Assembly: GCA_977017575.1 (NCBI GenBank) | Contig: CDRNVI010000156.1 | Location: forward strand, 62,001 to 126,000 | Direction of reading: 5' to 3' | DNA: 64,000 nt | DNA from: Paramoeba atlantica | Taxonomy: Eukaryota; Protista; Discosea | Part shown: positions 1-64,000 of the stretch, one piece after another | Layout: each line of letters starts with the position of its first letter | Position numbering within the stretch: the first letter of the stretch is position 1 | Translations under genes and position numbers: made by a program | The notes under the pieces: generated by a model | Seen by the model: the letters and a program-made list of their open reading frames with translations, nothing else | Databases searched by the model: none | What the model was told of the DNA's origin: nothing

Positions 1-321
1 TCTTGGAATTTATGCTTTTGCTAGTGGGAAGATGAAATAATAAATACAACATCTTCCTGTGGAGAAAAGCTGGACATCTGTTGCATCGGCTCATGCAAAC
101 AACACAGGAAAATATTTGTTGTGTTGTTCGTGATTCTTTGATGCGTTTTTGTTAGTTGTTGGTATTTGTTTGTTTATCAGAGAGAGAGAGAGAGAGGGAG
201 AAGAAAAGAGGGAGAAGAAAAGTAGGAAAATAAATAAGAATAATAAATAAATAAAAAAAAAAAGAGTCGTTAGTAGATTATGAACATTATATGAAGTTAT
301 TTAGTTTAAAATGAGTTTTTT

Positions 322-1551
<1,230 letters not shown>

Positions 1552-1945
1552 GGCGACGGAGGAGAGAGAAGGAAGAGAGGAAAAAGAAGAAAAAGAAAAA
1601 AAAGAGAAAAAGTTTTTTTTGAGTGCATTTCTCATACAAAAAAATCTTTTTCCCCAAGTGACGCTATTTCCTTTTTTGAACATTTAATAATTTCCTTTAT
1701 TTGGAAATTATCTTTATTTGGAAACAGTGAATGAAATGACGAAACGGGCAGAAAGAGTCGGTCTTTTTATCATTGTTTTTGGTTCTTTTCAAAGATGAAA
1801 ATAACCAATCTATTTTGGGGAGTGGTAGGAGAAAATATCAAAAACAACCGGTCTTCTTTCTTTTTGCTTTTGAAATTAACGTTCTGTTTGTCCCTTCAAA
1901 AAGAGAGAAGAAAATATCGAACTGGTGAAGGGGAAAAAAGAAGCT

Positions 1946-4900
1946 ATGGATGAGAGGTCTTTTATTCCTCCTCTCCACTTTTCTTCTGAGGGAGTGGAGG
2001 AGAAAGAAGACGAGAAGAAGGGAAAAGAAAAAAAGAAAAAATCCAAAGAGAAGAGGAAGAGTCCCTCCTGGTCAAAGTTGCTTTCTCCTCGAAAGAAGAA
2101 CTCTTCAAAAATTCGTCCAAGTCAGTCAGAAATCCAAGGCCATCATCGTGGTGAAGAGAAAAGTTTTTTCACCGACCCTTTTCACAAATCTTCTTCTTCT
2201 CGACCCCGATCCCCACACACACCCCGCCAGACAAGCAAAAAGAGTTTAAAAGAAGGAATTGAAGAAAGTACAAAATCAAAGACTCCTCGTGGAGTGTCTT
2301 CATCAAAAAAATCCTTGAAAGATAGGTTTCTTCCTTTTTTTTCCAAAAATAATTTTCTTTCTTCTGATTTCATCCATTCATTCTCACAATTTTTTTCTTT
2401 CAAAGCAAAATCACCAGAATACACAGAGATCCTCACCCAGATTTCATCAGCAAGGATAAACAGAACTATTCTCATTCATTAGATGATTTACTTCCACCAG
2501 ATAGATCTTCAATGATGATGATGGCAAATGAATGGAAACCTTCTGATTCTGATGAATTGGACGAAAGAACTGACGTTGTTGGGAATGGAGAACAGCCCCA
2601 AAAACTTGAAACAGCTGCAGAAAGAAAAGGAAGGACTCTTCAAGATCGAATTTCTACTTCTTCTCCTCTTCGACATCAAGCCTCTCCTCGGACATTAAGA
2701 CCCTCCTTTCCCATCGCCTCTGGATCTTTGTCTCTGTCTGATCAACTTCATCCGCAAGAAGAAGATCAACAACCCCCTGGTCTCTTACATGATCTTCCAA
2801 AATTAAAACGAAAAAGTCTTCCCCCTTTAAATGAGCCTCTTCGAGGTTCACAATCATCTCCTTTTACCTCAAGTGCAAATTCCTCGCCTCATGTTGACTC
2901 ACGTGCAACAAAAACTCCCTCTCCAACTCATTCCAAACTTTCTTCTCAGACATCAACCCTCTCTTGTCAGTCAAGTCGAACATCACCTTCTCTCTCTTCT
3001 CGATCAACACCCCAATCACCTCGATCACCTCGAACATCACCTCTTTCTTCACCACGATCACCTCGTCCAACTTCGACTCTTTTTAGAGAGATGAAAAGCC
3101 CTCGAGTTTTATTCAAGAAAATGATGGGAACTCCTGACCCAGCCCTTAGTGATTCATCAAAAAGTGATGTTGAAAATAGTACGCCACCCATTCCACAACG
3201 CGGACAATCAACCCTTTCTTTCTCTCCCCAGAGTTCTCGTCTTCCAGGAACAAATTCACGGAGTCCATCTCCCCCGTCTCCTCTTTCTTCTCCCCCTCCT
3301 GCTGTCGTATCACCAACTCCCTTTTTAGCTATGTCCCCAACAGCTTCTGGAAATTTGAGTCGATTCTTTAGGTTTGGATCAAGTATTGGAACAGCTCCAA
3401 GAAAGCAATCTTTTTCCTATGAAGAGAAAAGGTTTCAAGGTGATGAGTATGAGGAGATTGTTTGCTGTTTGACGAAAATGGATTCTGTTGAAAAGAAAGA
3501 TTTTTTTGTTGCGTTTGATATTTTTCAGATTGATAAGGTTGACCTGATTTTGTTCTATTTTTATTTACAACTTATACTTTTTTAAGACAATTCTACAAAA
3601 AATTGAATCTTTTTCTAAAATGACTTCCCAAAGGAAAAACTTCTTTCAAAGATGGAGATGATGATTCAACAAAGTGGAGATGGAACAAGAAGAACAAAAA
3701 AAGCCATTATTCGAATTGCCCAAACCTGGTGGGAGATGATGTACGTCCGGTATCGTGTTTCAGATCCTTCTTTTGCAAGGTTGTTTTTTCTCATATTTTT
3801 CTTTTTCTTTTCGTTTTTTCAATTTTTTTTCCTTTTTTTTTTTTTGATGAATGATATTTCCACAGCCAACTTGATAAGTTTTTGGATTCTTTAGAACCAA
3901 CTCTAACACACTATTTGGTTTTTTGATTTGTCTCCTTCGTTTTTTCTCTCTATTCCTTAAGAATTTCAATCGTTTAACAATATTGTTGTGTTCTTTCTTT
4001 TTTTATTTTTAGGTGTGGAGAGGGATGAATTTGATGAGGTGTGGGAGTAGTTCTCTTGTTGCACAATCGATGACAGCGATAATGTTTCGAGTTTTTCAAA
4101 ACCTTCAACCTTCAGAGTTTCATGAAGGAGCTTGGGAGGTAAAAATAATCTTCTTTTTGTTTTTTTTTTTCGTGGGGGTTGTTTTGAGAGTATTTTATTT
4201 TTGAAATAACCAACCCCTTTTTGAAATATTTTTAGAAAACCGACACCAAGTATTCGAATTCTCCAAACCTCATACTTCTTGCTGATTACTTCAATCGCCT
4301 TTCGTCAATGGTTGCTGAATCAATTCTTTTTTGTGAGGGGTCTCGTGGGAATGTTTTAACATACATGATCAAATTAGCCAAACGTTTTTTAAAGGTTGTT
4401 TTCTCTTTCCTTTCCTTTCCAACAATCAAAGAGGCGGACACCATTGATGTCCACCTTTTTTTTTGATTTTATTTCTGTTCTCTTCCCCCTGTTTTCTCCA
4501 TCTTAAGAACCTTTGTTTTTTTTAGTTGCACAATTTTGAAGGTCTAGCTGCTGTTATGAGTGGATTAAATCGGTCTTTTATTCGTCGAATAAAACCCCTT
4601 TGGGTCGACCTGAACCAAAAGGTTTAATTTAATAATTTAACTCTTTTCTTCCACTCCATCCTCCCCTCCTTTTCTCTTTCTCTTTCTTAACTTTTCCCTC
4701 CTCTCTCTCCTGTTCATTTTCTTCAACATTTCTTTTATTTTAAAAATATAGTATAAGCGAGCGTTTGAATTGATGGATGAGATATTATCACCTGAGTTGA
4801 ATTTTAAGGGATATCGGGCTGCTTTGCTTACGTCTGAACCTCCTGTACTTCCTTGGGTGGCCCCGAAGGTTTCTTATTTTTTTCTTTCTTTTCTTTTCTT

Positions 4901-5476
4901 TTCTTTTCTCTTTTCTCTCTCTTTTTCTCGAATTTCAATGAAAAAGGGCGATTTTTGTAGCTCAGAGACCTCAGATTTTTGTATGATGGAAATCAACTTA
5001 CTTTGAAGGATGGATCCATCAACTTATCCCATCTGATGGTTGGTTTTTCTTTTCTTTTACTTTTCCTTTTCTTTTGAAATTGATTTTCTTTTTTTTTTTT
5101 CATTTTTTTAGGCGATTGGGGCATCAATAAGCTCGTTTTTAGATTATCAGAAGATTGAATATGAAAATGTGACAACCGAACACACGTCTCTCCTCCGATA
5201 TTTGCGTTATCGTTCCCTTTCTGAAGAAGTTTGCTATCAGCAATCACTCAATCTTTTCCCTTTGAAGCAAACCTCCTTTTCTCGCGATGTTTTTTGCTCA
5301 TTCAAACTTCCCTTTTGTTTTGCCTCCTTCTTTTTTTCTAACAAATCTCTTCTGGCTTTCAGGGTTCTTTTGGAAAAGGGGCACCAACAACTGGGGAGAA
5401 ACCTCCACCAACAAGACCACCAAGAGAAAAGAGAGCAACAAGGGAGATTAAATCGGCAGAAATTCCTCCTGTGTGA
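1946..5476 (+). CDS. RasGEF family protein (Lys-rich and Ser/Pro-rich N-terminus, REM-like domain, CDC25 domain), multi-exon
   Basis: Exons encode FQGDEYEEIVCCLTKM..FFVAF..FQIDK, FQNLQPSEFHEGAWE, FNRLSSMVAESILFC, NFEGLAAVMSGLNRS.IRRIKPLW, LNFKGYRAAL..PVLPWVAPK, LRDLRFLYDGNQ and EVCYQQSLNLFP, which match CDC25 motifs. The 3' end (stop at 5474-5476) assumes a final intron starting near 5289. Confidence 0.85.
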
Positions 5477-5971
5477 TAATGTTGGAATACAGAAGAAATT
5501 CACGGGTTTCGTTTGTACAACACCCGATATGAGATGCTATTTAAATTATGATAAATTAATGATTCACAAAGAACACACCACCCAAAATTGGTTTTCACAC
5601 ACATGAAATAAGGACAAACATACGGAAACATTTGGAAGACGTCAAGGAAAAACCAAAAAACCAACACAACAAAAAGGAGGAAAAAAAGGAATTCCGAAAA
5701 ACACAAAAATGGAAAATTAGAACCTATTTTATGATTCCAAAAAAAGAAAGCACCGCTGGACCAAAAAAGTGTGACGGTTGGTTTTTTCACCCAGAATTTA
5801 TCACGATCGGTGTTTTTGATCCCTTTTTAAAAGGCGATTGAAACCAAAAGGTTTTTTTTTCTCTTGCTTGCGGCCCTCTTTTTGTAAAAAGTGCGAGAAA
5901 GAAATCAGTCAAGTCGGTTTTCCTTTCCAATTTTTTTTCTTTTGTTTTTTTTAATCGAACAATTTTTCAGG

Positions 5972-8900
5972 ATGAAGAAAGTTTCGATTACTGAGAAGAA
6001 AAACCAATCAGAACCCCGACAAACTCGGAAGAAGGCACTTCAGTTCAAACAACGAATAAAGAAAAAGAAAGATCTCCCTTCAAGTGAACCACTTCTTTTT
6101 TCGAAGCAAGATGACTCGAAGGTTTTTTTTTTGGAATTTTCCTCAGCTGTTTTTTTTTGTGAAGTTCTCTGGGATAGGATGCAATTGGTCCATGTATTCA
6201 AAAGAGTGGGTTTCTTGATCTTCTGATTGTGAGTGCTTCTGCTTCCTCCTCACATGCATTGACATGTGTGATTTCACAAGGAGATTGGGAGGGTTCTTCT
6301 TATTATAAATCTGAGACAGGGAAAAAATCAACATTTTGGGAGTGGAATGAGAGTTGTACCTTCGTAGTGAAAGACAGTCGACAACCATTTCACCTCCAAG
6401 TTTTTGTCTTTCAAACTGTTTTTTTCATTACAATTAAGTAATTTTTGTTTTTCAAGTTATTCTCTGAGAACTTTTTTCTTGGAAGTGTGGATCTTTTTTG
6501 TCACAGACTGGATCAGTTTCAGGAGTTCCGGGTTCCAATAAATTCTTCAGACGGTGGGTTCTGCACCTTCACTTTTCATGCCCAATATTGCACAAATCCC
6601 AAAGAAGGTAAGAGATATTTTATTTTTGGTTTTTTTCCTGGGTTTGGGGTTTTTCGGTATTGTCAGAGAGCGTTGTGGTCATTGCCAGAGATCGGATCCA
6701 CACCTTCGATTGCACACCTTCAATTGCACACGTCATCCGGTGTCCACGTCATCATCTCGATTTTTTTCCTTTTTTGTTTTTTGTTTTTCTTTTTTTGGTT
6801 GTCTCTCTGAACCGCTTTTTCTTTTTCTTTCTTTTTTCTTTTCTTTGGAAGGTTTTTTGTCTCATTTTGGGTTTCCCATTCTTCATTTTCCTCAAAGACT
6901 TAAGACTGGTGATCTTGTCTTCTTTTCGGAGAGTATTGATACCGAAAAATGGGATCATGTGGCTTTGGCTTATTGTCAAGGAGAAGAAGTTTTCTTGTTG
7001 GACTCGTTGAATGATTTTGGAGTTATTCTCAACCAAACAAAGTTTACTTTTTTTCTTTCTTTTTTTCTTTCTTTTTCACTTTTTTTTTTCCAAAGAAAAG
7101 TCCATTATTCAACTTTTTCTCTTAGACGATTGTGGGAAACAATCAAAGCTGGGGGAAGAATTGGTGTGCGACATCTCTTATTCGAGAAGGAAAATCTGAA
7201 AGAGACCGCTTTACGAAAGGCAACTGATTATGTCCAGTCGATCTTGGGGATGCCATTTAATTCTCCAGAACTTTCCAAGGAAATTTTCAAGATGAATTCT
7301 TCTTCTTCTTCTTCTTCTTCCTCTGACTCTGTTTCAAAGAAAGAGGAAGGATGGTTTTGTTCGCAAGTTGTAGCAGGTTTGAAAATAATCAATTGAAAAC
7401 AAAAATTTCATTTTTCTTTTTTGATCGATTCTCAAGAATAATTTTATGATTCTTAGGTCTTTATTTTCAAATGGGGATTCTTTGTTCACCAGAAGCTGTT
7501 GGAAGCTTTCATCCTGATGATTTTTCATCTTCAAATTTCCAATTGGAAGGAAGATATTATTCTTTGTCTTCGATTCATGTTTTCCTCCAACCAATACCCC
7601 AAGTTGAAATTATAAAAACAACAACAAACAGCTTCTTTGACGAAAAAGAAGACTCTTTTTTTGAATCAACTTTTGATTCTTCTGCTGACTCAACGAGTTC
7701 AGGAATCAGTTTCTCATCCTGTGAATCGCCTCCTTTAATCCTTTCTTCTTCAACCCCCACAACCTTCCAAATCTCTCCTCAATCCTGTTCTTCCATCTCC
7801 CCTCCATTCTCTCCTTCAATCTCTTCTCCCCTTTCTTCTCCCCTTGCTTCATCAATGAGCATCTCTTCACCATCATATCTTCTTGAAGAAAGTTGTTTTC
7901 GAAGGGATGAATATGGTCAAATAGTTGATGAATTAATTCAGATGTCTTCTTTGGAGAGGAAAAAGTTTTTTATTGGGTTTACTCTTTTTGGGATTGATCC
8001 GGTCTTTTTTTCTTTTTCTCTCTTTATTGAGAATTTATTTAGATTTTTCTTTTGTTCTTATCAATCAGTTTTTATGTAACAGGTTAAATTATTGGATAAA
8101 ATGAAAGAATTGGTTGGTTGTGAAGAAAATAAAACTCCAAAAGATGATTTCAAACTTGCAAAACAACACTTTCATAAAAGAGAAATTGTCAAAGTCGTCC
8201 AAATTTGGTGGGAAACAGTTGGAAATGACTATCGAACTTTAAATCCTCCTTTAGCTGAGTTCTTTTTTTTTCTTTTTCTTTTTCTTTTTTTTCAAAAGTT
8301 GATTTTTTTTTTGTTTTTTAGGGGAATTGAAAAGTTTTTGGACTTGTTCAACTCTGAATTACCTTCTTTGGTTTGTCTTTATTGTTAACTTTTTGACCAA
8401 TTGAAAATGCATTTTGAAAAGAATACTTTATGAATTAACTTTTATTTTCAGTCAAAGAAGAAAGAGGTGAATTTTGAGTTGTGTGGGAGAGCGGTAGCAG
8501 TGACACAGACATTAACTTTAATGATGTGGGGGACTTTTCAAAACATTCAAGCTTCAGAGTTTCTTGATGGAGCTTGGGAGGTTTTTATTTGTTTTAATTA
8601 TTTTATTTTTTTTTTTGGATCATTTCTAATTGTGTTTTTTCTTCCTTTTGTTTTAGAGAAGAGAACAATCACCACATTTAGCTGCCATGTCAGATACTTT
8701 CAATAGACTGTCTTCAATTATTGTTGAATCAATTCTTTTCAGTGCAGACCAATTTCGACATCGTGCGTTACAATATTCAATCAAACTGGCAAACCTCTTT
8801 TGGACGGTATTTGTCTCATTTCACTGAGAGAATTTTTCTTTCTTTCTTTTTATTAATCTTTTTTTTCGTTCTGAAGATGAAGAATTTTCAAGGATTGGCT

Positions 8901-9784
8901 GCAGTGGTCAGTGGTTTGAATCAATCTTCAATCACACGTTTGAAACCCCTTTGGGCTGATCTCAAAACCAAAGTTTGTTTTTCTTTTCATTTCTCCCAGA
9001 TATTTTCTCAAAAGAAGAAGAGGAAATCTTTTTTTTTTAAATTAACCATTTTACCATTAGTATCGAAAGAAGTTCCAGTTTTTTGACCAACTTTTGTCTC
9101 CGAATAAGAATTTCAAAAATTATCGAAAAATTTTGCAACTGACCGAACCTCCAATCCTCCCTTGGTTAAGTCCAAAGGTTTTTTTTTAATTTCTTTTTTT
9201 ACTTTTCTTTTGTTTTTTTAATTGTTTTTTTTTTTTAATTTTTTGGTTTTGGTGTTAGTTGAGGGAATTGCGATTTTTGTATGATGGTAATTCAACTACC
9301 AACGAATTTGGTTCTGTGAACCTCACACATTTGATGGTTTTTCTTTGATTTTCTTTTCTTTTCTTTTTCTCTTTCCCCTTCTCATTTTTTTTTCGTTTGG
9401 GATAGAATATTGGAGAGTCAATTCAATCCATTTTGGATTATCAAAAACAAGAATTTGTGTTTTTGTCTCCTTGTTGTTGTGATAAGTCATTACTTCTTCA
9501 TTTTCTCAATTCTCTATCCATCCCTGAGGTCTTTTTTTTGTTTCATTTTTTATTTATTTTGTGACGAAATACTGTTCGTTCGTTCGAAAAATACTCATGT
9601 TCTTCAATAATAGGAGACTTGTTATCAACAATCTCTTTTAATTGTCCCACAAGGTCAATTGCCAAAAATCAGGAGTTCATCAACCTTCGAGAAACTCTCG
9701 ACCTTCCCACCCGCCCATAAGAGCGCTCCCTTATTTACTAAAAGGAGCCCCCCTTCTTCCCCTCTAAAAAGAACGCCCCGTTAG
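5972..9784 (+). CDS. C2 domain + permuted papain-like (YiiX/YaeF, C92-type) domain + Ser-rich linker + RasGEF (REM-like, CDC25) fusion, copy 1
   Basis: C2: GFLDLLIVSA...STFWEWNESCTFVV...LFSENFFLGSVDL. C92-like: LKTGDLVFF...WDHVALAY...FCSQVVAGLYFQMGIL...FHPDDF. RasGEF: FRRDEYGQIVDEL, FNRLSSIIVESIL, NFQGLAAVVSGLNQSSITRLKPLW, LPWLSPK, LRELRFLYDGN. The exons join in frame through GT-AG introns. Confidence 0.82.
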
Positions 9785-10293
9785 CCCAATCCCGTCAAAC
9801 ATACATTAGAAAAATGATCCTTGATTATTGATTCTTGAGGTACTTTTTGAAAAAAATTCTCTCAATTTTTCGTTTTATCGGAAGAGAAGAAATTCACGGG
9901 TTTCGTTTGCACAACACCCGAGATGAGAGACTATTTAAATTATGATAAATTAATGATTCACAAAGAACACACCATCATAAAATCAAATCCATTCAACAAA
10001 GAAATGGACGTTTAAAAAAAAGGGGCCATTTTGCGTTCGTTCCAAAAAAAGAAAGCATTTGGACCAAAAAGTGTGACGGTTGATTTTTACCCCCGAAAAG
10101 AACCAGATTGGTTTTTTTGATCCCTTTTTTGAAAAAGAGATTGAAACCAAATTTCTTGGCGGTCGTATTTTGGGAAAAAGTGCGAGAAAGAAACCGGTCG
10201 AGTCGGTTTTGAAAAGTGCGAGGGAGAAATAAGTCAAGTCGGTTTTCACACAATTTTTTCTTTTGTTTTTTTTTAATCGAACAATTTTTCAGG

Positions 10294-13200
10294 ATGAAGA
10301 AAGTTTCGATTGCTGAGAAGAAAAACCAATCAGAACCCCGACAAACTCGGAAGAAGGCTCTTCAGTTCAAACAACGAAGAAAGAAAAAGAAAGATCTCCC
10401 TTCAAGTGAACCACCTCTTTTTTCGAAGCAAGATGACTTGAAGGTTTTTTTTTGGAATTTTCCTCAGCTGTTTTTTTTTTGTGAAACTCTCGGGGATAGG
10501 ATGCAATTGGTCCGTGTACTCAAAAGGGTGGGTTTCTTGATCTTCTGATTGTGAGTGCTTCTGCTTCCTCCTCACATGCATTGACATGTGTGATTTCACA
10601 AGGAGATTGGGAGGGTTCTTCTTATTATAAATCTGAGACAGGGAAAAAATCAACATTTTGGGAGTGGAATGAGAGTTGTACCTTCGTAGTGAAAGACAGT
10701 CGACAACCATTTCACCTACAAGTTTTTTGTCTTTCAAACTCTTTTCCTCGTTACAATGAATTAATTTTTTGTTTTTCAAGTTATTCTCTGAGAACTTTTT
10801 TCTTGGAAGTGTGGATCTTTTTTGTCGCAGACTGGATCAGTTTCAGGAGTTCCGGGTTCCAATAAATTCTTCAGACGGTGGGCTATGCACCTTCACTTTT
10901 CATGCCCAATATTGCACAAATCCCAAAGAAGGTAAGAGATTTATTTTTGGTTTTTATTCTGGGTTTGGGGTTTCGGTTTCGGAAGACCGCAGAGAGAGTT
11001 TCCCGTTGTCCCGGAATGTTCGACCGGATCCACGTCATCCGGTGTCCACGTCATCGATTTTTTTCCTTTTTCGTTTTTTTGTTTTTGTTTTTTGTTTTCC
11101 TTTGTTTTTCTTTTTTTTTGGTTGTCTCTCTGAACCGCTTTTTCTTTTTCTTTCTTTTTTCTTTTCTTTGGAAGGTTTTTTGTCTCATTTTGGGTTTCCC
11201 ATTCTTCATTTTCCTCAAAGACTTAAGACTGGTGATCTTATCTTCTTTTCGGAGAGTATTGATACCGAAAAATGGGATCATGTGGCTTTGGCTTATTGCC
11301 AAGGAGAAGAAGTTTTCTTGTTGGACTCGTTGAATGATTTTGGAGTTATTCTCAACCAAACAAAGTTTACTTTTTCTTTCTCACTTTTTTGACAAAGAAA
11401 ATAAGCTATTCAACTTTTTCTCTTAGACGATTGTGGGAGACAATCAAAGCTGGGGGAAGAATTGGTGTGCGTCATCTCTTATTCGAGAAGGAAAATCTGA
11501 AAGAGACCGCTTTACGAAAGGCAACTGATTATGTCCAATCGATCTTGGGGATGCCGTTTGATTCTCCAGAACTTTTCAAGGAAATTTTCAAGATGAATTC
11601 TTCTTCTTCTTCTTCTTCCTCTGACTCTGTTTCAAAGAAAGAGGGAGGATGGTTTTGTTCGCAAGTTGTAGCAGGTTTGAAAATAATCAATTGAAAACAA
11701 AAATTTCATTTTTCTTTTTTTTGATCGATTCTCAAGAATAATTTTATGATTCTTAGGTCTTTATTTTCAAATGGGGTTTCTTTGTTCACCAGAAGCTGTT
11801 GGAAGCTTTCATCCTGATGATTTTTCATCTTCAAATTTCCAATTGGAAGGAAGATATTATTCTTTGTCTTCGATTCGTGTTTTCCTCCAACCAATACCCC
11901 AACTGAAAATCGTAACGAGAACAAACAGCTTCTTTGACGAAAAAGAAGACTCTTTTTTTGAATCAACTTTTGATTCTTCTGCTGACTCAACGAGTTCAGG
12001 AATCAGTTTCTCATCCTGTGAATCGCCTCCTTTAATCCTTTCTTCTTCAACCCCCACAACCTTCCAAATCTCTCCTCAATCCTGTTCTTCCATCTCCCCT
12101 CCATTCTCTCCTTCAATCTCTTCTCCCCTTTCTTCTCCCCTTGCTTCATCAATGAGCATCTCTTCACCATCATATCTTCTTGAAGAAAGTTGTTTTCGAA
12201 GGGATGAATATGGTCAAATAGTTGATGAATTAATTCAGATGTCTTCTTTGGAGAGGAAAAAGTTTTTTATTGGGTTTACTCTTTTTGGGATTGATCCGGT
12301 CTTTTTTTCTTTTTCTCTCTTTATTGAGAATTTATTTAGATTTTTCTTTTGTTCTTATCAATCAGTTTTTATGTAACAGGTTAAATTATTGGATAAAATG
12401 AAAGAATTGGTTGGTTGTGAAGAAAATAAAACTCCAAAAGATGATTTCAAACTTGCAAAACAACACTTTCATAAAAGAGAAATTGTCAAAGTCGTCCAAA
12501 TTTGGTGGGAAACAGTTGGAAATGACTATCGAACTTTAAATCCTCCTTTAGCTGAGTTCTTTTTTTTTCTTTTTCTTTTTCTTTTTTTTCAAAAGTTGAT
12601 TTTTTTTTTGTTTTTTAGGGGAATTGAAAAGTTTTTGGACTTGTTCAACTCTGAATTACCTTCTTTGGTTTGTCTTTATTGTTAACTTTTTGACCAATTG
12701 AAAATGCATTTTGAAAAGAATACTTTATGAATTAACTTTTATTTTCAGTCAAAGAAGAAAGAGGTGAATTTTGAGTTGTGTGGGAGAGCGGTAGCAGTGA
12801 CACAGACATTAACTTTAATGATGTGGGGGACTTTTCAAAACATTCAAGCTTCAGAGTTTCTTGATGGAGCTTGGGAGGTTTTTATTTGTTTTAATTATTT
12901 TATTTTTTTTTTTGGATCATTTCTAATTGTGTTTTTTCTTCCTTTTGTTTTAGAGAAGAGAACAATCACCACATTTAGCTGCCATGTCAGATACTTTCAA
13001 TAGACTGTCTTCAATTATTGTTGAATCAATTCTTTTCAGTGCAGACCAATTTCGACATCGTGCGTTACAATATTCAATCAAACTGGCAAACCTCTTTTGG
13101 ACGGTATTTGTCTCATTTCACTGAGAGAATTTTTCTTTCTTTCTTTTTATTAATCTTTTTTTTCGTTCTGAAGATGAAGAATTTTCAAGGATTGGCTGCA

Positions 13201-14082
13201 GTGGTCAGTGGTTTGAATCAATCTTCAATCACACGTTTGAAACCCCTTTGGGCTGATCTCAAAACCAAAGTTTGTTTTTCTTTTCATTTCTTCCAAATGT
13301 TTTCTCAAAAGAAGAAGAGGAAATCTTTTTTTTTAAAATTAACCATTTTACCATTAGTATCGAAAGAAGTTCCAGTTTTTTGACCAACTTTTGTCTCCAA
13401 ATAAGAATTTCAAAAATTATCGAAAAATTTTGCAACTGACCGAACCTCCAATCCTCCCTTGGTTAAGTCCAAAGGTTTTTTTTTTAATTTCTTTTTTTCC
13501 TTTTCTTTTGTTTTTTTTTTTGATTTTTTGGTTTTGGTGTTAGTTGAGGGAATTGCGATTTTTGTATGATGGTAATTCAACCACCAACGAATTTGGTTTT
13601 GTGAACCTCACACATTTGATGGTTTTTTTTTGATTTTCTTTTCTTTTCTTTTTCTCTTTCCCTTCTCATTTTTTTTTCGTTTGGAATAGAATATTGGAGA
13701 GTCAATTCAATCCATTTTGGATTATCAAAAACAAGAATTTGTGTTTTTGTCTCCTTGTTGTTGTGATAAGTCATTACTTCTTCATTTTCTCAATTCTCTA
13801 TCCATCCCTGAGGTCTTTTTTTTTGTTTCATTTTTTATTTATTTTGTGACGAAATACTGTTTCGTTCGTTCGAAAAATACTCATGTTCTTTAATAATAGG
13901 AGACTTGTTATCAACAATCTCTTTTAATTGTCCCACAAGGTCAATTGCCAAAAACCAGGAGATCAGATTCCCAGAAACTCTTGACCCCTCCCTTCTTATC
14001 CACTAAAAGGAGCCCCCCTTCTTACCCTCTAAAAGGAACGCCCCCGTTAGCCCGTCCAGTCAAACAGACATTAGAAAAATGA
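10294..14082 (+). CDS. C2 + permuted papain-like (C92-type) + RasGEF fusion, copy 2 (tandem paralog)
   Basis: Near-identical to 5972-9784 (several ORF-track translations are identical, e.g. 8092 vs 12389 and 8467 vs 12764). Same motifs and intron positions; the C-terminus differs slightly (...GTPPLARPVKQTLEK*). Confidence 0.82.
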
Positions 14083-14194
14083 TCCTTGATTATTGATTCT
14101 TGAGGTACTTTTTGAAAAAACATTCTCTCAATATTTCGTTCAAATGATCCAAAAAAATATTTATCTTTTTTTTTTTTTGGTAGAGAAAGAAATC

Positions 14195-16768
14195 TTATGG
14201 AGCTCGCTCATTATCTTGACGAGGGGCATCATGAGGATAATCTTGAACTAAAATCACTTCAATTGCTTTATCTGATGGAGGGTCAAGGTTTCTGAAGTAA
14301 ACAGTGAGCGCATTTTCCGCATTCACGAAGTAAGGTTCATCGCCAATGAGATCCTACATATTGAGAAGAGGAAGGAAAAGATTGTTTGGTTGAGTTATCA
14401 AAAAAAAAAAAAAAGGAAAGAAGAGTCTTGTTGGTGAGTGAAGATCTCTTCACAACATTCTTGAAAGAAAGAAAATGAAAAAAGATACCCCAGCATCATT
14501 GTAAAACTGATAAGTGTATTGTCCTTGTGTTGGTTCATCATAAGCACTATTTAAGAAAATCAAATTTAAGACATCTTCGAAAAAGAAAAATGAAAAAGAA
14601 GAAGATTTTAAAAAATGGAACCTGGAAGTGAATTGAGCAATTTTGCTGGCCACAAGAAACCCATTTCGATACACAGTCACATCTTTTTTGGAGAAAAAAA
14701 TAAAATTAATTGAATTTTTGTTGTATTTTTTTTGTGTGTGTTTTTTTTTTGACAAAGCAAAGGAGAAAGGGAGGGAAAGAAAACCTTGGTTAGCAAGATT
14801 AATAAATCTGATCATTCCCTTTGTTTGTTTAACAGTATTGTCATCATCGAAAAGGAGCAACTAAAAGAAAGAGAGAGATCAGAGATAATTATGGGTGTGT
14901 AAGGTCGATCATCAATCTTCATCAATCAACATTTAAAAAAATTGAAAAGAAAAGAAAGAAAACCTGGCCACCACTTCCACCACCAGGAGCATCAGTGACC
15001 ACAAGAGTATGCCAAGTATTAACAGTGGTATCAACACTCACAGTTCCAATCAAAGCTCCAGTGTTCTGATAATAAGCTAAAGAAAAAGAAAAGTATTGAG
15101 TTTCTAATTTTGATTGGGATTGGTAAAAAAAAAAAAAGAAAGGTGAAAAAAGACAAACCAGAAAATTTTTGGAGTCCTTGATTTGGGGGACCATCAATGT
15201 AGTAAGTCTACAACATCAAAACATTTAAAATACTTTTCTAAACAAATAAAATCAAATCAAAAAAACAAAAAAAACCTGTTCCAAAGCTCGAAGGAGAGGG
15301 GTTGACCAATTACCATTCTCTTCAATAAAGAAAATGGGTCCAACTCCTTCTCCCTATTTGAAATTGAACAATCGAACAAAAAAAAAGAAAAAACACTCGA
15401 ACAAAAACAAACAAAAATTTAATCACAAACAACAACAAAAAAAAAAGAGAAAGAGAAAAGAAAATCAAAACCCGGTTTTGAGCATTATAACCACGAACAT
15501 GAAGAACATCAGTTCGAGCAGGAGGTTCACGTGTTTGGTTGGGAATATTGTACAAATTTCCAACATTTCGGCAATTTCTGTTGTTTTTGTTTTATTTTTT
15601 ATATTAGAAAGAAGAGAGAAAAAGAAAGAGTGGAAAAGGAAGAAGACGAACGGAGGATAAGAAGGAGGGAGACTGACTTGGAATATTCTTGTCCCATCCT
15701 GATAAAAAATAATCATTTAATAATATGATTTATAAAAAAAAACAAAAGAGAATATGAAAACAATCACAAATAACAAATAATCTAAATCATAAATCATAAA
15801 ATAAATCACAAAATAATTTAAAATAAATCACAAAATAATTGAATAAAAATAACAAAAAAAAAAAAAGTGAACCAGACTCCCCAACTATGATGATCATTTC
15901 GTTCATATCCAGAATTAGGATGAACAAAGACAGAGAAAGGACCTCTATTTTGCATCATCCATGGAACAACATGAGCATAATCATCCAAAGTAAAGAAAGC
16001 GGCCCATTGAGAAACTGGGAATGGTCCAAATGGAACCTTTTGGTTTGTTTTTGAAAGAGAAAAAAGAATTAATTTCATTTAATTTCATCAAATGAATCAA
16101 AAAAAACAAATCATCCTTCATAGAAAAAAGAGAAAAAAACAAAAAAAAAACAAAAAAAAAAACAAAAAAAAAACAAAAAAATAAAACAAAAAAAAAAACC
16201 AAAGCAACAGGAAAGAGACACATCCTCCCCTGATCAAAATCACCCTCACAAGTGATATTGGAATCAAAAGGATTCAAATTAAACTCAGAAATGAACATAT
16301 CTCGAAGTGTCATTGCCTCGTCATATCCAGTGCATGCATCGCTCTTTTTGTTATGAAAAAGGGGAAAAGAAAAAGGAAGAAGAAAGGAGAGAGAGAGAGA
16401 GAAGAAGGAGAGAGAATTAGAAGAATTTTTTTGATATGAAACATGAAACTCTCTCTCTCTTTCCTCTTTGCCCAAAAAAATATTAAAAAAAAAAGAAAAA
16501 AAACCTGGTGTTCTGGTTGAAAGAGAACATGTACATGATAACTTCGGAATGGAGGAAGAGTTGGCGCTACCCAATCCTCTTTTTTTTAAAGAAAAGAAAG
16601 AAAAGAAAAAGAAGAAAAAAGAAGAAATGGATCAGTCATAAAAAATAGAAGAGATCAAAAAAGAAGAAAAAAAGGGTGAGAAAAACCTGTAACATCAGGA
16701 TATTTGGTTGGATGGGAGTAAACCACATCCAACACCAAAAAGCAAAAAAGAAGAAGAACACTTTTCAT
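14195..16768 (-). CDS. Secreted DOPA 4,5-dioxygenase-like protein with C-terminal DUF4397-like beta domains, multi-exon
   Basis: Signal peptide MKSVLLLFCFLVLDVVYS. Dioxygenase motifs SYHVHVLF, VPFGPFP..QW, VVPWMMQNRGPFSVFVHPNSGYERNDHHSWGVW-MG. Downstream exons (LHVRGYNA, TWHTLVVTD, LLLFDDDNTVKQTKGMIRFINLA, DVTVYRNG) resemble DUF4397. The fusion depends on my splice calls near 15700-15470. Confidence 0.68.
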
Positions 16769-17142
16769 TTTCTCTCTTTTCTCTCGTTTCGAAAAAGAAA
16801 ACGCTCTTTGGAAAAAAGAAAACAAAAAAAAACCAAAAAACCAAAAACCAAAAAAAACGAACAAAATTTTCCTAGAAGTGACGTCATTATTATTCACCAA
16901 ATTAAGCAAAATTTTGGTGGACACCACCGAAAATTTTTGATAATTTTTTCGAGTCTTTTTAACTTTATAACCATGCAATAAATACATATATGAATAATTC
17001 TAAAGTCCTTCAACTCCCTTTTTGAGGGTAGCAGCCGGTTCAAAGAACTTTCCTTCCGATGACACCGTTTGAATTTTCCTGAATCAGTTCTGCGAGAAAA
17101 TTCGTTCAGTTTTCGGGGCAGGGAAAAACATCTGCGGGGCTT

Positions 17143-19723
17143 TTAAAATTTTATCATCAGGGAGAGAGGACGTGGTGTGGTGGGAGGAGAAAAAGAGTTT
17201 TGGGGACTGTTTGGTTTGGGGGAAGTATGAGGAGGTCGAAGAGGAAATAATTCAATCGATTTTTGATAACACACTTCCTATTCTCAATAGATTTCAGGAA
17301 AAACAAACGACAAAAAAAAAAATTAAAAACTTGGGAAAGAAAAAAAAAAAAACCTCTGAGACAGAACGATCTTTCAACAGTTGAAGAAGAACAGTTTTGT
17401 CAATTGCCGGATCGAGTTCATAATCACATTTTTGATACCTCAAATATGATCTGATGGAAAATCCAATCTCCTGTTCTCAAATTAATTTAGAATTAACTCT
17501 TTCAAAAAAAAAAGTGAAAGGTTCCAAAAAAGAAAGAAAGAAAATAAAATCAAAACCGCCAGATGTGGCAAATTGAGGCACCCATTTTGGAAAGTTGTTT
17601 GATTTCCATCATACAAAAATCGAAGTTCCCTTAACTATATTCACACCAAAAAAAATGAATGAAATTTGTTTAGTTTTTAAAGTAAAAATCAAAAATAAAC
17701 AAAAAAACCTTTGGACTCAACCAAGGAAGTAAAGGAGGTTCAGTAAGACTCAGCACGTTTCGATATTCTCTGAAATTGAACTCTGGAAACAAGAATTGGT
17801 CCAACAATTCAAAGGTTCTTTTGTACTTTTCGAAAAAAAAGGAAGGATCAGTTTTGTGATTTGCAGCAAAATTATAAGCCAAAAAAAAGAAGAAAAGAAA
17901 AACTTTGGAATTGAGGTCAACCCACAATGGTTTTAACCGTCGAATAGATGCCTGATTCAAACCACTCACAACCGCTGCTACCCCCTCAAAATTGCGCATC
18001 TGTGGTGAATGGTGTCAGAAAAGATGGTACAAATGATATATATTTTTTGTTTTGTTTTGTTGTCGACAATAATAATAAAAAAAAAAGAGGAACCTTCCAG
18101 AATCGTTTTGCGAGTTTGATCGAAAAAATCAAGGTTGGGCGTCTTGCCGCTTCCTCACACGAAAGAATCGATTCAACAACTATTTCAGAGAGTCGATTGA
18201 AGTTTCCAATCATCTTCATCACATTAGGAGCTTTTTGGTATCGTTCCTCTTTCTGTGGTTACAAAAAAAATTAAGTACATTTGGATTCGAATCCCCCCAA
18301 GAAAGAGACATCGTTTTACATTCGAAAAGAAGAAGAACTATTCTTATACCTCCCAAGCTCCATCATGAAATTCTGAATATTGAATATTTTGATAAGATTG
18401 AAACATAATCGATGTTAGCGATTGTGCAACTTGAAGAACAGTTCCACACTTCATCAAATTCGTCCCTTTCCAAGCCTAATTTTGGGAGTTGTGAGAAGGG
18501 TTGTTTTCCTTCCTTTTGGAGGAAAAAAAAGAAAAAAAGAACCAAAATATGTGAAAAAGGAACTTCCAAAGAGTCAATTAAAAGATTCATTTCCCTTTTT
18601 TAAATAAAAATCATTGAATTGTCGAAAAGAAGGAGAAAACGAATGAAAGAAACACACAAAAAAAAGAAACCTGGTAAGAGAAGGGTAAAACGATCGATAA
18701 TACTTTCCAAATATTTTGTTCCAGATTTGAAGAATCTCGACAATGTCTTCCTTTTTTGAATTTGAAACTTCTTCATCAATCATTTGCTCCATCTTTCGTA
18801 GTAATTGAATCTGTCCCAATCGTTTTAGAGAGAAAATTGAAGAAGACTCTTTTTCCAAAGAAAAAAAAAGTCGAAACTGAATCAATTTGAACTTTCTCAA
18901 ATCCAATAAAGAAAAACTCCTTCTGTTCAAGAGACATTTGAAGTAAACTTTCGATGATCTGTTCATAATCAGTCTTTCCAAAGAGATGTTCTTCACAACG
19001 AAAAGAGTTCAAAGGTGAAGCAGAAGAAGTTGTAAAACCATGACTATACGTGTTTGATTTTGGTGATAATGAGAAAGAAGATGAAGAAGAAGATCCAAAA
19101 GGTTGAAGAGTTGGAGAAGTATGATTTCGTGGCGATTGGAATCTCTTTGCTGAAAACGGATTGAAGAAGAGATCATCTTCATCGTCGTCGATTCCAAGAT
19201 CCCCCGTGAATTTCTGAGTTTCTTTCTCTTTCAAACTCTGGGAGGAAAGAGGACTTTTATATCCCTTGAAGAGAAAAGAATTTCTTTTTAACTTTTTTGT
19301 TTTTGGAGTTGGAGGAGACATTGAGGACTGACGAGAGACCGAGGCCGGAGGAGAGACCGCTGAGGAACGTAGAGAAGAAGATTTCGAAGAAATGAAAGAG
19401 ATCTCAGGGGATGTTGGAGAAGATGATGAATGAGAACGAGGTGATTGAGGCAAAGGGAGAGATGGAGGAGAACTTGGAGGAGAATTTGTTGGAGAACTTG
19501 TTGTCGGAGGAGAAATAGGAGAACGAGGAGAACGTCGAAGAGATTTTGACTTTTTTGCCAACCCTCCTCCTGCCCCTGCTGGCGAACTTTTCTCTGTTCC
19601 TGGAAGGTGATCCTTGAAACAAGGTTCTGGGAGGGAATCACTCTTGATATTCTCTTGTTCTTGTTTCTTTTTTTTCTCTCTTCGTTTTGAGAAAAATTTT
19701 GGGAAAGTGGCATTTTTTTCCAT
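17143..19723 (-). CDS. RasGEF family protein (Ser/Pro-rich N-terminus, REM-like, CDC25)
   Basis: HLFGKTDYEQIIESLLQM..FFIGFEKVQID, GNFNRLSEIVVESILSCEE, NFEGVAAVVSGLNQASIRRLKPLW, FNFREYRNVL..PPLLPWLSPK, EVCYQKSIELFP. Intron positions match the other paralogs. Confidence 0.86.
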
Positions 19724-19874
19724 CTTTTTGCTCTTTGTCCCAAAAAAAAAAAAGTGTTTCCAAAAAAAGGAATTCAAAAAGAACGAGACACCAAAAAGAG
19801 AGAAAAATCAAAAAACCGTCGAAATTTCGATCAAATAATTTAAATAGCGCCCTTTAAAAAAGAGAATCTTTATT

Positions 19875-22800
19875 TTATTTCTTCTTGTCTGTTGGTTCTG
19901 TTGGTTCTGTTGGTAAATAAAAATGGGCACGGCCGTTTGAACAAGGATTCTTCAAAACCCCCAACTTCTGACAAGAAGAACAAAAATATTGTTGACAACC
20001 TAAACACGCAGCTCGATTTAAAGAATCTGCCTCAACGCAACATCGAGAACAGGGCACTGAACATTTTTCGATGGCTTGTCTGTTGGTTGGTTCTGTTGGT
20101 TCTGTTGGTTCTGTTGGTTCTGTTGGTAAATAATGATGGGCTCGCCCATTTGAACAAGGATTCTTCAAAACCCCCAACTTCTGACAAGAAGAACAAAAAT
20201 ATTGTTGACAACTTAAACATGCAGCTCGATCTAAGGAATCTGTCCCAACACAACATCGAGAACATGGCACTGAACATTTTTCGATGGCTTGTCTGTTGGT
20301 TGGTTCTGTTGGTTCTGTTGGTAAATAATGATGGGCTCGTCCATTTGAACAAGGATTCTTCAAAGCCCCCAACTTCTGACAAGAAGAACAAAAATATTGT
20401 TGACAACCTAAACACACAGCTCGATCTAAAGAATCTGTCCCAACGCAACATCGAGAACATTGCAAAGCTGGTAAATAATGATGGGCGAGTCCGTTCGAAC
20501 AAGGATTCTTCAAAACCCCCAACTTCTGACAAAAAAAACAAAAAGAATGTTGACAAGCTGAACAGATTGCTCGACTGAAAGAGTTTGTCTCAACACAACA
20601 TCGTGAACATTGTACCTTACATTCGAGGGTCACTTCCTTCTGACCTCCCTCCACTAAACAAGCATTGCGTACCAGAGAACCTGATTTCCTCTTATTCCTC
20701 TTTTCTGTTTAAAAAAAAATGAGTGGGAGAGAGTGGGTGGAAATCATAAAAAAAAAATGACCTGTACTCAGTCTTTTTAAGTCTTTTCTTGATGTTTTCT
20801 TTATGAGGCGTTTGGGAGTGGAAATATCAGAATTCCCTTCCCCCAGTGGTAAATGGGAGATATCAATGTACTCTTGTTTGACCGGAGTTCCTTCAATGGA
20901 GGGATTCTCCCCTTCCTCTCCCACTTCTTTTTCTTTTTCTCTTTTCCTTTTCTCTTCATCCTCTCCCTGAGGTGTAGGAGGAGTTTTGGGAGCGAAAGGA
21001 GAGCCAGAGAATTGTGGAGAGTTATCAGGAAGGGTGTGAGAAGCGAGATTGGGGGTATTTTGAAGAGAAGGAGTACGGGGGTACAACTCCAAAGATTTTT
21101 GATAACATTCATCCTATTCCATTTTCAATTCAGAAAAAATCAATATTTATGTGGGAAATAAAACAGGTCATCAGAATCACAAGGTGAAAGAGACCTTGGA
21201 GACAGAACGATCTTTCAATAATTGAAGAAGAGCAGTTTTGTCAATTGTTAGTTTGAATTCATATTCATAAGATTGGTATTTGAGGAATGATCTAATCGAA
21301 GATCCAATCTCCTATTAGTCATAATTTTTAGAATAACTCTTTGAAAATAATAAAAATAGAAAAAAAAAAAAAGAAGACCATCAGGTGTGGCAAATTGATA
21401 AAGCCAGTTTTTAATGTTGTTTGGTTTCCATCATACAAATATCGAAGTTCCCGTAACTGTTCACCCAGAACAAATGTAAATATCATAAAAATCCCAAAGA
21501 TCAGAAAAAAAAAACCTTTGGACTCAACCAAGGATGTAAAGGAGGTTCAGCAACACTCAGTGCATTTCGATATTCTTTGAAATTTCCTTCTGGTGATATC
21601 AGTTGGTTCAAGGTTTCAAACGTTCTTTTGTGCTTTTTGAAAAAAAATATTAATTTTTTGATTTCATTAAATCAGAAAAAGAAAAATAAACTCTGGAGCT
21701 GAGGTCAATCCACAATGGTTTTAATCGTCGAATAGGTGCTTGATTCAAACCACTCATAACTGCTGCTACCCCTTCAAAATTGTTCATCTGTGGTTTAATA
21801 AAATAGAAAGTGTAAATTGTTTGTCTTTTTTCAGATTTAGTTTTTTGTTTGGAGATAGACAAAAAAAAGGGACCTTCCGAAGTTGTTTTGCTAATTTAAT
21901 GAGATAAACCAACATTGGACGACGTGCTGCCTCTTCACATGAAAGAATTGATTCAACAACAATTTCAGAGATTCGATTGAAGTTGTGTGTCATTGTCATC
22001 ACATTTGGAGATTTTTGATATTTTTCTCCTTTCTGGGTGAGTAAAAAAGATAATAAAACAAAAAAACATTAATCATTATTTGAAAAACTAAAATGAAATG
22101 AATCAATTAACCTCCCAAGCTCCATCATAAAACTCTGAAAATTGAAGATTTTGATAAGATTGAAACATAATTGATGTCAATGATTGTGCAACTTCACCAA
22201 AAGTCCCATACATCATCAAATTTGTTCCTTTCCATGCCTATTTTTTGAACTGAGTTTCAAAAAAGAAGTTTCAAAAATTCAAAATGAAAAAAAGAAACCA
22301 AAATTTGTGAAAAAGAAACTTCCAAAGTGTTTAATAATGTTTTCATTCGACTATTGTTTTCATCAATTTAGAAGGTGATTGATGAGGAAAATAAGAGTAA
22401 AAGGGTAAAAAGAAAGATAAACCTTGCAACAGAAGGTAAGAATGATTGATAATATTTTCCACATGTCTTGTTCCAGAGTTGTAAAACTCTCACAATTTCT
22501 CCTTTTTTTGTCGTATCTTCTTTTTCTTCAATCATTTGTTCCATCTTTTCTAACAATTGAATCTGTGTGTGTGTGGGGAGGAGGAGGAGGAGGGGGAGAT
22601 AATAAATTGGTTGTGAGTCAAATTTGCGAAAATTGAAAAAGAAAAGTGAAAAACAGAAAAAAAACTAACTGGATCAATTTCAAATTTCTCAAAACCAACA
22701 AAAAAGAAATCTTCTTCTTCAGGAGGCATCTGGAGCAAACATTCAACGATCTTTCCATACTCATCCTTTTCAAAAAGATGATCTGTACTACAAAAGGATT

Positions 22801-23440
22801 TCTTCTTTGGGTGATGTATCGCGTCACTAATCGTTTTAGATCTTGGTGTTAAACCAAAAGGACGAAGAGAAGGACCTTCACTTGGAGTTTTGCAAAATCG
22901 GGGGGTCATTGGAGATCGACAGAGCGTCTTTTGGCTTTCTCCTCCTGTTGTCTCTCCTGTTGTTGATGACAATGGGCTCCTCTTTATCTTTGTGGGTTGA
23001 GTTTGTGAGAAAGAAACACTTGCAAAAAAAGAACGAGGAGAAGAGGGTGTGGGTGATGATTCAGAAGAGGGTGAAGGCGTCTGAACAGTAGTGGTGGGTG
23101 ATTGAGAGTGAGAGGATGAAGAAGGAAGAGGGTTCAATAAGATAGGTGTTACTTTAGTGGGAGGAATTGGAGAGGTAAGGGAAGGGTGCAAAGGGCGTGG
23201 AGAAGATTTAGTTTGAGTAGTTGGCAGAGGATCCTGGGGAGGTGGTTCACGAGAGCTATTGGATGGAGAGTCAGTCCTGAGTGGTGGGCATGATGATACG
23301 TGGTTGAGAATTGACTCGTAATCTGAGAAAGATTGGCTCCTTCTGCTCCGAGTCCGAATGCCATTCCTGCTGCTATTCCTGCTGCTGTCCTTCCGTTTTA
23401 AAAGGAAGACCTTTGGCCCAGGACTTTTTCTTGACTCCAT
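19875..23440 (-). CDS. RasGEF with 4 C-terminal Cys7-His (ZZ/IBR-like) zinc-finger repeats, array copy 1
   Basis: Starts MESRKSPG and has the full REM-like/CDC25 exon set. The exon DECYQKSLELYPRTPSL (homologous to the terminal EVCYQKSLELxP exon of the other paralogs) continues through a phase-1 intron into EKRNKRKSGSLVRNACLVEGGQKEVTLECKVQCSRCC... and four repeats (ORF 19875-20654). Confidence 0.83.
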
Positions 23441-24091
23441 CAATCGAGGCGGTGGGCAGTGGGGAAAAACTGAAAGTGATTCAATGACCGTCTATTTGTG
23501 GTTTGGAACGCTGAAAAAAACTCCCAAAAAATCAAACGGGGCGGGAAATAATAACCGGTTTTCAAATAACTCCTTCCAAAAATAGTCAAAATAAACCCAA
23601 ATTGCCCAAATAAGAGAAAACGATAAACCCAAAGAAATGTTTTTTTCGGGGTTGTTTTTGTTTTGTTTTCGTTTTTTTGTTTGTCCGCTTTTTTTTCCTT
23701 TTTTTCCTCCAATTTCTCTCCAATAATTTCGTTCCATGGGTTCCTCTTTGAAATGGATGCGCACAGTTTGAAGTTGGTTGAGGGGCGCACTCAGAGACTC
23801 AACACCCTAGAGCGAGGAATTGTGGGATATCAAATGAAGTGAAGAGAGACGAGTGGGGGAGTTGGAGGAGTTGGAGGAGTTGGAGGAGAGGTTGAGACTG
23901 CAATGCTGGGGAGAAACACTTGAAATGAATCAAGTTGTTATCTTTCACAAATACATTCTTGATATTTTTCGCTCTGATAAAACTGTAAAAGGGGTGACCT
24001 ATTATTCTTGTCAAAAAACAGAAAGGAATAAAAAAAAACAAATGGATCACTCAAGAACCTCGGAGGCAACCGCACCACCAGAGGAGGTGAG

Positions 24092-24224
24092 ACCCCAATT
24101 GGATCAATGCAACTTCATTCAATAAATCAAGCACTTTCTGAGTAATTGGAGGACTCCTGCTTGGTTTCTCTCTCTCTTCTCTCTTCTCTCTCTTCCTTAT
24201 TTCCCTTTCTCTCTTCTCTCTCTA
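24092..24224 (+). pseudogene. Fragment of the kexin-like gene (exon 39356-39427 plus following intron) with a nonsense change
   Basis: ACCCCAATTGGATCAATGCAACTTCATTCAATAAATCAAGCACTTTCTG matches 39356 onward. GGG CAA is changed to GAG TAA, and homology runs into the intron (CTTCCTTATTTCCCTT...CTCTATTT). Confidence 0.85.
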
Positions 24225-27200
24225 TTTCTTCTTGTCTGTTGGTTCTGTTGGTAAATAAAAATGGGGACGTCCATTTGAACAAGGATTCTTCAAAATCCCC
24301 AACTTCTGACAAGAAGAACAAAAGTATTGTTGACAACCTAAACATGCAGCTCGATCTAAAGAATCTGCCTCAACGCAACATCGAGAACATTTTTCGATGG
24401 TCACTCCGATCTGATCATCTTGCACCGGAGAAACTGAAGAAGATTTTTTGTGGATCAGAGAACCTGATTTCTTCTTCTTCCTCTTTTCTGTTAAAAAAAT
24501 ATGAGTGGGAGAGAGTGGGTGGGAATCTTAAAAAAAAAAATGACCGACTGTTGTATTCTTGTCTGTTGGTTCTGTTGGTTCTGTTGGTTCTGTTGGTAAA
24601 TAATGATGGGCTCGTCCATTTGAACAAGGATTCTTCAAAACCCCCAACTTCTGACAAAAAAAACAAAAAGAATGTTGACAAACTGAACAGATTGCTCGAC
24701 TGAAAGAGTTTGTCTCAACGCAACATCGTGAACATTGTACCTTACATTCGAGGGTCACTTCCTTCTGACCTCCCTCCACTAAACAAGCATTGCGTACCAG
24801 AGAAGATTTCCTATTCTTCCTCTTATCTAAAAAAATAAATAAATATGAGTGGGAGAGAGTGGGTGGGAATCAATAAAAAAAAATGACCTGCTGGACTCCT
24901 TTTCTGTGTGAGGCGTTTTGGAGCGAAAATATCAGGATTCTCTTCCCCCAGTGGTAAAAGGGGGATATCAATGTACTCTTGTTTTACTGGAGTTCCTTCA
25001 ATGGAGGGATTCTTCCCATCCTCTCTCTGAGGTGTAGGAGGAGTTTTGGGAGCGAAAGGAGAGGCAAAGAATTGTGGAGAGTTATCAGGAAGGGTGTGAG
25101 AAGCGAGATTGGGGGTGTTTTTAAGTGAAGGGGTACGGGGGTACAAATCCAAAGATTTTTGATAACATGCATCCTATTCCATTTTCAATTCAGAAAAAAT
25201 CAATCTTTATGTGGGAAACAAAACAGGTCATCAGCATCACAAGGGGTGGATCAAAAAAAAAAGAGACCTCAGAGACAGAACGATCTTTCAACAATTGAAG
25301 TAGAACAGTTTTGTCAATTGTTAGTTTGAATTCATATTCGTAAGATTGGTATTTGAGGAATGATCTGATCGAAGATCCAATCTCCTATTCATCATACTCA
25401 TCAGAATAACTCTTTGAAAATAATAAAAATTGAAAAAAAAAAGAAGACCATCAGGTGTGACAAATTGATCTCACCAGTTTTTAATGTTGTTTGGTTTCCA
25501 TCATACAAATATCGAAGTTCCCGTAACTATTCACCCACAATTTAATATCATATTTAAGAATGATTTCTTTCAAAGATCAGATCCCCTCCCCCTCCCAAAA
25601 AAAACAAACCTTTGGACTCAACCAAGGAAGTAAAGGAGGTTCAGCAACACTCAGTGCATTTCGATATTCTTTGAAATTTCCTTCTGGTGACATCAGTTGG
25701 TCCAAGGTTTCAAACATTCTTTTGTGCTTTTTGAAAAAAAAAATATCAATTTTTTGATTTAGAAGGGACTCATTAAATCAGAAAAAGAAAAATAAACGCT
25801 GGAGCTGAGGTCAACCCACAATGGTTTTAATCGTCGAATAGGTGCTTGATTCAAACCACTCATAACTGCTGTTGCCCCTTCAAAATTGTTCATCTGTGGT
25901 TTAATAAAATAGAAACTATAAATTGTTTGTCGTTTTTCAGATTTAGTTTTTGTTTGGAGAGAGACAAAAAAAAGGGACCTTCCAAAGTTGTTTTGCTAAT
26001 TTGATGAGATAAACCAACATTGGACGACGTGCTGCCTCTTCACATGAAAGAATCGATTCAACAATGATTTCAGAGATTCGATTGAAGTTGTGTGTCATTG
26101 TCATCACATTTGGAGCTTTTTGATATTTTTCTCCTTTCTGGGTGAGTAAAAAAACAAAAAAAAACATCAATCAATATTTGAAAAACTAAAATGAAATGAA
26201 TCAATTAACCTCCCAAGCTCCATCATAAAACTCTGAAAATTGAAGATTTTGATAAGATTGAAACATAATTGATGTCAATGATTGTGCAAGTTCACGAAAA
26301 GTCCCATACATCATCAAATTTGTTCCTTTCCATGCCTATTTTTTGAACTGAGTTTCAAAAAAGAAGTTTCAAAAATCAAAATGAAAAAAAGAAACCAAAA
26401 TTTGTGAAAAAGAAACTTCCAAAGTGTTTAATAATGTTTTCATTCGACTATTGTTCTCATCAATTTAGGGGGTTATTGATGAGGGAAATAAGAGTAAAAG
26501 GGTAAAAAGAAAGATAAACCTTGCAACAGAAGGAAAGAATGATTGATAATATTTTCCACAGATCTTGTTCCAGAGTTGTAAAACTCTCACAATTTCTCCT
26601 TTTTTTGTCGTATCTTCTTCTTCTTCAATCATTTGTTCCATCTTTTCTAACAATTGAATCTGTGTGTGTGTGGGGAGGAGGAGGAGGAGGGGGAGATAAT
26701 AAATTGGTTGTGAGTCAAATTTGCGAAAATTGAAAAAGAAAAGTGAAAAACAGAAAAAAAATTAACTGGATCAATTTCAAATTTCTCAAAACCAACAAAA
26801 AAGAAATCTTTTTCTTCGGGAGACATCTGGAGTAAACATTCAACGATCTTTCCATACTCATCCTTTTCAAAAAGATGATCTGTACTACAAAACGAATTCT
26901 TCTTTGGGTGATGTATCACGTCACTAATCGTTTTTGATATTGGTGTTAAACCAAAAGAACGAAGAGAAGGACTTTCAGTTGGACTTTTGTAAAATCGGGG
27001 GATTGGAGATCGACAGAGTGCCTTTTGGCTTTCTCCTCCTGTTGTCTCTCCCATTGTTGACCACAATGGGCTCTTCTTTCTTGTTACGGGTTGAGTTTGT
27101 GAGAAAGAAACACTTGCAAAAAAAGTACGAGGAGAAGAGGGTGAGGGTGATGAGTCAGAAGAGGTCGAAGGCGACCGAACAGTAGTGGTGGATGATCGAG

Positions 27201-27531
27201 AAAGACCGGATGAAGAAGGAAGAGGGTTCAAGATAGGTGTTCCTTTTGTGGGTGGAATTGGGGAGGTAAGGGAAGGATGCAAAGGGCGTGGAGAAGATTT
27301 AGTTTGAGTAGTTGGTAGAGGGTTCCGGGGAGCTGGTTCGTGAGGGCTTTGGGATGGAGAATCATACCCGAGGAGTGGTGGGCATGATCCGTGGTTGAGA
27401 ATTGGCTCGTAATTTGAGAAAGATTCGCTCCTTCTGCTCCTTCTGCTCCCTGTCCTGCTCTGAGTCTTGCTGTTGCTGTTCTTGCGATTTAAAAGGAAAA
27501 CCCTTGGCCCAGGACTTTGTGTTGACTCCAT
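24222..27531 (-). CDS. RasGEF with 2 C-terminal Cys7-His repeats, array copy 2
   Basis: Starts MESTQSPGPRVF with the same exon set as copy 1. The two repeats lie in separate exons (ORFs 24528-24779 and 24222-24425) separated by a duplicated intron. Confidence 0.82.
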
Positions 27532-27944
27532 CGATCGTGGGGGTGGTGGGGAGGCGGGGTGAACTGAAAAGTGAACGAATGACTTTTTCTCTGAGAAGCC
27601 AAAAATAAATAAAAAAACTCCTTCCAAAAATAGTCAAAATAATCCCAAATTGCCCAAATAAGAGAAAACGAGAAATCCAAATAAAGAAATGTTTTTTTCG
27701 GGGTTGTTTTTGTTTCATTTTCGTTTTTTTGTTCGTCCGCTTTTTTTTTTCTTTTTTTTTTGATCTCGAATAATATCTTTTGAATTTTGTTCAATTGGGG
27801 CACTCTTTGAAATGGATGCGCACAGTTTGAAGTTGGTTGAGGGGCGCACTCAGAGACTCGACACCCTAGAGCGAGGAGTTGTGGGATATCAAATGAAGGG
27901 AAGAGAGATGAGGGGGGAGTTGGAGTTGGAGGTCTCTCTTCTCT

Positions 27945-30900
27945 CTATTTCTTCTTGTCTGTTGGTTCTGTTGGTAAATAATGATGGGCTCGCCCATTTG
28001 AACAAGGATTCTTCAAAACCCCCAACTTCTGACAAGAAGAACAAAAATATTGTTGACAACTTAAACACGCAGCTCGATTTAAAGAATCTGCCTCAACGCA
28101 ACATCGAGAACATGGCACTGAACATTTTTCGATGGCTTGTCTGTTGGTTGGTTCTGTTGGTTCTGTTGGTTCTGTTGGTTCTTCTGTTGGTAAATAATAA
28201 TGGGGACGTCCATTTGAACAAGGATTCTTCAAAATCCCCAACTTCTGACAAGAAGAACAAAAATATTGTTGACAACCTAAACACGCAGCTCGATTTAAAG
28301 AATCTGTCCCAACGCAACATCGAGAACATTGCAAAGCTGGTAAATAATAATGGGGACGTCCGTTTGAACAAGGATTCTTCAAAACCTCCAACTTCTGACA
28401 AGAAGAACAAAAATATTGTTGACAACCTAAACACGCAGCTCGATTTAAAGAATCTGCCTCAACGCAACATCGAGAACATGGCACTGAACATTTTTCGATA
28501 GTCACTCCGTTCTGCTCTCCTTGCACTGAAGAAACTGAAGAAGATTTTTTGCGGATCAGAGAACCTGATTTCCTATTCTTCCTCTTTTCTGTTAAAAAAA
28601 AATGTGAGTGGGAGAGAGTGGGTGGGAATCATAGAAAAAATGACCTGTACTCAGTCTTTTTAAGTCTTTTCTTGATGTTTTCTTTGTGAGGCGTTTTGGA
28701 GCGGAAATATCAGGATTCCCTTCCCCCAGTGGTAAAAGGGGGATATCAATGTACTCTTGTTTTACTGGAGTTCCTTCAATGGAGGGATTCTTCCCATCCT
28801 CTCCCACTTCTTTTTTTTTTTCTCTTTTCCCTTTCTCTTCATCCTCTCCCTGAGGTGTAGGAGGAGTTTTGGGAGCGAAAGGAGAGCCAGAGAATTGTGG
28901 AGAGTTATCAGGAAGGGTGTGAGAAGCGAGATTGGGGGTATTTTTAAGAGAAGTCCGGGAGTACAAATCCAAAGATTTTTGATAACATGCATCCTATCAT
29001 TTTCAATTCAGAAAAAAACAATCTTTATGTGGGAAACAAAACAGGTCATCAAAAAAAAAGAGACCTCAGAGACAGAATGATCTTTCAACAATTGAAGTAG
29101 AACAGTTTTCTCAGTTGTTAGTTTGAATTCATATTCGTAAGATTGGTATTTGAGGAACGATCGAATCGAAGATCCAATCTCCTATTCATCATACTCATCA
29201 GAATAACTCTTTGAAAATAATAAAAATTGAAAAAAAATAGAAAAAAAAAAGAAGACCATCAGGTGTGGTAAATTGATCTCACCAGTTTTTAATGTTGTTT
29301 GGTTTCCATCATACAAATATCGAAGTTCCCGTAACTATTCACCCACAATTTAATATCATATTTAAGAATGATTTCTTTCAAAGATCAGATCCCCTCCCCC
29401 CCCAAAAAAAAACAAACCTTTGGACTCAACCAAGGAAGTAAAGGAGGTTCAGCAACACTCAGTGCATTTCGATATTCTTTAAAATTTCCTTCTGGTGACA
29501 TCAGTTGGTTCAAGGTTTCAAATGTTCTTTTGTGCTTTTTGAAAAAAAAAATATCAATTTTTTGATTTAGAAGGGACTCATTAAATCAGAAAAAGGAAAA
29601 TAAACTCTGGAGCTGAGGTCAACCCACAATGGTTTTAATCGTCGAATAGATGTTTGATTCAAACCACTCATAACTGCTGTTGCCCCTTCAAAATTGTTCA
29701 TCTGTGGTTTAATAAAATAGAAACTATAAATTGGTTGTCTTTTTCAGATTTAGTTTTTTGTTTGAAGATAGACAAAAAAAAGGGACCTTCCGAAGTTGTT
29801 TTGCTAATTTGATGAGATAAACCAACATTGGACGACGTGCTGCCTCTTCACATGAAAGAATCGATTCAACAATGATTTCAGAGATTCGATTGAAGTTGTG
29901 TGTCATTGTCACCACATTTGGAGCTTTTTGATATTTTTCTCCTTTCTGGGTGAGTAAAAAAACAAAAAAACATTAATCATTATTTGAAAAATTTAAAAAA
30001 ATGACCACAATTTTTTGTAAAAAGGGGCAAGGGGAGGGGAAATCAATTAACCTCCCAAGCTCCATCATAAAACTCTGAAAATTGAAGATTTTGATAAGAT
30101 TGAAACATAATTGATGTCAATGATTGTGCAAGTTCACGAAAAGTCCCATACATCATCAAATTTGTTCCTTTCCATGCCTATTTTTTGAACTGAGTTTCAA
30201 AAAAGAAGTTTCAAAAACCAAAATGAAAAAAAGAAACCAAAATTTGTGAAAAAGAAACTTCCAAAGTGTTTAATAATGTTTTCATTCGACTATTGTTCTC
30301 ATCAATTTAGAAGGTGATTGATGAGGGAAATAAGAGTAAAAGGGTAAAAAGAAAGATAAACCTTGCAACAGAAGGAAAGAATGATTGATAATATTTTCCA
30401 CAGATCTTGTTCCAGAGTTGTAAAACTCTCACAATTTCTCCTTTTTTTGTCGTATCTTCTTCTTCTTCAATCATTTGTTCCATCTTTTCTAACAATTGAA
30501 TCTGTGTGTGTGTGGGGAGGAGGAGGAGGAGGGGGAGATAATAAATTGGTTGTGAGTCAAATTTGCGAAAATTGAAAAAGAAAAGTGAAAAACAGAAAAA
30601 AAATTAACTGGATCAATTTCAAATTTCTCAAAACCAACAAAAAAGAAATCTTTTTCTTCGGGAGACATCTGGAGTAAACATTCAACGATCTTTCCATACT
30701 CATCCTTTTCAAAAAGATGATCTGTACTACAAAACGAATTCTTCTTTGGGTGATGTATCACGTCACTAATCGTTTTTGATATTGGTGTTAAACCAAAAGA
30801 ACGAAGAGAAGGACTTTCAGTTGGACTTTTGTAAAATCGGGGGATTGGAGATCGACAGAGTGCCTTTTGGCTTTCTCCTCCTGTTGTCTCTCCTGTTGTT

Positions 30901-31349
30901 GATGACAATGGGCTCCTCTTTATCTTTGTGGATTGGGTTCGTGAGAGAGAAACTTTAGAAAAAAAAGTACGAGGAGAAGAGGGTGTGGGTGATGATTCAG
31001 AAGAGGGTAAAGGCGACCGAACAGTAGTGGTGGGTGATTGAGAGTGAGTGGATAAAGAAGGAAGAGGATTCAATAAGAGAGGTGTCCCTTTTTTAGTGGG
31101 AGGAATTGGAGAGGTAAGGGACGAAAGGCGTGGAGAAGATTTCGTTTGAGAAGATGGCAGAGGGTCCTGGGGATCTGGTTCCTTTCCGAGTGGTGGGCAT
31201 GATGATATGTGGTTGAGAATTGACTCGTAATCTGAGAAAGATTGACTCCTTCTGCTCCGAGTCCGAATGCCATTCCTGCTGCTATTCCTGCTGCTGTCCT
31301 TCCGTTTTAAAAGGAAGACCTTTGGCCCAGGACTTTTTCTCGACTCCAT
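27945..31349 (-). CDS. RasGEF with 3 C-terminal Cys7-His repeats, array copy 3
   Basis: ORF 30489-31349 (MESRKSPG...HLFEKDEYGKIVECLLQM), CDC25 exons, and terminal ORF 27945-28526 with three repeats. Confidence 0.83.
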
Positions 31350-32002
31350 CGATCGTGGGGTGGGCGGTGGGCGGTGGGTTGCGGTGGGCGGTGGGTGGTG
31401 TGAGAAACCTAAAAAGTGAACGAATGACTTTTTGGAACGAAAATAAAAAATAAAAACGGAGAAACGGAAAAATAAAAGACCGAAAAAATAAAAAGTGGCG
31501 GGGAAAAAAACCTCTCACAAAGAAAAGATCCAAAATTGCCCAAATTTGCGCTCGTTGCCCAAATAAGAGAAAACGACAAATCAAATAAAGAAATGTTTTT
31601 TTCGTTTTTTTTTTTTTCTCGAATAATTTCTTTTGAATTTTGTTCAATGGGTTCCTCTTTGAAATGGATTCGCACAGTTTGAAGTTGGTTGAGGGGCGCA
31701 CTCAGAGACTCGACACCCTAGAGCGAGGAATTGTGGGATATCAAATGAAGTGAAGAGAGACGAGTGGGGGAGTTGGAGGAGTTGGAGGAGTTGGAGGAGA
31801 GGTTGAGACTGCAATGCTGGGGAGAAACACTTGAAATGAATCAAGTTGTTATCTTTCACAAATACATTCTTGATATTTTTCGCTCTGATAAAACTGTAAA
31901 AGGGGTGACCTATTATTCTTGTCAAAAAACAGAAAGGAATAAAAAAAAACAAATGGATCACTCAAGAACCTCGGAGGCAACCGCACCACCAGAGGAGGTG
32001 AG

Positions 32003-32117
32003 ACCCCAATTGGGTCAATGCAACTTCATTCAATAAATCAAGCACTTTCTGAGTAATTGGAGTATTCCTGCTTGGTTTCTCTCTCTTCCTTATTTCCCTT
32101 TCTCTCTTCTCTCTCTA
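32003..32117 (+). pseudogene. Second copy of the kexin-like exon/intron fragment
   Basis: Same sequence as 24092-24224 with the same GAG TAA nonsense change. Confidence 0.85.
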
Positions 32118-35100
32118 TTTCTTCTTGTCTTCTGTTGGTTCTGTTGGGAGATAATGATGGGCTCGTCCGTTTGAACAAGGATTCTTCAAAACCCCCAACT
32201 TCTGACAAGAAGAACAAAAATATTGTTGACAACTTAAACACGCAACTCGATTTAAAGAATCTGCCTCAACGCAACATCGAGAACATTTTTCGATCACTCC
32301 CATCTGATCACCTGGCACCGAAGAAACTGAAGAAGATTTTTTGTGGATCAGAGAACTTGATTTCCTATTCTTCCTCTTTTCTGTTAAAAAAAAATATGAG
32401 TGGGAGAGAGTGGGTGGGAAACATAAAAAAAAATGACCTGTACTCAGTCTTTTTAAGTCTTTTCTTGATGTTTTCTTTGTGAGGCATTTTGGAGTGGAAA
32501 TATCAGGATTCCCTTCCCCCAGTGGTAAATGGGAGATATCAATGTACTCTTGTTTTACTGGAGTTCCTTCAATGGAGGGATTCTTCTCATCCTCTCCCGC
32601 TTCTTTTACTTCTTCTTTTTCTCTTTTCCCTTTCTCTTCATCCTCTCCCTGAGGTGTAGGAGGAGTTTTGGGAGCGAAAGGAGAGCCAGAGAATTGTGGA
32701 GAGTTATCAGGAAGGGTGTGAGAAGCGAGATTGGGGGTATTTTTAAGAGAAGTCCGGGGGTACAAATCCAAAGATTTTTGATAACATGCATCCTATTCCA
32801 TTTTCAATTCAGAAAAATCAATCTTTATGTGGGAAACAAAACAGGTCATCAGCATCACAAGGGGTGAATCAAAAAAAAAAGAGACCTCAGAGACAGAACG
32901 ATCTTTCAACAATTGAAGTAGAACAGTTTTGTCAATTGTTAGTTTGAATTCATATTCGTAAGATTGGTATTTGAGGAATGATCTGATCGAAGATCCAATC
33001 TCCTATTCATCATACTCATCAGAATAACTCTTTGAAAATAATAAAAATTGAAAAAAAATAGAAAAAAAAAAGAAGACCATCAGGTGTGGTAAATTGATCT
33101 CACCAGTTTTTAATGTTGTTTGGTTTCCATCATACAAATATCGAAGTTCCCGTAACTATTCACCCACAATTTAATATCATATTTAAGAATGATTTCTTTC
33201 AAAGATCAGATCCCCTCCCCCCCCAAAAAAAAACAAACCTTTGGACTCAACCAAGGAAGTAAAGGAGGTTCAGCAACACTCAGTGCATTTCGATATTCTT
33301 TAAAATTTCCTTCTGGTGACATCAGTTGGTTCAAGGTTTCAAATGTTCTTTTGTGCTTTTTGAAAAAAAATATTAATTTTTTGATTTAGAAGGGACTCAT
33401 TAAATCAGAAAAAGAAAAATAAACGCTGGAGCTGAGGTCAACCCACAATGGTTTTAATCGTCGAATAGATGTTTGATTCAAACCACTAACAACTGCTGTT
33501 GCCCCTTCAAAATTGTTCATCTGTGGTTTAATAAAATAGAAACTATAAATTATTTATCTTTTTTCAGGTTTGAAGATAGACAAAAAAAAGGGACCTTCCG
33601 AAGTTGTTTTGCTAATTTGATGAGATAAACCAACATTGGACGACGTGCTGCCTCTTCACATGAAAGAATCGATTCAACAACGATTTCAGAGATTCGATTG
33701 AAGTTGTGTGTCATTGTCACCACATTTGGAGCTTTTTGATATTTTTCTCCTTTCTGGGTGAGTAAGAAAACAAAAAAACATTAATCATTATTTGAAATAT
33801 TTTTGTAAAAAAGGGGCAAGGGGAGGGGAAATCAATTAACCTCCCAAGCTCCATCATAAAACTCTGAAAATTGAAGATTTTGATAAGATTGAAACATAAT
33901 TGATGTCAATGATTGTGCAAGTTCACGAAAAGTCCCATACATCATCAAATTTGTTCCTTTCCATGCCTATTTTTTGAACTGAGTTTCAAAAAAGAAGTTT
34001 CAAAAACCAAAATGAAAAAAAGAAACCAAAATTTGTGAAAAAGAAACTTCCAAAGTGTTTAATAATGTTTTCATTCGACTATTGTTCTCATCAATTTAGA
34101 AGGTGATTGATGAGGGAAATAAGAGTAAAAGGGTAAAAAGAAAGATAAACCTTGCAACAGAAGGAAAGAATGATTGATAATATTTTCCACAGATCTTGTT
34201 CCAGAGTTGTAAAACTCTCACAATTTCTCCTTTTTTTGTCGTATCTTCTTCTTCTTCAATCATTTGTTCCATCTTTTCTAACAATTGAATCTGTGTGTGT
34301 GTGGGGAGGAGGAGGAGGAGGGGGAGACAATGAGTAAAATTTGCGAAAATCGAAAAAGAAAAGTGAAAAACAGAAAAAAACTAACTGGATCAATTTCAAA
34401 TTTCTCAAAACCAACAAAAAAGAAATCTTCTTCTTCAGGAGGCATCTGGAGTAAACATTCGACGATCTTTCCATACTCACCTTTTTCAAAAAGATGATCT
34501 TCACTACAAAAGGAATTCTTCTTTGGGCGATGTACCGCTTCACTAACCGTTTTAGATCTTGGTGTTAAACCAAAAGGACGAAGAGAAGGACCTTCAGTTG
34601 GACTTTTGCTAAATCGGGGGGTTATTGGGAGAGATTGACGGAGCGCCTTTTGGCTTTCTCTTCTTGTTGTCTCTCCCGTTGTTGATGACAATGGGCTCCT
34701 CTTATTCCTTGAGGATTGGGTTTGTGAGAAAGAAACATTTGAAAAAAAAGAACGAGGAGATAAGGGTATGGGTGATTCAGAAGAGGGTAAAGGCGACTGA
34801 GTCGTAGTGGTGGGTGATTGAGAGTGAGAGGATGAAGAAGGAAGAGGATTCAATAAGAGAGGTGCTACTTTTTTAGTGGGAGGAATTGGAGAGATAAGGG
34901 ACGAAAGGCGTGGAGAAGATTTCGTTTGAGAAGATGGCAGAGGGTCCTGGGGAGCTGGTTTGCGAGGGCTTTTGGATGGAGAGTCAGTCCCGAGTGGTGG
35001 GCATGATATGTGGTTGAGAATTGATTCGTAATCTGAGAAAGATTGGCTTCTTCTGCTCCGAGTCCGAGTGCTATTCCTGCTGCGATTCCTGTTGCTGTCC

Positions 35101-35150
35101 TTCCGTTTTAAAAGGAAGACCTTTGGCCCAGGACTTTTTCTCGACTCCAT
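32115..35150 (-). CDS. RasGEF with 1 C-terminal Cys7-His repeat, array copy 4
   Basis: ORF 34278-35150, CDC25 exons, and terminal ORF 32115-32771 with a single repeat ending PTEPTEDKKK*. Confidence 0.83.
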
Positions 35151-35559
35151 CGATCGTGGGATGGGGCGGTGGGTGGCGGTGGGCGGTGGGCGGTGGGTGG
35201 TGTGGGAAACCTAAAAAGTGAACGAATGACTTTTTTGGAACAAAAATAAAACAAAAATAAAAAATAGGGCAAACGGAAAAAAGTTGTCCGAAAAATAAAA
35301 ATGGAGAAACGAAAAAACAAAACAGGAAAAAACGACTTCTCAGAATCCAAAACTATCCCAAAATTGCCCAAATATGAGAAAAAGACTAACCCAAATAAAG
35401 AGATGTTTTTTCGGGGTTGTTTTTGTTTCGTTTTCGTTTTTTTGTTCGTGCGTTTTTTGAAAGGTTATTGAAAGGTTGATTGAAACAGTTTCTCTTCTTT
35501 CTCTCGCCACAGAAGAGAGTCAGCGCCCAGCCAAAAGAGAAGAAGAAGAAAGAAGAAGA

Positions 35560-37123
35560 ATGTTTTTATTGTTTGTCTTATTATTATTGAGCGGGTTTGA
35601 GAGTGAAAAGAAAAATGGGTCTGTTTTTGTTTTGGGGGATATTTTGAATGATCCTTTGTATTTGCGTCAGTGGCATTTTTTTTATTCCAATACTTTTGGC
35701 ATTAATGCTCAGGTTTTTTTTTATATTTTTATTTCTATTTTATTTATTCATTTATTCATTTTATTATTTTTATTTTTTTCTCTTTCTCTCAGTTCTAAAA
35801 TCAAAAACAAAAACAAGGGAGCTTGGCAATTAGGAATGACAGGACATGGGGTTTCGGTGGGTGTTGTTGTTCCTCAAGTTTCTTCTCTTAATTTTGGTTT
35901 CTTTTTTTTTTTTTAATTTTAATTTTATTTTTATTTTTCCTTGTGATTTTATTCCATTTGATTTTAAAACGATCTGATTTTTTTTTTTTTCGCCCCCTCT
36001 TTCTTTTTGTCTCTCTCCTCTCTCTCTCTTTTCTTCCTCTCTTCCCTCCTTTCTCTCTCTTCTCTTTCTTCTCTCTCTCCTCTCCTCTCTCTCTCTTCTC
36101 TCTCTTCTCTCCTTCAGATTTATCACATTATGAGCACGAAAGTTCTTTTGTCAGTCCATCGCAAGAAGGAGATCGCGAGTTTGCAGAGGAAGGAACTGGA
36201 AGTTCTTCTTTTCTTTTCCCTTTTCTTTTTCTCTCTCCTTTCTCTTTTGTGAGATAAAGAGAACTTCTTTTTATCTTTTTTTCTCTCTTCTCACAACAAA
36301 AAAAATAGTGGCGGCAGTGATTGCAGCAAAGGCTGGAAACCATTTTTGTAGTGTCGGAATTGCCTACCAAGGTCGCCTTTTCTCTTTTCTCTCTCTCTCA
36401 CTCTTTTCTCTCTCTCTCCCTTTCTCTCATTTTTTTCTCTCATTTTTTTCTCTCTTTCACTTTCTCTTTTCTCTCTTTGTCGCTTTCTTCAAAATCTGAG
36501 ATTATTTTTTATTTTTTAGCTAATTTAATTTTGAGAGAACTTGAGTTCTATAATGCTGTTGATTATAGTGGTTTGCATTTGTTTCTTCTCTTTCTTCTCT
36601 TTCTTCTCTCTTCTCTCTTCTCTTTTCTCTCTCCTATTTTTCTCTTCTTCTCTCCTTCCTTTCTCTTTCCTTCTACCATTTTTAATATTTTTTTGATAGA
36701 CGCGATCCCTGATGCTCTTGCTTTTTATCAGGTCCTCTTTCTCTCTCTCTCTCCTCTCTTTCCTTTCCCCCTTTTCTCTCCCTTTCTCTTTTCTCTTTTC
36801 TCTTTTCTCTCCTCTCTTTTCCTCTTTTCCTCTTTAACAAATAAAGCCATTTTATAGAAAGTCGATGTCAATTTTATTGGTTTATCTGTTCCTCCTATTC
36901 TAGGAATTGCCCGTTATGACGTTTATTTTTATTTATTATTTTTTCTTTTGTTTTTTCTTTATAAATTCATTATTATTTATTATTTTATTATTATTTTATT
37001 ATTATTTTTCATTCATTTTTATGATTATTTTTCTTTTGTTGATTTTTCTTTTCAGAGACGATTAAGTGCAATTGTTAATTTGATTACGAGGCTCGGCAGA
37101 TCAGTTTTCTTTTCTTTTTCTTT

Positions 37124-37154
<31 letters not shown>

Positions 37155-38924
37155 GTCTTTCTCTCTTTAATGAAAAATAATAGACTTTGGGAGGATTAAT
37201 AGTGGCAAAGGCTCCATCTGGTAATTGTAATTATGATGGTTTTATGAATGATTATGCGGTTTTCTTCTTCTTCTTCTCTCTCTCTCTCTCTTTCTCTTTC
37301 TCTTTTCTCTTTTCTCAACCAGAAAAACAGGTGATGATAGCAAAAGGAGTAAATAGAGCTGGAAAACAAGTTGATGATGTTTCATGTCCTGCTGTTCTTT
37401 CTACTGTTTCTTCTGACGTTTTCCTTTCTTTCTCCTCTTTCTTCTCTTTCTTCTCTTCTCTTTTCTTTTCTTCTCTTTCTCTCTTTATTTCTTTTTTCTC
37501 TCTTCTCTCTAAGTTTTATAAACAGCTGTTAACGACAATCGATGTATCTTGTACTGAAAAAACTCTTAATGGAACATCGGTTCAATTTTTCTCAGAATAA
37601 ATCCAGAAAGAAAAGAGAGAGAAGGAAAGGGGGTGAAAGAAAAGAAGAAAAGAGAAGAAAAACATATTTTAAAAATAAAATAAAATGAGAATAATAATAA
37701 GAATGAATAATAAAAGAAATAAGAATGAATGAATAATAATAATAGGGGGCAAGTGCGACCATGGCAGGAATTGCTGCTTTGATTTTAGAGGTTCCATTCT
37801 CTCTTCTCTCTCTTCTCTCTTCTCTCTTCTCTCTTCTCTCTTCTCTCTTCTCTCTCTCTCTTCTCTCTCTCTCTTTTCTCTCTCTCTCAAAAGCAATAAA
37901 AAAGGCAAACCCAAATTTAAAATGGCACGAAGTACAAGAAATTTTCATCGAAGCGTCTCAAATGATCGATGTTCAAGATCCTGGTTGGCAATTTAATGGT
38001 GCTTCTAAACCTTATCATCATCAATATGGGTTTGTTTGTTTTGTTTGTTTTGTTTGTTTTGTGAGAGAGGGGAAGGAGGAGAAAAAGAAAAAGAATAGAT
38101 TTTTTAAAAAAATATCTAAAAGAATAAAAATGAATGAATAAATATTAAAAATAAAAATAAAAATAAAAAAAAAAAATAAAAAAAAGATTTGGGCTTGTGG
38201 AGGCGGGAGATGCGGTAAAACATGCGATTTATTGGCCTGTTCCTACTCTCCGTCTTTATCAATCTTTTGAAAGGTTTTTTTTCAATTTTTTTATTTTTAT
38301 TTTTTATTTTTTTATTTTTTTATTTTTTTATTTTTTTATTTTTTTATTTTTTTATTTTTTTATTTTTTTATTTTTTTATTTTTTTATTTTTTTATTTTTT
38401 ATTTTCATTTATTTTCATCTTTCTTTTCGACTTTCTTTTCTCTTTCTTTCAAATAATTTTTTGTATGATAGTTTCACAAAGAGTTTCTTCATTCAAGATC
38501 ACGATCTTGCTTCTTTTCCTATTGCCGTCAGGTCTCTCTTTTATTTCTTTATTTATTTCTTTCTTATCATTTTCTAATATTTGTTTAATAGTAATTTCCC
38601 TCAACAAGTTCAACACATTGGGGTTTCTTTTCTTCTGTTTTGAATATCTTTTTGTTCTCCAATAAATAAACAAACAAATAAATAAACATATAAATAAATA
38701 AAAATAGGTATCAGTAGTGATAGAACATGAGAATCCTGGTGATCTTGAGAATATTTTATAAATAAATAAATAACTAAATAAATAATAATATAAATAAATA
38801 ATAACATTATTTTAAATAAATAATATAAATAATTTTAATAATTTTAATAAAATAAATAAAAATAGGTATCAGTAGTGATAGAACATGAGAATCCTGGTGA
38901 TCTTGAGATTACTTTATAAATACA

Positions 38925-38957
<33 letters not shown>

Positions 38958-40670
38958 AAAATAAATAAAAAATTAATTAAATAAAAATAGGTATCAGTAG
39001 TGATAGAACATGAGAATCCTGGTGATCTTGAGATTACTTTATATTCCCCGATGGGTACTGCCTCTTATTTTGCCCAGGTTTTTTATTTTATTTTAATATT
39101 TTACTTTTTATTTTATTCTTTATTTTATTTGTTATTCATTTTTCGTCTTTTTTTTTCATTTTATTGTTATTTTGTTTTACTAATACATGCCTTCCTAGCC
39201 TCGTGGGATCACAGGCAAAACAATGTCTTTGGAGGTTTTTTCTCTCTCTTCATCTTCTCTTATTTTTCTTTTTGATTTCTAATCCAACAAGCACTCTCTT
39301 CTCTCTTCTCTCTTCTTTCTTTTCTTTTCTTTTCTTTTCTTTTCGTTTTTCGCAGACCCCAATTGGATCAATGCAACTTCATTCAATAAATCAAGCACTT
39401 TCTGGGCAATTGGAGTATTCCTGCTCGGTTTCTCTCTTCTCTCTCTTCCTTATTTCCCTTTCTTCTCCCTCTATTTTTCTCTCATTTCTCTCTCTCTCCT
39501 TTCTCTCCCCTTCCTCCCCTTCCTCTCTTTTTCTCTTCTTTCTTTTCCGACTTTTCTTATTTTCTTTTTCAGATGAGATTCAAAAGAGTGATTGTGAGAG
39601 AACTTCAACTTCCGAGTTCGGCTCAAAATTGTTGTGCTGGACATTTGTGTAGGTTTTATTTTCTTTTCTTTTTTTTGTTTCTTTTTCTTTTCTTTCCCTC
39701 TCTTTTTCTCTCTTCTCTCTATTTCTAAAATTGAGGGGAAACAAACAGATTGCCACCAGAAGAAGATGTTCTTCTTGTTCTCTATCCATCAATGCAATGC
39801 TCTGCTGTGGAACAGGTTATTTTATTTTCTTATATCTCCCTCTTCTTTCTCTCCTTTCTCTTCTTTCTTTCTCCTTTCTGTCTCTCCTCTACCCCTCTCT
39901 TCTTCCCTTTTCTCTCTCCTCTCTCCCCCTTCTCTCTTTCTCAAAAAAAACATACAAAATAGGCGAATTCACTTGCACAAAACAATCCAGATTTAAAAGG
40001 GATTATTGTTGTGAGTGGAAATGAAATTGATGAAAGATTTGAAGAAGCTCTTCTTCCTTTGTTTGGTGTTTCTGCTCTTAGTAATTTGGTTTTGAATCAG
40101 AGAATTGGTTTTTTGTTTTGTTTTGTTTTGTTTTATTTTATTTTATTTTTATTTTATTTTCTTTTATTATTTATTTATTCTTATTTATTTATTTTTCAGA
40201 CATTGACCTTGCTGTTGCATTTCATAAAGAAACTTATGGACAAGTTTGATTTCTTTTTTTTCGTCTTATTTCTTATTGTCTTTCTTTTCTTATTTCTTCT
40301 TTCTTTTTCTTCTCTTTTCATTTCTGAACTGTGTTTGGGTAGTTTGGTCCTTGGACCTTTAAATCAGTGGCTCATTGGGGAGAACCTGCTGAGGTTCTTT
40401 TCTCTTTTCTCTTTTCTGTTTTCTTGTTTCTTTTTTCTCCTCCAATTCATTTTTAAATAATTAGGGAATTTGGACTCTTGTTATTCACGACAGTAGTTGT
40501 GGTGATTCTGTAAGTTTTTCCCTCTTCTCTTTTTCTTTTTTTTTTTTTCTTTTTTTCTTTTTCCCCCTTCCTTTCCCCCTTTCTTTTCTCTCCTCTCACC
40601 CCCAAAAAAAAAGGGATCAGCCTCGGAAATCTCTCTCGAAATTGGGTATGCAGTCCCGGACATTCCTTAA
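35560..40670 (+). CDS. Kexin/furin-like (S8B) subtilase homolog, predicted catalytically inactive; signal peptide, no prodomain, P domain interrupted by a PA-like insert, no TM anchor; about 25 exons
   Basis: NDPLYLRQWH, AWQLGMTGHGV, EGTGMAAVIAA..FCSVGIAY, GNCNYDGF, NGTSGASATMAGIAALILEANPNLKWHEVQ, HHQYGFGLVEAG. P domain: VQHIGVSVVIEHENPGDLEITLYSPMGT and WTFKSVAHWGEPAEGIWTLVIHD. All align collinearly with furin. Confidence 0.85.
37796..37885 (+). repeat. (CTCTT)n / (CT)n intronic microsatellite
   Basis: Visible tandem CTTCTCTCTTCTCT run in a kexin-like gene intron. Confidence 0.85.
38281..38405 (+). repeat. (TTTTTTA)n intronic microsatellite
   Basis: Long run of TTTTTTA/TTTTTA units. Confidence 0.85.
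38708..39077 (+). repeat. Triplicated P-domain exon start (38708, 38866 and intact copy at 38991) within (TAAA)n-rich intron sequence
   Basis: AAAATAG|GTATCAGTAGTGATAGAACATGAGAATCCTGGTGATCTTGAGA occurs three times; the first two copies break off into AT-rich sequence. Confidence 0.92.
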
Positions 40671-40876
40671 ATAAGATCTTAAAAAACATGCTAAAAAGAA
40701 AATAAAAAAAACTTAAAAAAAGAGTTCTTTTTTTTCGGGGTTGTTTTTGTTCCGTTTTCGTTTTTTTGTTCTGTCGCTTTTTTATATCCGTTTTTCGTTC
40801 TTTTTTTGGTTTGTCGCTTTTGTGTGTTTTGTTTCGTTTGTTTTTTTTTTTTTTTCTCCCTCACCCTCTTTCAAAT

Positions 40877-43106
40877 ATGAAAAGGTTTTTTTTTCTTTTG
40901 TATCCAAGAAGATTATTATTATGGGAATGACATTTTTTAACAAAAACAAACAGGACCCGTTTATCCAAAACGGGATCTTCTCCCTTGATGCCGAGGAGAC
41001 GCTCAAGCTCAAGACCGCGGTCGAGAGATTTGCCATCAGTGTCGACTGTGTCAGGGACATGGAAATTTCAGAAGTCCAAGACATTTGTCGATCCTAATCT
41101 ATGTGATTTAATGGAAGACGGTTCGAAAGCAATTCTTTTTTCGGAAAAAAAAAATGATTTCTGAACGATCAAACAAATTCTGATTTGAGATATTGATATT
41201 TGGTTTTGCAACAGCTCGGGAAGTAAGTCTTCCTTCAGATTCTCCACCAACGTATTCTTTAGAGAAAGCCAATGGTTTTTTTCTTTTTATTGACATTCGC
41301 TTTCATACAATCCAGAAAAAAAACTCAACTCTCTCCCACGACAGATTCTCTAATGGATGCTTTCAAAGAACTCGCCAAATTTCTGGACCACACGGAACCT
41401 CGAGGAGATCAATGGTGGAACACAAAATCGGATCCTTTGGAAAACATTCAACAGACAATCATAAATCTTTGTGATCGCCCAAACCTCATTTCAAGGTCAG
41501 ATTTTTCCCTCTTTCTTTGTCCAAGTTTTTTTATCGCCCCTTTTCTTCTTCCAGAATATCTCTCTGTTGTTGTTGAGATTTTTTGATTCAATCTCTTCTT
41601 TTTTGTAGTTCTTTGAAACTCTTGAAAGCGTTCGCTCTCTCAGTGATTCCCCAACAATCAAAGAAGTCATTACCTCCCCCAATGAAAGAAGAATCCCCAT
41701 TGAAAAAAGAATTAACCAAAACACTCCCGCCACGATCGTTATCAATTGGGGCTTTTGATAAGAATCTCCTCAATCGAGCTTCTTCAACCAGTCGAGGTTT
41801 TTCAACCCCCCAACCCACGAATCTGAGTGGATCAAACATTTCGGCACGAGCGAAGAGTGGCTCAAGCATTTCGGCAAAAAGAAAGAGAAAAAAAGAAAAA
41901 GGCGAAAAAAAAGAGAAAGAGAAGAGTGAAAAGAAGGAAAGAGAAAGTTCCAAACTAGTTCAAACCCAAGAACTTGTGCGGTCGAAAGAACGAAAAGTAA
42001 TCGCCACTCGCCATCAAGAACCAAAACAATCATTGAAACCAAATTCCAGGCGAATGCAAAGTGCCTCTCCAATGCTACAAACATTCGAAAGAAGCTTCTC
42101 CTCTCCTCCCCGTTCCTTGAATTGTTTTGATATCACTCAACCTCTGATCTCTCCCAAACTCGAAGAAGAAGAAGAAGAAGAATTATTGCTCTATCGAGTT
42201 GACTTTCGTGAAGCTAAAATTACAAAAGTTCTTGCTCCACTCGGCGGGAGTGGTGCTGTTGTCTTCTCTGTTGATGTGAATGGCCTTCAGTGCGCGATGA
42301 AAGAGTTTTCTTTCGAACGACAACGCTTGGACAAAGAACAATCAAAGAAATTCTTTGACGAGATCAAGATGGTAGAGAATCTTCGACATCCCAATATTGT
42401 TCGGTATTTAGGCCATGAGGTGCAACAAAATTCTGCAAGATTGTTTCTGACACGTTATGAATCAACCCTTCGAAAAGAGGTTCAACAAAGATGGGCGGAT
42501 GTTGAGAGTGATATCGACGACCCTTTTCGCCCTCGAGACATCGCTCAAGTAGTTTTAGACCTTTCTCGTGGCCTTGAATATCTCCATGACCACAAAGTTA
42601 TTCACCGTGACATCAAATCCGACAACATGTTTGTGAATTTCGACGAGAGAGGAAACATCAGGGAGGTTGTAATTGCAGATTTTGACACTTCCAAAATTCT
42701 CCTGACAGACCAAACAAAAACAACAATCGGAACTCCTTGTTACATGGCTCCAGAAGTGATTAATGCCAATTTTCTTGGATATGAAGGATACACGGTGAAG
42801 GCTGACATCTGGTCCTTTGGGATGATTATTTATGAGCTTTTAACTCTCAACCTTCCATATGCTGGTATTCGGGGTGGAGATATGAAAGCAGCTCAAGATA
42901 TTCGAGAAGGGAATCGACCTCCTCTTCCTTCACCAAAATCGAATTTACCTCGAGAGGAAGATCAGGACTCTTACAAACCTTTGATTGATTTGTTTTTCAG
43001 ATGTTGTTTGAAAGACCCAGAGAAAAGATTGGATGCTGGGTTCCTCGCAGAAAAGGCGGAAAAAATCCTTATGTCGCTTAATGTGACCGAGTTTTTTTCC
43101 GATTGA
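40877..43106 (+). CDS. Ser/Thr protein kinase with DFD motif and an uncharacterised N-terminal region
   Basis: ORF 41583-43106: LAPLGGSGAVVF, CAMKEF, FFDEIKM, HPNIVRYLG, IHRDIKSDN, IADFDTSK, GTPCYMAPE, KADIWSFG, R. Upstream exons start at ATG 40877 (MKRTRLSKTGSSPLMPRRR...). Confidence 0.88.
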
Positions 43107-43794
43107 TTCGAATTTTAGGTGATGATCGAATGGTTTTCATTTTTATTTTTTCGGTTTGGGGGAAACCGACCAAACGAAAAACAGAGCAAAAAGAAAGCCC
43201 TTTTTATTAAAACTGGATGAGATGCCGAGGAGCTTTTTCCAAATCGAAACAAAACAATGTCTAAATTAGGATTTTCTCCTATTTTAGTTTCCTAAATTTA
43301 GTTTTCTGTGCCTATTTTCGGATTTCGTTTTCGCTGTTTGCTTTTTCTCTTGAGTTCTTTTCTTTCTCTTTTGGAGGAATTCTTTCCAACTAATCTTGAA
43401 GAGGGACAGAATTCCCTCCTAAAATGGTCCCTCTTTTTAAGGGGAATCCATCCTTGAAACAAAGATTTTCAAATCGATTTTCCAACCAAAAATAAACAAA
43501 TTGTTTCAAAGATACACTGTTGGGGGCAGTTCAAGAGTTATTCGTTCGATAGTTTACCATCTTTTTTTTCAGGACCCTTTTTTTCAGGAGAAAAAATTTT
43601 GCTCGGTTACCAGACGAGAGAAAAAGTCTGGTTTTGGTAATAACGCTCACGGAACTACGATAATAGAAAATTCGTTTAAAAATTGATTAAGAACTTTTTG
43701 TCTTCAAAAAAGCAGTAATTTTTGTTTAAAAAAGTCAAAAACGCCATTTCGTTTCCGGTTTTTGTTTTTACCTCCTCTTTTTCCCCGCCCCGTC

Positions 43795-43797
43795 TTT

Positions 43798-43838
<41 letters not shown>

Positions 43839-43840
43839 TT
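43795..43840 (+). repeat. (TTTC)n microsatellite just upstream of the LRR-kinase ATG
   Basis: Perfect TTTC tandem run. Confidence 0.85.
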
Positions 43841-43864
43841 CTACCTTGGGAGAGAACAATTAAA

Positions 43865-46757
43865 ATGCATAACTCCAAAGGGAGTTTGACCCAGTCGGCG
43901 AGAAGCTTTGGAATCTCTCATATTGAAGGTTCTTCCCCTTTCTTCTTTGTTTCTTTTCTTTTCTTTTCCTTCTAATTTTTTTGATCGTATCCAGATGAGA
44001 GAGTTCGAGAAGCAGTTCTTCAAAGTTTGAATCAAATTCGTTCTGATGATCCAGAACTCGCTTCTCTTGTTCTTAAAGATATCCCTCTTCAGGTTTGTCG
44101 GTCCATTCCAAGAGCGAAAGAGAGAGATAAGAGAGATAAGAGAGAGAAAAGAGAGAGAAAGAGAGAGAAAAGAGAGAGAAAGAGAAAGAGAACAGAGAAC
44201 AAAAAAGATTAATTGAGAAAAATAGGACTCAGGGATCACAAGTCTTGCTTTCTTTCTTCGAAAAAACACTCATCTTCGGATCTTAAACCTTCAAGTTTTG
44301 TTTATTCCTTTCTTTCGCACACACCATTTTGTTTTTATCAACTTTCAAAACAAAAAACAAAAAAAACTGATTGAGAGAAACAAATACAAAAACAAAAAAA
44401 CAAAACAAAAAAACTGATCGAGAGAAAACAAAACAAAAACAAAAACAAAAACAAAAAAAACTGATTTCAGAAAAACAAACAAAAAACAGAATGTTGGAGT
44501 AGGAGAATCGGGACTAGAAAGCTTTGCAGCAGCGCTAACAGGAAACAAAACACTCGAAAATGTTACATTGAAGTTGAAAGAGCCAATTCAAGAAGAAGCG
44601 CTTCAAAATTTTGTGTTGGCTTTGCAACGAAATCGGCGCTTGGTTCTTGATCTTTCTCCTATTGATCGGACTCTTCTTTCTGAGGTTTTTTGTTTTTTGT
44701 TTTTGTTTTTTTTTGTTTTGAGTCTTGTTTTTTCTTTCTTTTTTCTTTTTGAGAGAGGGGGAGAGACTTGACACTTACTTTTGGATTTCTTTTCAGAAAT
44801 CATACAAAGGATTCAAAAACTTGCTTCGGAAAAACTCCCGAAAACAAACCAAGCAATCCTCTCCCGGTTTTTTACGGAAGAGATCTGTGTAATTCCTCCT
44901 TTTTTCTTTTCTTTTTCTTTTTTTCTTTTTCTTCATATTCACCTTTTTCTTTGTTGTAGAACGGGGAGCCTAACAGGAAAGTCATCAGCTCCTCATCCTC
45001 ACATCCCAAAAATCAACCATCTGAGTTTGAGTTTAGATGAAGAGGCTCTTCCAAACTCGGTTCGACAAAGGAGTAGCTCGGTTAGTTCCATCTCCAGCTG
45101 TGAAGGTTTTTTTTTTTTTTGGTTATTTGGAATCCTTTTTCTTCTAAATTTGATTTGATATTTTTAGATAGAAAAAGGAGTTCTACCCCAATACTCTTCT
45201 CTCTTGGGAGGAGAGGTTTGTCTTTTGCTTCATATTTTTGAATCTTTTTTTTTTCGACATTCATTTCTTTGATAAAAAATAGAGCCACTGTTGGAAGCCT
45301 TTCGAGAAATGACAAATCACCTGTCAAAATTAACAACTGAAAAGAGGGAATGGTGGAACACAAAACCAGACATTTGGGAAAACATTCAACAAACAGTCGT
45401 AAATCTCTGTGATCATCCCAACATCCTTCAGACTCCAAGGTTTCTTCTTCTTTTTTTTATTATTATTCTTTCTCTTTCTCTTTTTTGATTTCTCTAAATA
45501 AAATCCTATCTTCTTCCCAGTGCTCTGAAGCTCTTAAAGGAGTTTGCTCTCTCCGTATTGCCTGAAAAATCACCCCCAAAGTCATTTCCGGACCGTACCC
45601 CCCAAACTCGCCCACTCAGCTCCAAAAAAATGGAAAAGAACGAAAAGAAAGGAAAAACCCTAAAAGAAAAGAAGAGAAAAAGTGAGCTGAAAAAGCGATC
45701 GAGTCAGACTCTCTCCCCAAATTCCGCCTCCAGCGATTCGGTTTTCCCTTCTTGCCCAAGTTCTCCAATCCGACTTGAATTTGAAAGGAACGATGCAGCT
45801 GCATGTCTTTCCCGAAATCGAGGACTTTCTTTTCAAGGACATGACAAAATAGCTCGACGATCCTCCTCCCCAACAATAGTAAAATACGATGTTGATTTTA
45901 GCAAAGCAAAAATTACTAAAGTTCTTGCTCCGCGAGGTGGGAGTGGCGCCGCTATTTTCTCTGTCGACGTAAATGGCCTTCATTGTGTAATGAAGGAGTA
46001 TTTTTTTAATCGCGAGGTTGCTGATACGAAATTGAAGAAATTCTCTGAAGAGATCAAAATGATCGAGAGCCTCCATCACCCCAATATTGTTCGATATTTG
46101 GGTCGCAACACCAAACGAACGTGTGCTCAGATGTTTCTGACAAGATACGAATCGACCCTTCGAAGAGAAGTCCAACAGAGATGGGAGGATTTTAAAAGCG
46201 AAAATGACGATCCTTTTAGTCCTCTCGACATTGCCCAAATCGTTCTAAAGATCTCTCGTGGTCTTGACTATCTCCACTACCACAAAATTATTCACCGTGA
46301 CATCAAATCTGACAACATGTTTGTAAATTTCGACGAGAGAGGAAACATCAGCGAGGTTGTAATTGCAGATTTTGATACCTCCAAAATCCTCCTAACAGAC
46401 CAAACAAAAACACTGACGGGAACACCTTATTACATGGCTCCAGAAGTTCTTCGTGTTGGTTACAGCGATATTGGATACACAAAGAAAGCTGACATCTGGT
46501 CCTTTGGGATGGTTATCTATGAACTTTTGACTCTCAGCCTTCCGTATGGAGGAGATATGAAATCAAGTCAAGAGATTGCGCTTGGAAAGATACCACCTAT
46601 TCCGTCCCCAAGCTCCAAATTACCAAGCAAAGAAGAGTGGAAGTTTTATGAGCCACTGATTGATCTGTTTAGGAAGTGTTGTGTAAAGAATCCTGAAGAG
46701 AGATTAAGTGCAAGTTCACTCTTGGAGTCTGCTGAAGAAATTGCTCACTTGTTGTAA
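43865..46757 (+). CDS. RNI/tropomodulin-like LRR + Ser/Thr protein kinase (DFD motif), paralog of 40877-43106
   Basis: Exons LNQIRSDDPELASLVL, GITSLAFFLRKNTHLRILNL, GLESFAAALTGNKTLENVTL and ALQRNRRL are LRR-like. Kinase ORF 45558-46757 has GGSGA, VMKEY, HRDIKSDN, DFDTSK, GTPYYMAPE and ADIWSFG. Confidence 0.87.
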
Positions 46758-46897
46758 CATAGTAATTTATTATTTAATTTAGGTATTTACAAAAACTTTC
46801 GGACTCTTATTGTTCAACATAAATCCCAATTTCACCAAATGATAATTGCTAAAAAAAAAAAAACATCGTTACAAAAATTATTACAAAAAAAAATTGG

Positions 46898-49800
46898 TCA
46901 ACAGAGAAAAATGAAAGAAAGAGAAGAAACACAAACACTCGAAATTTGGTTTTGTTGAGGGAATAATGAGAGAGATCGAGTATAACAAACTTCCTATTAT
47001 TTAATGAACTAAGTAACAAAAAAATCATCTTTTCAAAAAGAAGACCAGAAAAGAAACCTCAGGAACAGAACGAAAGTTCAAAAATCGAAGAAGAATTGTT
47101 TTGTTTCCCGAATTTACGAATTCATATTCACAGTTTTGATATTGAAGAAAGTGTCTGATTGAACTTCCCATTGTCTAATTTTTAAAAAGAAATTAAAATT
47201 AAAAGAACAATTCAAAAAAAAAAATCAAACAAAATAGGGTAAAAGAAATACCATAAGAAAATGGACATTCACAAGTCCATCTTTTGTTTCAACTTGATTT
47301 CCATCATAAGCATATCTCAATTCTCTCAACTAAAAAACAAAAAATCACATAAAGAAACTCACCAAAAATTAAGCAAAAAACCACAAAAGAAAGAAGTAAA
47401 AAAGAAATAAAAAAGAAATCAAAAGATGTAAAAACAAATAAAAAAGAAATAAAAATAATAATAAAAAAAAAGACCTTCGGCCCCATCCAAGGGAGAATTG
47501 GGGGTTCAACTGTTTGCAGCATATTTCGATATCCCTTGAAATTTAAATCCGGATCCAACATCTCGTCAAACTCATCAAAACTTTTTTTATACTGTAAAAA
47601 AAAACCAAAATAAAAATGATGAAAAGGAGGAGAAAAGAGAAAAGAGAAAAGAGAAAAGAGAAAAGAGAAAAGAGAAAAGAAAAGAAGGTTTTACTTTCGA
47701 GCTGAGAGTCGTCCAAAGTGGTTTGAGGCGGCGAATGGAACTTTGATTGAGACCACTGATAACTGCCGCCAACCCTTCGAAATTGTTTATCTTTTTGAAC
47801 GAAAAGAAAACCAAAATTAGAAGAAAAGAAAGAAGAAAAGAAAAAAAAAAAAAGAAATACTTTGAAAAATTGTTTTGCCAACTTGATCATAAAAACCAAA
47901 ATTTGCCGACGAGAGTTTTCCTCACAAAACAGAATCGATTCGACCACCATTGAAGAAAGTCGATTGAAAGTTTCTGTCATTCCAAGGACATTTGGTGAGC
48001 GGGTGAACTTATCTCTTTTCTAAAAAACACAAAATAGTATGTCAATAATAGTAAACAAATAAAAGAGCAACAAAATAAGATTTAAAAACTAAAAATTTAG
48101 AATAAAATTCAAAGAATAAAAAATAGCCTAGTAACAAATAATGTGGTAAAACAACAAACCTCCCAAGAACCACCAAGAAGTTCCCCAGGTTGAATTTTCA
48201 TAAACTTTTGGAACATAATTGTTGTCATAGTCTGCGCAACTTGTACGGAGGAACCACATAAAAACAAGCTCATGCCTCCTCTCACCTTTTTTCATTCGAC
48301 ATTCAACAACAAAAAGAGAGGGGAGGGAGAAAGAAGGAGAAAGAAGGAGAAAGAAGGAGAAAGAAAAAAGAAAGAAAATTACCAAGAGATGTGAAAAAGA
48401 CATGTCCAAAGAATCCAATAACTCTTCAATTTTGCTAAAAGAAAAAGAAAATATCAGCCAATCTATTTCATCTGAGAAAGAAAATTCAATAATAATTGAA
48501 AAATTTACCATGCGAAAAGGGGATCAGTAACTCGATAGTGAGAAATCATAGTTTGTCTCCAAAGGAGAATAATTTTCACAATCTCTTCTTTTTGCCGATG
48601 GGGAAAGGTGGGATCAGCCACATTTTTTGAGAGAAATTCTTTCATTGTCTCCAGTAATTTGTACTATTTTCTAATTCAATCAAAAAAAAAAAGAAAAGAA
48701 TAAAAGAAAAATCTCAATCAAAATAGAGAACCTCATTGATCCCAGAATTACCAAATGAAATAAAGAAACTAGTCCTCTCTTGAGGAGGCATCTCAACTAA
48801 ACTCCGAACAATGGTATCAAACTCATCTTTTCGAAATTGATACTCCAAACTACAAAACAAATCGTCTGGAGTGCTCGATGATGGTAACAAAAGATCACTT
48901 CTTGCCAAACCTCTCTTAAAAGAACTAGATTGGCTTGGAGAAAGGGGGAAATCTGACAAGGGAGATGAACATGAAGTGGGAGAGATGGCTGGCACAGATG
49001 GAGAAGCGAAAGAAGAACTTTCAGTGAGATCTGGAGAGAATTCAGAGGAAAAAGCAGTTGGAAATCCCCGACTCTGCGAAAGTCTCTTACGAATCATCGC
49101 CTTTGAGGAAAGAAGCCTTGATGAAAACCCTTTACTATGAGATGGAGAGTCAGCACTCCTCTCTCTATCTGAGAGTGGGGGTTGGGGAAATGAGATTCTC
49201 TCATTTTGGAGAGCTGGAGAAGAATTCGAAGTAATAAGAGAGCTCTTTTCTGTGGGGTGATCGGGCGACTGTGAAATTGGGGGAGTGATGCTCACTGGGT
49301 AATGGTTTTCTTGTCCCTGCTCTTCACCTTCTGATTCGATTGCTTGAGGAGAATAAATTCGCAATTTTGAGGGGGCATTGGCAAAGAAATTTTCGCTGGA
49401 TTGGGTCGAATTGAACTCTCTAAAAAAGCTCTCTGGTCAAGAACACACCCAAACGAGAAAGAAAAAATAAAATCAAAAACAAACATTGGAAGGTTGAACC
49501 CAGAGTCAGAACAAAATACTGCTTGTTCAACTTGGTTTTCCTACGAAAAAATCAAAGATCAGAAAAAGAATCCCAAAAAAGCTAAGAAAAAAGAAAACAA
49601 AACTGTCAAGTTTTTCTCCGAACTCATTCGAGTTGGAGTTGGATGTTTTCTTTTTGGGGATCCTTTCGAATTTTTTTTTTCGACTCGAAATCGAGGAGCT
49701 TTTTTCCCTTGAGTTGAGGATCTCCTTTTCACCGTCTCTTTCAGCTTTGAGAAAGCTGGGGAAAGAGAGTTCGAGGATCGAACGGTCTCCTTCTTTTCCT

Positions 49801-49919
49801 CTCTTCAAAAAAAGAAGGAAAATTTTTTTTGAGAAAAAAAGAAAGAAAAAAAAAATCACACAACCCAAAAAAAGACAAACAAAAAGAACTGAAAAAAAAA
49901 AAACAAACTTATCTGCCAT
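46898..49919 (-). CDS. RasGEF family protein
   Basis: EYQFRKDEFDTIVRSLVEM, ETFNRLSSMVVESILFCEE, NNFEGLAAVISGLNQSSIRRLKPLW, LNFKGYRNML..PPILPWMGPK, LRELRYAYDGNQ, EVCYTRSLSLFP. The start (MADK|EEKK) and the last few codons depend on splice calls. Confidence 0.82.
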
Positions 49920-50445
49920 CACACCGAACCACAAAAACGAAAAACAAAAAGAGAGAAAGAAAGAAAAGGTGGAGGGGGTAAAGGTAAAGGTCGAGGAAAG
50001 GAGACGCGACGCTCTGAGACGGAAAGGAAAACAAAAAGAAAAGTTCAGCGCTGACGTGGCAAGATTCTACCAAATTTGGAAACGTCAGAAGAATTTTGAA
50101 CCGTTGAATTGGATCCAAATCGATTTAAGTGTATTGAAAAACTTTTGTTTTTTTTGCTTGCGTGGTTTTGGTGGTCTTTGTTGTACATGCAGAAAAGTGT
50201 GTTCTTTTTCTTTGTTTTTGTTTTTGTTTCTCTCCCTTCTTTTGCCGAAATGTGACCAATTTTGGAAACAATTCAGCGGAAAAGTTTCCAAAGAACTGCC
50301 TTCTGACTTCTTTGTGTTGATTTAGGGTCATTCCTTCCCTTAATCGGAATCTGAAAATCTCATGCGCGTGCGTGAGTCTCGAATCATCGAGGGCCCTTGA
50401 CGGACGCAACTTCTTGGCTGGAATCACAAGTCATATTTTTTCGTT

Positions 50446-53342
50446 CTAATCTGGTTGGGGAGTTGGAGGAAGGAAACATGGAAAGCCTTTCAGTGCCTGA
50501 TCTTGATCATCATCATCGTATAACTGTTCCATCTCGCTCATGGAGATAGTTCGATTCAGAGTCTCAGAAGAACCTCCAAGATCGAAATTCGAAACATCGA
50601 GATCTTTCTGACGGACCAGAAGAGAATCATCTCCAAGAACAAAATTGTCTTCAACTTTAGAAGGGGGTGACCTTGTTGGTCGGGGCACAAGAAAAAGGGA
50701 CCATCGATAGCAAATCTCCTGCACAATAGAAATGGTCAATTTTCGGATTCAAAAAGAAAGGACATTTTAAAAAGAGATCAAACTTCAGGGACAGAATAAG
50801 ACTCGATAAATTTGATTAAAAATCTTGATTCGCCGATTGGTGGTTCAAAGTCACGTTCTTGGTATTTTAGAAAAGACTTAATCGATTGCCCAATTTCCTT
50901 TTGATATTGTAGTTGTGAGAAAAGAGCGTTCTTTTAAAAAAAAAGGAAAAAAAAAAAACGTACGAAAACATGAGGTAAATTCACATATCCAGCCTTTGTT
51001 TCAATTTGATTCCCATCATATAAATATCTCAATTCTCTCAACTGTGAATCATATTAATTTCATTATATTTTCGAGATTAGAATTCACCCACACACACACC
51101 AACACCCATTCCAATTTAACAAATGAAGAGAAAAAAAAAGTTACCTTTGGACTTAACCAAGGAAGAATTGGTGGCTCAGCGGTTTGTAATAAACATCGAT
51201 ACTTTTTGAAGTTCTTTTTTGGGGAAAAAAACTCTTCTAACTCTTCTAACCTCTTCTTGAACTGTTTTTTTAGAAAGTGAGTGAATAAAGTGAATAAAAG
51301 GACAGTTTTCCCTGAAAACATCGAATGAGGAAGAGAACCTTGTGGTTTACTTTTTTCCAGAGAGGCCGCAAACGTCGAATAGATGATTGATTCAACCCAC
51401 TAATGACCGCTGCAGATCCATCAAAATTGTTTATCTATTTAAAAACAATCGTTTATCAAAAAAGCAAAGATGTTCGAAAAGAAAAGACTTTGTACAAAAA
51501 GAGAAAATAGAAAAAACCTTTAATAATTGATTGGTAAGTTTAATGGCGTAAACCAAGTTTTGTAGACGGGATGATTCTTCGCAAAAAAGAATCGATTCAA
51601 CTACCATTGAGGCGATTCGATTAAAATTTTCAACCATAACCATCAAGTTTGGTGATTTGAGGTACCGATCTTTTTTCTTTTGTTTTTAGGAAGGAAATAA
51701 AAAAGATGAGTGAGTCCAAAAAGCTAAATTTTAAACTTTCTCTTTCAAGTGAAACGAAAAAAAAAACCTCCCATGAACCATCAATAAACTCTTCAAGCTG
51801 AACCTTTTTAAATTCTCTAAACATTATGGCAGTTAAATTTTGCGCAACTTGACCAATCCTCCCACAAGAACAGAAGCTCAGACTAGGTCGGCCCACCTTT
51901 TAAAAAAAATATTTTATTATGATGTTTAAAAAACGAATTTTAAAAATAATCTTGAATAATATTCTTTCGTTTAACTGATTGATGAAAAAGAAAACCAGAA
52001 GGTGAATCAGTGATTGGTCCAATGAAGCCAAGAATTTTTCAATTTTTCTTTTAGCAAAAAGGAAAGTTAAGGGATAGAAAAGATTAAAAAAAAAAGACAA
52101 AAAGAAAACTCTCATTACATTGCCAAAGAAGAATTATGAGTTTGGTAGTCTCTCCCCATTGTTTGTTGCCAAAGAATGACAAGTTTAACAATCTCTTCTC
52201 TCCTTTGATCAAAGTCATTCTCTTCAGTTAAAACGGAGAACATCTCTTTCATTGATTCAAATAAAAGACTCTAAAAAAAAAAATCAAATCAATCATCCAA
52301 AGATAACCAACAAATTGAATATAAAACCAAAAGAAAAAGGAAAAGAAATAAAAAAGAAAAAAAAAACCAATTCGATTCCAAACGAATCTTGAATCCCAAT
52401 AAAGAAACTCTTTCTCTCATGGATCGGCATATCAATCAAACAAAGGACAATCGACTCATAATCATCCCCAAAAATTTGATATTCTGCAAGTCGAAAACCC
52501 GACTCTCCCTCTTCTCCCTCATGCAGAAAACTATCCTCCTCTTCCATCGAGAAAGGAGGAGATTCAGTCCATTGGCCAAAACTAAAAAAATTCTTGATCG
52601 ATTGAGTATTTCTAGCACTTACAGAAGGAGAAGACAAAGTAAGAGAAGAACTATCGCCCAAAAGACCAAAGTCAGCTCGATTGCTCTTCATTGGACCAGA
52701 AGAACTTTTGAGACGAGCCCCTCTTTCCATCGAGTCTCCCCGAGCCAGTCCTCCACTTTGAGATAACAGTTCTCCCTCTTTTGATTTGATTGGAAAAACA
52801 GATTCTTCTTCTTTGACCTTGGGGGAGGATTTTCCCAGTTCGTTCGTTGGAATCCTTTTCAGCAGCAACGGCTTTCTGTTGATTAAATTTGTTTGAAAAA
52901 ATGAAAGGAGAGAAAGATTAATATGTGTTTGAGAAAAAAAAAACTTCTTTTTTGGAGGACTCTTTTCCTTTCTAGAGGAAATAACTGATTTTTCCATTCG
53001 TGAATCCCGAGACGAAGATGGTCTGGAAGAATCCAATACTCCATTACTTTCGATCTAAACCAAAAAATTGTAAGGATTTTCTCTTAGAACCCACCACCCA
53101 ACGAGAAAAAGGAAAGAGGGAGAGAAAAAAAAAAAGAAGACCTTTGCCATGTTTAATGAATTAAAACGAACGAGAGATGGTGGTGGAGATTTGGAGCGAC
53201 GCCTTGACCCTTTCTTTCGTTTTGGAGTTGAAATTTCTGAAAGCCTGATCTTCTTTGACTTTTTCTGAGGATTTGAATTTGGTTTCAAACCAGTTGGAGA
53301 ACTTCTTGACAGAAAATTATCTTTCTTTCCTCTCCTTTCCAT
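50446..53342 (-). CDS. RasGEF family protein with an acidic C-terminal extension
   Basis: EYQIFGDDYESIVLCLIDM, VQLEEFIDGSWE, ENFNRIASMVVESILFCEE, NFKKYRCLL..PPILPWLSPK, LRELRYLYDGNQ, EICYRWSLFLVP. The 3' end is uncertain and may splice on to ~50125. Confidence 0.8.
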
Positions 53343-53618
53343 CTTTCCCTCACCTGATCGCTGGGGAGGGAAATTTCTCACTCCGAACTTTCCGTTTCAA
53401 CCGGAAATGTAACAAAAGGAAAGTCAAAAAATAACACAAAAAAGGGTCGCTGAAATTAAGGTTTGTCCGCGATTAAGCGCGCTATTTTATTGAAATGCTG
53501 AAAAATGAAATGAGAAAAAAACACCTGTGAATTTTTTTTTCACTTTCTCTTTTTTTCAGTTTTTTGGCTGATTGCTGGGGAAACTTTGGCCTTCCTCTCC
53601 TTTCCCTCCCACCACCAA

Positions 53619-54341
53619 ATGGCCTTTCGTTTGGTGATTTTCTTTTTTGGTCTTCTTGCCTTGACTCTCTCAGCAGAAGATAGTCGTGGTGAGATTTGTA
53701 ATATTTCTCAAAAATGTGATTGTGAGGTCAGTTTGGCACGATCTTGCACTTCGTTGGAGTGTTGTGCTCTCCTCGATTCTGATGGTACTCTCCCTCCCGT
53801 TGTCCGTATGGCGGCCAAAAGGGACGAGACCACTTTAATCGTTCAATGTCTATGTTGTAGTTGCGCAAATATCACATGTAAAACGACAATTGATTTTGAA
53901 GTGGACCTTGATATCACAGAAATAGAATCTTCTAATGGAGATGGAGGAGGTGGTACTTCTGCTCTTGAAAAACCAACCGTCCAATTCCGAGATGTGAAAG
54001 AAGAAAGAACTATTGCCGATTTTCATCGAGAATTATTGGAAGATCGTCTCGAAGTGCGTGATTGTCTTGATATTCAACAAGAATGTTCATGCGAAGTCGA
54101 ATCTGATTCTTGTTCAGATGCAAGGTGTTGTGAAGTGGCGAACAATGTTCCCCTTGAGTTCTCTCAACTTGGCAGCAATCGAAACACCCCACCACGTCAA
54201 ATGGTGATGCGTGGTGGTAATGAGGGAATCGTTTTGGTTGAATGTGATTGTTGTTCTTGTATTCATGTTGACTGTAGTGATGATGTTGAGGTTGAGATTG
54301 ATGTAACCGCTGATTTTCTCGTTGGAGGGGGTGATGGTTGA
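53619..54341 (+). CDS. Intronless secreted acidic Cys-rich protein with two 11-Cys repeats (240 aa)
   Basis: Open ORF with coding-like composition and signal peptide MAFRLVIFFFGLLALTLSA. Two repeats share the order C..CxC..C..CC....CxCCxCxxxxC. Confidence 0.85.
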   Translation: MAFRLVIFFFGLLALTLSAEDSRGEICNISQKCDCEVSLARSCTSLECCALLDSDGTLPPVVRMAAKRDETTLIVQCLCCSCANITCKTTIDFEVDLDITEIESSNGDGGGGTSALEKPTVQFRDVKEERTIADFHRELLEDRLEVRDCLDIQQECSCEVESDSCSDARCCEVANNVPLEFSQLGSNRNTPPRQMVMRGGNEGIVLVECDCCSCIHVDCSDDVEVEIDVTADFLVGGGDG

Positions 54342-54359
54342 GTTGAGTTTGATTGTTTA

Positions 54360-55984
54360 TTAAAAAATAAATGGTTTCCCCTGTCTCTTTTGATGATAGT
54401 CAAGAGAGGGGTTTCTTAAAAAGAGAATCGAGAATGATGTTGGGGGGAGGAGAGTTTTTATTCTTATCCTTTTTGGGGCTGACTTCTGAAGAACGGGTTC
54501 GAAGATATTGAAGCAAGAGTTTGTCACAAGGAACAAACTCAAACTCATTATCTTGGTGTTGAAGAAATGTTTGAATGTTCTCCCCTATTTTCTGTTTTTG
54601 CTTTTATCAGTTCAAAACTTTTTCATGGGGCTGGTTTAAAAAAAAAATGACCACAAGATGAGAGAAATTAACAAATCCATCTTTTGTTTTGGTTTGATTT
54701 CCATCATACAAATATCTCAATTCTCTTAACTAATAATTTCAAAAAAAAAAAAGGAAAGTGAGTTCATACAAAAAAGATCCCAGATATGATACCTCAAGAA
54801 ATAGAAAATAAGACCTTTGGAGCCATCCAAGGAAGGACTGGTTGGTGTGGAGGAATTAATCGTAATACATCTTGATACTCTTGAAAATTCTTATCTGGAT
54901 ATAACAATTGATCTAATTCTTCGAATTTCTTTTTGTTCTGTTCAAAAATCACAAAGTTAGGCTCTTTGTTAAGAAGATTAAAAGAATGATCAAAAACGAA
55001 ACCGTCATATCGAGATTGAACCACAATGATTTCAAACGACGAATGGGTGCTTGATTCAAACCACTAATTACAGCTGCCATTCCTTCAAAATTATTCATCT
55101 ATTTCTTTTAAGATCAAAAAAACCATGAAGAGAGATTCTGATTACTAATTGTAAAAAAACCTTTCTTAAACAACTTGCAAGTTTGATCATGATCAATATC
55201 AAAATCCTCCAATCCAAGAAAAAAATTCTTCCTCTCCCAAAGTGACATTTTCATCAATTGATGGACAATCGATTTGTACTCCCCCTTTTTTTGTTGGGGA
55301 GAAAATCTTCTCTTTGGAGAAGGAACCATCTTCAAACGATCGATCGAGCTGGGAGAATACTCTCGTTTTTTTTTTGAACAGGGGGAAATGATCTCGAAGA
55401 AGAGAGACTCTCTCTCAGAAGTTTAAATTGAGGAGAGGAGATTGAAGAAGAGAGTAACTCTTCTCTTAATGGCGAAGGAGCAAGAGAGTCTGGAGAAAAA
55501 CGAACTTGGCGATTCGGAGAGAAAGGGAGAGAGAAATCCGAAGAGGAAATTGGAGCAAAATCAGTCTCACTCTCTACACTCGGGGATTCAGAGCTGAGGT
55601 GAGGAACATTCGAATGTTTTGTCCCATAAAACAAACTGTTTTGAGACACTGAACAAACAGAACCTCTTGAACATCGATTCTTGGACTTCTTCTTTTTTGT
55701 TTGTCTGCTTATTGCGAATTGTATGGTCAATAACTGATCGGAAAAAAAAAGAAATAAAAAAAAGAAAAAGCAAACTTCAATTCCAACATGTCCCATGAAA
55801 GAACATCACCCTACAAAAGAGAGCGAAAAGAGTTGCGAAGAGACAGAGAGAGAGAAACAAAAGGAAGAAGTGACCCTTCCCAAAAAACGATCGATTCCAT
55901 TTTTCTCTCATTCAAAGAATAGCGATTTTTGGTCCAGCTAAAAAAAGAACTTTTTTCAGTTCTCTCTCCCATGAGATGCAGCAT
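54360..55984 (-). pseudogene. RasGEF pseudogene (inverted paralog of 56593-58683) with an internal deletion and frameshift/stop
   Basis: Retains GEYKSIVHQLMKM..FFLG, NNFEGMAAVISGLNQAPIRRLKSLW and VLPWMAPK. It lacks the central exons, has an in-frame TGA at 55332-55334, and is out of frame after the deletion junction at ~55187-55192. Confidence 0.75.
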
Positions 55985-56592
55985 TATTTTGGGAGAATGG
56001 AAAAGGTTTGAAGTCATCGATTTTTCGAGTTGATTTTGTGAAAAGATTTTAAAATTCTTTCAAAGCGAAAGGAGAACAAAGAGAACTGGAAAAAGAGAAG
56101 AAAACAAAAAACGCACTACGAATAACCATTGGTATCTTTTTGGTTTTTTCTGCGTGAATAATTTAATGATTTTTGTGCTAACATGGAAAAAGTAATTCGA
56201 ACAAAAAGACTGATACCAAAAGAAACCCTTCTTTTCGTCTTTCTTGTTTTTTTTTGTGGGTTGTGTGTGGCCTCTTCCCCCTTTGGAGGACCAATTGGAG
56301 TTCCAGAAAAAATCCACCCACACGTTCCAGAACAAAAAGTAGACCCAAAAAAAAAGTTTCACAACCCAAAAACAAGATATCCGGTCCATCCAAAATGGGA
56401 AAAATGTCGGTGATAGGGCCTGAGTTTTACACGCGAATCGTCTCTCTTCTTTGGCGCTCTTTTCCTTTCTGAAACTGCCGAGCCCTCCTTTGTCTGTTGA
56501 GAAAGAGTCCGTTGGGTCCCCTTCTTCCTTTTTAGCACTATATTTTTGTTTGTTTTGGGCCTTAAATCGGAGCAAAAGTTTCAGAAGAAAAA

Positions 56593-58683
56593 ATGAAGAG
56601 TAGCTCGTCTCTTTTTCAGTTTTCCAAAGTGAAAGAAGAGAGAAAACAATCCTGTCCTGTCGTCTTTTCCACAAGAGTCGATCGTTATCTCAGTTCTCCA
56701 AATCCTGAAGAGAGCCCAGTTCCCCGAAAGAGGCTCCAAAAAAATTCTACAACGTTAGCAAGATCTCTCTCACCACCTCAAGATCTCCCGAAGAGAGAAG
56801 TTTCATTTGAATCTTCTTCCCCCTTTCCCTCTCCAAAAAGAGAAGTTTCTCTCTTCAGAAAAAGAAAAGTGGCCAAATCCCTTGCCCTCTCTCCTTCACA
56901 ATCACTCCCTTTCTTTCCGAGATTGCCATCATCCAATTCGATCGATCAAGATTTATCTGATTTGTATTCACTACAAGAAGAAGAAGGAGAAGTTGGAGAA
57001 GCCGTTCTTGTTCATCGGTTGATGAAAATGTCAATTCCAGAACGAAAATACTTTTTTCTTGGAATGGCAAATTTTGATCATGACAAGGTTTTTTTTATCG
57101 ATTTTTTTGAGGAATCCTTTTGATTCTTTCTGAAGAAAGAAGATACTTATGTTTCTTTTTTTTTGCGGTTTAGGAGAAATTATTGGATACGATGATCCAT
57201 TTTATTTCGCCAGAGAAAAGGAAATTTGAAGAAGAGTTGGATTATGATCATAAAGAAGAAATTGTCAAAATTGTTCTTCTTTGGAGAGAGATTCTCGTTC
57301 AGCATTATCGAAACTTCGATCCATTGTTTGCAAGGTATTTTTCTTTCCACATTTTTGAAGCTCACTCCTAATTTCTTACTTTGATATTGAAAGGAAAATG
57401 GAACGTTTTTTGAATACCCTTGAACCACCACTCTCGGATACCTTGGTATTTTTTTTTCTCTCTCTTTTATTGAATTGTTCACTTTTTTTATTCACCCTCA
57501 TTTTTTTCGATTTTAGTGTAACAAAGGAATGAATTTGTTCTTTTGTGGGAGAACAAGTTATGTTGCAAGATGTTTAACCTCATTTATGTTCCAAACATTC
57601 CAAAGAATCCAACCTGATGAACTTTTTGATGGTTCATGGGAGGTTCTTTTTGTTCTTCATATCCTTTGAATTTTTATTACCCCAAAATTTCTTGATGGAA
57701 AATAACCCAAAATAGAAAGGAGAAAAGTATGTTCGATCACCAAATGTGATGGCAATGACACATAATTTCAATCGAATTTCCTCTCTAATTGGTGAATCGA
57801 TTCTTTTTTGTGATGAAATTCCCCAAACTCAAACGTTGGGATTCATGATTAAACTTGCAAGTCGATTAAGAAAGGTTTTTTTCCGATGAGTTATCATTCT
57901 CTCTTCATGGTTTTTCTGATCTCTCAAAAAATAGATGAATAATTTTGAAGGAATGGCAGCTGTAATTAGTGGTTTGAATCAATCACCCATTCGTCGTTTG
58001 AAATCATTGTGGTTCAATCTCTCCGTTTCGGTTTGTTCTCCTCTGTTCCTTTGAGTCAACGAACCACAGTTTTCTTGTTGTGATATTCATTCTGATTTGT
58101 TTGTCAATCTTACAGGACAAAAGAAAGTTTGAAAAATTAGATCAATTGTTATCTCCGGATAAGAACTTTCAAGGGTACCGAGATGCATTGAAGTCAATCT
58201 CATCCCAACAACCAGTCCTTCCTTGGATGGCACTAAAGGTTGCTTTTTTTTCGATGATTTTTTTTGAATGCTTTACAATTGAAACTCTTTCAATATAAAA
58301 AGTTAAGAGAATTAAGATATTTATATGATGGAAATCAAAATGGAGAGGAAAGCTGCTCAGTTGTCAGTTTTTCCCATCAGATGGTTCGTTTGCTTTTTGA
58401 CCTGCTAAGGAAATTCTCTCTTTTTTTCTGAACAAAAGAAAACAGAAAATTGGAAAATCGATTCAAACATTTCTTCAATACCAAGAAAATGAGTTTGAGT
58501 TTGTCGGTTGCGACAAACTCTTGCTTCAATATCTTCGAACTCGTTCTGTTCCTGAGGTTTCTCACTTTTCTCAACCTTTTTTTTTCTTGCTCGATTCAAA
58601 ATATCTGAAAATTCTTTTTCTAACAGGAGAAACGATACGAAAAGTCAATCTTTCTCGCTCCTCTTCAATCTCCTTCTCCTTGA
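56593..58683 (+). CDS. RasGEF family protein (short N-terminus)
   Basis: LVHRLMKMSIPERKYFFLGM, KEEIVKIVLLWRE, HNFNRISSLIGESILFCD, NNFEGMAAVISGLNQSPIRRLKSLW, KNFQGYRDAL..VLPWMALK, LRELRYLYDGNQ. A further upstream exon cannot be excluded. Confidence 0.82.
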
Positions 58684-59259
58684 TGAAAATAAACGAAGAA
58701 GAAGAACACCAACCGCTGGAGAAGTGGTTGTTGTTGTAAACAAGGAGAAGGAGAAAATTCATTGGCGGGGTGAGGTTAAATCTCTTCCTTCATTCAAAAA
58801 TGAAGACAGAAAAAGAAGGTCTCTTTGGGGAACTTCAAAAGAACACAAAAATCTCATGTCAAAACTCCTCCTTTTCCCCCATTTCGCAACAAAAGTTGCA
58901 TTTCAACCACTGAGATGTGGCTGAAAAATGGCTCGGAAAAAAAAGGAAAAAACGAAAAACAATTTTTGGCCATTTATCGCGAATTAGGTTTCTTTTTTTA
59001 AAGGTTTTTTCGGGGATTCTTTTGGAAAGGAGCACATAACAAAAAAAATGTGAGAATTGTCAAAAAGGTCTCGACACGGAAATTATGCTCGGGTCTTTAA
59101 GACGGAAATTCGGCGGATAAGAAAAATAAAAAGACTTTTAAACGAAGCGAAAAAGGTAGTACGAGGAGTTTGTTTCACGGTGTGTTTTTTGTTCCAAAAA
59201 GAAGCGAGTTGCCATCTTTTCTCTCTCTCTCTCTCTCTCTCTTTTCGAGGGGATGTGTC

Positions 59260-62200
59260 ATGGAAACAGACGGCAGGTTTGTGTTTTTGTATTCTTTGGG
59301 TTTTTCTTTCTTCTCTGGTTGACACTCTACTAGACCAGCAAAATCAACCATAGTCAACGTTCTTATCTGCGACCCTGTTCCTCCTCATGTTGGTGAGGAA
59401 GCAAAGAGGAAGAAGAAAAAGAAAGGAAAACAGAGCACACCAATTGATTCTCCTCATCAATATCGTTTAGTTTCAGGTGTCAGTCCCTCAGATGGAAGGA
59501 AAGGAAAAAGAAAAGGGAAAAAAGCCCATTCTGTTCCAAAGGTGGAAAGGAAGGTGAAGCGAAGACGCAAAGAGGACAAAACAAAACAAGAAAAGAAAGA
59601 AAAAGGAGAAGCAAAAGACTCACTCTTTCAAAGAGAGGGAGATCGATCAAGGACTCCTTCTCTTGAAAGACATTCTGAGAAACAAATCGGTCCTCGACAT
59701 CGTTCTTACCAGGAAGTTAAGGTAATTAATATTATTGTTGTTGTTGTGTTGTTGTTGTGGTGGTGGTGTGGTGATGTGTTGTCGTTTTTTTATTAATTCT
59801 TCCGTGTTTCTTAATTGTGTTTGTTGTTCAACTGAATCAATTTCGTATTTTCCTAGAAATTTGCTGAAGAAACACAAATTCAACGCTCCTCAGGTACTGT
59901 TGTTTCCCTCTCTTCTCTTAACCTTCTTTTCTTGGACTTCTCTCACACTTTGAAAAGTGTTCTTTTTTCTCTTTTCTAAATGATTTTTTATTTTTCTTTT
60001 TAGGGTTCCTCTCTTCTCAGATCGGGACATGCGATGCTAAAAGATGTCGATCTTCGTCTCCAGTATTCGAAAAAGAGGCATGTGATATCCTCCCACTCCT
60101 AGCAAATCACCCTGAAAGGTTACCTTCGTTGCCTGGACCATCACAAGATGATCCTTGGACCACAGAACATTCTTTTGATTCCTATGATGTGGATGATGAT
60201 GATGATCAAGAAGATGTAGAATCTCCTGATCCACCACCAAACTTCGAGGAAAAACATACCATTCAAAAAAAAGTCAAGTTAACGGGAATGGATAGTCAAG
60301 AAAAAAGGGACCTTCAAAAAGGAACATCGCCAATCACACCTGAAAAAGGATTATTAGTTCAACAAAAGAAAAGAAAGAAAAAATCGAAAAAGGTGTTTAA
60401 CTCGAACAAGAGGTTTGTGAGTGACCCAACAAATACGATTATTGAACCCCAACCACCCATAACCAACTCCTTGACTTTTTCGCCACCACTAAGAGGACCA
60501 AATGACCCTCCAACTGATTCTACAAATCGACAATGGATGAACTTTTTTTCTCTCGGTAAAAGGTCATCCACAACGTCTCCCCCTCTCTTGGTTGATTCTC
60601 CCTCTCCTCCTCCTCCTAACCCAAGAACCCCTTCTCCTCCACCATTTCGAACAAATTGTTCGTCATCATCATCAAAATCTACCCAGACGGCTCAACGACG
60701 AACGAGTAGCCCTTCATCGGCATCTCGAATTCCCCAATCTGTTTCACCTCGAACTGATGAAGTTCCTTTCGAAGGAGTTCCTTCTTTTTCAGGCCATGTT
60801 TCTTCGCACTTGTTAAATACAATCCCTTTGGATCTTGGGTTGCCTGTTTCTCCTCTTTCAGCTTTCAACATGCCACCACCTCGATCTCCATCACCTCCAG
60901 TTTCTCCTGTTACCTCCGGTAAAATTGTTCCAGCACCATACTCTATGCCTGTTCTCAGTTCCTCTCAAGCTGTCCCAATCCCTCCACGATCTTCGGTCTC
61001 TCAGATTCAAAAGAAAAGAAAATCGAACCTTCTGAATCGCATTCGAAAAGACAAAGACGATGGAGACAGTACGGGTGGGGAGTCTAAGTTCTCTCCTTCT
61101 CAGACAAGAAGAGGTGAAGCTGCAATCAGAAGCCCTCGATCCATTTTAAGAAAAAAGAGAATTGAACGAGCAGAGACTTCTCCTATTACAACTGAAGAGC
61201 TTGGGATATCCCCTGATAGTTTATTCTCTCACGATGGAATCTTATCATCCCCGAGTACCCCAATTGGATCTCCTCCTTCCCCTTCTCCCTCTTTCAATTC
61301 TTTCTCTTCTCCCTCTTCTCCCTCTCCTTTCCCGAATATGCCTGCTCAATCGTCCCCTCGATCATTTTTACCACAGTCTCCATCAGCATCAGGTGCACTT
61401 AATCGTTTCTTTGGTCTCGGAACGAATGAAAATGTAGCGGTTCGAGTTCGTCGTGTAAATCAATTTGATGAGGTGAAGTTTATGAGAAGTGATTATGAAT
61501 CGATCATCCAGAGTTTGGTTAAACTGTCTCTGGTTGAACGAAAAGAGTTTTTTATTGCTTCAGAACTCTTCCAAATTGATCCTGTAATTTTCTCTTCTTT
61601 TTTTTTTTTCTTTTTTCTTTTTACAATTTGAAAAACACAAAGATCATAGGACCAAATCAAACAAAAAAAGCAGTTCTTCGAAGACAGTGTTTTGATATTT
61701 CTTTTCATAGGACCAATTATTACAAACAATCGAAAAGATAATCTTTTCTTCGAGTGGTGAATTCCAACAAGAAGGGAAAGTAGGAATGGAAGGTGATGTT
61801 TTTAAAGAAGAAATTATTAAAACGGTTATTATTTGGCGAAAAACATTAGGGTCTCATTATCGTTGTTTTTTTCCTTCTCTTGCAAGGTATTCTTTTCTCT
61901 TCTTTCCTTTTCTCTTTGTTTTTTTTACTGTCTTTTGTTTTCTTTTTCTTATTAACAAAAATGTTCCTTTCTTTTCAAATAGTCAAATCGAAAACTTTTT
62001 AGATTCACTTGGGCCAAATCTTTCTCATCTTTTGGTTTTGATTTTCTTTTTATTTTAGTCACTCTTCTCCTTTCTCTTTTTCCTGATTCTTTTGTTTTCT
62101 TTTTAGGTGTGGAAAGACATGAATTTGACAATATGTGGCAGTGCTTCTCTTGTTTCCCATGTAATGACTTATTTTATGTTTCGAACATTCCAAAATGTCC

Positions 62201-63503
62201 GACCATCTGAATTCCTCGAGGGTGCTTGGGAGGTTTTATCTTCTTTCTCTTTCCTTTCTCTTTCCTTTTTTGTTTTTCTTCCTGTCTTCTTTTTTTTGTT
62301 GTTGTTGTTTTTCGATTCATTGTACTTTTTTTAGAAAGAAGACAAATACGTTCGAGCCCCAAATTTAATGGAAATGGTTGATATGTTCAATCGGCTTTCG
62401 TCAATGGTTGTTGAGTCGATCCTTTTTTGTGATGAGAGTTCACGTCGCCACATTTTGGCTTATATGATTAAATTAGCAAAGAAGTTTTTGAAGGTTTTTT
62501 TTTTGTTTTCTTGTTTTCTTTGTACTTTGTTCTTATTCACTTTCTTCTTTCTTTTATTAAAACTTACTTGACCAGATAAATAATTTTGAAGGAGTTGCCG
62601 CAGTAATGAGTGGGCTCAATCGATCTTCTATTCGTCGTTTGAAACCGTTGTGGGGGGATCTGAGCCAAAAGGTTTGTTTTTGAGATTTGATTGTGATTGT
62701 GAGTCCAATCTGTCTTTGTTTTTGTTTGTTGATTGTGGTTTTTGTTCTGTTGATTGGATCTTTGTTTATTTTGTTCGTTGTTTGTGTGTTTTTTGCTGTT
62801 TATCTTGTTCTATTCTCGCGAATGTTGGAGTTTGTGTTAATTTTTTGGACAGTTCAAACGAATATTTGAAGTTTTAGATGAGATGCTGGTCCCAGAGTTG
62901 AACTTTAAAGGTTATCGAACTTCGCTGCAAGCTGTTGAGTTCGGCCCAGTTGTCCCTTGGTTGGGTCCAAAGGTAACCTTTTTTCATTTTTTTTTTTCTA
63001 ATACCATCTCTCTCTCTTTTTTTTTCTGAATTGTTTCCTTGTAGTTGAGGGAACTCCGATTTTTATATGAAGTTCCCATCACATCTGAAGATGGTTCTGT
63101 CAACTTCTCGCATATGATGGTTCAAATTTTTATTTTAGTTTTAGTAATTGGGTTATTATTGTCAAAAGCCCTAACAAAAATTATATGTCTGATCTTTGTG
63201 TGTACAGAAAATTGGAGCTTCCATCCGATGTCTTTTAGAGTACCAGAAGGCTGATTATGACGCCCCATTTTGTGATAAAACGTTACTTCTTCAATACTTA
63301 CGTTATCGTTCGATTCCAGAGGTGAATATTTTTTTATCATTATGTTTTTGTTTGTGTGGTGAGAGTTTTTGTGATGAGTTTTGGGTGTTGCGAAGTTGTT
63401 CAAGAGAAGGGTTTTTGAATTTATTGGTCTTTTTTAGGAAGTTTGTTATCAACGTTCTCTCGAGCTCCACCCAATACCAAAAAAGAAGATGAATCAAGAA
63501 TAG
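59260..63503 (+). CDS. RasGEF family protein with a very long Lys-rich and Ser/Pro-rich N-terminus
   Basis: ORF 60129-61631 ends FMRSDYESIIQSLVKL..FFIASELFQIDP, followed by FQNVRPSEFLEGAWE, RAPNLMEMVDMFNRLSSMVVESIL, NNFEGVAAVMSGLNRSSIRRLKPLW, VVPWLGPK and EVCYQRSLELHP...QE*. Confidence 0.85.
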
Positions 63504-63539
63504 TCATCTTTCTGCTGATTAATTATTTTAACAACCTTT

Positions 63540-64000
63540 TTATTTTATTTATCTGAGATAATAGCACCAAACACAAATGAATTGTTGAATAAGATACTTT
63601 TTTGGTTTTTTTTGGGTGTAAAACAGAGCATTTTGGGAGTTTCTTGAACCATTTTTTTCGGACTGTTTTCTCCAGGAGATCTCTAAGAAAGACTTCGTCT
63701 GTCTTCCCTCGAACCCAAATTGCCTTTTGGTCGATATTGTCAGAAGTGAGGTGGTCAATCTTTATCCTCGAAATCAGTCCCGTTTTGCATGTTTTACATT
63801 CAGACCTTGGCGGATTGGGTTTGACTCCTATTGCAACTTAGTTAGTCAGACAAAACAAGAGAGGAAAAGTAAAGGTGAAGAGAGGAACCTTGATTTCAAC
63901 GATTTCAAGAACAGTATTCTTATACCCACAAACTCCGACTTTAAATCCTGATGGGGCAAAATCCTCTGTGGTTCGAAGAAGATCAAGAAAAAGGCTCTGA
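63540..64000 (-). CDS. Probable 3' part of an unidentified minus-strand gene running off the window end
   Basis: Coding-like open stretches (SEPFLDLLRTTEDFAPSGFKVGVCGY...; AIGVKPNPPRSECKTCKTGLISRIKID...) flank an intron-like segment, but I could not reconcile the splice phases or recognise a family. Confidence 0.3.

Follow-up and report, generated by a model that had tools for sequence, protein, structure and literature searches.

Within the window, that is the whole 64,000-nucleotide stretch of DNA analysed here, two neighbouring genes each encode, in one predicted polypeptide, a C2-like domain, a papain-type domain of circularly permuted order and a RasGEF region. The host of both tandem genes is, from protein identity, Paramoeba atlantica or a very close relative. 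In this regard, the RPL5 of the window is 100% identical to the P. atlantica MMETSP0151 protein, as is the L3 of a second contig (L001), and because of these two matches the window and L001 are assigned to the same species. The second contig carries two unfused genes of the C2-like/papain type, termed A and B below. The features of the locus are as follows, in window positions, with all gene features on the + strand.

5972..9784, + strand: copy 1, whole gene; hand-built model of 15 exons with an 865-aa product
5972-6121, 6178-6399, 6457-6607, 6852-7041, 7126-7376, + strand: copy 1, exons 1-5
7457-8001, 8083-8258, 8322-8370, 8452-8580, 8657-8806, + strand: copy 1, exons 6-10
8877-8972, 9061-9177, 9259-9336, 9406-9528, 9614-9784, + strand: copy 1, exons 11-15
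5972..6121, + strand: exon 1, a short Lys-rich N-terminus of 50 aa, with the sole ATG that can lead in frame into exon 2
6178..6607, + strand: C2-like beta-rich domain, ~aa 51-174 (~125 aa), exons 2-3, with the motif W-N-E-x-C-x-F-V-V inside
6852..7617, + strand: domain assigned to the YaeF/YiiX-type (C92) circularly permuted NlpC/P60 family, aa 175-375, exons 4, 5 and the 5' part of exon 6
6911..6913, + strand: Asp195 of the GD motif, aligned to YiiX D25
6956..6958, + strand: His210 in W-D-H-V-A, predicted catalytic His, aligned to YiiX H49; invariant in 4/4 paralogues
7001..7003, + strand: Asp225, predicted third triad residue, 15 residues past the His, like YiiX E64 and BcPPNE E64
7256..7258, + strand: Phe282, at the conserved oxyanion Tyr position, aligned to YiiX Y115 (BcPPNE Y127)
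7358..7360, + strand: Cys316 in W-F-C-S-Q, predicted catalytic nucleophile, aligned to YiiX C128; invariant in 4/4 paralogues
7457..8001, + strand: exon 6, uninterrupted, 181 codons; papain C-terminal part, Ser-rich linker and REM-like start
7618..7737, + strand: fusion junction zone, aa 376-415, its upstream edge set by the end of homology to the unfused paralogues
7900..8370, + strand: REM-like region, ~aa 470-575, 3' end of exon 6 with exons 7-8, placed by position and pattern
8452..9658, + strand: predicted CDC25-homology RasGEF catalytic domain, ~aa 579-824, exons 9-15
10294..14082, + strand: copy 2, tandem duplicate; intact model of 15 exons and 867 aa

The model of copy 1 runs from the ATG at 5972 to the stop codon at 9782-9784 through T-rich introns of 56-244 nt, GT-AG in every case and with donor sites that are mostly GTTTKT, a splice style like that of the transcript-validated RPL5 intron in the window. 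Exon 1 is the least certain of the exons, since its dN/dS between the two copies is ~1, a value drawn from very few changes. For exon 5, the acceptor at 7125/7126 (start 7126) leaves both copies in frame and gives an intron position as in the paralogues; the acceptor at 7095/7096 (start 7096) was ruled out, as it would frameshift copy 2. An extra exon at 6667-6739 was also discarded, being indel-rich and not conserved in copy 2, and contradicted moreover by the paralogues, which join the end of the C2-like domain straight to the start of the papain domain. Exon 6 by itself holds its 181 codons without a stop in a genome of 36% GC and, from this together with the statistical support for the domains, a chance reading frame can be discounted. 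Scans for tRNAs and Rfam families returned nothing useful. The motifs which a sequence-only reading of this DNA had claimed, that is a C2-like stretch, GDLVFF, WDHVALAY, FCSQVVAG/LYFQMGIL, FHPDDF, a REM-like part and CDC25, are all found in frame on the + strand; its observation is confirmed.

Assignment of the C-terminal part as a CDC25 RasGEF is solid at the level of sequence profiles. The matches of four exon pieces to PF00617 are colinear and cover model positions 3-28, 35-78, 83-113 and 116-152 (of 181), and one 32-aa piece alone reaches 31.4 bits, where the cut-off is 23.1 bits. The sequence-only reading had paired this domain with a REM-like region, and here only the CDC25 half is borne out by Pfam; the REM-like part is recognised from its pattern and position, which are common to all RasGEF paralogues in the window. 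Pfam RasGEF_N (PF00618) has no match on two exon pieces, and a REM fragment of L001 annotated by Pfam shows no similarity in pairwise comparison. A Ser-rich linker of ~95 aa separates the papain domain from this region. At the other end of the protein, the beta-rich domain, whose coding sequence is interrupted by a stop-bearing intron, is conserved in 4/4 paralogues, and its naming as C2 has weak support: Pfam C2 (PF00168) gives sub-threshold matches to the first C2 exon of the L001 paralogues (E 0.0081 and 0.075, spanning model positions 21/31-70 of 104), whereas the window's own exons give no match to that model, and a profile search of the PDB found no C2. By eye, the Asp clusters with which classical C2 domains bind Ca2+ appear to be missing. 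The picture is one of a probable C2-like, putatively membrane-binding domain that lies N-terminal to the papain domain.

The middle domain is, by profile comparison, a YaeF/YiiX (C92) circularly permuted NlpC/P60 domain, as had been claimed. An hhalign comparison of a 4-sequence spliced profile with an 11-sequence C92 profile returns a probability of 97.9%, E 5.2e-13 and a score of 86.5 over 154 columns, against scores of 10.7-17.1 for the controls (the reversed query and 30 column shuffles). Taken by subgroup, the domain lies closer to the YaeF-like proteins (E 3.4e-10) than to YiiX (E 1.4e-4), the former value being comparable to that which separates YiiX from YaeF itself (E 1.4e-12). The same catalytic anchors are recovered in an independent alignment with MAFFT. 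These follow the permuted order, with His210 and Asp225 before Cys316 and colinear with YiiX H49, E64 and C128, and the motif L-G-x-P-[YF] and the helix start [WFY]-F-C-S-[QE] align as well. The Cys, the His, the GD motif and an acidic residue 15-16 positions past the His occur in both window copies and in both L001 paralogues, the residue equivalent to Asp225 being Glu in the latter. The domain in the window differs from YaeF and YiiX in its eukaryotic setting, in the introns that interrupt it, in its place within a multidomain signalling protein and in a poly-Ser loop just before the Cys, and its exon pieces fall short of the Pfam threshold. Indeed, searches of Pfam with exon pieces and intron read-through gave weak matches solely to NLPC_P60 (E 0.0034-0.012) and Peptidase_C92 (E 0.025, one piece), none of which reaches threshold. 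AlphaFold2 models were built on a construct in which 28 aa of intron are read through and the Cys helix is truncated at the exon boundary, and have pLDDT values of 38.3 with a family-only alignment and 48.6 with YiiX orthologues added; Foldseek with the second model gave no significant match, the best being 3KW0 at E 0.29, where the model's own alignment had contained YiiX.

What such a domain might do on an exchange factor is suggested by its relatives. The C92-type family has a link to lipids and frequent fusions to C2 or PH domains, YiiX carries a bound fatty acid in a hydrophobic tunnel and has a hydrophobic S1 pocket, and LRAT and H-rev107 (PLAAT) are permuted NlpC/P60 enzymes that act on phospholipids via an acyl-Cys intermediate (PMC3142127). 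The explanation that we judge somewhat more probable than all others together is that the genes are in-frame fusions of a C2-like/papain cassette to a RasGEF, encoding a Ras-family exchange factor that would work at a membrane and whose cassette would engage a lipid or fatty-acyl substrate. By analogy with YiiX and LRAT/PLAAT, the cassette, beyond providing engagement with lipid or membrane, may bind or turn over a fatty-acyl substrate via Cys316, and such binding or turnover would localise or regulate the output of the GEF.

One further position bears on whether the domain would turn over its ligand or only hold it. The His/Cys dyad is intact, as had been proposed, although the same cannot be said in full of the active site, because Phe282 stands, in both window copies, where the family has its conserved oxyanion Tyr. 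The residue is also Phe in L001 gene A, and the Tyr is reported to be apparently essential in NlpC/P60 and LRAT enzymes (PMC3142127). Accommodation of a fatty acid in the tunnel of YiiX makes binding without turnover plausible, such that the thiol domain could be catalytically dead and serve, with the C2-like domain, as a lipid- or acyl-chain-binding module which anchors the GEF or gates it allosterically. This we regard as possible, if on balance doubtful, since the Cys, the His, the acidic residue and the GD motif are kept across paralogues which are only ~40% identical (window versus L001), a degree of conservation unexpected for a pure binding module; moreover, Phe occupies the same column in 2/11 sampled bacterial C92 proteins, and L001 gene B retains the Tyr.

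Under the favoured reading, of an exchange factor with a lipid-engaging cassette, the two halves are made as one protein. The fusion sits inside one exon, as exon 6 holds the end of the papain domain, the linker and the REM-like start. Downstream of the junction, from ~aa 416-446 onwards, the protein is homologous to what the RasGEF paralogues encode in their first exons, and the stop codon of L001 gene A falls at the junction point, right after the papain domain. Intron positions are conserved between the window genes and L001 genes A and B. Since unfused cassette genes exist on L001, and gene A ends after the papain domain, the window genes arose by in-frame fusion. In other words, they are a lineage-specific fusion onto one member of the array of 13 tandem RasGEF genes in the window, 2/13 of which have the C2-like/papain cassette. 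In that event one gene of this tandemly amplified family had its first exon joined to the last exon of a cassette gene, and duplication of the fused gene followed.

The same comparisons leave some room for two products from the locus, a C2-like/papain protein together with a RasGEF made from an internal promoter or from a Met in the linker, the fusion frame then being incidental. Gene A, after all, clearly terminates right after its papain domain, the other RasGEF paralogues in the window have a Met and a Ser/Pro-rich first exon of their own, and the linker contains in-frame Met codons that would permit a RasGEF-only product; further, the transcriptome-derived proteins of P. atlantica in the database gave no match to the papain region or to exon 6, and no spliced protein. 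Such an arrangement nevertheless seems unlikely, given that in both copies the papain and RasGEF parts lie in one 181-codon exon and one reading frame with no stop codon or splice donor between them, and that the sole length change in exon 6 is in frame. The worry that the parts come from separate transcripts is to this extent answered, in part, in favour of a single fused product.

The gene had been claimed to be present twice, and the second intact model at 10294-14082 bears this out, with nucleotide identity of 94.3% (window 5880-9874 versus 10207-14140) and protein identity of 96% across the cassette. Asp195, His210, Asp225, Phe282 and Cys315 are all retained in copy 2. The exon 6 counterpart, at 11757-12298, differs by 9 substitutions and one in-frame 3-nt indel; the exon indels between the copies are of 3, 3 and 21 nt, all in frame, and length varies more in introns 3, 4 and 12 (79, 22 and 14 gap columns). 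Across the domains dN/dS is 0.13-0.36, and over the C2-like and papain region together it is 0.35, a value with only 23 substitutions behind it. A further reading takes the fused genes to be duplicates that lack any function of their own, whether young, unexpressed or decaying. One might cite for it the missing match among the species' transcriptome-derived proteins, the dN/dS of 0.8-1.0 in exon 1 and the C-terminal tail, and the small difference between the copies (only ~4-6%), by reason of which intact frames say little about selection. This reading is very improbable in view of splice sites that are all intact across fifteen exons in both copies, indels that stay in frame in exons and are largest in introns, the low dN/dS of the domains, and catalytic motifs retained relative to the 40%-identical paralogues.

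The preferred reading, a fused exchange factor with a lipid-engaging cassette, can be set beside several known systems. Amoebozoa have CDC25-type RasGEFs, the large Gef family of Dictyostelium being an example, and the window genes resemble these in belonging to an expanded tandem family with low-complexity N-termini and a REM-like plus PF00617 region. We know of no RasGEF with an accessory domain of thiol-hydrolase type. Permuted papain enzymes fused to C2 domains, PH domains or a lipoprotein signal have been listed, among them a Plasmodium PH-domain homologue (PMC3142127), and the window genes are similar in that a putative membrane-binding domain immediately precedes the permuted thiol domain. 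Exactly this two-domain layout is seen in the unfused L001 paralogues, from which the window genes differ in their extra C-terminal REM-like and CDC25 RasGEF parts. The LRAT/H-rev107 comparison is a functional analogy only, as the window motifs are of YaeF type (C-S after an aromatic pair), and Pfam LRAT gave no match on window exon pieces or intron read-through. A functional link of LRAT/H-rev107 proteins (PLAAT, 'HRAS-like suppressor') to Ras signalling is reported.

A further precedent is found in a toxin. RID fatty-acylates lysines of GTPases; its substrates are small (Rho) GTPases. The RID domain of MARTX has been named as a permuted papain-like domain (PMC3142127) and is like the window domain in kind, with a permuted papain-like Cys/His arrangement. 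Unlike the window genes, it is a bacterial toxin domain without a GEF, and it is likened here as a precedent and not by sequence. By analogy with RID-type domains, the thiol domain could be imagined to work in cis, its target being the lipid anchor of whichever GTPase the attached GEF activates; a fatty acyl group might be taken off or passed on, as in depalmitoylation or the fatty-acylation of lysine or cysteine. We consider this quite unlikely; were it true, one polypeptide would couple nucleotide exchange to the attachment of a Ras-family protein to the membrane, or to its release.

Relatives of the fused protein were sought widely. A phmmer search with the papain region against 1.84 billion protein representatives found no relatives and returned only an exon fragment of L001, and 5.8 billion clusters, searched with a profile, yielded nothing beyond L001's own exon. 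No relatives were found in two scans of JGI metagenomes and two of viral contigs, and nothing useful came from exon 6 searched against the protein collection or from the papain region searched against the PDB, whether by phmmer against PDB sequences or as a profile. A literature search for RasGEF with NlpC found no such protein. The claim that the architecture was undescribed is therefore upheld across the databases and literature searched: the combination of C2-like, C92 and RasGEF parts appears to be undescribed and has so far been seen only in this species. It is, however, only the addition of the RasGEF that is new, as C2 or PH domains fused to permuted papain domains are already known (PMC3142127). 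The architecture is real, and new as a combination of known parts.

The fusion is real and of moderate interest. Its importance is limited because to date it has been seen in a single amoeba lineage, because it has no match among the transcriptome-derived proteins of the species, and because lineage-specific accessory domains are common on amoebozoan RasGEFs. Its origin is, at the same time, visible within one species, which has cassette genes in unfused form, RasGEF genes in tandem array and a junction inside an exon. Two things govern signalling by the Ras family, the nucleotide state of the GTPase and its lipid-mediated anchoring at the membrane, and these are normally under the control of separate enzymes. 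A natural protein in which a RasGEF is paired with a domain from a lipid-handling family of thiol enzymes would offer a compact model of how exchange and anchoring can be coupled, and the poorly characterised YaeF/YiiX family would gain a eukaryotic context that hints at its substrates.

The gene encoding the C2-like, papain and RasGEF regions occurs as a tandem pair, copy 1 (5972-9784, +) and copy 2 (10294-14082, +). Copy 1 was modelled by hand as 15 exons, with a stop codon at 9782-9784 and a product of 865 aa, and both the gene ends and all of the motifs quoted in the sequence-only reading are found in it.

Exons of copy 1
5972-6121, 6178-6399, 6457-6607, 6852-7041, 7126-7376 (+), exons 1-5
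7457-8001, 8083-8258, 8322-8370, 8452-8580, 8657-8806 (+), exons 6-10
8877-8972, 9061-9177, 9259-9336, 9406-9528, 9614-9784 (+), exons 11-15

The window DNA (GC ~36%) is plainly eukaryotic, with coding segments split by short T-rich GT-AG introns, for which GTTTKT is the commonest donor form in copy 1. A ribosomal protein L5 gene (322-1415, -) occupies the left end of the window. Its T-rich intron (~230 nt, GTTTGT...TAG) is confirmed by a transcript-derived protein and resembles the copy 1 introns in style, such that the hand-built model is calibrated. Exon 5 starts at 7126, where the acceptor agrees with the intron position of the paralogues; an acceptor at 7096 was rejected, as it produces a frameshift in copy 2. 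Since one L5 exon (325-1167, -) encodes 269 aa that are 100% identical to a Paramoeba atlantica MMETSP0151 protein, as against only 73% to P. aestuarina, the window is, judged by sequence, from P. atlantica or an extremely close organism (Amoebozoa, Dactylopodida).

The middle domain had been read as a circularly permuted NlpC/P60 domain of the YaeF/YiiX (C92) type. In Pfam, the only matches of exon pieces and of a 174-aa piece (translated across intron 4, which is 84 nt without a stop) were to NLPC_P60 (E 0.0034-0.012) and Peptidase_C92 (E 0.025), and PDB sequence searches with the papain region gave none. From 1.84 billion representatives, phmmer returned for this region one match, a 71-aa fragment, which led to an 85.8-kb ENA contig, L001, where two tandem genes, A and B, each contain the C2-like and papain cassette. 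The L3 protein of L001 is 100% identical to a P. atlantica transcript, and the cassette genes there are therefore old paralogues within one species, not orthologues. They share 40-42% identity with the window cassettes and 50% with each other, and cassette intron positions and phases are conserved between contigs.

A profile of the four spliced cassettes was compared with bacterial C92 sequences (E. coli YiiX and YaeF, YiiX orthologues and YaeF-like plasmid genes). Against the 11-sequence C92 profile the probability is 97.9% (E 5.2e-13, score 86.5, 154 columns), where controls (the reversed query and 30 column shuffles) score 10.7-17.1 and the C2-like part 12.9. The YaeF-like subgroup gives E 3.4e-10 and the YiiX subgroup E 1.4e-4, on a scale where the YiiX and YaeF groups match each other at E 1.4e-12; YaeF alone gives P 3.6e-5 (probability 71.5%) and YiiX alone P 8e-4. 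An independent MAFFT alignment pairs the same anchor residues. The C92 assignment is thus supported.

In this alignment Asp195 (in the GD motif), His210, Asp225 and Cys316 of copy 1 correspond to D25, H49, E64 and C128 of YiiX, numbered as in Xu et al. 2011 (PMC3142127). The putative triad is complete, including the His/Cys dyad first read as intact, and one signature residue is absent. Both window copies have Phe282 in place of the oxyanion Tyr (YiiX Y115), the fourth residue conserved in the family; gene A has Phe and gene B Tyr at this position, and 2 of 11 sampled bacterial C92 sequences have Phe. Because of Phe282, a catalytically dead thiol domain that only binds lipid is a serious alternative to an active enzyme. 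On a construct with intron read-through and minus the C-terminal 50 residues, structure prediction reached a pLDDT of 38 from the family alignment and of 49 once YiiX orthologues were included; the best Foldseek match, 3KW0 (the B. cereus permuted enzyme), is not significant (E 0.29), nor is it independent of the input alignment.

The C-terminal CDC25 RasGEF domain, as first read, is a secure assignment from exon translations: four pieces match PF00617 colinearly, one passing threshold alone. The REM-like region is called from position and a pattern common to paralogues only. The proposed C2 domain fares less well, in that the window exons have no match in Pfam or PDB profile searches, while in genes A and B the first C2 exon matches the C2 model below threshold (E 0.075 and 0.0081), in both cases over the same part. 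Nevertheless, 'C2-like' is the best label, albeit a weak one, given the W-N-E-x-C-x-F-V-V motif, the length of ~125 aa and the C2 or PH domains often carried by permuted papain enzymes (PMC3142127).

That these parts form one gene is supported by exon 6 (7457-8001), a single stop-free exon of 181 codons, which passes in one frame from the last ~50 papain residues through a Ser-rich linker to the start of the REM-like region, an arrangement repeated in exon 6 of copy 2. Gene A has a stop codon at ~aa 376, where the window proteins read on, and from ~aa 416-446 they show homology to neighbouring RasGEF paralogues, in the 3' part of the first exon of each, placing the putative junction at ~7618-7737. 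The simplest history would be an in-frame fusion of the last exon of a cassette gene with the first exon of a RasGEF gene, followed by tandem duplication. The linker contains in-frame Met codons, from which a RasGEF-only product could also be made. No spliced protein matching the papain region or exon 6 was found in collections that include P. atlantica transcriptome proteins, and none of the four cassette genes is among the latter.

The component domains are known, as is the pairing of C2 or PH domains with permuted papain. A permuted papain attached to a RasGEF, suggested earlier to be undescribed, was indeed not found in the protein collections or literature searched, nor were cassette relatives outside P. 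atlantica at phmmer/profile sensitivity (protein collections, JGI metagenomes, viral contigs). The fusion is real, tidy and lineage-restricted.

The second copy, also reported at the outset, is intact (867 aa, all splice sites retained on exon projection), and 5880-9874 and 10207-14140 share 94.3% nucleotide identity. The bigger length changes fall in introns 3, 4 and 12 (79, 22 and 14 gap columns), and the exon indels seen (3, 3 and 21 nt) preserve the frame. For the C2-like and papain part, comparison of the copies gives dN/dS 0.35 (from 10 synonymous and 13 non-synonymous changes), and for the RasGEF part 0.13; these values are consistent with constraint, though the change counts are small. 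Exons 7-11 and their introns are 100% identical over 971 bp (8002-8972 and 12299-13269) against divergence of ~4-6% elsewhere, which suggests recent gene conversion inside the tandem pair.

Altogether 13 CDC25-type RasGEF genes lie in the 64 kb (2512-63321, both strands), only two of which contain the cassette; in most of the 13, the first exon is long and Ser/Pro-rich and closes with a shared REM-like motif.

RasGEF genes of the window
~2512-5270 (+), RasGEF gene
~5972-9784 (+), RasGEF gene (copy 1)
~10294-14082 (+), RasGEF gene (copy 2)
~17560-19777 (-), RasGEF gene
~21379-23443 (-), RasGEF gene
~25235-27627 (-), RasGEF gene
~29017-31349 (-), RasGEF gene
~32655-35150 (-), RasGEF gene
~47058-49364 (-), RasGEF gene
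~50680-53036 (-), RasGEF gene
~54490-55796 (-), RasGEF gene
~56593-58574 (+), RasGEF gene
~60129-63321 (+), RasGEF gene

Between minus-strand paralogues are Cys-rich ORFs (19875-20654, 27945-28526, 32115-32771, -) with repeats of ~50-60 aa (C-S-R-C-C-V ... C-Q-x-x-F-C-x-x-C-Q-K ... N-P-C-S-N-G); they may be separate genes or exons of their neighbours, and the two of three scanned have no Pfam match. A 251-aa reading frame (53586-54341, +), whose N-terminus resembles a signal peptide and which contains two Cys-rich repeats, likewise has none. Two paralogous single-exon Ser/Thr protein kinases (41583-43106 and 45558-46757, +; Pfam Pkinase E ~1e-44) have low-complexity N-termini. The region ~36000-40500 (GC 28-33%, strong T skew, low complexity) holds only spurious-looking Phe/Leu/Ser-rich frames.

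On L001, genes A and B (8264-13400) adjoin a mitochondrial-type L3 gene and have N-termini of 350-400 aa, that of gene A matching no family in a Pfam scan. Directly 3' of gene B and in the same frame, a 546-aa ORF of ~55-aa tandem repeats (13530-15170; no Pfam match) could be its C-terminal extension or a separate gene. An exon of a Ras-superfamily small GTPase (15541-15723, +; Pfam Ras E 1.6e-14) is <5 kb from the unfused genes, as is a RasGEF gene (17065-18307, -); with RasGEFs so numerous, it may be by chance that cassettes lie close to Ras-pathway genes at the two loci.

The architecture, homology and conserved triad of the fusion protein are established. YiiX binds a fatty acid in its hydrophobic S1 tunnel and was proposed by its authors to be a fatty-acyl amidase, or to catalyse a different fatty-acid-linked reaction, for instance palmitoylation; LRAT and H-rev107 use an acyl-Cys intermediate in acting on lipids, and membrane targeting is seen in many permuted enzymes (PMC3142127). 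It is improbable that the thiol domain edits the lipid anchor of the GEF's target GTPase in cis. The fusion protein would be a membrane-associated Ras-family GEF, in which the N-terminal cassette may bind or turn over an acyl or lipid substrate, such that this engagement would position or regulate the GEF.

Follow-up and report, generated by a model that had tools for sequence, protein, structure and literature searches.

In an uncultured, probably amoeba-like eukaryote, four tandem paralogous RasGEF genes, A to D, occupy the minus strand of the window, i.e., the whole 64-kb stretch of DNA that was analysed, and 10 copies of a Cys-rich unit of about 47 residues are grouped at their 3' ends (Table 1). 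All four genes yield complete GT-AG models of 11-12 exons without internal stops; in gene A, each of the 10 introns (57-107 nt) is GT-AG and the CDS reads as one open frame. Genes A to D belong to the RasGEF/CDC25-homology class: successive exons of gene A match PF00617 collinearly (profile positions 1-28, 29-82, 57-128 and 113-152), three of them above the 23.1-bit gathering cutoff (32.8, 34.6 and 25.9 bits), the rest of the C-terminal RasGEF profile is recognised by eye in exons 8-10, and genes B-D are 97% identical over gene A's RasGEF-matching exons. The REM domain (RasGEF_N, PF00618) has no Pfam match on the exon 2 piece in the window and a weak match (E 0.012) at a second locus, L002, described below. 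Gene E, a RasGEF paralogue that has diverged further but keeps the exon plan, shares 50-76% amino acid identity with gene A across the GEF exons. Its ATG is at 19723, and its other limit, 17146, is provisional: it marks where the last open frame with GEF homology ends and is not a determined gene end. Neither the regular expression, a looser six-Cys pattern nor tblastn finds a finger repeat in it.

Table 1. RasGEF genes, junction introns and finger units in the window
Feature	Coordinates	Strand	Basis
Gene A, RasGEF, 938 aa, 11 exons, 4 repeats	19875..23440	-	manual model
Gene A exons 1-6	23440-22670, 22562-22423, 22350-22320, 22237-22112, 22032-21874, 21787-21692	-	
Gene A exons 7-11	21632-21516, 21456-21379, 21311-21195, 21113-20762, 20704-19875	-	
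Gene A phase-1 intron, RasGEF tail exon to finger exon, 57 nt, GTCATT...AACAG	20705..20761	-	
Gene A last exon, four finger repeats	19875..20704	-	regex, alignment
Gene A units	A1 20478-20609, A2 20328-20459, A3 20133-20264, A4 19923-20051	-	regex scan
Gene B, RasGEF, 820 aa, 12 exons, 2 repeats in two exons	24222..27531	-	gene model
Gene B homologous intron, 61 nt	24827-24887	-	
Gene B exon 11 with B1	24545-24826	-	
Gene B duplicated intron (second copy, 57 nt)	24488-24544	-	
Gene B exon 12 with B2	24222-24487	-	
Gene B units	B1 24603-24734, B2 24261-24389	-	regex scan
Gene C, RasGEF, 865 aa, 11 exons, 3 repeats in terminal exon 27945-28588	27945..31349	-	gene model
Gene C homologous intron, 56 nt	28589-28644	-	
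Gene C units	28350-28478, 28200-28328, 27981-28112	-	regex scan
Gene D, RasGEF, 749 aa, 11 exons, 1 repeat in terminal exon 32115-32380	32115..35150	-	gene model
Gene D homologous intron, 57 nt	32381-32437	-	
Gene D unit	32154-32285	-	regex scan
Gene E, more diverged RasGEF paralogue, same exon plan, no finger repeat	17146..19723	-	homology to gene A

The original prediction, made from the letters of this DNA, described repeats in groups of four, two, three and one, with a Cys-rich consensus, (TEP)n linkers and direct ALQ junctions, and each of these points is borne out. A six-frame regular-expression scan for C-x2-C...C-x2-C...C-x2-C...C...H gives exactly 10 matches in the 64 kb, all on the minus strand, each in one frame and arranged 4/2/3/1. 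The count for gene B is two only if its second 57-nt intron is spliced, because the two repeats sit in two exons; without this second splice, the predicted protein stops after B1. A looser six-Cys pattern reveals no further units in the whole window, tblastn with the finger array as query gives no match in the window beyond 19.8-35.3 kb, and tRNA and Rfam scans of the window are empty. The 10 aligned units have a mean identity of 86%, are mildly basic, and keep C5, C8, C9, C20, C23, C28, C31, C41 and H47 invariant. In gene A, ALQ joins A1 to A2 and the other junctions are made of (TEP)n and NRQAIEKCSVP; Tandem Repeats Finder (TRF) identifies the (TEP)n linkers as a 9-nt microsatellite.

Across a more diverse set of 57 repeats (26-87% identity to the query repeat), the pattern becomes C-x2-C-x9-13-C-x2-C-x4-C-x2-C-x9-C-x4-6-H, with a conserved L-K-N-P-C...G..H motif, and exactly eight columns are invariant: C5, C8, C20, C23, C28, C31, C41 and H47, i.e., CCCCCCCH. 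These putative metal ligands, in four pairs, fit two zinc ions per unit and agree with the two-zinc module that had been proposed. Orthologue-like repeat pairs have a pN/pS ratio of 0.13-0.28, against 0.55 over all pairs; values above 1 in some pairs rest on very few substitutions. The AF2 model of the finger (mean pLDDT 84.9) has strands at 17-20 and 26-28, which flank C20/C23, and a helix at 29-32, which spans C28/C31, a predicted knuckle-hairpin-helix order typical of binuclear RING-like treble clefs. Judging by this secondary structure and the fold class, and not by coordinates, one zinc would be bound by ligand pairs 1+3 and the other by pairs 2+4.

Scanning Pfam with arrays, with single repeats and with homologues gives no family at threshold, and the repeat profile searched against all PDB chains finds nothing below E 2.5. 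Foldseek, proposed as a check at the outset and run with the AF2 model against PDB and BFVD, gives no significant match and nothing below E 0.09 (best E 0.18 in PDB and 0.09 in BFVD); the neighbours listed from the two collections are mainly RING, FYVE, ZZ and PHD fingers. The best structural or HMM neighbours are B-box, ZZ, FYVE, RING and AN1 fingers, likewise none significant. With every HMM and structural match below significance, the assignment to a fold class relies on the spacing of the ligands, on the secondary structure as predicted and on neighbours that fall short of threshold, and the description that fits best is a new family of binuclear RING-like treble-clef fingers. The earlier wording, "possibly a new family", thus holds, since no Pfam family covers the finger and neither sequence nor fold comparison yields a significant relative in the PDB.

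The sequence supports well the placement of the finger repeats in the in-frame 3' exon(s) of the RasGEF genes. The donor and acceptor of the phase-1 intron between the RasGEF tail and the finger exon are kept in all four genes; in B (61 nt) and C (56 nt) its length is not divisible by 3, but the predicted splicing leaves an open frame in four of four, and the tail exons (352, 286, 349 and 355 nt) differ in length by multiples of 3 throughout. In gene D the intron itself is open, and tail, intron and finger form one 218-aa ORF, found in the public collection as protein P0003. L002 comes from an ENA metagenome assembly in which a near-identical copy of the window locus is also present. In its uninterrupted ORF 4925-6538, L002 combines RasGEF profile positions 135-180 (31.9 bits against a cutoff of 23.1) with a coiled coil and five fingers. 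Since the predicted splice preserves the frame and L002 has a single ORF, the RasGEF-finger fusion is well supported at the sequence level, and the repeats appear, as had been predicted, to be spliced in frame after the CDC25 exons. The alternative, in which each array is a small gene of its own or lies in untranslated 3' sequence and the RasGEF proteins stop short of it, is highly improbable. It would explain why prokaryote-style ORF calling splits the arrays into separate small ORFs, as remarked earlier, and why the unspliced frames of genes A-C stop within the intron. However, the first repeat of genes A-C lacks an in-frame Met upstream, the frame of the fingers follows the length of the intron at conserved GT...AG sites, the next gene is only about 150-780 nt away, and L002 joins a RasGEF end to fingers in one ORF. 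In addition, the homologue P0026 reads intronless, in a cDNA-like manner, across exons that are split in the genomic locus L005, where tblastn upstream of the fingers matches P0026-like exons only.

Copy numbers come from long-read metagenome assemblies, and it is conceivable, if unlikely, that the 4/2/3/1 series is partly an artefact of collapse or expansion of near-identical 150-213-nt units. ENA contig ctg3904l, near-identical to the window locus (99.98% over 18 kb), differs from it in gene B by one repeat unit, an alignment gap of exactly 150 columns; there it carries a third, frameshifted finger copy and has 2-bp and 3-bp indels; by coordinate mapping, it appears to end inside gene A's array. 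Because of this end and these indels, some copy-number differences could be assembly error. Against a general artefact, the repeats of one array differ from each other at 4-24 of 141 nt and are therefore distinguishable, and every window array is in frame. Type-I first repeats are confined to genes A and B, and gene B alone has an extra intron: these differences are qualitative and therefore do not come from collapse. The copy-number change put forward originally is backed, as unit-length events, by the TRF periods (150, 195 and 213 nt in the gene A array; 150 nt with 95% matches in that of gene C) and by the one-unit difference between the two assemblies.

The finger is rare, with 24 representative proteins in 1.84 billion, and the only taxon obtained for a relative is Paramoeba aestuarina (P0009 cluster). 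A kinase ORF, used as a pointer to taxonomy, gives weak matches, of which the best named ones are an MMETSP transcript and Physarum (38-40% identity). Candidate partner domains other than RasGEF all match below Pfam cutoffs: two fingers accompany a weak RasGAP match in P0017 (E 1.9e-4, 21.8 bits vs. a cutoff of 28.3) and three a weak RasGAP-like region in P0026 (E 0.026, 14.8 bits), while single weak matches to GRAM (P0018; E 0.0016, 18.7 bits vs. 23.6) and to a cNMP-binding domain (P0019; E 0.0033, 17.8 bits vs. 27.5) also co-occur with the finger. The neighbourhoods of P0005, P0007, P0014 and P0016 offer no Pfam context. Scans of metagenome contigs for transcripts or orthologues, with gene A's array and with P0001 as queries, yield no relative, nor does a scan of viral contigs, and in literature searches no RasGEF with a finger array of this kind came up.

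On balance, we favour the view that the locus holds four recently duplicated, intact RasGEF genes whose last exon(s) encode tandem, lineage-restricted binuclear zinc fingers, and that the array is a docking module. The array would have been joined to the GEF through the phase-1 intron and then have grown or shrunk by unit-length duplication or deletion inside the exon; in gene B, growth may have occurred by duplication of intron plus exon. By analogy with the C1 logic of RasGRP, the array could act as a multivalent dock that recognises a protein partner or a membrane surface; Ras regulators would thereby be positioned or clustered, and the number of repeats would set the avidity. A bolder version, in our opinion doubtful, is that one amoeboid lineage uses the finger as a dedicated targeting domain of the Ras pathway, which as a phase-1 exon has been shuffled onto both RasGEFs and RasGAPs and brings activators and inactivators of Ras to the same docking site; rapid repeat turnover, seen even between the two assemblies, would then be a heritable dial of signalling strength.

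The novelty is real but modest: a new domain family with a proposed function. It adds to the catalogue a zinc-finger family with no Pfam model and an undescribed RasGEF architecture, and one gene cluster displays repeat turnover at both the exon and the unit level. If the finger is a docking module common to RasGEFs and RasGAPs, its 1 to 5 repeats offer a countable handle on valency vs. Ras-regulator localisation. There is also a practical lesson: when eukaryotic metagenome contigs undergo prokaryote-style ORF calling, such proteins are broken up and their domain combinations masked.

Several known fingers resemble the repeat in part. Among the weak HMM neighbours, the ANCHR-like B-box (PF22586) recurs most often, matching 28 of the 57 repeats (best E 4.4e-4), and zf-B_box (PF00643) matches 13 of the 57 weakly (best E 3.8e-3); the B-box, too, is a treble clef of the binuclear, RING-like type with about 40-50 residues and a C-x2-C ... 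C-x2-C-x4-C-x2-C core. Its ligand signature is, however, CC/HCCCCHH (PMC4506424), and the new finger occurs without the RING or coiled-coil context of TRIM proteins. A window repeat scores 8.9 bits (cutoff 27) with only profile positions 10-27 of 39 aligned, whole arrays do not match the B-box at E<=0.01, and 0 of 57 repeats reach the gathering score. The ZZ finger (PF00569) has eight ligands and a similar spacing and size, and that of p62/SQSTM1 (PDB 5YPB) aligns with the AF2 model over 51 columns (TM 0.50/0.54), non-significantly at a Foldseek E of 0.37. ZZ ends in an H...H pair (CCCCCCHH; PMC4506424), whereas the finger ends in C-x4-6-H; the 25 families that the 57 repeats match most often at E<=10 do not include PF00569, which neither arrays nor single repeats match, and CEBP_ZZ matches 6 of 57 weakly (best E 0.037). 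The missing PF00569 match and the ligand signature rule out a ZZ identity. The IBR/RING2 domains of RBR ligases (PF01485, PF22191; e.g., ARIH2, a weak hmmsearch match to the repeat profile at E 2.5) share the C-x2-C-x4-C-x2-C segment, and give sub-threshold matches in 6 (best E 0.061) and 14 (IBR_1, best E 0.035) of the 57 repeats. No RING1 or RING2 is detected in any finger-carrying protein, and the sub-threshold scores, the missing RBR context and the different overall ligand pattern exclude an IBR identity; the ZZ/IBR-like assignment of the original prediction is not upheld in that form. AN1 is among the weak Pfam neighbours along with B-box and IBR. A likeness to MYND/HIT fingers, suspected by eye, was dropped: zf-MYND is touched by 5 of 57 repeats only (best E 0.017).

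These neighbours raise the question of what the finger might bind. It could be a ubiquitin-system module, i.e., a RING/B-box/IBR-like E3 or a reader of ubiquitin or N-degrons that couples Ras activation to protein turnover: its nearest weak neighbours are RING, B-box, IBR, ZZ and AN1 fingers, and many fingers of these types act in ubiquitin pathways (PMC4506424). We regard this as quite improbable: the matches are all sub-threshold, the ligand signature is unlike that of each family, and the partners found carry signalling domains (RasGEF, RasGAP-like, GRAM, cNMP) rather than ubiquitin-system domains. Recruitment of the GEF to membranes by a FYVE- or C1-like lipid-binding finger is also rather unlikely, though several features point that way. 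The spacing of the first six ligands of FYVE equals that of the finger's first six cysteines, the CARP2 FYVE-type finger (PF01363; PDB 1Y02) superimposes on the AF2 model at 1.4 A over 29 columns with 31% identity, the window repeats are mildly basic, a weak GRAM match co-occurs, and RasGRP sets a precedent by using its C1 finger for membrane recruitment of a GEF. FYVE domains, however, are marked by R(R/K)HHCR around the third and fourth cysteines and by WxxD. Both motifs are absent from the finger, in which the columns around C20-C23 are variable and not basic or His-rich; its last pair is C...H after 9 residues, in contrast to C-x2-C after a long insert in FYVE, and PF01363 is touched by 4 of 57 repeats only (best E 0.029).

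For the favoured docking array on a RasGEF, the closest parallel is RasGRP, a functional analogue and not a relative. RasGRP is organised as REM-CDC25-EF-C1, i.e., a CDC25-type GEF followed by a small, C-terminal, two-zinc Cys-rich targeting module. The C1 domain has a different fold and a HCCCCHCC signature, binds diacylglycerol and is present in a single copy; by contrast, the window genes and their relatives carry a predicted RING-like finger in 1-5 tandem copies.

The window is eukaryotic in character, with about 36% G+C and short, T-rich introns. A six-frame scan finds the eight-ligand pattern of the finger, a Cys-rich repeat of about 47 residues, in exactly ten copies, all on the minus strand, in groups of 4, 2, 3 and 1 that end the tandem RasGEF paralogues A, B, C and D; a looser pattern and tblastn found no additional copies across the 64 kb. 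Identity to the first copy ranges from 67 to 96%, and in the alignment of all ten C5, C8, C9, C20, C23, C28, C31, C41 and H47 are invariant. They are joined either directly via 'ALQ', with a 150-nt period, or via (TEP)n, which stems from a 9-nt microsatellite, plus NRQAIEKCSVP, with periods of 195 or 213 nt. The original prediction described the four groups and both linker kinds correctly. Antisense ORFs of 228 and 229 aa across the arrays are read as repeat by-products without support as genes.

The arrays belong to the RasGEF proteins, as had been proposed, on four lines of evidence. The tail exon, the last on the RasGEF side, is open as far as a conserved donor, ACAG/GTCATT (slash, exon border), and the finger exon is directly preceded by an acceptor that is likewise conserved (AACAG or TTTAG). 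Tail-exon lengths vary among A-D solely by multiples of three, and the tail-to-finger introns measure 57, 61, 56 and 57 nt (A, B, C and D); because of the 61- and 56-nt lengths, tail and finger exons of genes B and C occupy different genomic frames and read through in frame solely after splicing. There is no Met between acceptor and first repeat in genes A, B and C, and the finger exons there therefore cannot start a protein. Independent support comes from L002, another contig of ENA assembly ERZ24900291, the assembly in which a near-identical copy of the window locus is found too: one uninterrupted L002 ORF encodes five fingers along with the RasGEF domain end (profile 135-180, 31.9 bits) and a coiled coil, and the ORFs before it match RasGEF positions 28-73 and 65-112. 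The GEF domain of L002 has diverged too far for tblastn to match it to the window GEF at a 1e-3 cut-off; thus, the GEF-finger combination is either old or arose more than once. The L002 RasGEF gene may carry fingers at both ends, its upstream ORF having two finger-like units; a reverse-transcriptase ORF lies downstream. P0026, a finger-carrying database protein, runs without introns across exons that are split in the related genomic contig L005 and therefore behaves as transcript-derived sequence, which places an upstream domain together with fingers on a single message of a related gene. A search for cDNA of the window genes found none, so splicing in vivo is what we infer from sequence.

The four tandem units, 3.1-3.7 kb each and 90-96% identical in DNA, carry their finger groups at equivalent positions. 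Unit A was modeled by hand (11 exons), and exon borders were projected to C and D through a four-way alignment. The gene A CDS is a single open frame of 938 codons with GT...AG introns of 57-107 nt; genes C (865 aa) and D (749 aa) give intact models with the same splice sites, and gene B encodes 820 aa once one additional intron is removed. Pfam RasGEF (PF00617) matches successive gene A exons in profile order (1-28, 29-82, 57-128 and 113-152), three pieces exceeding the gathering cutoff; the Ser/Pro-rich N-terminal exon matched no Pfam family. Introns across window 19875-35150 are 56-107 nt long and T-rich, with a YAG acceptor and an unusually weak donor consensus, G/GT then T or C (G/GTYNNT; e.g., GTCATT, GTCCCT, GTTTTT). 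DNA identity among the four paralogues is 97.2% without gaps in the GEF exons, 94.7% in introns, 90% in the N-terminal exon and 87% in the finger exon, a pattern which suggests that the core may be under homogenisation or strong constraint while both termini evolve fast. Beyond A-D, tblastn detects nine or more other RasGEF paralogues or fragments, including the diverged gene E, making the 64 kb a cluster of about 13 members with fingers in A-D only. Two paralogous protein-kinase ORFs (67% mutual identity) lie between RasGEF sub-clusters; the best named relatives of a window kinase ORF are an MMETSP transcript and Physarum. The window may plausibly be of amoebozoan origin.

Features of the window and of contig L002
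Feature	Sequence	Position	Strand	Basis or remark
RasGEF paralogue or fragment	window	3397-5312	+	tblastn
RasGEF paralogue or fragment	window	7897-9522	+	tblastn
RasGEF paralogue or fragment	window	12194-13621	+	tblastn
RasGEF paralogue or fragment (gene E)	window	17146-19723	-	tblastn
Antisense ORF	window	19892-20578	+	228 aa
Gene A stretch with the GEF core exons	window	21195-23440	-	homologous parts in B-D
Antisense ORF	window	27812-28501	+	229 aa
TC-rich microsatellites, dense	window	36000-37900		directly upstream of gene D
A/T-rich arrays	window	up to 39900
Protein-kinase ORF	window	41583-43106	+	Pkinase, E about 1e-44
Protein-kinase ORF	window	45558-46757	+	Pkinase, E about 1e-44
RasGEF paralogue or fragment	window	47064-48857	-	tblastn
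RasGEF paralogue or fragment	window	50844-52466	-	tblastn
RasGEF paralogue or fragment	window	54448-55098	-	tblastn
RasGEF paralogue or fragment	window	57195-58550	+	tblastn
RasGEF paralogue or fragment	window	61479-63473	+	tblastn
Upstream ORF	L002	2028-2783		two finger-like units
RasGEF-finger ORF	L002	4925-6538
Reverse-transcriptase ORF	L002	9293-9988		RVT_1

A profile built from the ten window copies matched just 24 of 1.84 billion representative proteins (E<=1e-3); at least two of these (P0012, P0021) resemble repetitive false positives and were excluded by eye, and the other matches and the window gave an alignment of 57 repeats. Invariance is confined to eight of its columns (CCCCCCCH), with N39 and G44 coming close; many repeats begin with C-x-R-C, and many have an aromatic residue ahead of the fifth Cys. 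The pN/pS is 0.13-0.28 for orthologue-like repeat pairs and 0.55 over all pairs. In the AlphaFold2 model from this alignment (mean pLDDT 84.9), strands 17-20 and 26-28 form a predicted hairpin that surrounds the second Cys pair, and a predicted helix begins at the third, the layout of RING-like binuclear treble clefs (PMC4506424). Foldseek returned no significant match for the model; nearly all top neighbours, likewise non-significant, are RING, FYVE, ZZ and PHD fingers, among them the FYVE of CARP2 (1.4 A over 29 columns) and the ZZ of p62 (TM 0.50/0.54). Per-repeat Pfam scans at E<=10 touched ANCHR-like B-box (PF22586; 28/57 repeats, best E 4.4e-4), DUF4637 (15/57, 0.012), IBR_1 (14/57, 0.035), zf-AN1 (13/57, 9.7e-4) and zf-B_box (13/57, 3.8e-3); ZZ (PF00569) is absent from these listed weak neighbours. 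The repeats match neither the ZZ nor the B-box ligand signature and lack the FYVE basic motif, and the finger is therefore assigned to the fold class alone, as a new family. The proposed ZZ/IBR-like nature holds solely at fold-class level, and the suggested novelty is supported for this treble-clef family; the RasGEF architecture likewise appears new.

Repeat number changes by whole units. The first repeats of genes A and B form a diverged type, with 6 nt between the two and 17-27 nt to every other repeat, that C and D do not have. In gene B the 57-nt intron recurs between the two finger exons, and the first of these ends with the normal C-terminus (TEPTDK...) fused to the last part of the tail exon, which points to duplication of 'intron + exon'; with a phase-1 intron on either side, the finger exon is compatible with shuffling. 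Contig L001 (ERZ24900291 ctg3904l) is 99.98% identical to window 24594-42771, and its gene B has one additional repeat (18169-18320 vs window 24594-24737), the window gap being one 150-column unit exactly. This extra copy is frameshifted, with one 2-bp and one 3-bp deletion; the difference is either a real polymorphism or an assembly error. By coordinate mapping L001 appears to end inside the gene A array, which calls for caution, and the window cannot simply be taken as a part of L001.

Finger carriers come almost all from metagenome assemblies; only the P0009 cluster has a named source, Paramoeba aestuarina (MMETSP0161/EukProt). RasGEF exceeds the Pfam gathering cutoff in window genes A-D and L002. 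Other partners are weak and below cutoff: RasGAP in P0017 (two N-terminal fingers, E 1.9e-4), a RasGAP-like region in P0026 (three C-terminal fingers, E 0.026), GRAM in P0018 (E 0.0016) and cNMP-binding in P0019 (E 0.0033).

These data show a conserved two-metal-type module that is fused to Ras regulators, tandemly multiplied and subject to rapid unit-wise turnover. From this combination we infer a multivalent docking device: the array would bind protein or membrane and position the GEF, with repeat number setting the valency. Putative roles of the finger in the ubiquitin system or in lipid binding are live alternatives. The logic of a GEF-positioning array parallels that of the C1 finger of RasGRP.

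Follow-up and report, generated by a model that had tools for sequence, protein, structure and literature searches.

A probable kexin/furin-like pseudoprotease without a prodomain in Paramoeba atlantica

In a 64,000-nucleotide stretch of the Paramoeba atlantica assembly (contig CDRNVI010000156.1, positions 62,001 to 126,000; hereafter the window), we characterized a forward-strand gene at 35560-40670 that probably encodes a soluble, secreted and catalytically dead homologue of kexin and furin, that is, a pseudoprotease kept for a non-catalytic role. Judged by its sequence, the gene belongs by descent to peptidase family S8, subfamily S8B (kexin/furin), and its kind is already known, as it is a variant of the subtilase pseudoenzymes. 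From the Asp-His-Ser triad and the oxyanion Asn, S263 alone is retained, with V69, E102 and S203 replacing the rest, and the N-terminal S8 prodomain (PF16470) with its self-cleavage site is absent.

The reading frame, rebuilt from sequence and homology, comprises 26 exons and 1821 coding bases (606 codons, zero internal stops), and each of the 25 introns is bounded by GT-AG and retains a pyrimidine-rich tract. The initial annotation had ended the gene at 37800, far short of its actual end at 40670; it had also named splice sites at 35897 and 36200, of which the first is a true donor and the second lies two bases from one (36202). At the 5′-end, the ATG stands 410 bases from a divergently transcribed RasGEF neighbour, these 410 bases being promoter sequence shared with that oppositely oriented gene, and the divergent promoter region (35151-35458) has been copied together with RasGEF repeats. 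At the 3′-end, the TAA stop codon (40668-40670) is followed at 40734 by the promoter-region motif of the next gene. The frame could conceivably be extended by using 40646 as a donor, but this was rejected, since the P domain ends there as it does in relatives; the motif at 40734 also opposes it.

Homology to the S8B convertases runs along the whole product. A profile of seven triad-intact relatives with a PA domain (PA-kexins) aligned to residues 37-598 of the gene model (207 bits, E 3e-65), and every exon aligned to this family profile in order. The product matched the furin-like protein P0021 by BLASTP (2.8e-45), and P0021 in turn matched solved furin (E 4e-81), which anchors to furin the residue assignments that we made from a local multiple alignment and the profile. 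Overall identity to relatives is 28-33%, and the sequence has diverged by ~70% from all of the relatives that were found. Single exons match kexin and furin chains, and when ten single exons were submitted to Pfam, the P-domain exon alone was recognised, the exons being too short. Segment order is that of the known convertases of MEROPS subfamily S8B (furin 1P8J and 4OMC; kexin 1OT5), a subtilisin-like domain with a P domain directly behind it. The likeness also covers the mature N-terminus with N-D-P...Q-W-H, the G-T-S helix, the first calcium site and the two disulfides of the catalytic domain. The product differs from these enzymes in having no prodomain, no membrane anchor or tail, replacements of the Asp, the His and the oxyanion Asn, mostly replaced S1/S2/S4 acids, no second calcium site and a PA-like insert.

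The catalytic residues were located exon by exon. Exon 1 (35560-35712), found by tblastn of P0019 and P0021 and by the profile, holds the start codon, the leader and the N-D-P-L-Y...Q-W-H start of the mature catalytic domain. The Asp motif in exon 2 (35818-35896) reads V-V-V-P-Q-V, with V69 in the column of the catalytic Asp (V69, P70 and Q71 are codons 35869-35877). The His motif reads E-E-G-T-G-M across the junction (donor GT at 36202) between exon 3 (36118-36201) and exon 4 (36309-36371) and has E102 (36189-36191) in the His column; exon 4 continues into the helix after this motif, with a conserved N and C-x-V-G, and matches kexin chains (E 0.025 against 1ot5 for a 20-residue query). In exon 7 (36858-36920), the substrate-binding strand S-W-G-P-x-D-D-G has become S-V-P-P-I-L-G and the S1 Asp is gone. 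Exon 9 (37184-37258) carries the oxyanion segment K-A-P-S-G, in which S203 (37217-37219) occupies the Asn column and is followed by a deletion of 5-7 loop residues and then by the conserved N-C-N-Y-D-G. The nucleophile motif G-T-S-G is retained: exon 11 (37526-37579) ends in N-G-T-S, its last codon (37577-37579) being S263. Alignment to the family profile placed exons 5 (36520-36570), 6 (36700-36731), 8 (37056-37103) and 10 (37331-37417), as well as exon 12 (37746-37790), which encodes the helix after the Ser, and exon 14 (38187-38273), where the catalytic domain ends; between the latter two lies the best-conserved exon of this domain, exon 13 (37905-38029), which matches both kexin and furin chains. 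The initial annotation had called the gene a kexin/furin-like pseudoprotease, and all four of its motif readings were found where it had placed them, with Asp, His and oxyanion Asn replaced and Ser kept.

Changes extend from the catalytic residues to the surrounding clefts. In the columns of furin D154, D191, E236, D258, D301 and E331, which we take to form the second calcium site and the acidic S1/S2/S4 pockets that serve basic substrates, the product has P, F, I, I or L, a deletion and V, respectively, and only D306 is kept; most of the acidic S1/S2/S4 residues have thus been exchanged, and the product no longer has a second calcium site. With this lining, canonical binding of basic peptides by the protein looks unlikely. 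Active kin have 83 invariant columns; of these the product keeps 49 (59%) and has lost 34, and the lost ones cluster at D-D-G, H, S-W-G-x-x-D-x-G, W-A-x-G-N-G and S-E. The parts retained are the P-domain sandwich, both disulfides of the catalytic domain, the first calcium site and the central helix that carries the Ser.

The absence of the prodomain is visible in the layout of the N-terminus. A hydrophobic leader (residues 1-13, 35560-35598; judged by eye as a signal peptide) leads into N-D-P-L-Y, which begins at residue 30, about 16 residues past the leader. The initial annotation had described this layout correctly, with a somewhat shorter spacing of about 12 residues, and its claim that the S8B propeptide is missing is borne out: no prodomain exon or homologous open reading frame was found upstream at the locus, and there is no space for such an exon because the ATG lies only 410 bases from the divergent neighbour. 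A search of all forward frames across 35151-37200, with the T-rich part of intron 1 at 35725-35775 masked or skipped, for an exon that could rescue catalysis returned neither D-[DSTG]-G as another Asp motif nor H-G-[TS] as another His motif.

The P (Homo B) domain directly follows the catalytic domain, beginning in exon 15 (38472-38531; profile alignment) and continuing through exon 16 (38592-38622; family profile alignment) to its core in exon 17 (38991-39077), which matches Pfam P_proprotein (PF01483) above the cut-off (E 1e-6; 29.2 bits against 21). Exon 18 (39199-39234) supplies the last strand before the domain is interrupted by a PA-like insert, which starts in exon 19 (39356-39427), runs through exon 20 (39573-39652), exon 21 (39749-39815) and exon 22 (39963-40107), and ends in exon 23 (40200-40243). 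The P domain resumes in exon 24 (40343-40393) with W-T-F...H-W-G-E (match to P0019, E 0.005), proceeds through exon 25 (40465-40509; homology to relatives and profile) and closes with its final strand and the stop codon in exon 26 (40614-40670), these C-terminal strands again aligning with those of relatives; no stalk, membrane helix or tail follows. The insertion point is the same in active amoebozoan kexins such as that of Physarum, and the insert aligns column by column with those of relatives, among them P0038 and a P0002 unit. Pfam recognises PA in the relatives' inserts (P0038, 1.1e-6; P0002 unit, 0.0038, below the cut-off), and gave no match for the PA-region exons of this gene taken singly, which are too short. 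The C-C-x4-C motif in exon 20 belongs to a C-C-x(3-4)-C pattern common only to this insert and those of dead paralogs of the same genome. Our literature search found no description of amoebal kexin pseudoproteases, nor of a P domain interrupted by a PA domain. Gene debris lies close by: two truncated copies of the start of exon 17 (38708-38758 and 38866-38916), units of a threefold tandem repeat of which the first ends in a stop and has no donor, and fragments of exon 19.

Two sets of relatives, neither part of the initial annotation, place the gene in a wider setting: a large family of dead kexins in the same genome and the active amoebozoan PA-insert kexins from which its architecture probably comes. 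The active set comprises the Physarum polycephalum protein P0038 (EukProt P000050) together with P0039, P0040, P0078, P0079 and P0122. These proteins align with the product end to end and carry the insert in the same place within the P domain; unlike it, they retain the full triad together with the oxyanion Asn and the strand S-W-G-P-x-D-D-G, and have a prodomain (PF16470 was found in P0038 and P0078) as well as a membrane helix at the C-terminus. The domains of P0038 are S8_pro-domain, Peptidase_S8, a split P_proprotein and PA. Two dead paralogs on L001, P0002 (five and a half units) and P0037, resemble the gene in lacking the prodomain, having lost the Asp and carrying the PA-like insert with its cysteine motif. 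Most dead paralogs have exchanged the Ser for Asp or Glu and kept the oxyanion Asn and an S-W-G-like strand (some also keep the His), and those on L001 have no introns and often form tandem chains, whereas the present gene has kept the Ser, lost the Asn and the S1 strand, and consists of a single soluble unit with 25 introns. A third source, a metagenome contig (L003), holds two intron-rich genes in which a leader likewise leads straight into N-D-P and whose exon borders match those of this gene; their Asp motifs read I-V-T-F-Q-I and F-I-V-P-Q-A, the second of which shares V-P-Q with the present gene. The initial annotation had proposed a search for orthologs with the same substitutions; no close orthologue or paralogue was found. 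A whole-library search with exon 13 returned at 100% only the unspliced genomic open reading frame P0001 (next matches 41-56% identical), a word search with P0001 returned P0001 itself only, and a metagenome scan with the exon-13 alignment gave only kexin-like loci of a generic kind, most of them high in GC, with no orthologue among them. L002, compared for polymorphism, was identical to the window.

Phylogenetically, the end branch of the gene (5.8 changes per site) exceeds all others in the family and is two to three times as long as those of the dead paralogs (1.9-3.0); by this measure the gene is the fastest-evolving known member of the dead-kexin family. The tree places it in no supported clade and with a long-branch warning, and we base on it no inference as to one or several losses of activity. 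Such a branch length suggests that evolution has been fast and possibly diversifying. The loss of 34 of the 83 invariant columns, compared with 17-24 in other dead members, also fits relaxed constraint.

We favour a non-enzymatic role and propose the following as the probable course. The ancestor would have been a kexin of the amoebozoan type with a PA domain inside its P domain, and the lineage would then have dispensed with its prodomain and its anchor, with three active-site residues (the catalytic Asp, the catalytic His and the canonical oxyanion Asn) and with the acidic residues of S1 and the second calcium site, keeping the parts that hold the fold (both disulfides, first calcium site, central Ser helix and P-domain sandwich). 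The protein would presumably fold without a prodomain and be secreted, would not act on peptide bonds as a serine protease does, and may be maintained for a putative role in binding or scaffolding, played through the remodelled cleft and/or the PA insert and not through the canonical pockets for basic residues. PCSK9, to which the initial annotation had likened the protein, retains an intact triad, requires self-cleavage and remains bound to its prodomain; it has a Cys/His-rich C-terminal domain in place of a P domain and belongs to the proteinase K-like subfamily, not to S8B. This convertase-family protein binds the LDL receptor with no need for catalysis on its target (PMC10772138). The analogy is not supported as it was drawn, given that the present product has neither triad nor prodomain and that most of the acidic S1/S2/S4 residues it would need as a decoy for basic cleavage sites are replaced. 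A further comparison is with two subtilisin-like pseudoproteases of Clostridioides difficile, CspC and CspA, which serve as germinant sensors (PMC7200643, PMC6636752, PMC12880746). They share with the product the subtilase fold, an incomplete triad and non-catalytic signalling or binding, but are bacterial, intracellular spore proteins of the S8A type without a P domain and are not close relatives; the analogy is one of principle only.

The strongest competing explanation, which we nevertheless regard as improbable, is an unexpressed or decaying copy under relaxed constraint that by chance has no stop or broken splice site yet. The longest branch in the tree, the greatest loss of invariant columns and the nearby debris of exons 17 and 19 all speak for decay, as does the result that the protein collections, which include the P. 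atlantica MMETSP0151 proteome derived from the organism's transcriptome, contain no spliced protein of the gene. Such a copy would, however, have had to keep 606 codons open and 25 introns with their GT-AG borders and pyrimidine-rich tracts through ~70% divergence, and neutral drift is unlikely because such depth would break the frame many times over. Moreover, the disulfide cysteines, the ligands of the first calcium site and the core glycines are among the 59% of invariant columns that are kept, a proportion far above the overall identity of 28-33%. A 2015 run of the same organism, which we guess to be RNA, contains 14% of the words sampled from the stretch; exon-internal words make up 19% of all words, so the former figure would be compatible with a spliced transcript. 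The earlier claim of a long multi-exon frame kept under selection stands as regards the frame, which is intact over 26 exons and 25 introns in spite of its branch length, selection itself being supported only indirectly, by that intactness.

Residual catalysis of another kind has very little in its favour. A non-canonical hydrolase could be imagined in which Ser263, kept in its G-T-S context, works with the carboxylate of Glu102 at the His position, as in the Ser-Glu-Asp serine-carboxyl peptidases (sedolisins), which have the subtilisin fold and an Asp four residues after the Glu. The pattern of family S53 is a Glu base, an Asp four residues later and an oxyanion Asp (PMC11593635). E102 is present here, but the fourth residue after it is Met106, the oxyanion position is Ser (not Asp or Asn) with the following loop deleted, and the substrate-binding strand reads S-V-P-P; neither Glu nor Ser is conserved in the nearest relatives, which have G, R, W, Q, I or L at the His position and D, E or probably T at the Ser position. 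On these grounds, the S53 reading was rejected. Least credible of all is a gene-model artefact, with a true transcript using other or upstream exons that supply the Asp, the His or a prodomain: several exons of our model, built from sequence and homology, are indeed open in more than one frame, but all of them align in order to the family profile, 35151-37200 holds no motif to draw on, the 410 upstream bases are the promoter shared with RasGEF, and the L003 relatives have the same leader-to-N-D-P layout and exon borders.

Returning to the pseudoprotease reading, a broader proposal can be put forward only tentatively, as it is rather more likely to be wrong than right: a kexin fold independent of its prodomain may have been recruited in Paramoeba as fast-diversifying binding modules, secreted and displayed at the surface, with this gene as the soluble and most diverged member, whose cleft would have exchanged its acidic character for a hydrophobic one to suit a new class of ligand. 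If true, this would provide a natural example of a subtilase scaffold that folds without an intramolecular chaperone and serves as a repertoire for recognising prey, microbes or the Perkinsela partner. The textbook examples of proteins that depend on a prodomain as an intramolecular chaperone are the subtilases. A whole kexin-like lineage without prodomain and catalysis that still has its P domain, its disulfides and one calcium site would serve as a natural experiment on how a fold becomes self-folding and how a protease cleft turns into a binding surface. The added value of the single gene is modest: it extends the dead-kexin family, points to the likely origin of that family from active PA-bearing amoebozoan kexins, and marks the extreme of its divergence, with the Ser kept, a hydrophobic S1 site and a soluble form. 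As a separate observation on the locus, an 18-base intergenic motif (35410-35427, forward strand), about 130 bases 5′ of the ATG and inside the shared divergent promoter region, occurs in four exact copies in the window compared to 0.39 expected.

The + strand between 35000 and 42000, read in its three forward frames, shows many short exons with T/C-rich introns between them, in the manner of a eukaryotic-type gene. Rebuilding the frame exon by exon yielded 26 exons within 35560–40670, with GT...AG at all 25 introns, a coding sequence of 1821 bases (606 codons) and a TAA stop at 40668–40670. G content drops from 23% in exons to 6% in introns, so base composition also shifts sharply at the exon borders. 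The introns (35713–40613) range from 60 to 368 bases, have a coding strand that is 54% T, and abound in CT-type simple repeats; this very strong strand asymmetry is restricted to them.

Single exons were used for external searches, and the joined 606-residue model was only aligned locally to the retrieved proteins and checked for frame. Exons 4 and 13, each alone, gave solved kexin and furin chains as top matches, and exon 13 returned kexin-like proteins from the whole protein library. Exon 17 alone matched Pfam P_proprotein above the cut-off (E 1e-6), placing a P (Homo B) domain in the gene. The model aligned locally to a furin-like protein (P0021) at 2.8e-45, and P0021 in turn to solved furin at 4e-81 across the catalytic and P domains. 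Furthermore, a profile of seven triad-intact relatives gave a single alignment to model residues 37–598 (207 bits, E 3e-65); because this alignment is in one piece, all exons have homology support and are correctly ordered. By sequence, the predicted product is a kexin/furin homologue.

The initial annotation described a protease fold that had lost Asp, His and the oxyanion residue and kept Ser, and alignments and the profile bore this out. The D-D-G Asp motif is replaced by V69-P70-Q71, the H of H-G-T by E102 and the N of G-N-G by S203, after which 5–7 residues are deleted; the nucleophile S263 is retained in G-T-S. An alternative alignment could put the S-G-N Asn at the oxyanion site, but only if the strand before it moved by two residues and the loop after it were lost entirely; given this cost we treat the canonical oxyanion site as lost, or at least rebuilt. 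The pseudoprotease reading is supported. In the literature searched, subtilisin-like pseudoproteases were found only from Clostridioides difficile (CspC, CspA), and no description of amoebal kexin pseudoproteases was found.

The model retains 49 of the 83 columns invariant among the seven intact relatives (59%). The 34 lost columns are unevenly distributed, falling mostly in D-D-G and H-P, at H, and in S-W-G-x-x-D-x-G, W-A-x-G-N-G and S-E. With furin residues numbered as chain index + 107, the columns of Asp154, Asp191, Glu236, Asp258, Asp301 and Glu331 are replaced or missing; we take the roles of these residues in furin to be S2 (Asp154 and Asp191), S4 (Glu236), S1 (Asp258) and ligation of the second calcium site (Asp301 and Glu331). 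Asp306 is retained, as are the four cysteines of the two catalytic-domain disulfides and the first-calcium-site ligands, namely the Asp in N-D-P, that in the P-D-L motif (F-D-L in the model) and a conserved N. The S-W-G-x-x-D-x-G strand reads S-V-P-P-I-L-G, and two prolines here, where the strand would ordinarily pair with the backbone of the substrate, would also argue against canonical substrate binding. The PCSK9-style decoy role first proposed is hypothetical, and a decoy for basic cleavage sites is unlikely.

The absence of a prodomain was likewise confirmed. Exon 1 opens at 35560, the first in-frame ATG, and encodes Met and nine hydrophobic residues before N-D-P-L-Y at residue 30. The 410 bases upstream are bounded by the start codon of an opposite-strand RasGEF gene, and because 35151–35458 is duplicated along with the tandem repeats of that gene, this stretch is its shared promoter region. 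No alternative exon restoring Asp or His is encoded, as neither D-[DSTG]-G nor H-G-[TS] occurs in any + strand frame of 35151–37200, and relaxed tblastn with intact relatives recovered only exons that the model already includes. Four exact + strand copies of an 18-base motif, TTCGGGGTTGTTTTTGTT, are present at 23645, 27697, 35410 and 40734 (0.39 expected), each intergenic with a start codon 100–200 bases away; the motif may serve this amoeba as a promoter or terminator element.

The ribosomal protein L5 exon in the window matches the EukProt Paramoeba atlantica protein from MMETSP0151 at 268/268 positions, which makes the organism P. atlantica or one that cannot be told apart from it. Relatives with similar losses were found on a 4758-base contig of JGI metagenome 3300073655, which carries two oppositely oriented, intron-rich eukaryotic kexin-like genes whose exon borders match those of the gene studied here. 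Both lack a prodomain, the leader running directly into N-D-P. At the Asp motif they have I-V-T-F-Q-I and F-I-V-P-Q-A, the second of which shares V-P-Q with our model, and at the His position one of them carries Gly. Since both lack prodomain and Asp, these losses are older than P. atlantica.

Contig L001, from the same ENA assembly as the gene locus (contig L002 is identical to window 34761–41141), encodes the dead paralogs P0002 and P0037. P0002 (L001:5866–15864; ENA ERZ24900291 ctg3944l) is a 3332-residue intronless ORF in which five and a half kexin-like units follow one another head to tail, whereas the present gene is a single unit with 25 introns, so that intron density differs strikingly between members of the family. 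All paralog units on L001 have lost Asp, and in most Ser has become Asp or Glu; some keep His and most the oxyanion Asn. A paralog-unit search returned full-length relatives carrying Pfam PA, P_proprotein and Peptidase_S8, among them a Physarum polycephalum kexin (P0038; EukProt P000050) with an S8_pro-domain (6.7e-10), a PA insert (1.1e-6) splitting the P domain in two, an intact triad and a C-terminal membrane helix. This protein is apparently an active kexin, and its triad, prodomain and insert suggest that the PA-in-P-domain layout, not found described in our literature search, is ancestral and active elsewhere in Amoebozoa. The Paramoeba dead kexins would then be degenerate derivatives of such kexins. 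The model shares the C-C-x(3-4)-C motif of the insert only with the L001 paralogs, and the gene is a further member of this dead-kexin family, unusually diverged, predicted to be soluble, intron-rich and with Ser kept.

A quick maximum-likelihood tree gave the model no resolved position and put 5.8 changes per column on its end branch, compared with 1.9–3.0 for the dead paralogs and 0.5–1.2 for intact proteins; neither a protein word search nor a metagenome scan turned up a relative near enough for a dN/dS estimate. We infer constraint indirectly, because in so diverged a sequence chance would not preserve a stop-free frame of 606 codons, GT-AG at all 25 introns, the cysteines and 59% of invariant columns, and it is plausible that the gene is kept under selection. 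In a 2015 P. atlantica run, guessed to be RNA, 14% of the words sampled from the stretch were found, and wholly exonic words make up 19% of all, figures that only hint at a spliced transcript. The spliced protein was absent from the protein collections searched, including the P. atlantica MMETSP0151 proteome, which counts against expression.

Parts of the gene are present in additional copies. The exon 17 acceptor and first 50 bases occur as three tandem copies (38661–39043, 77–91% identity; copy starts 38708, 38866 and 38991, spaced 158 and 125 bases), of which the first two contain a stop and have no donor and the third is the sole complete exon. Exon 19 with the start of intron 19 (39354–39480, ~130 bases) is copied, without the remainder of the gene, at 24090–24232 and 32001–32125 inside the tandem RasGEF repeats, with 85–87% identity and a stop in the exon frame.
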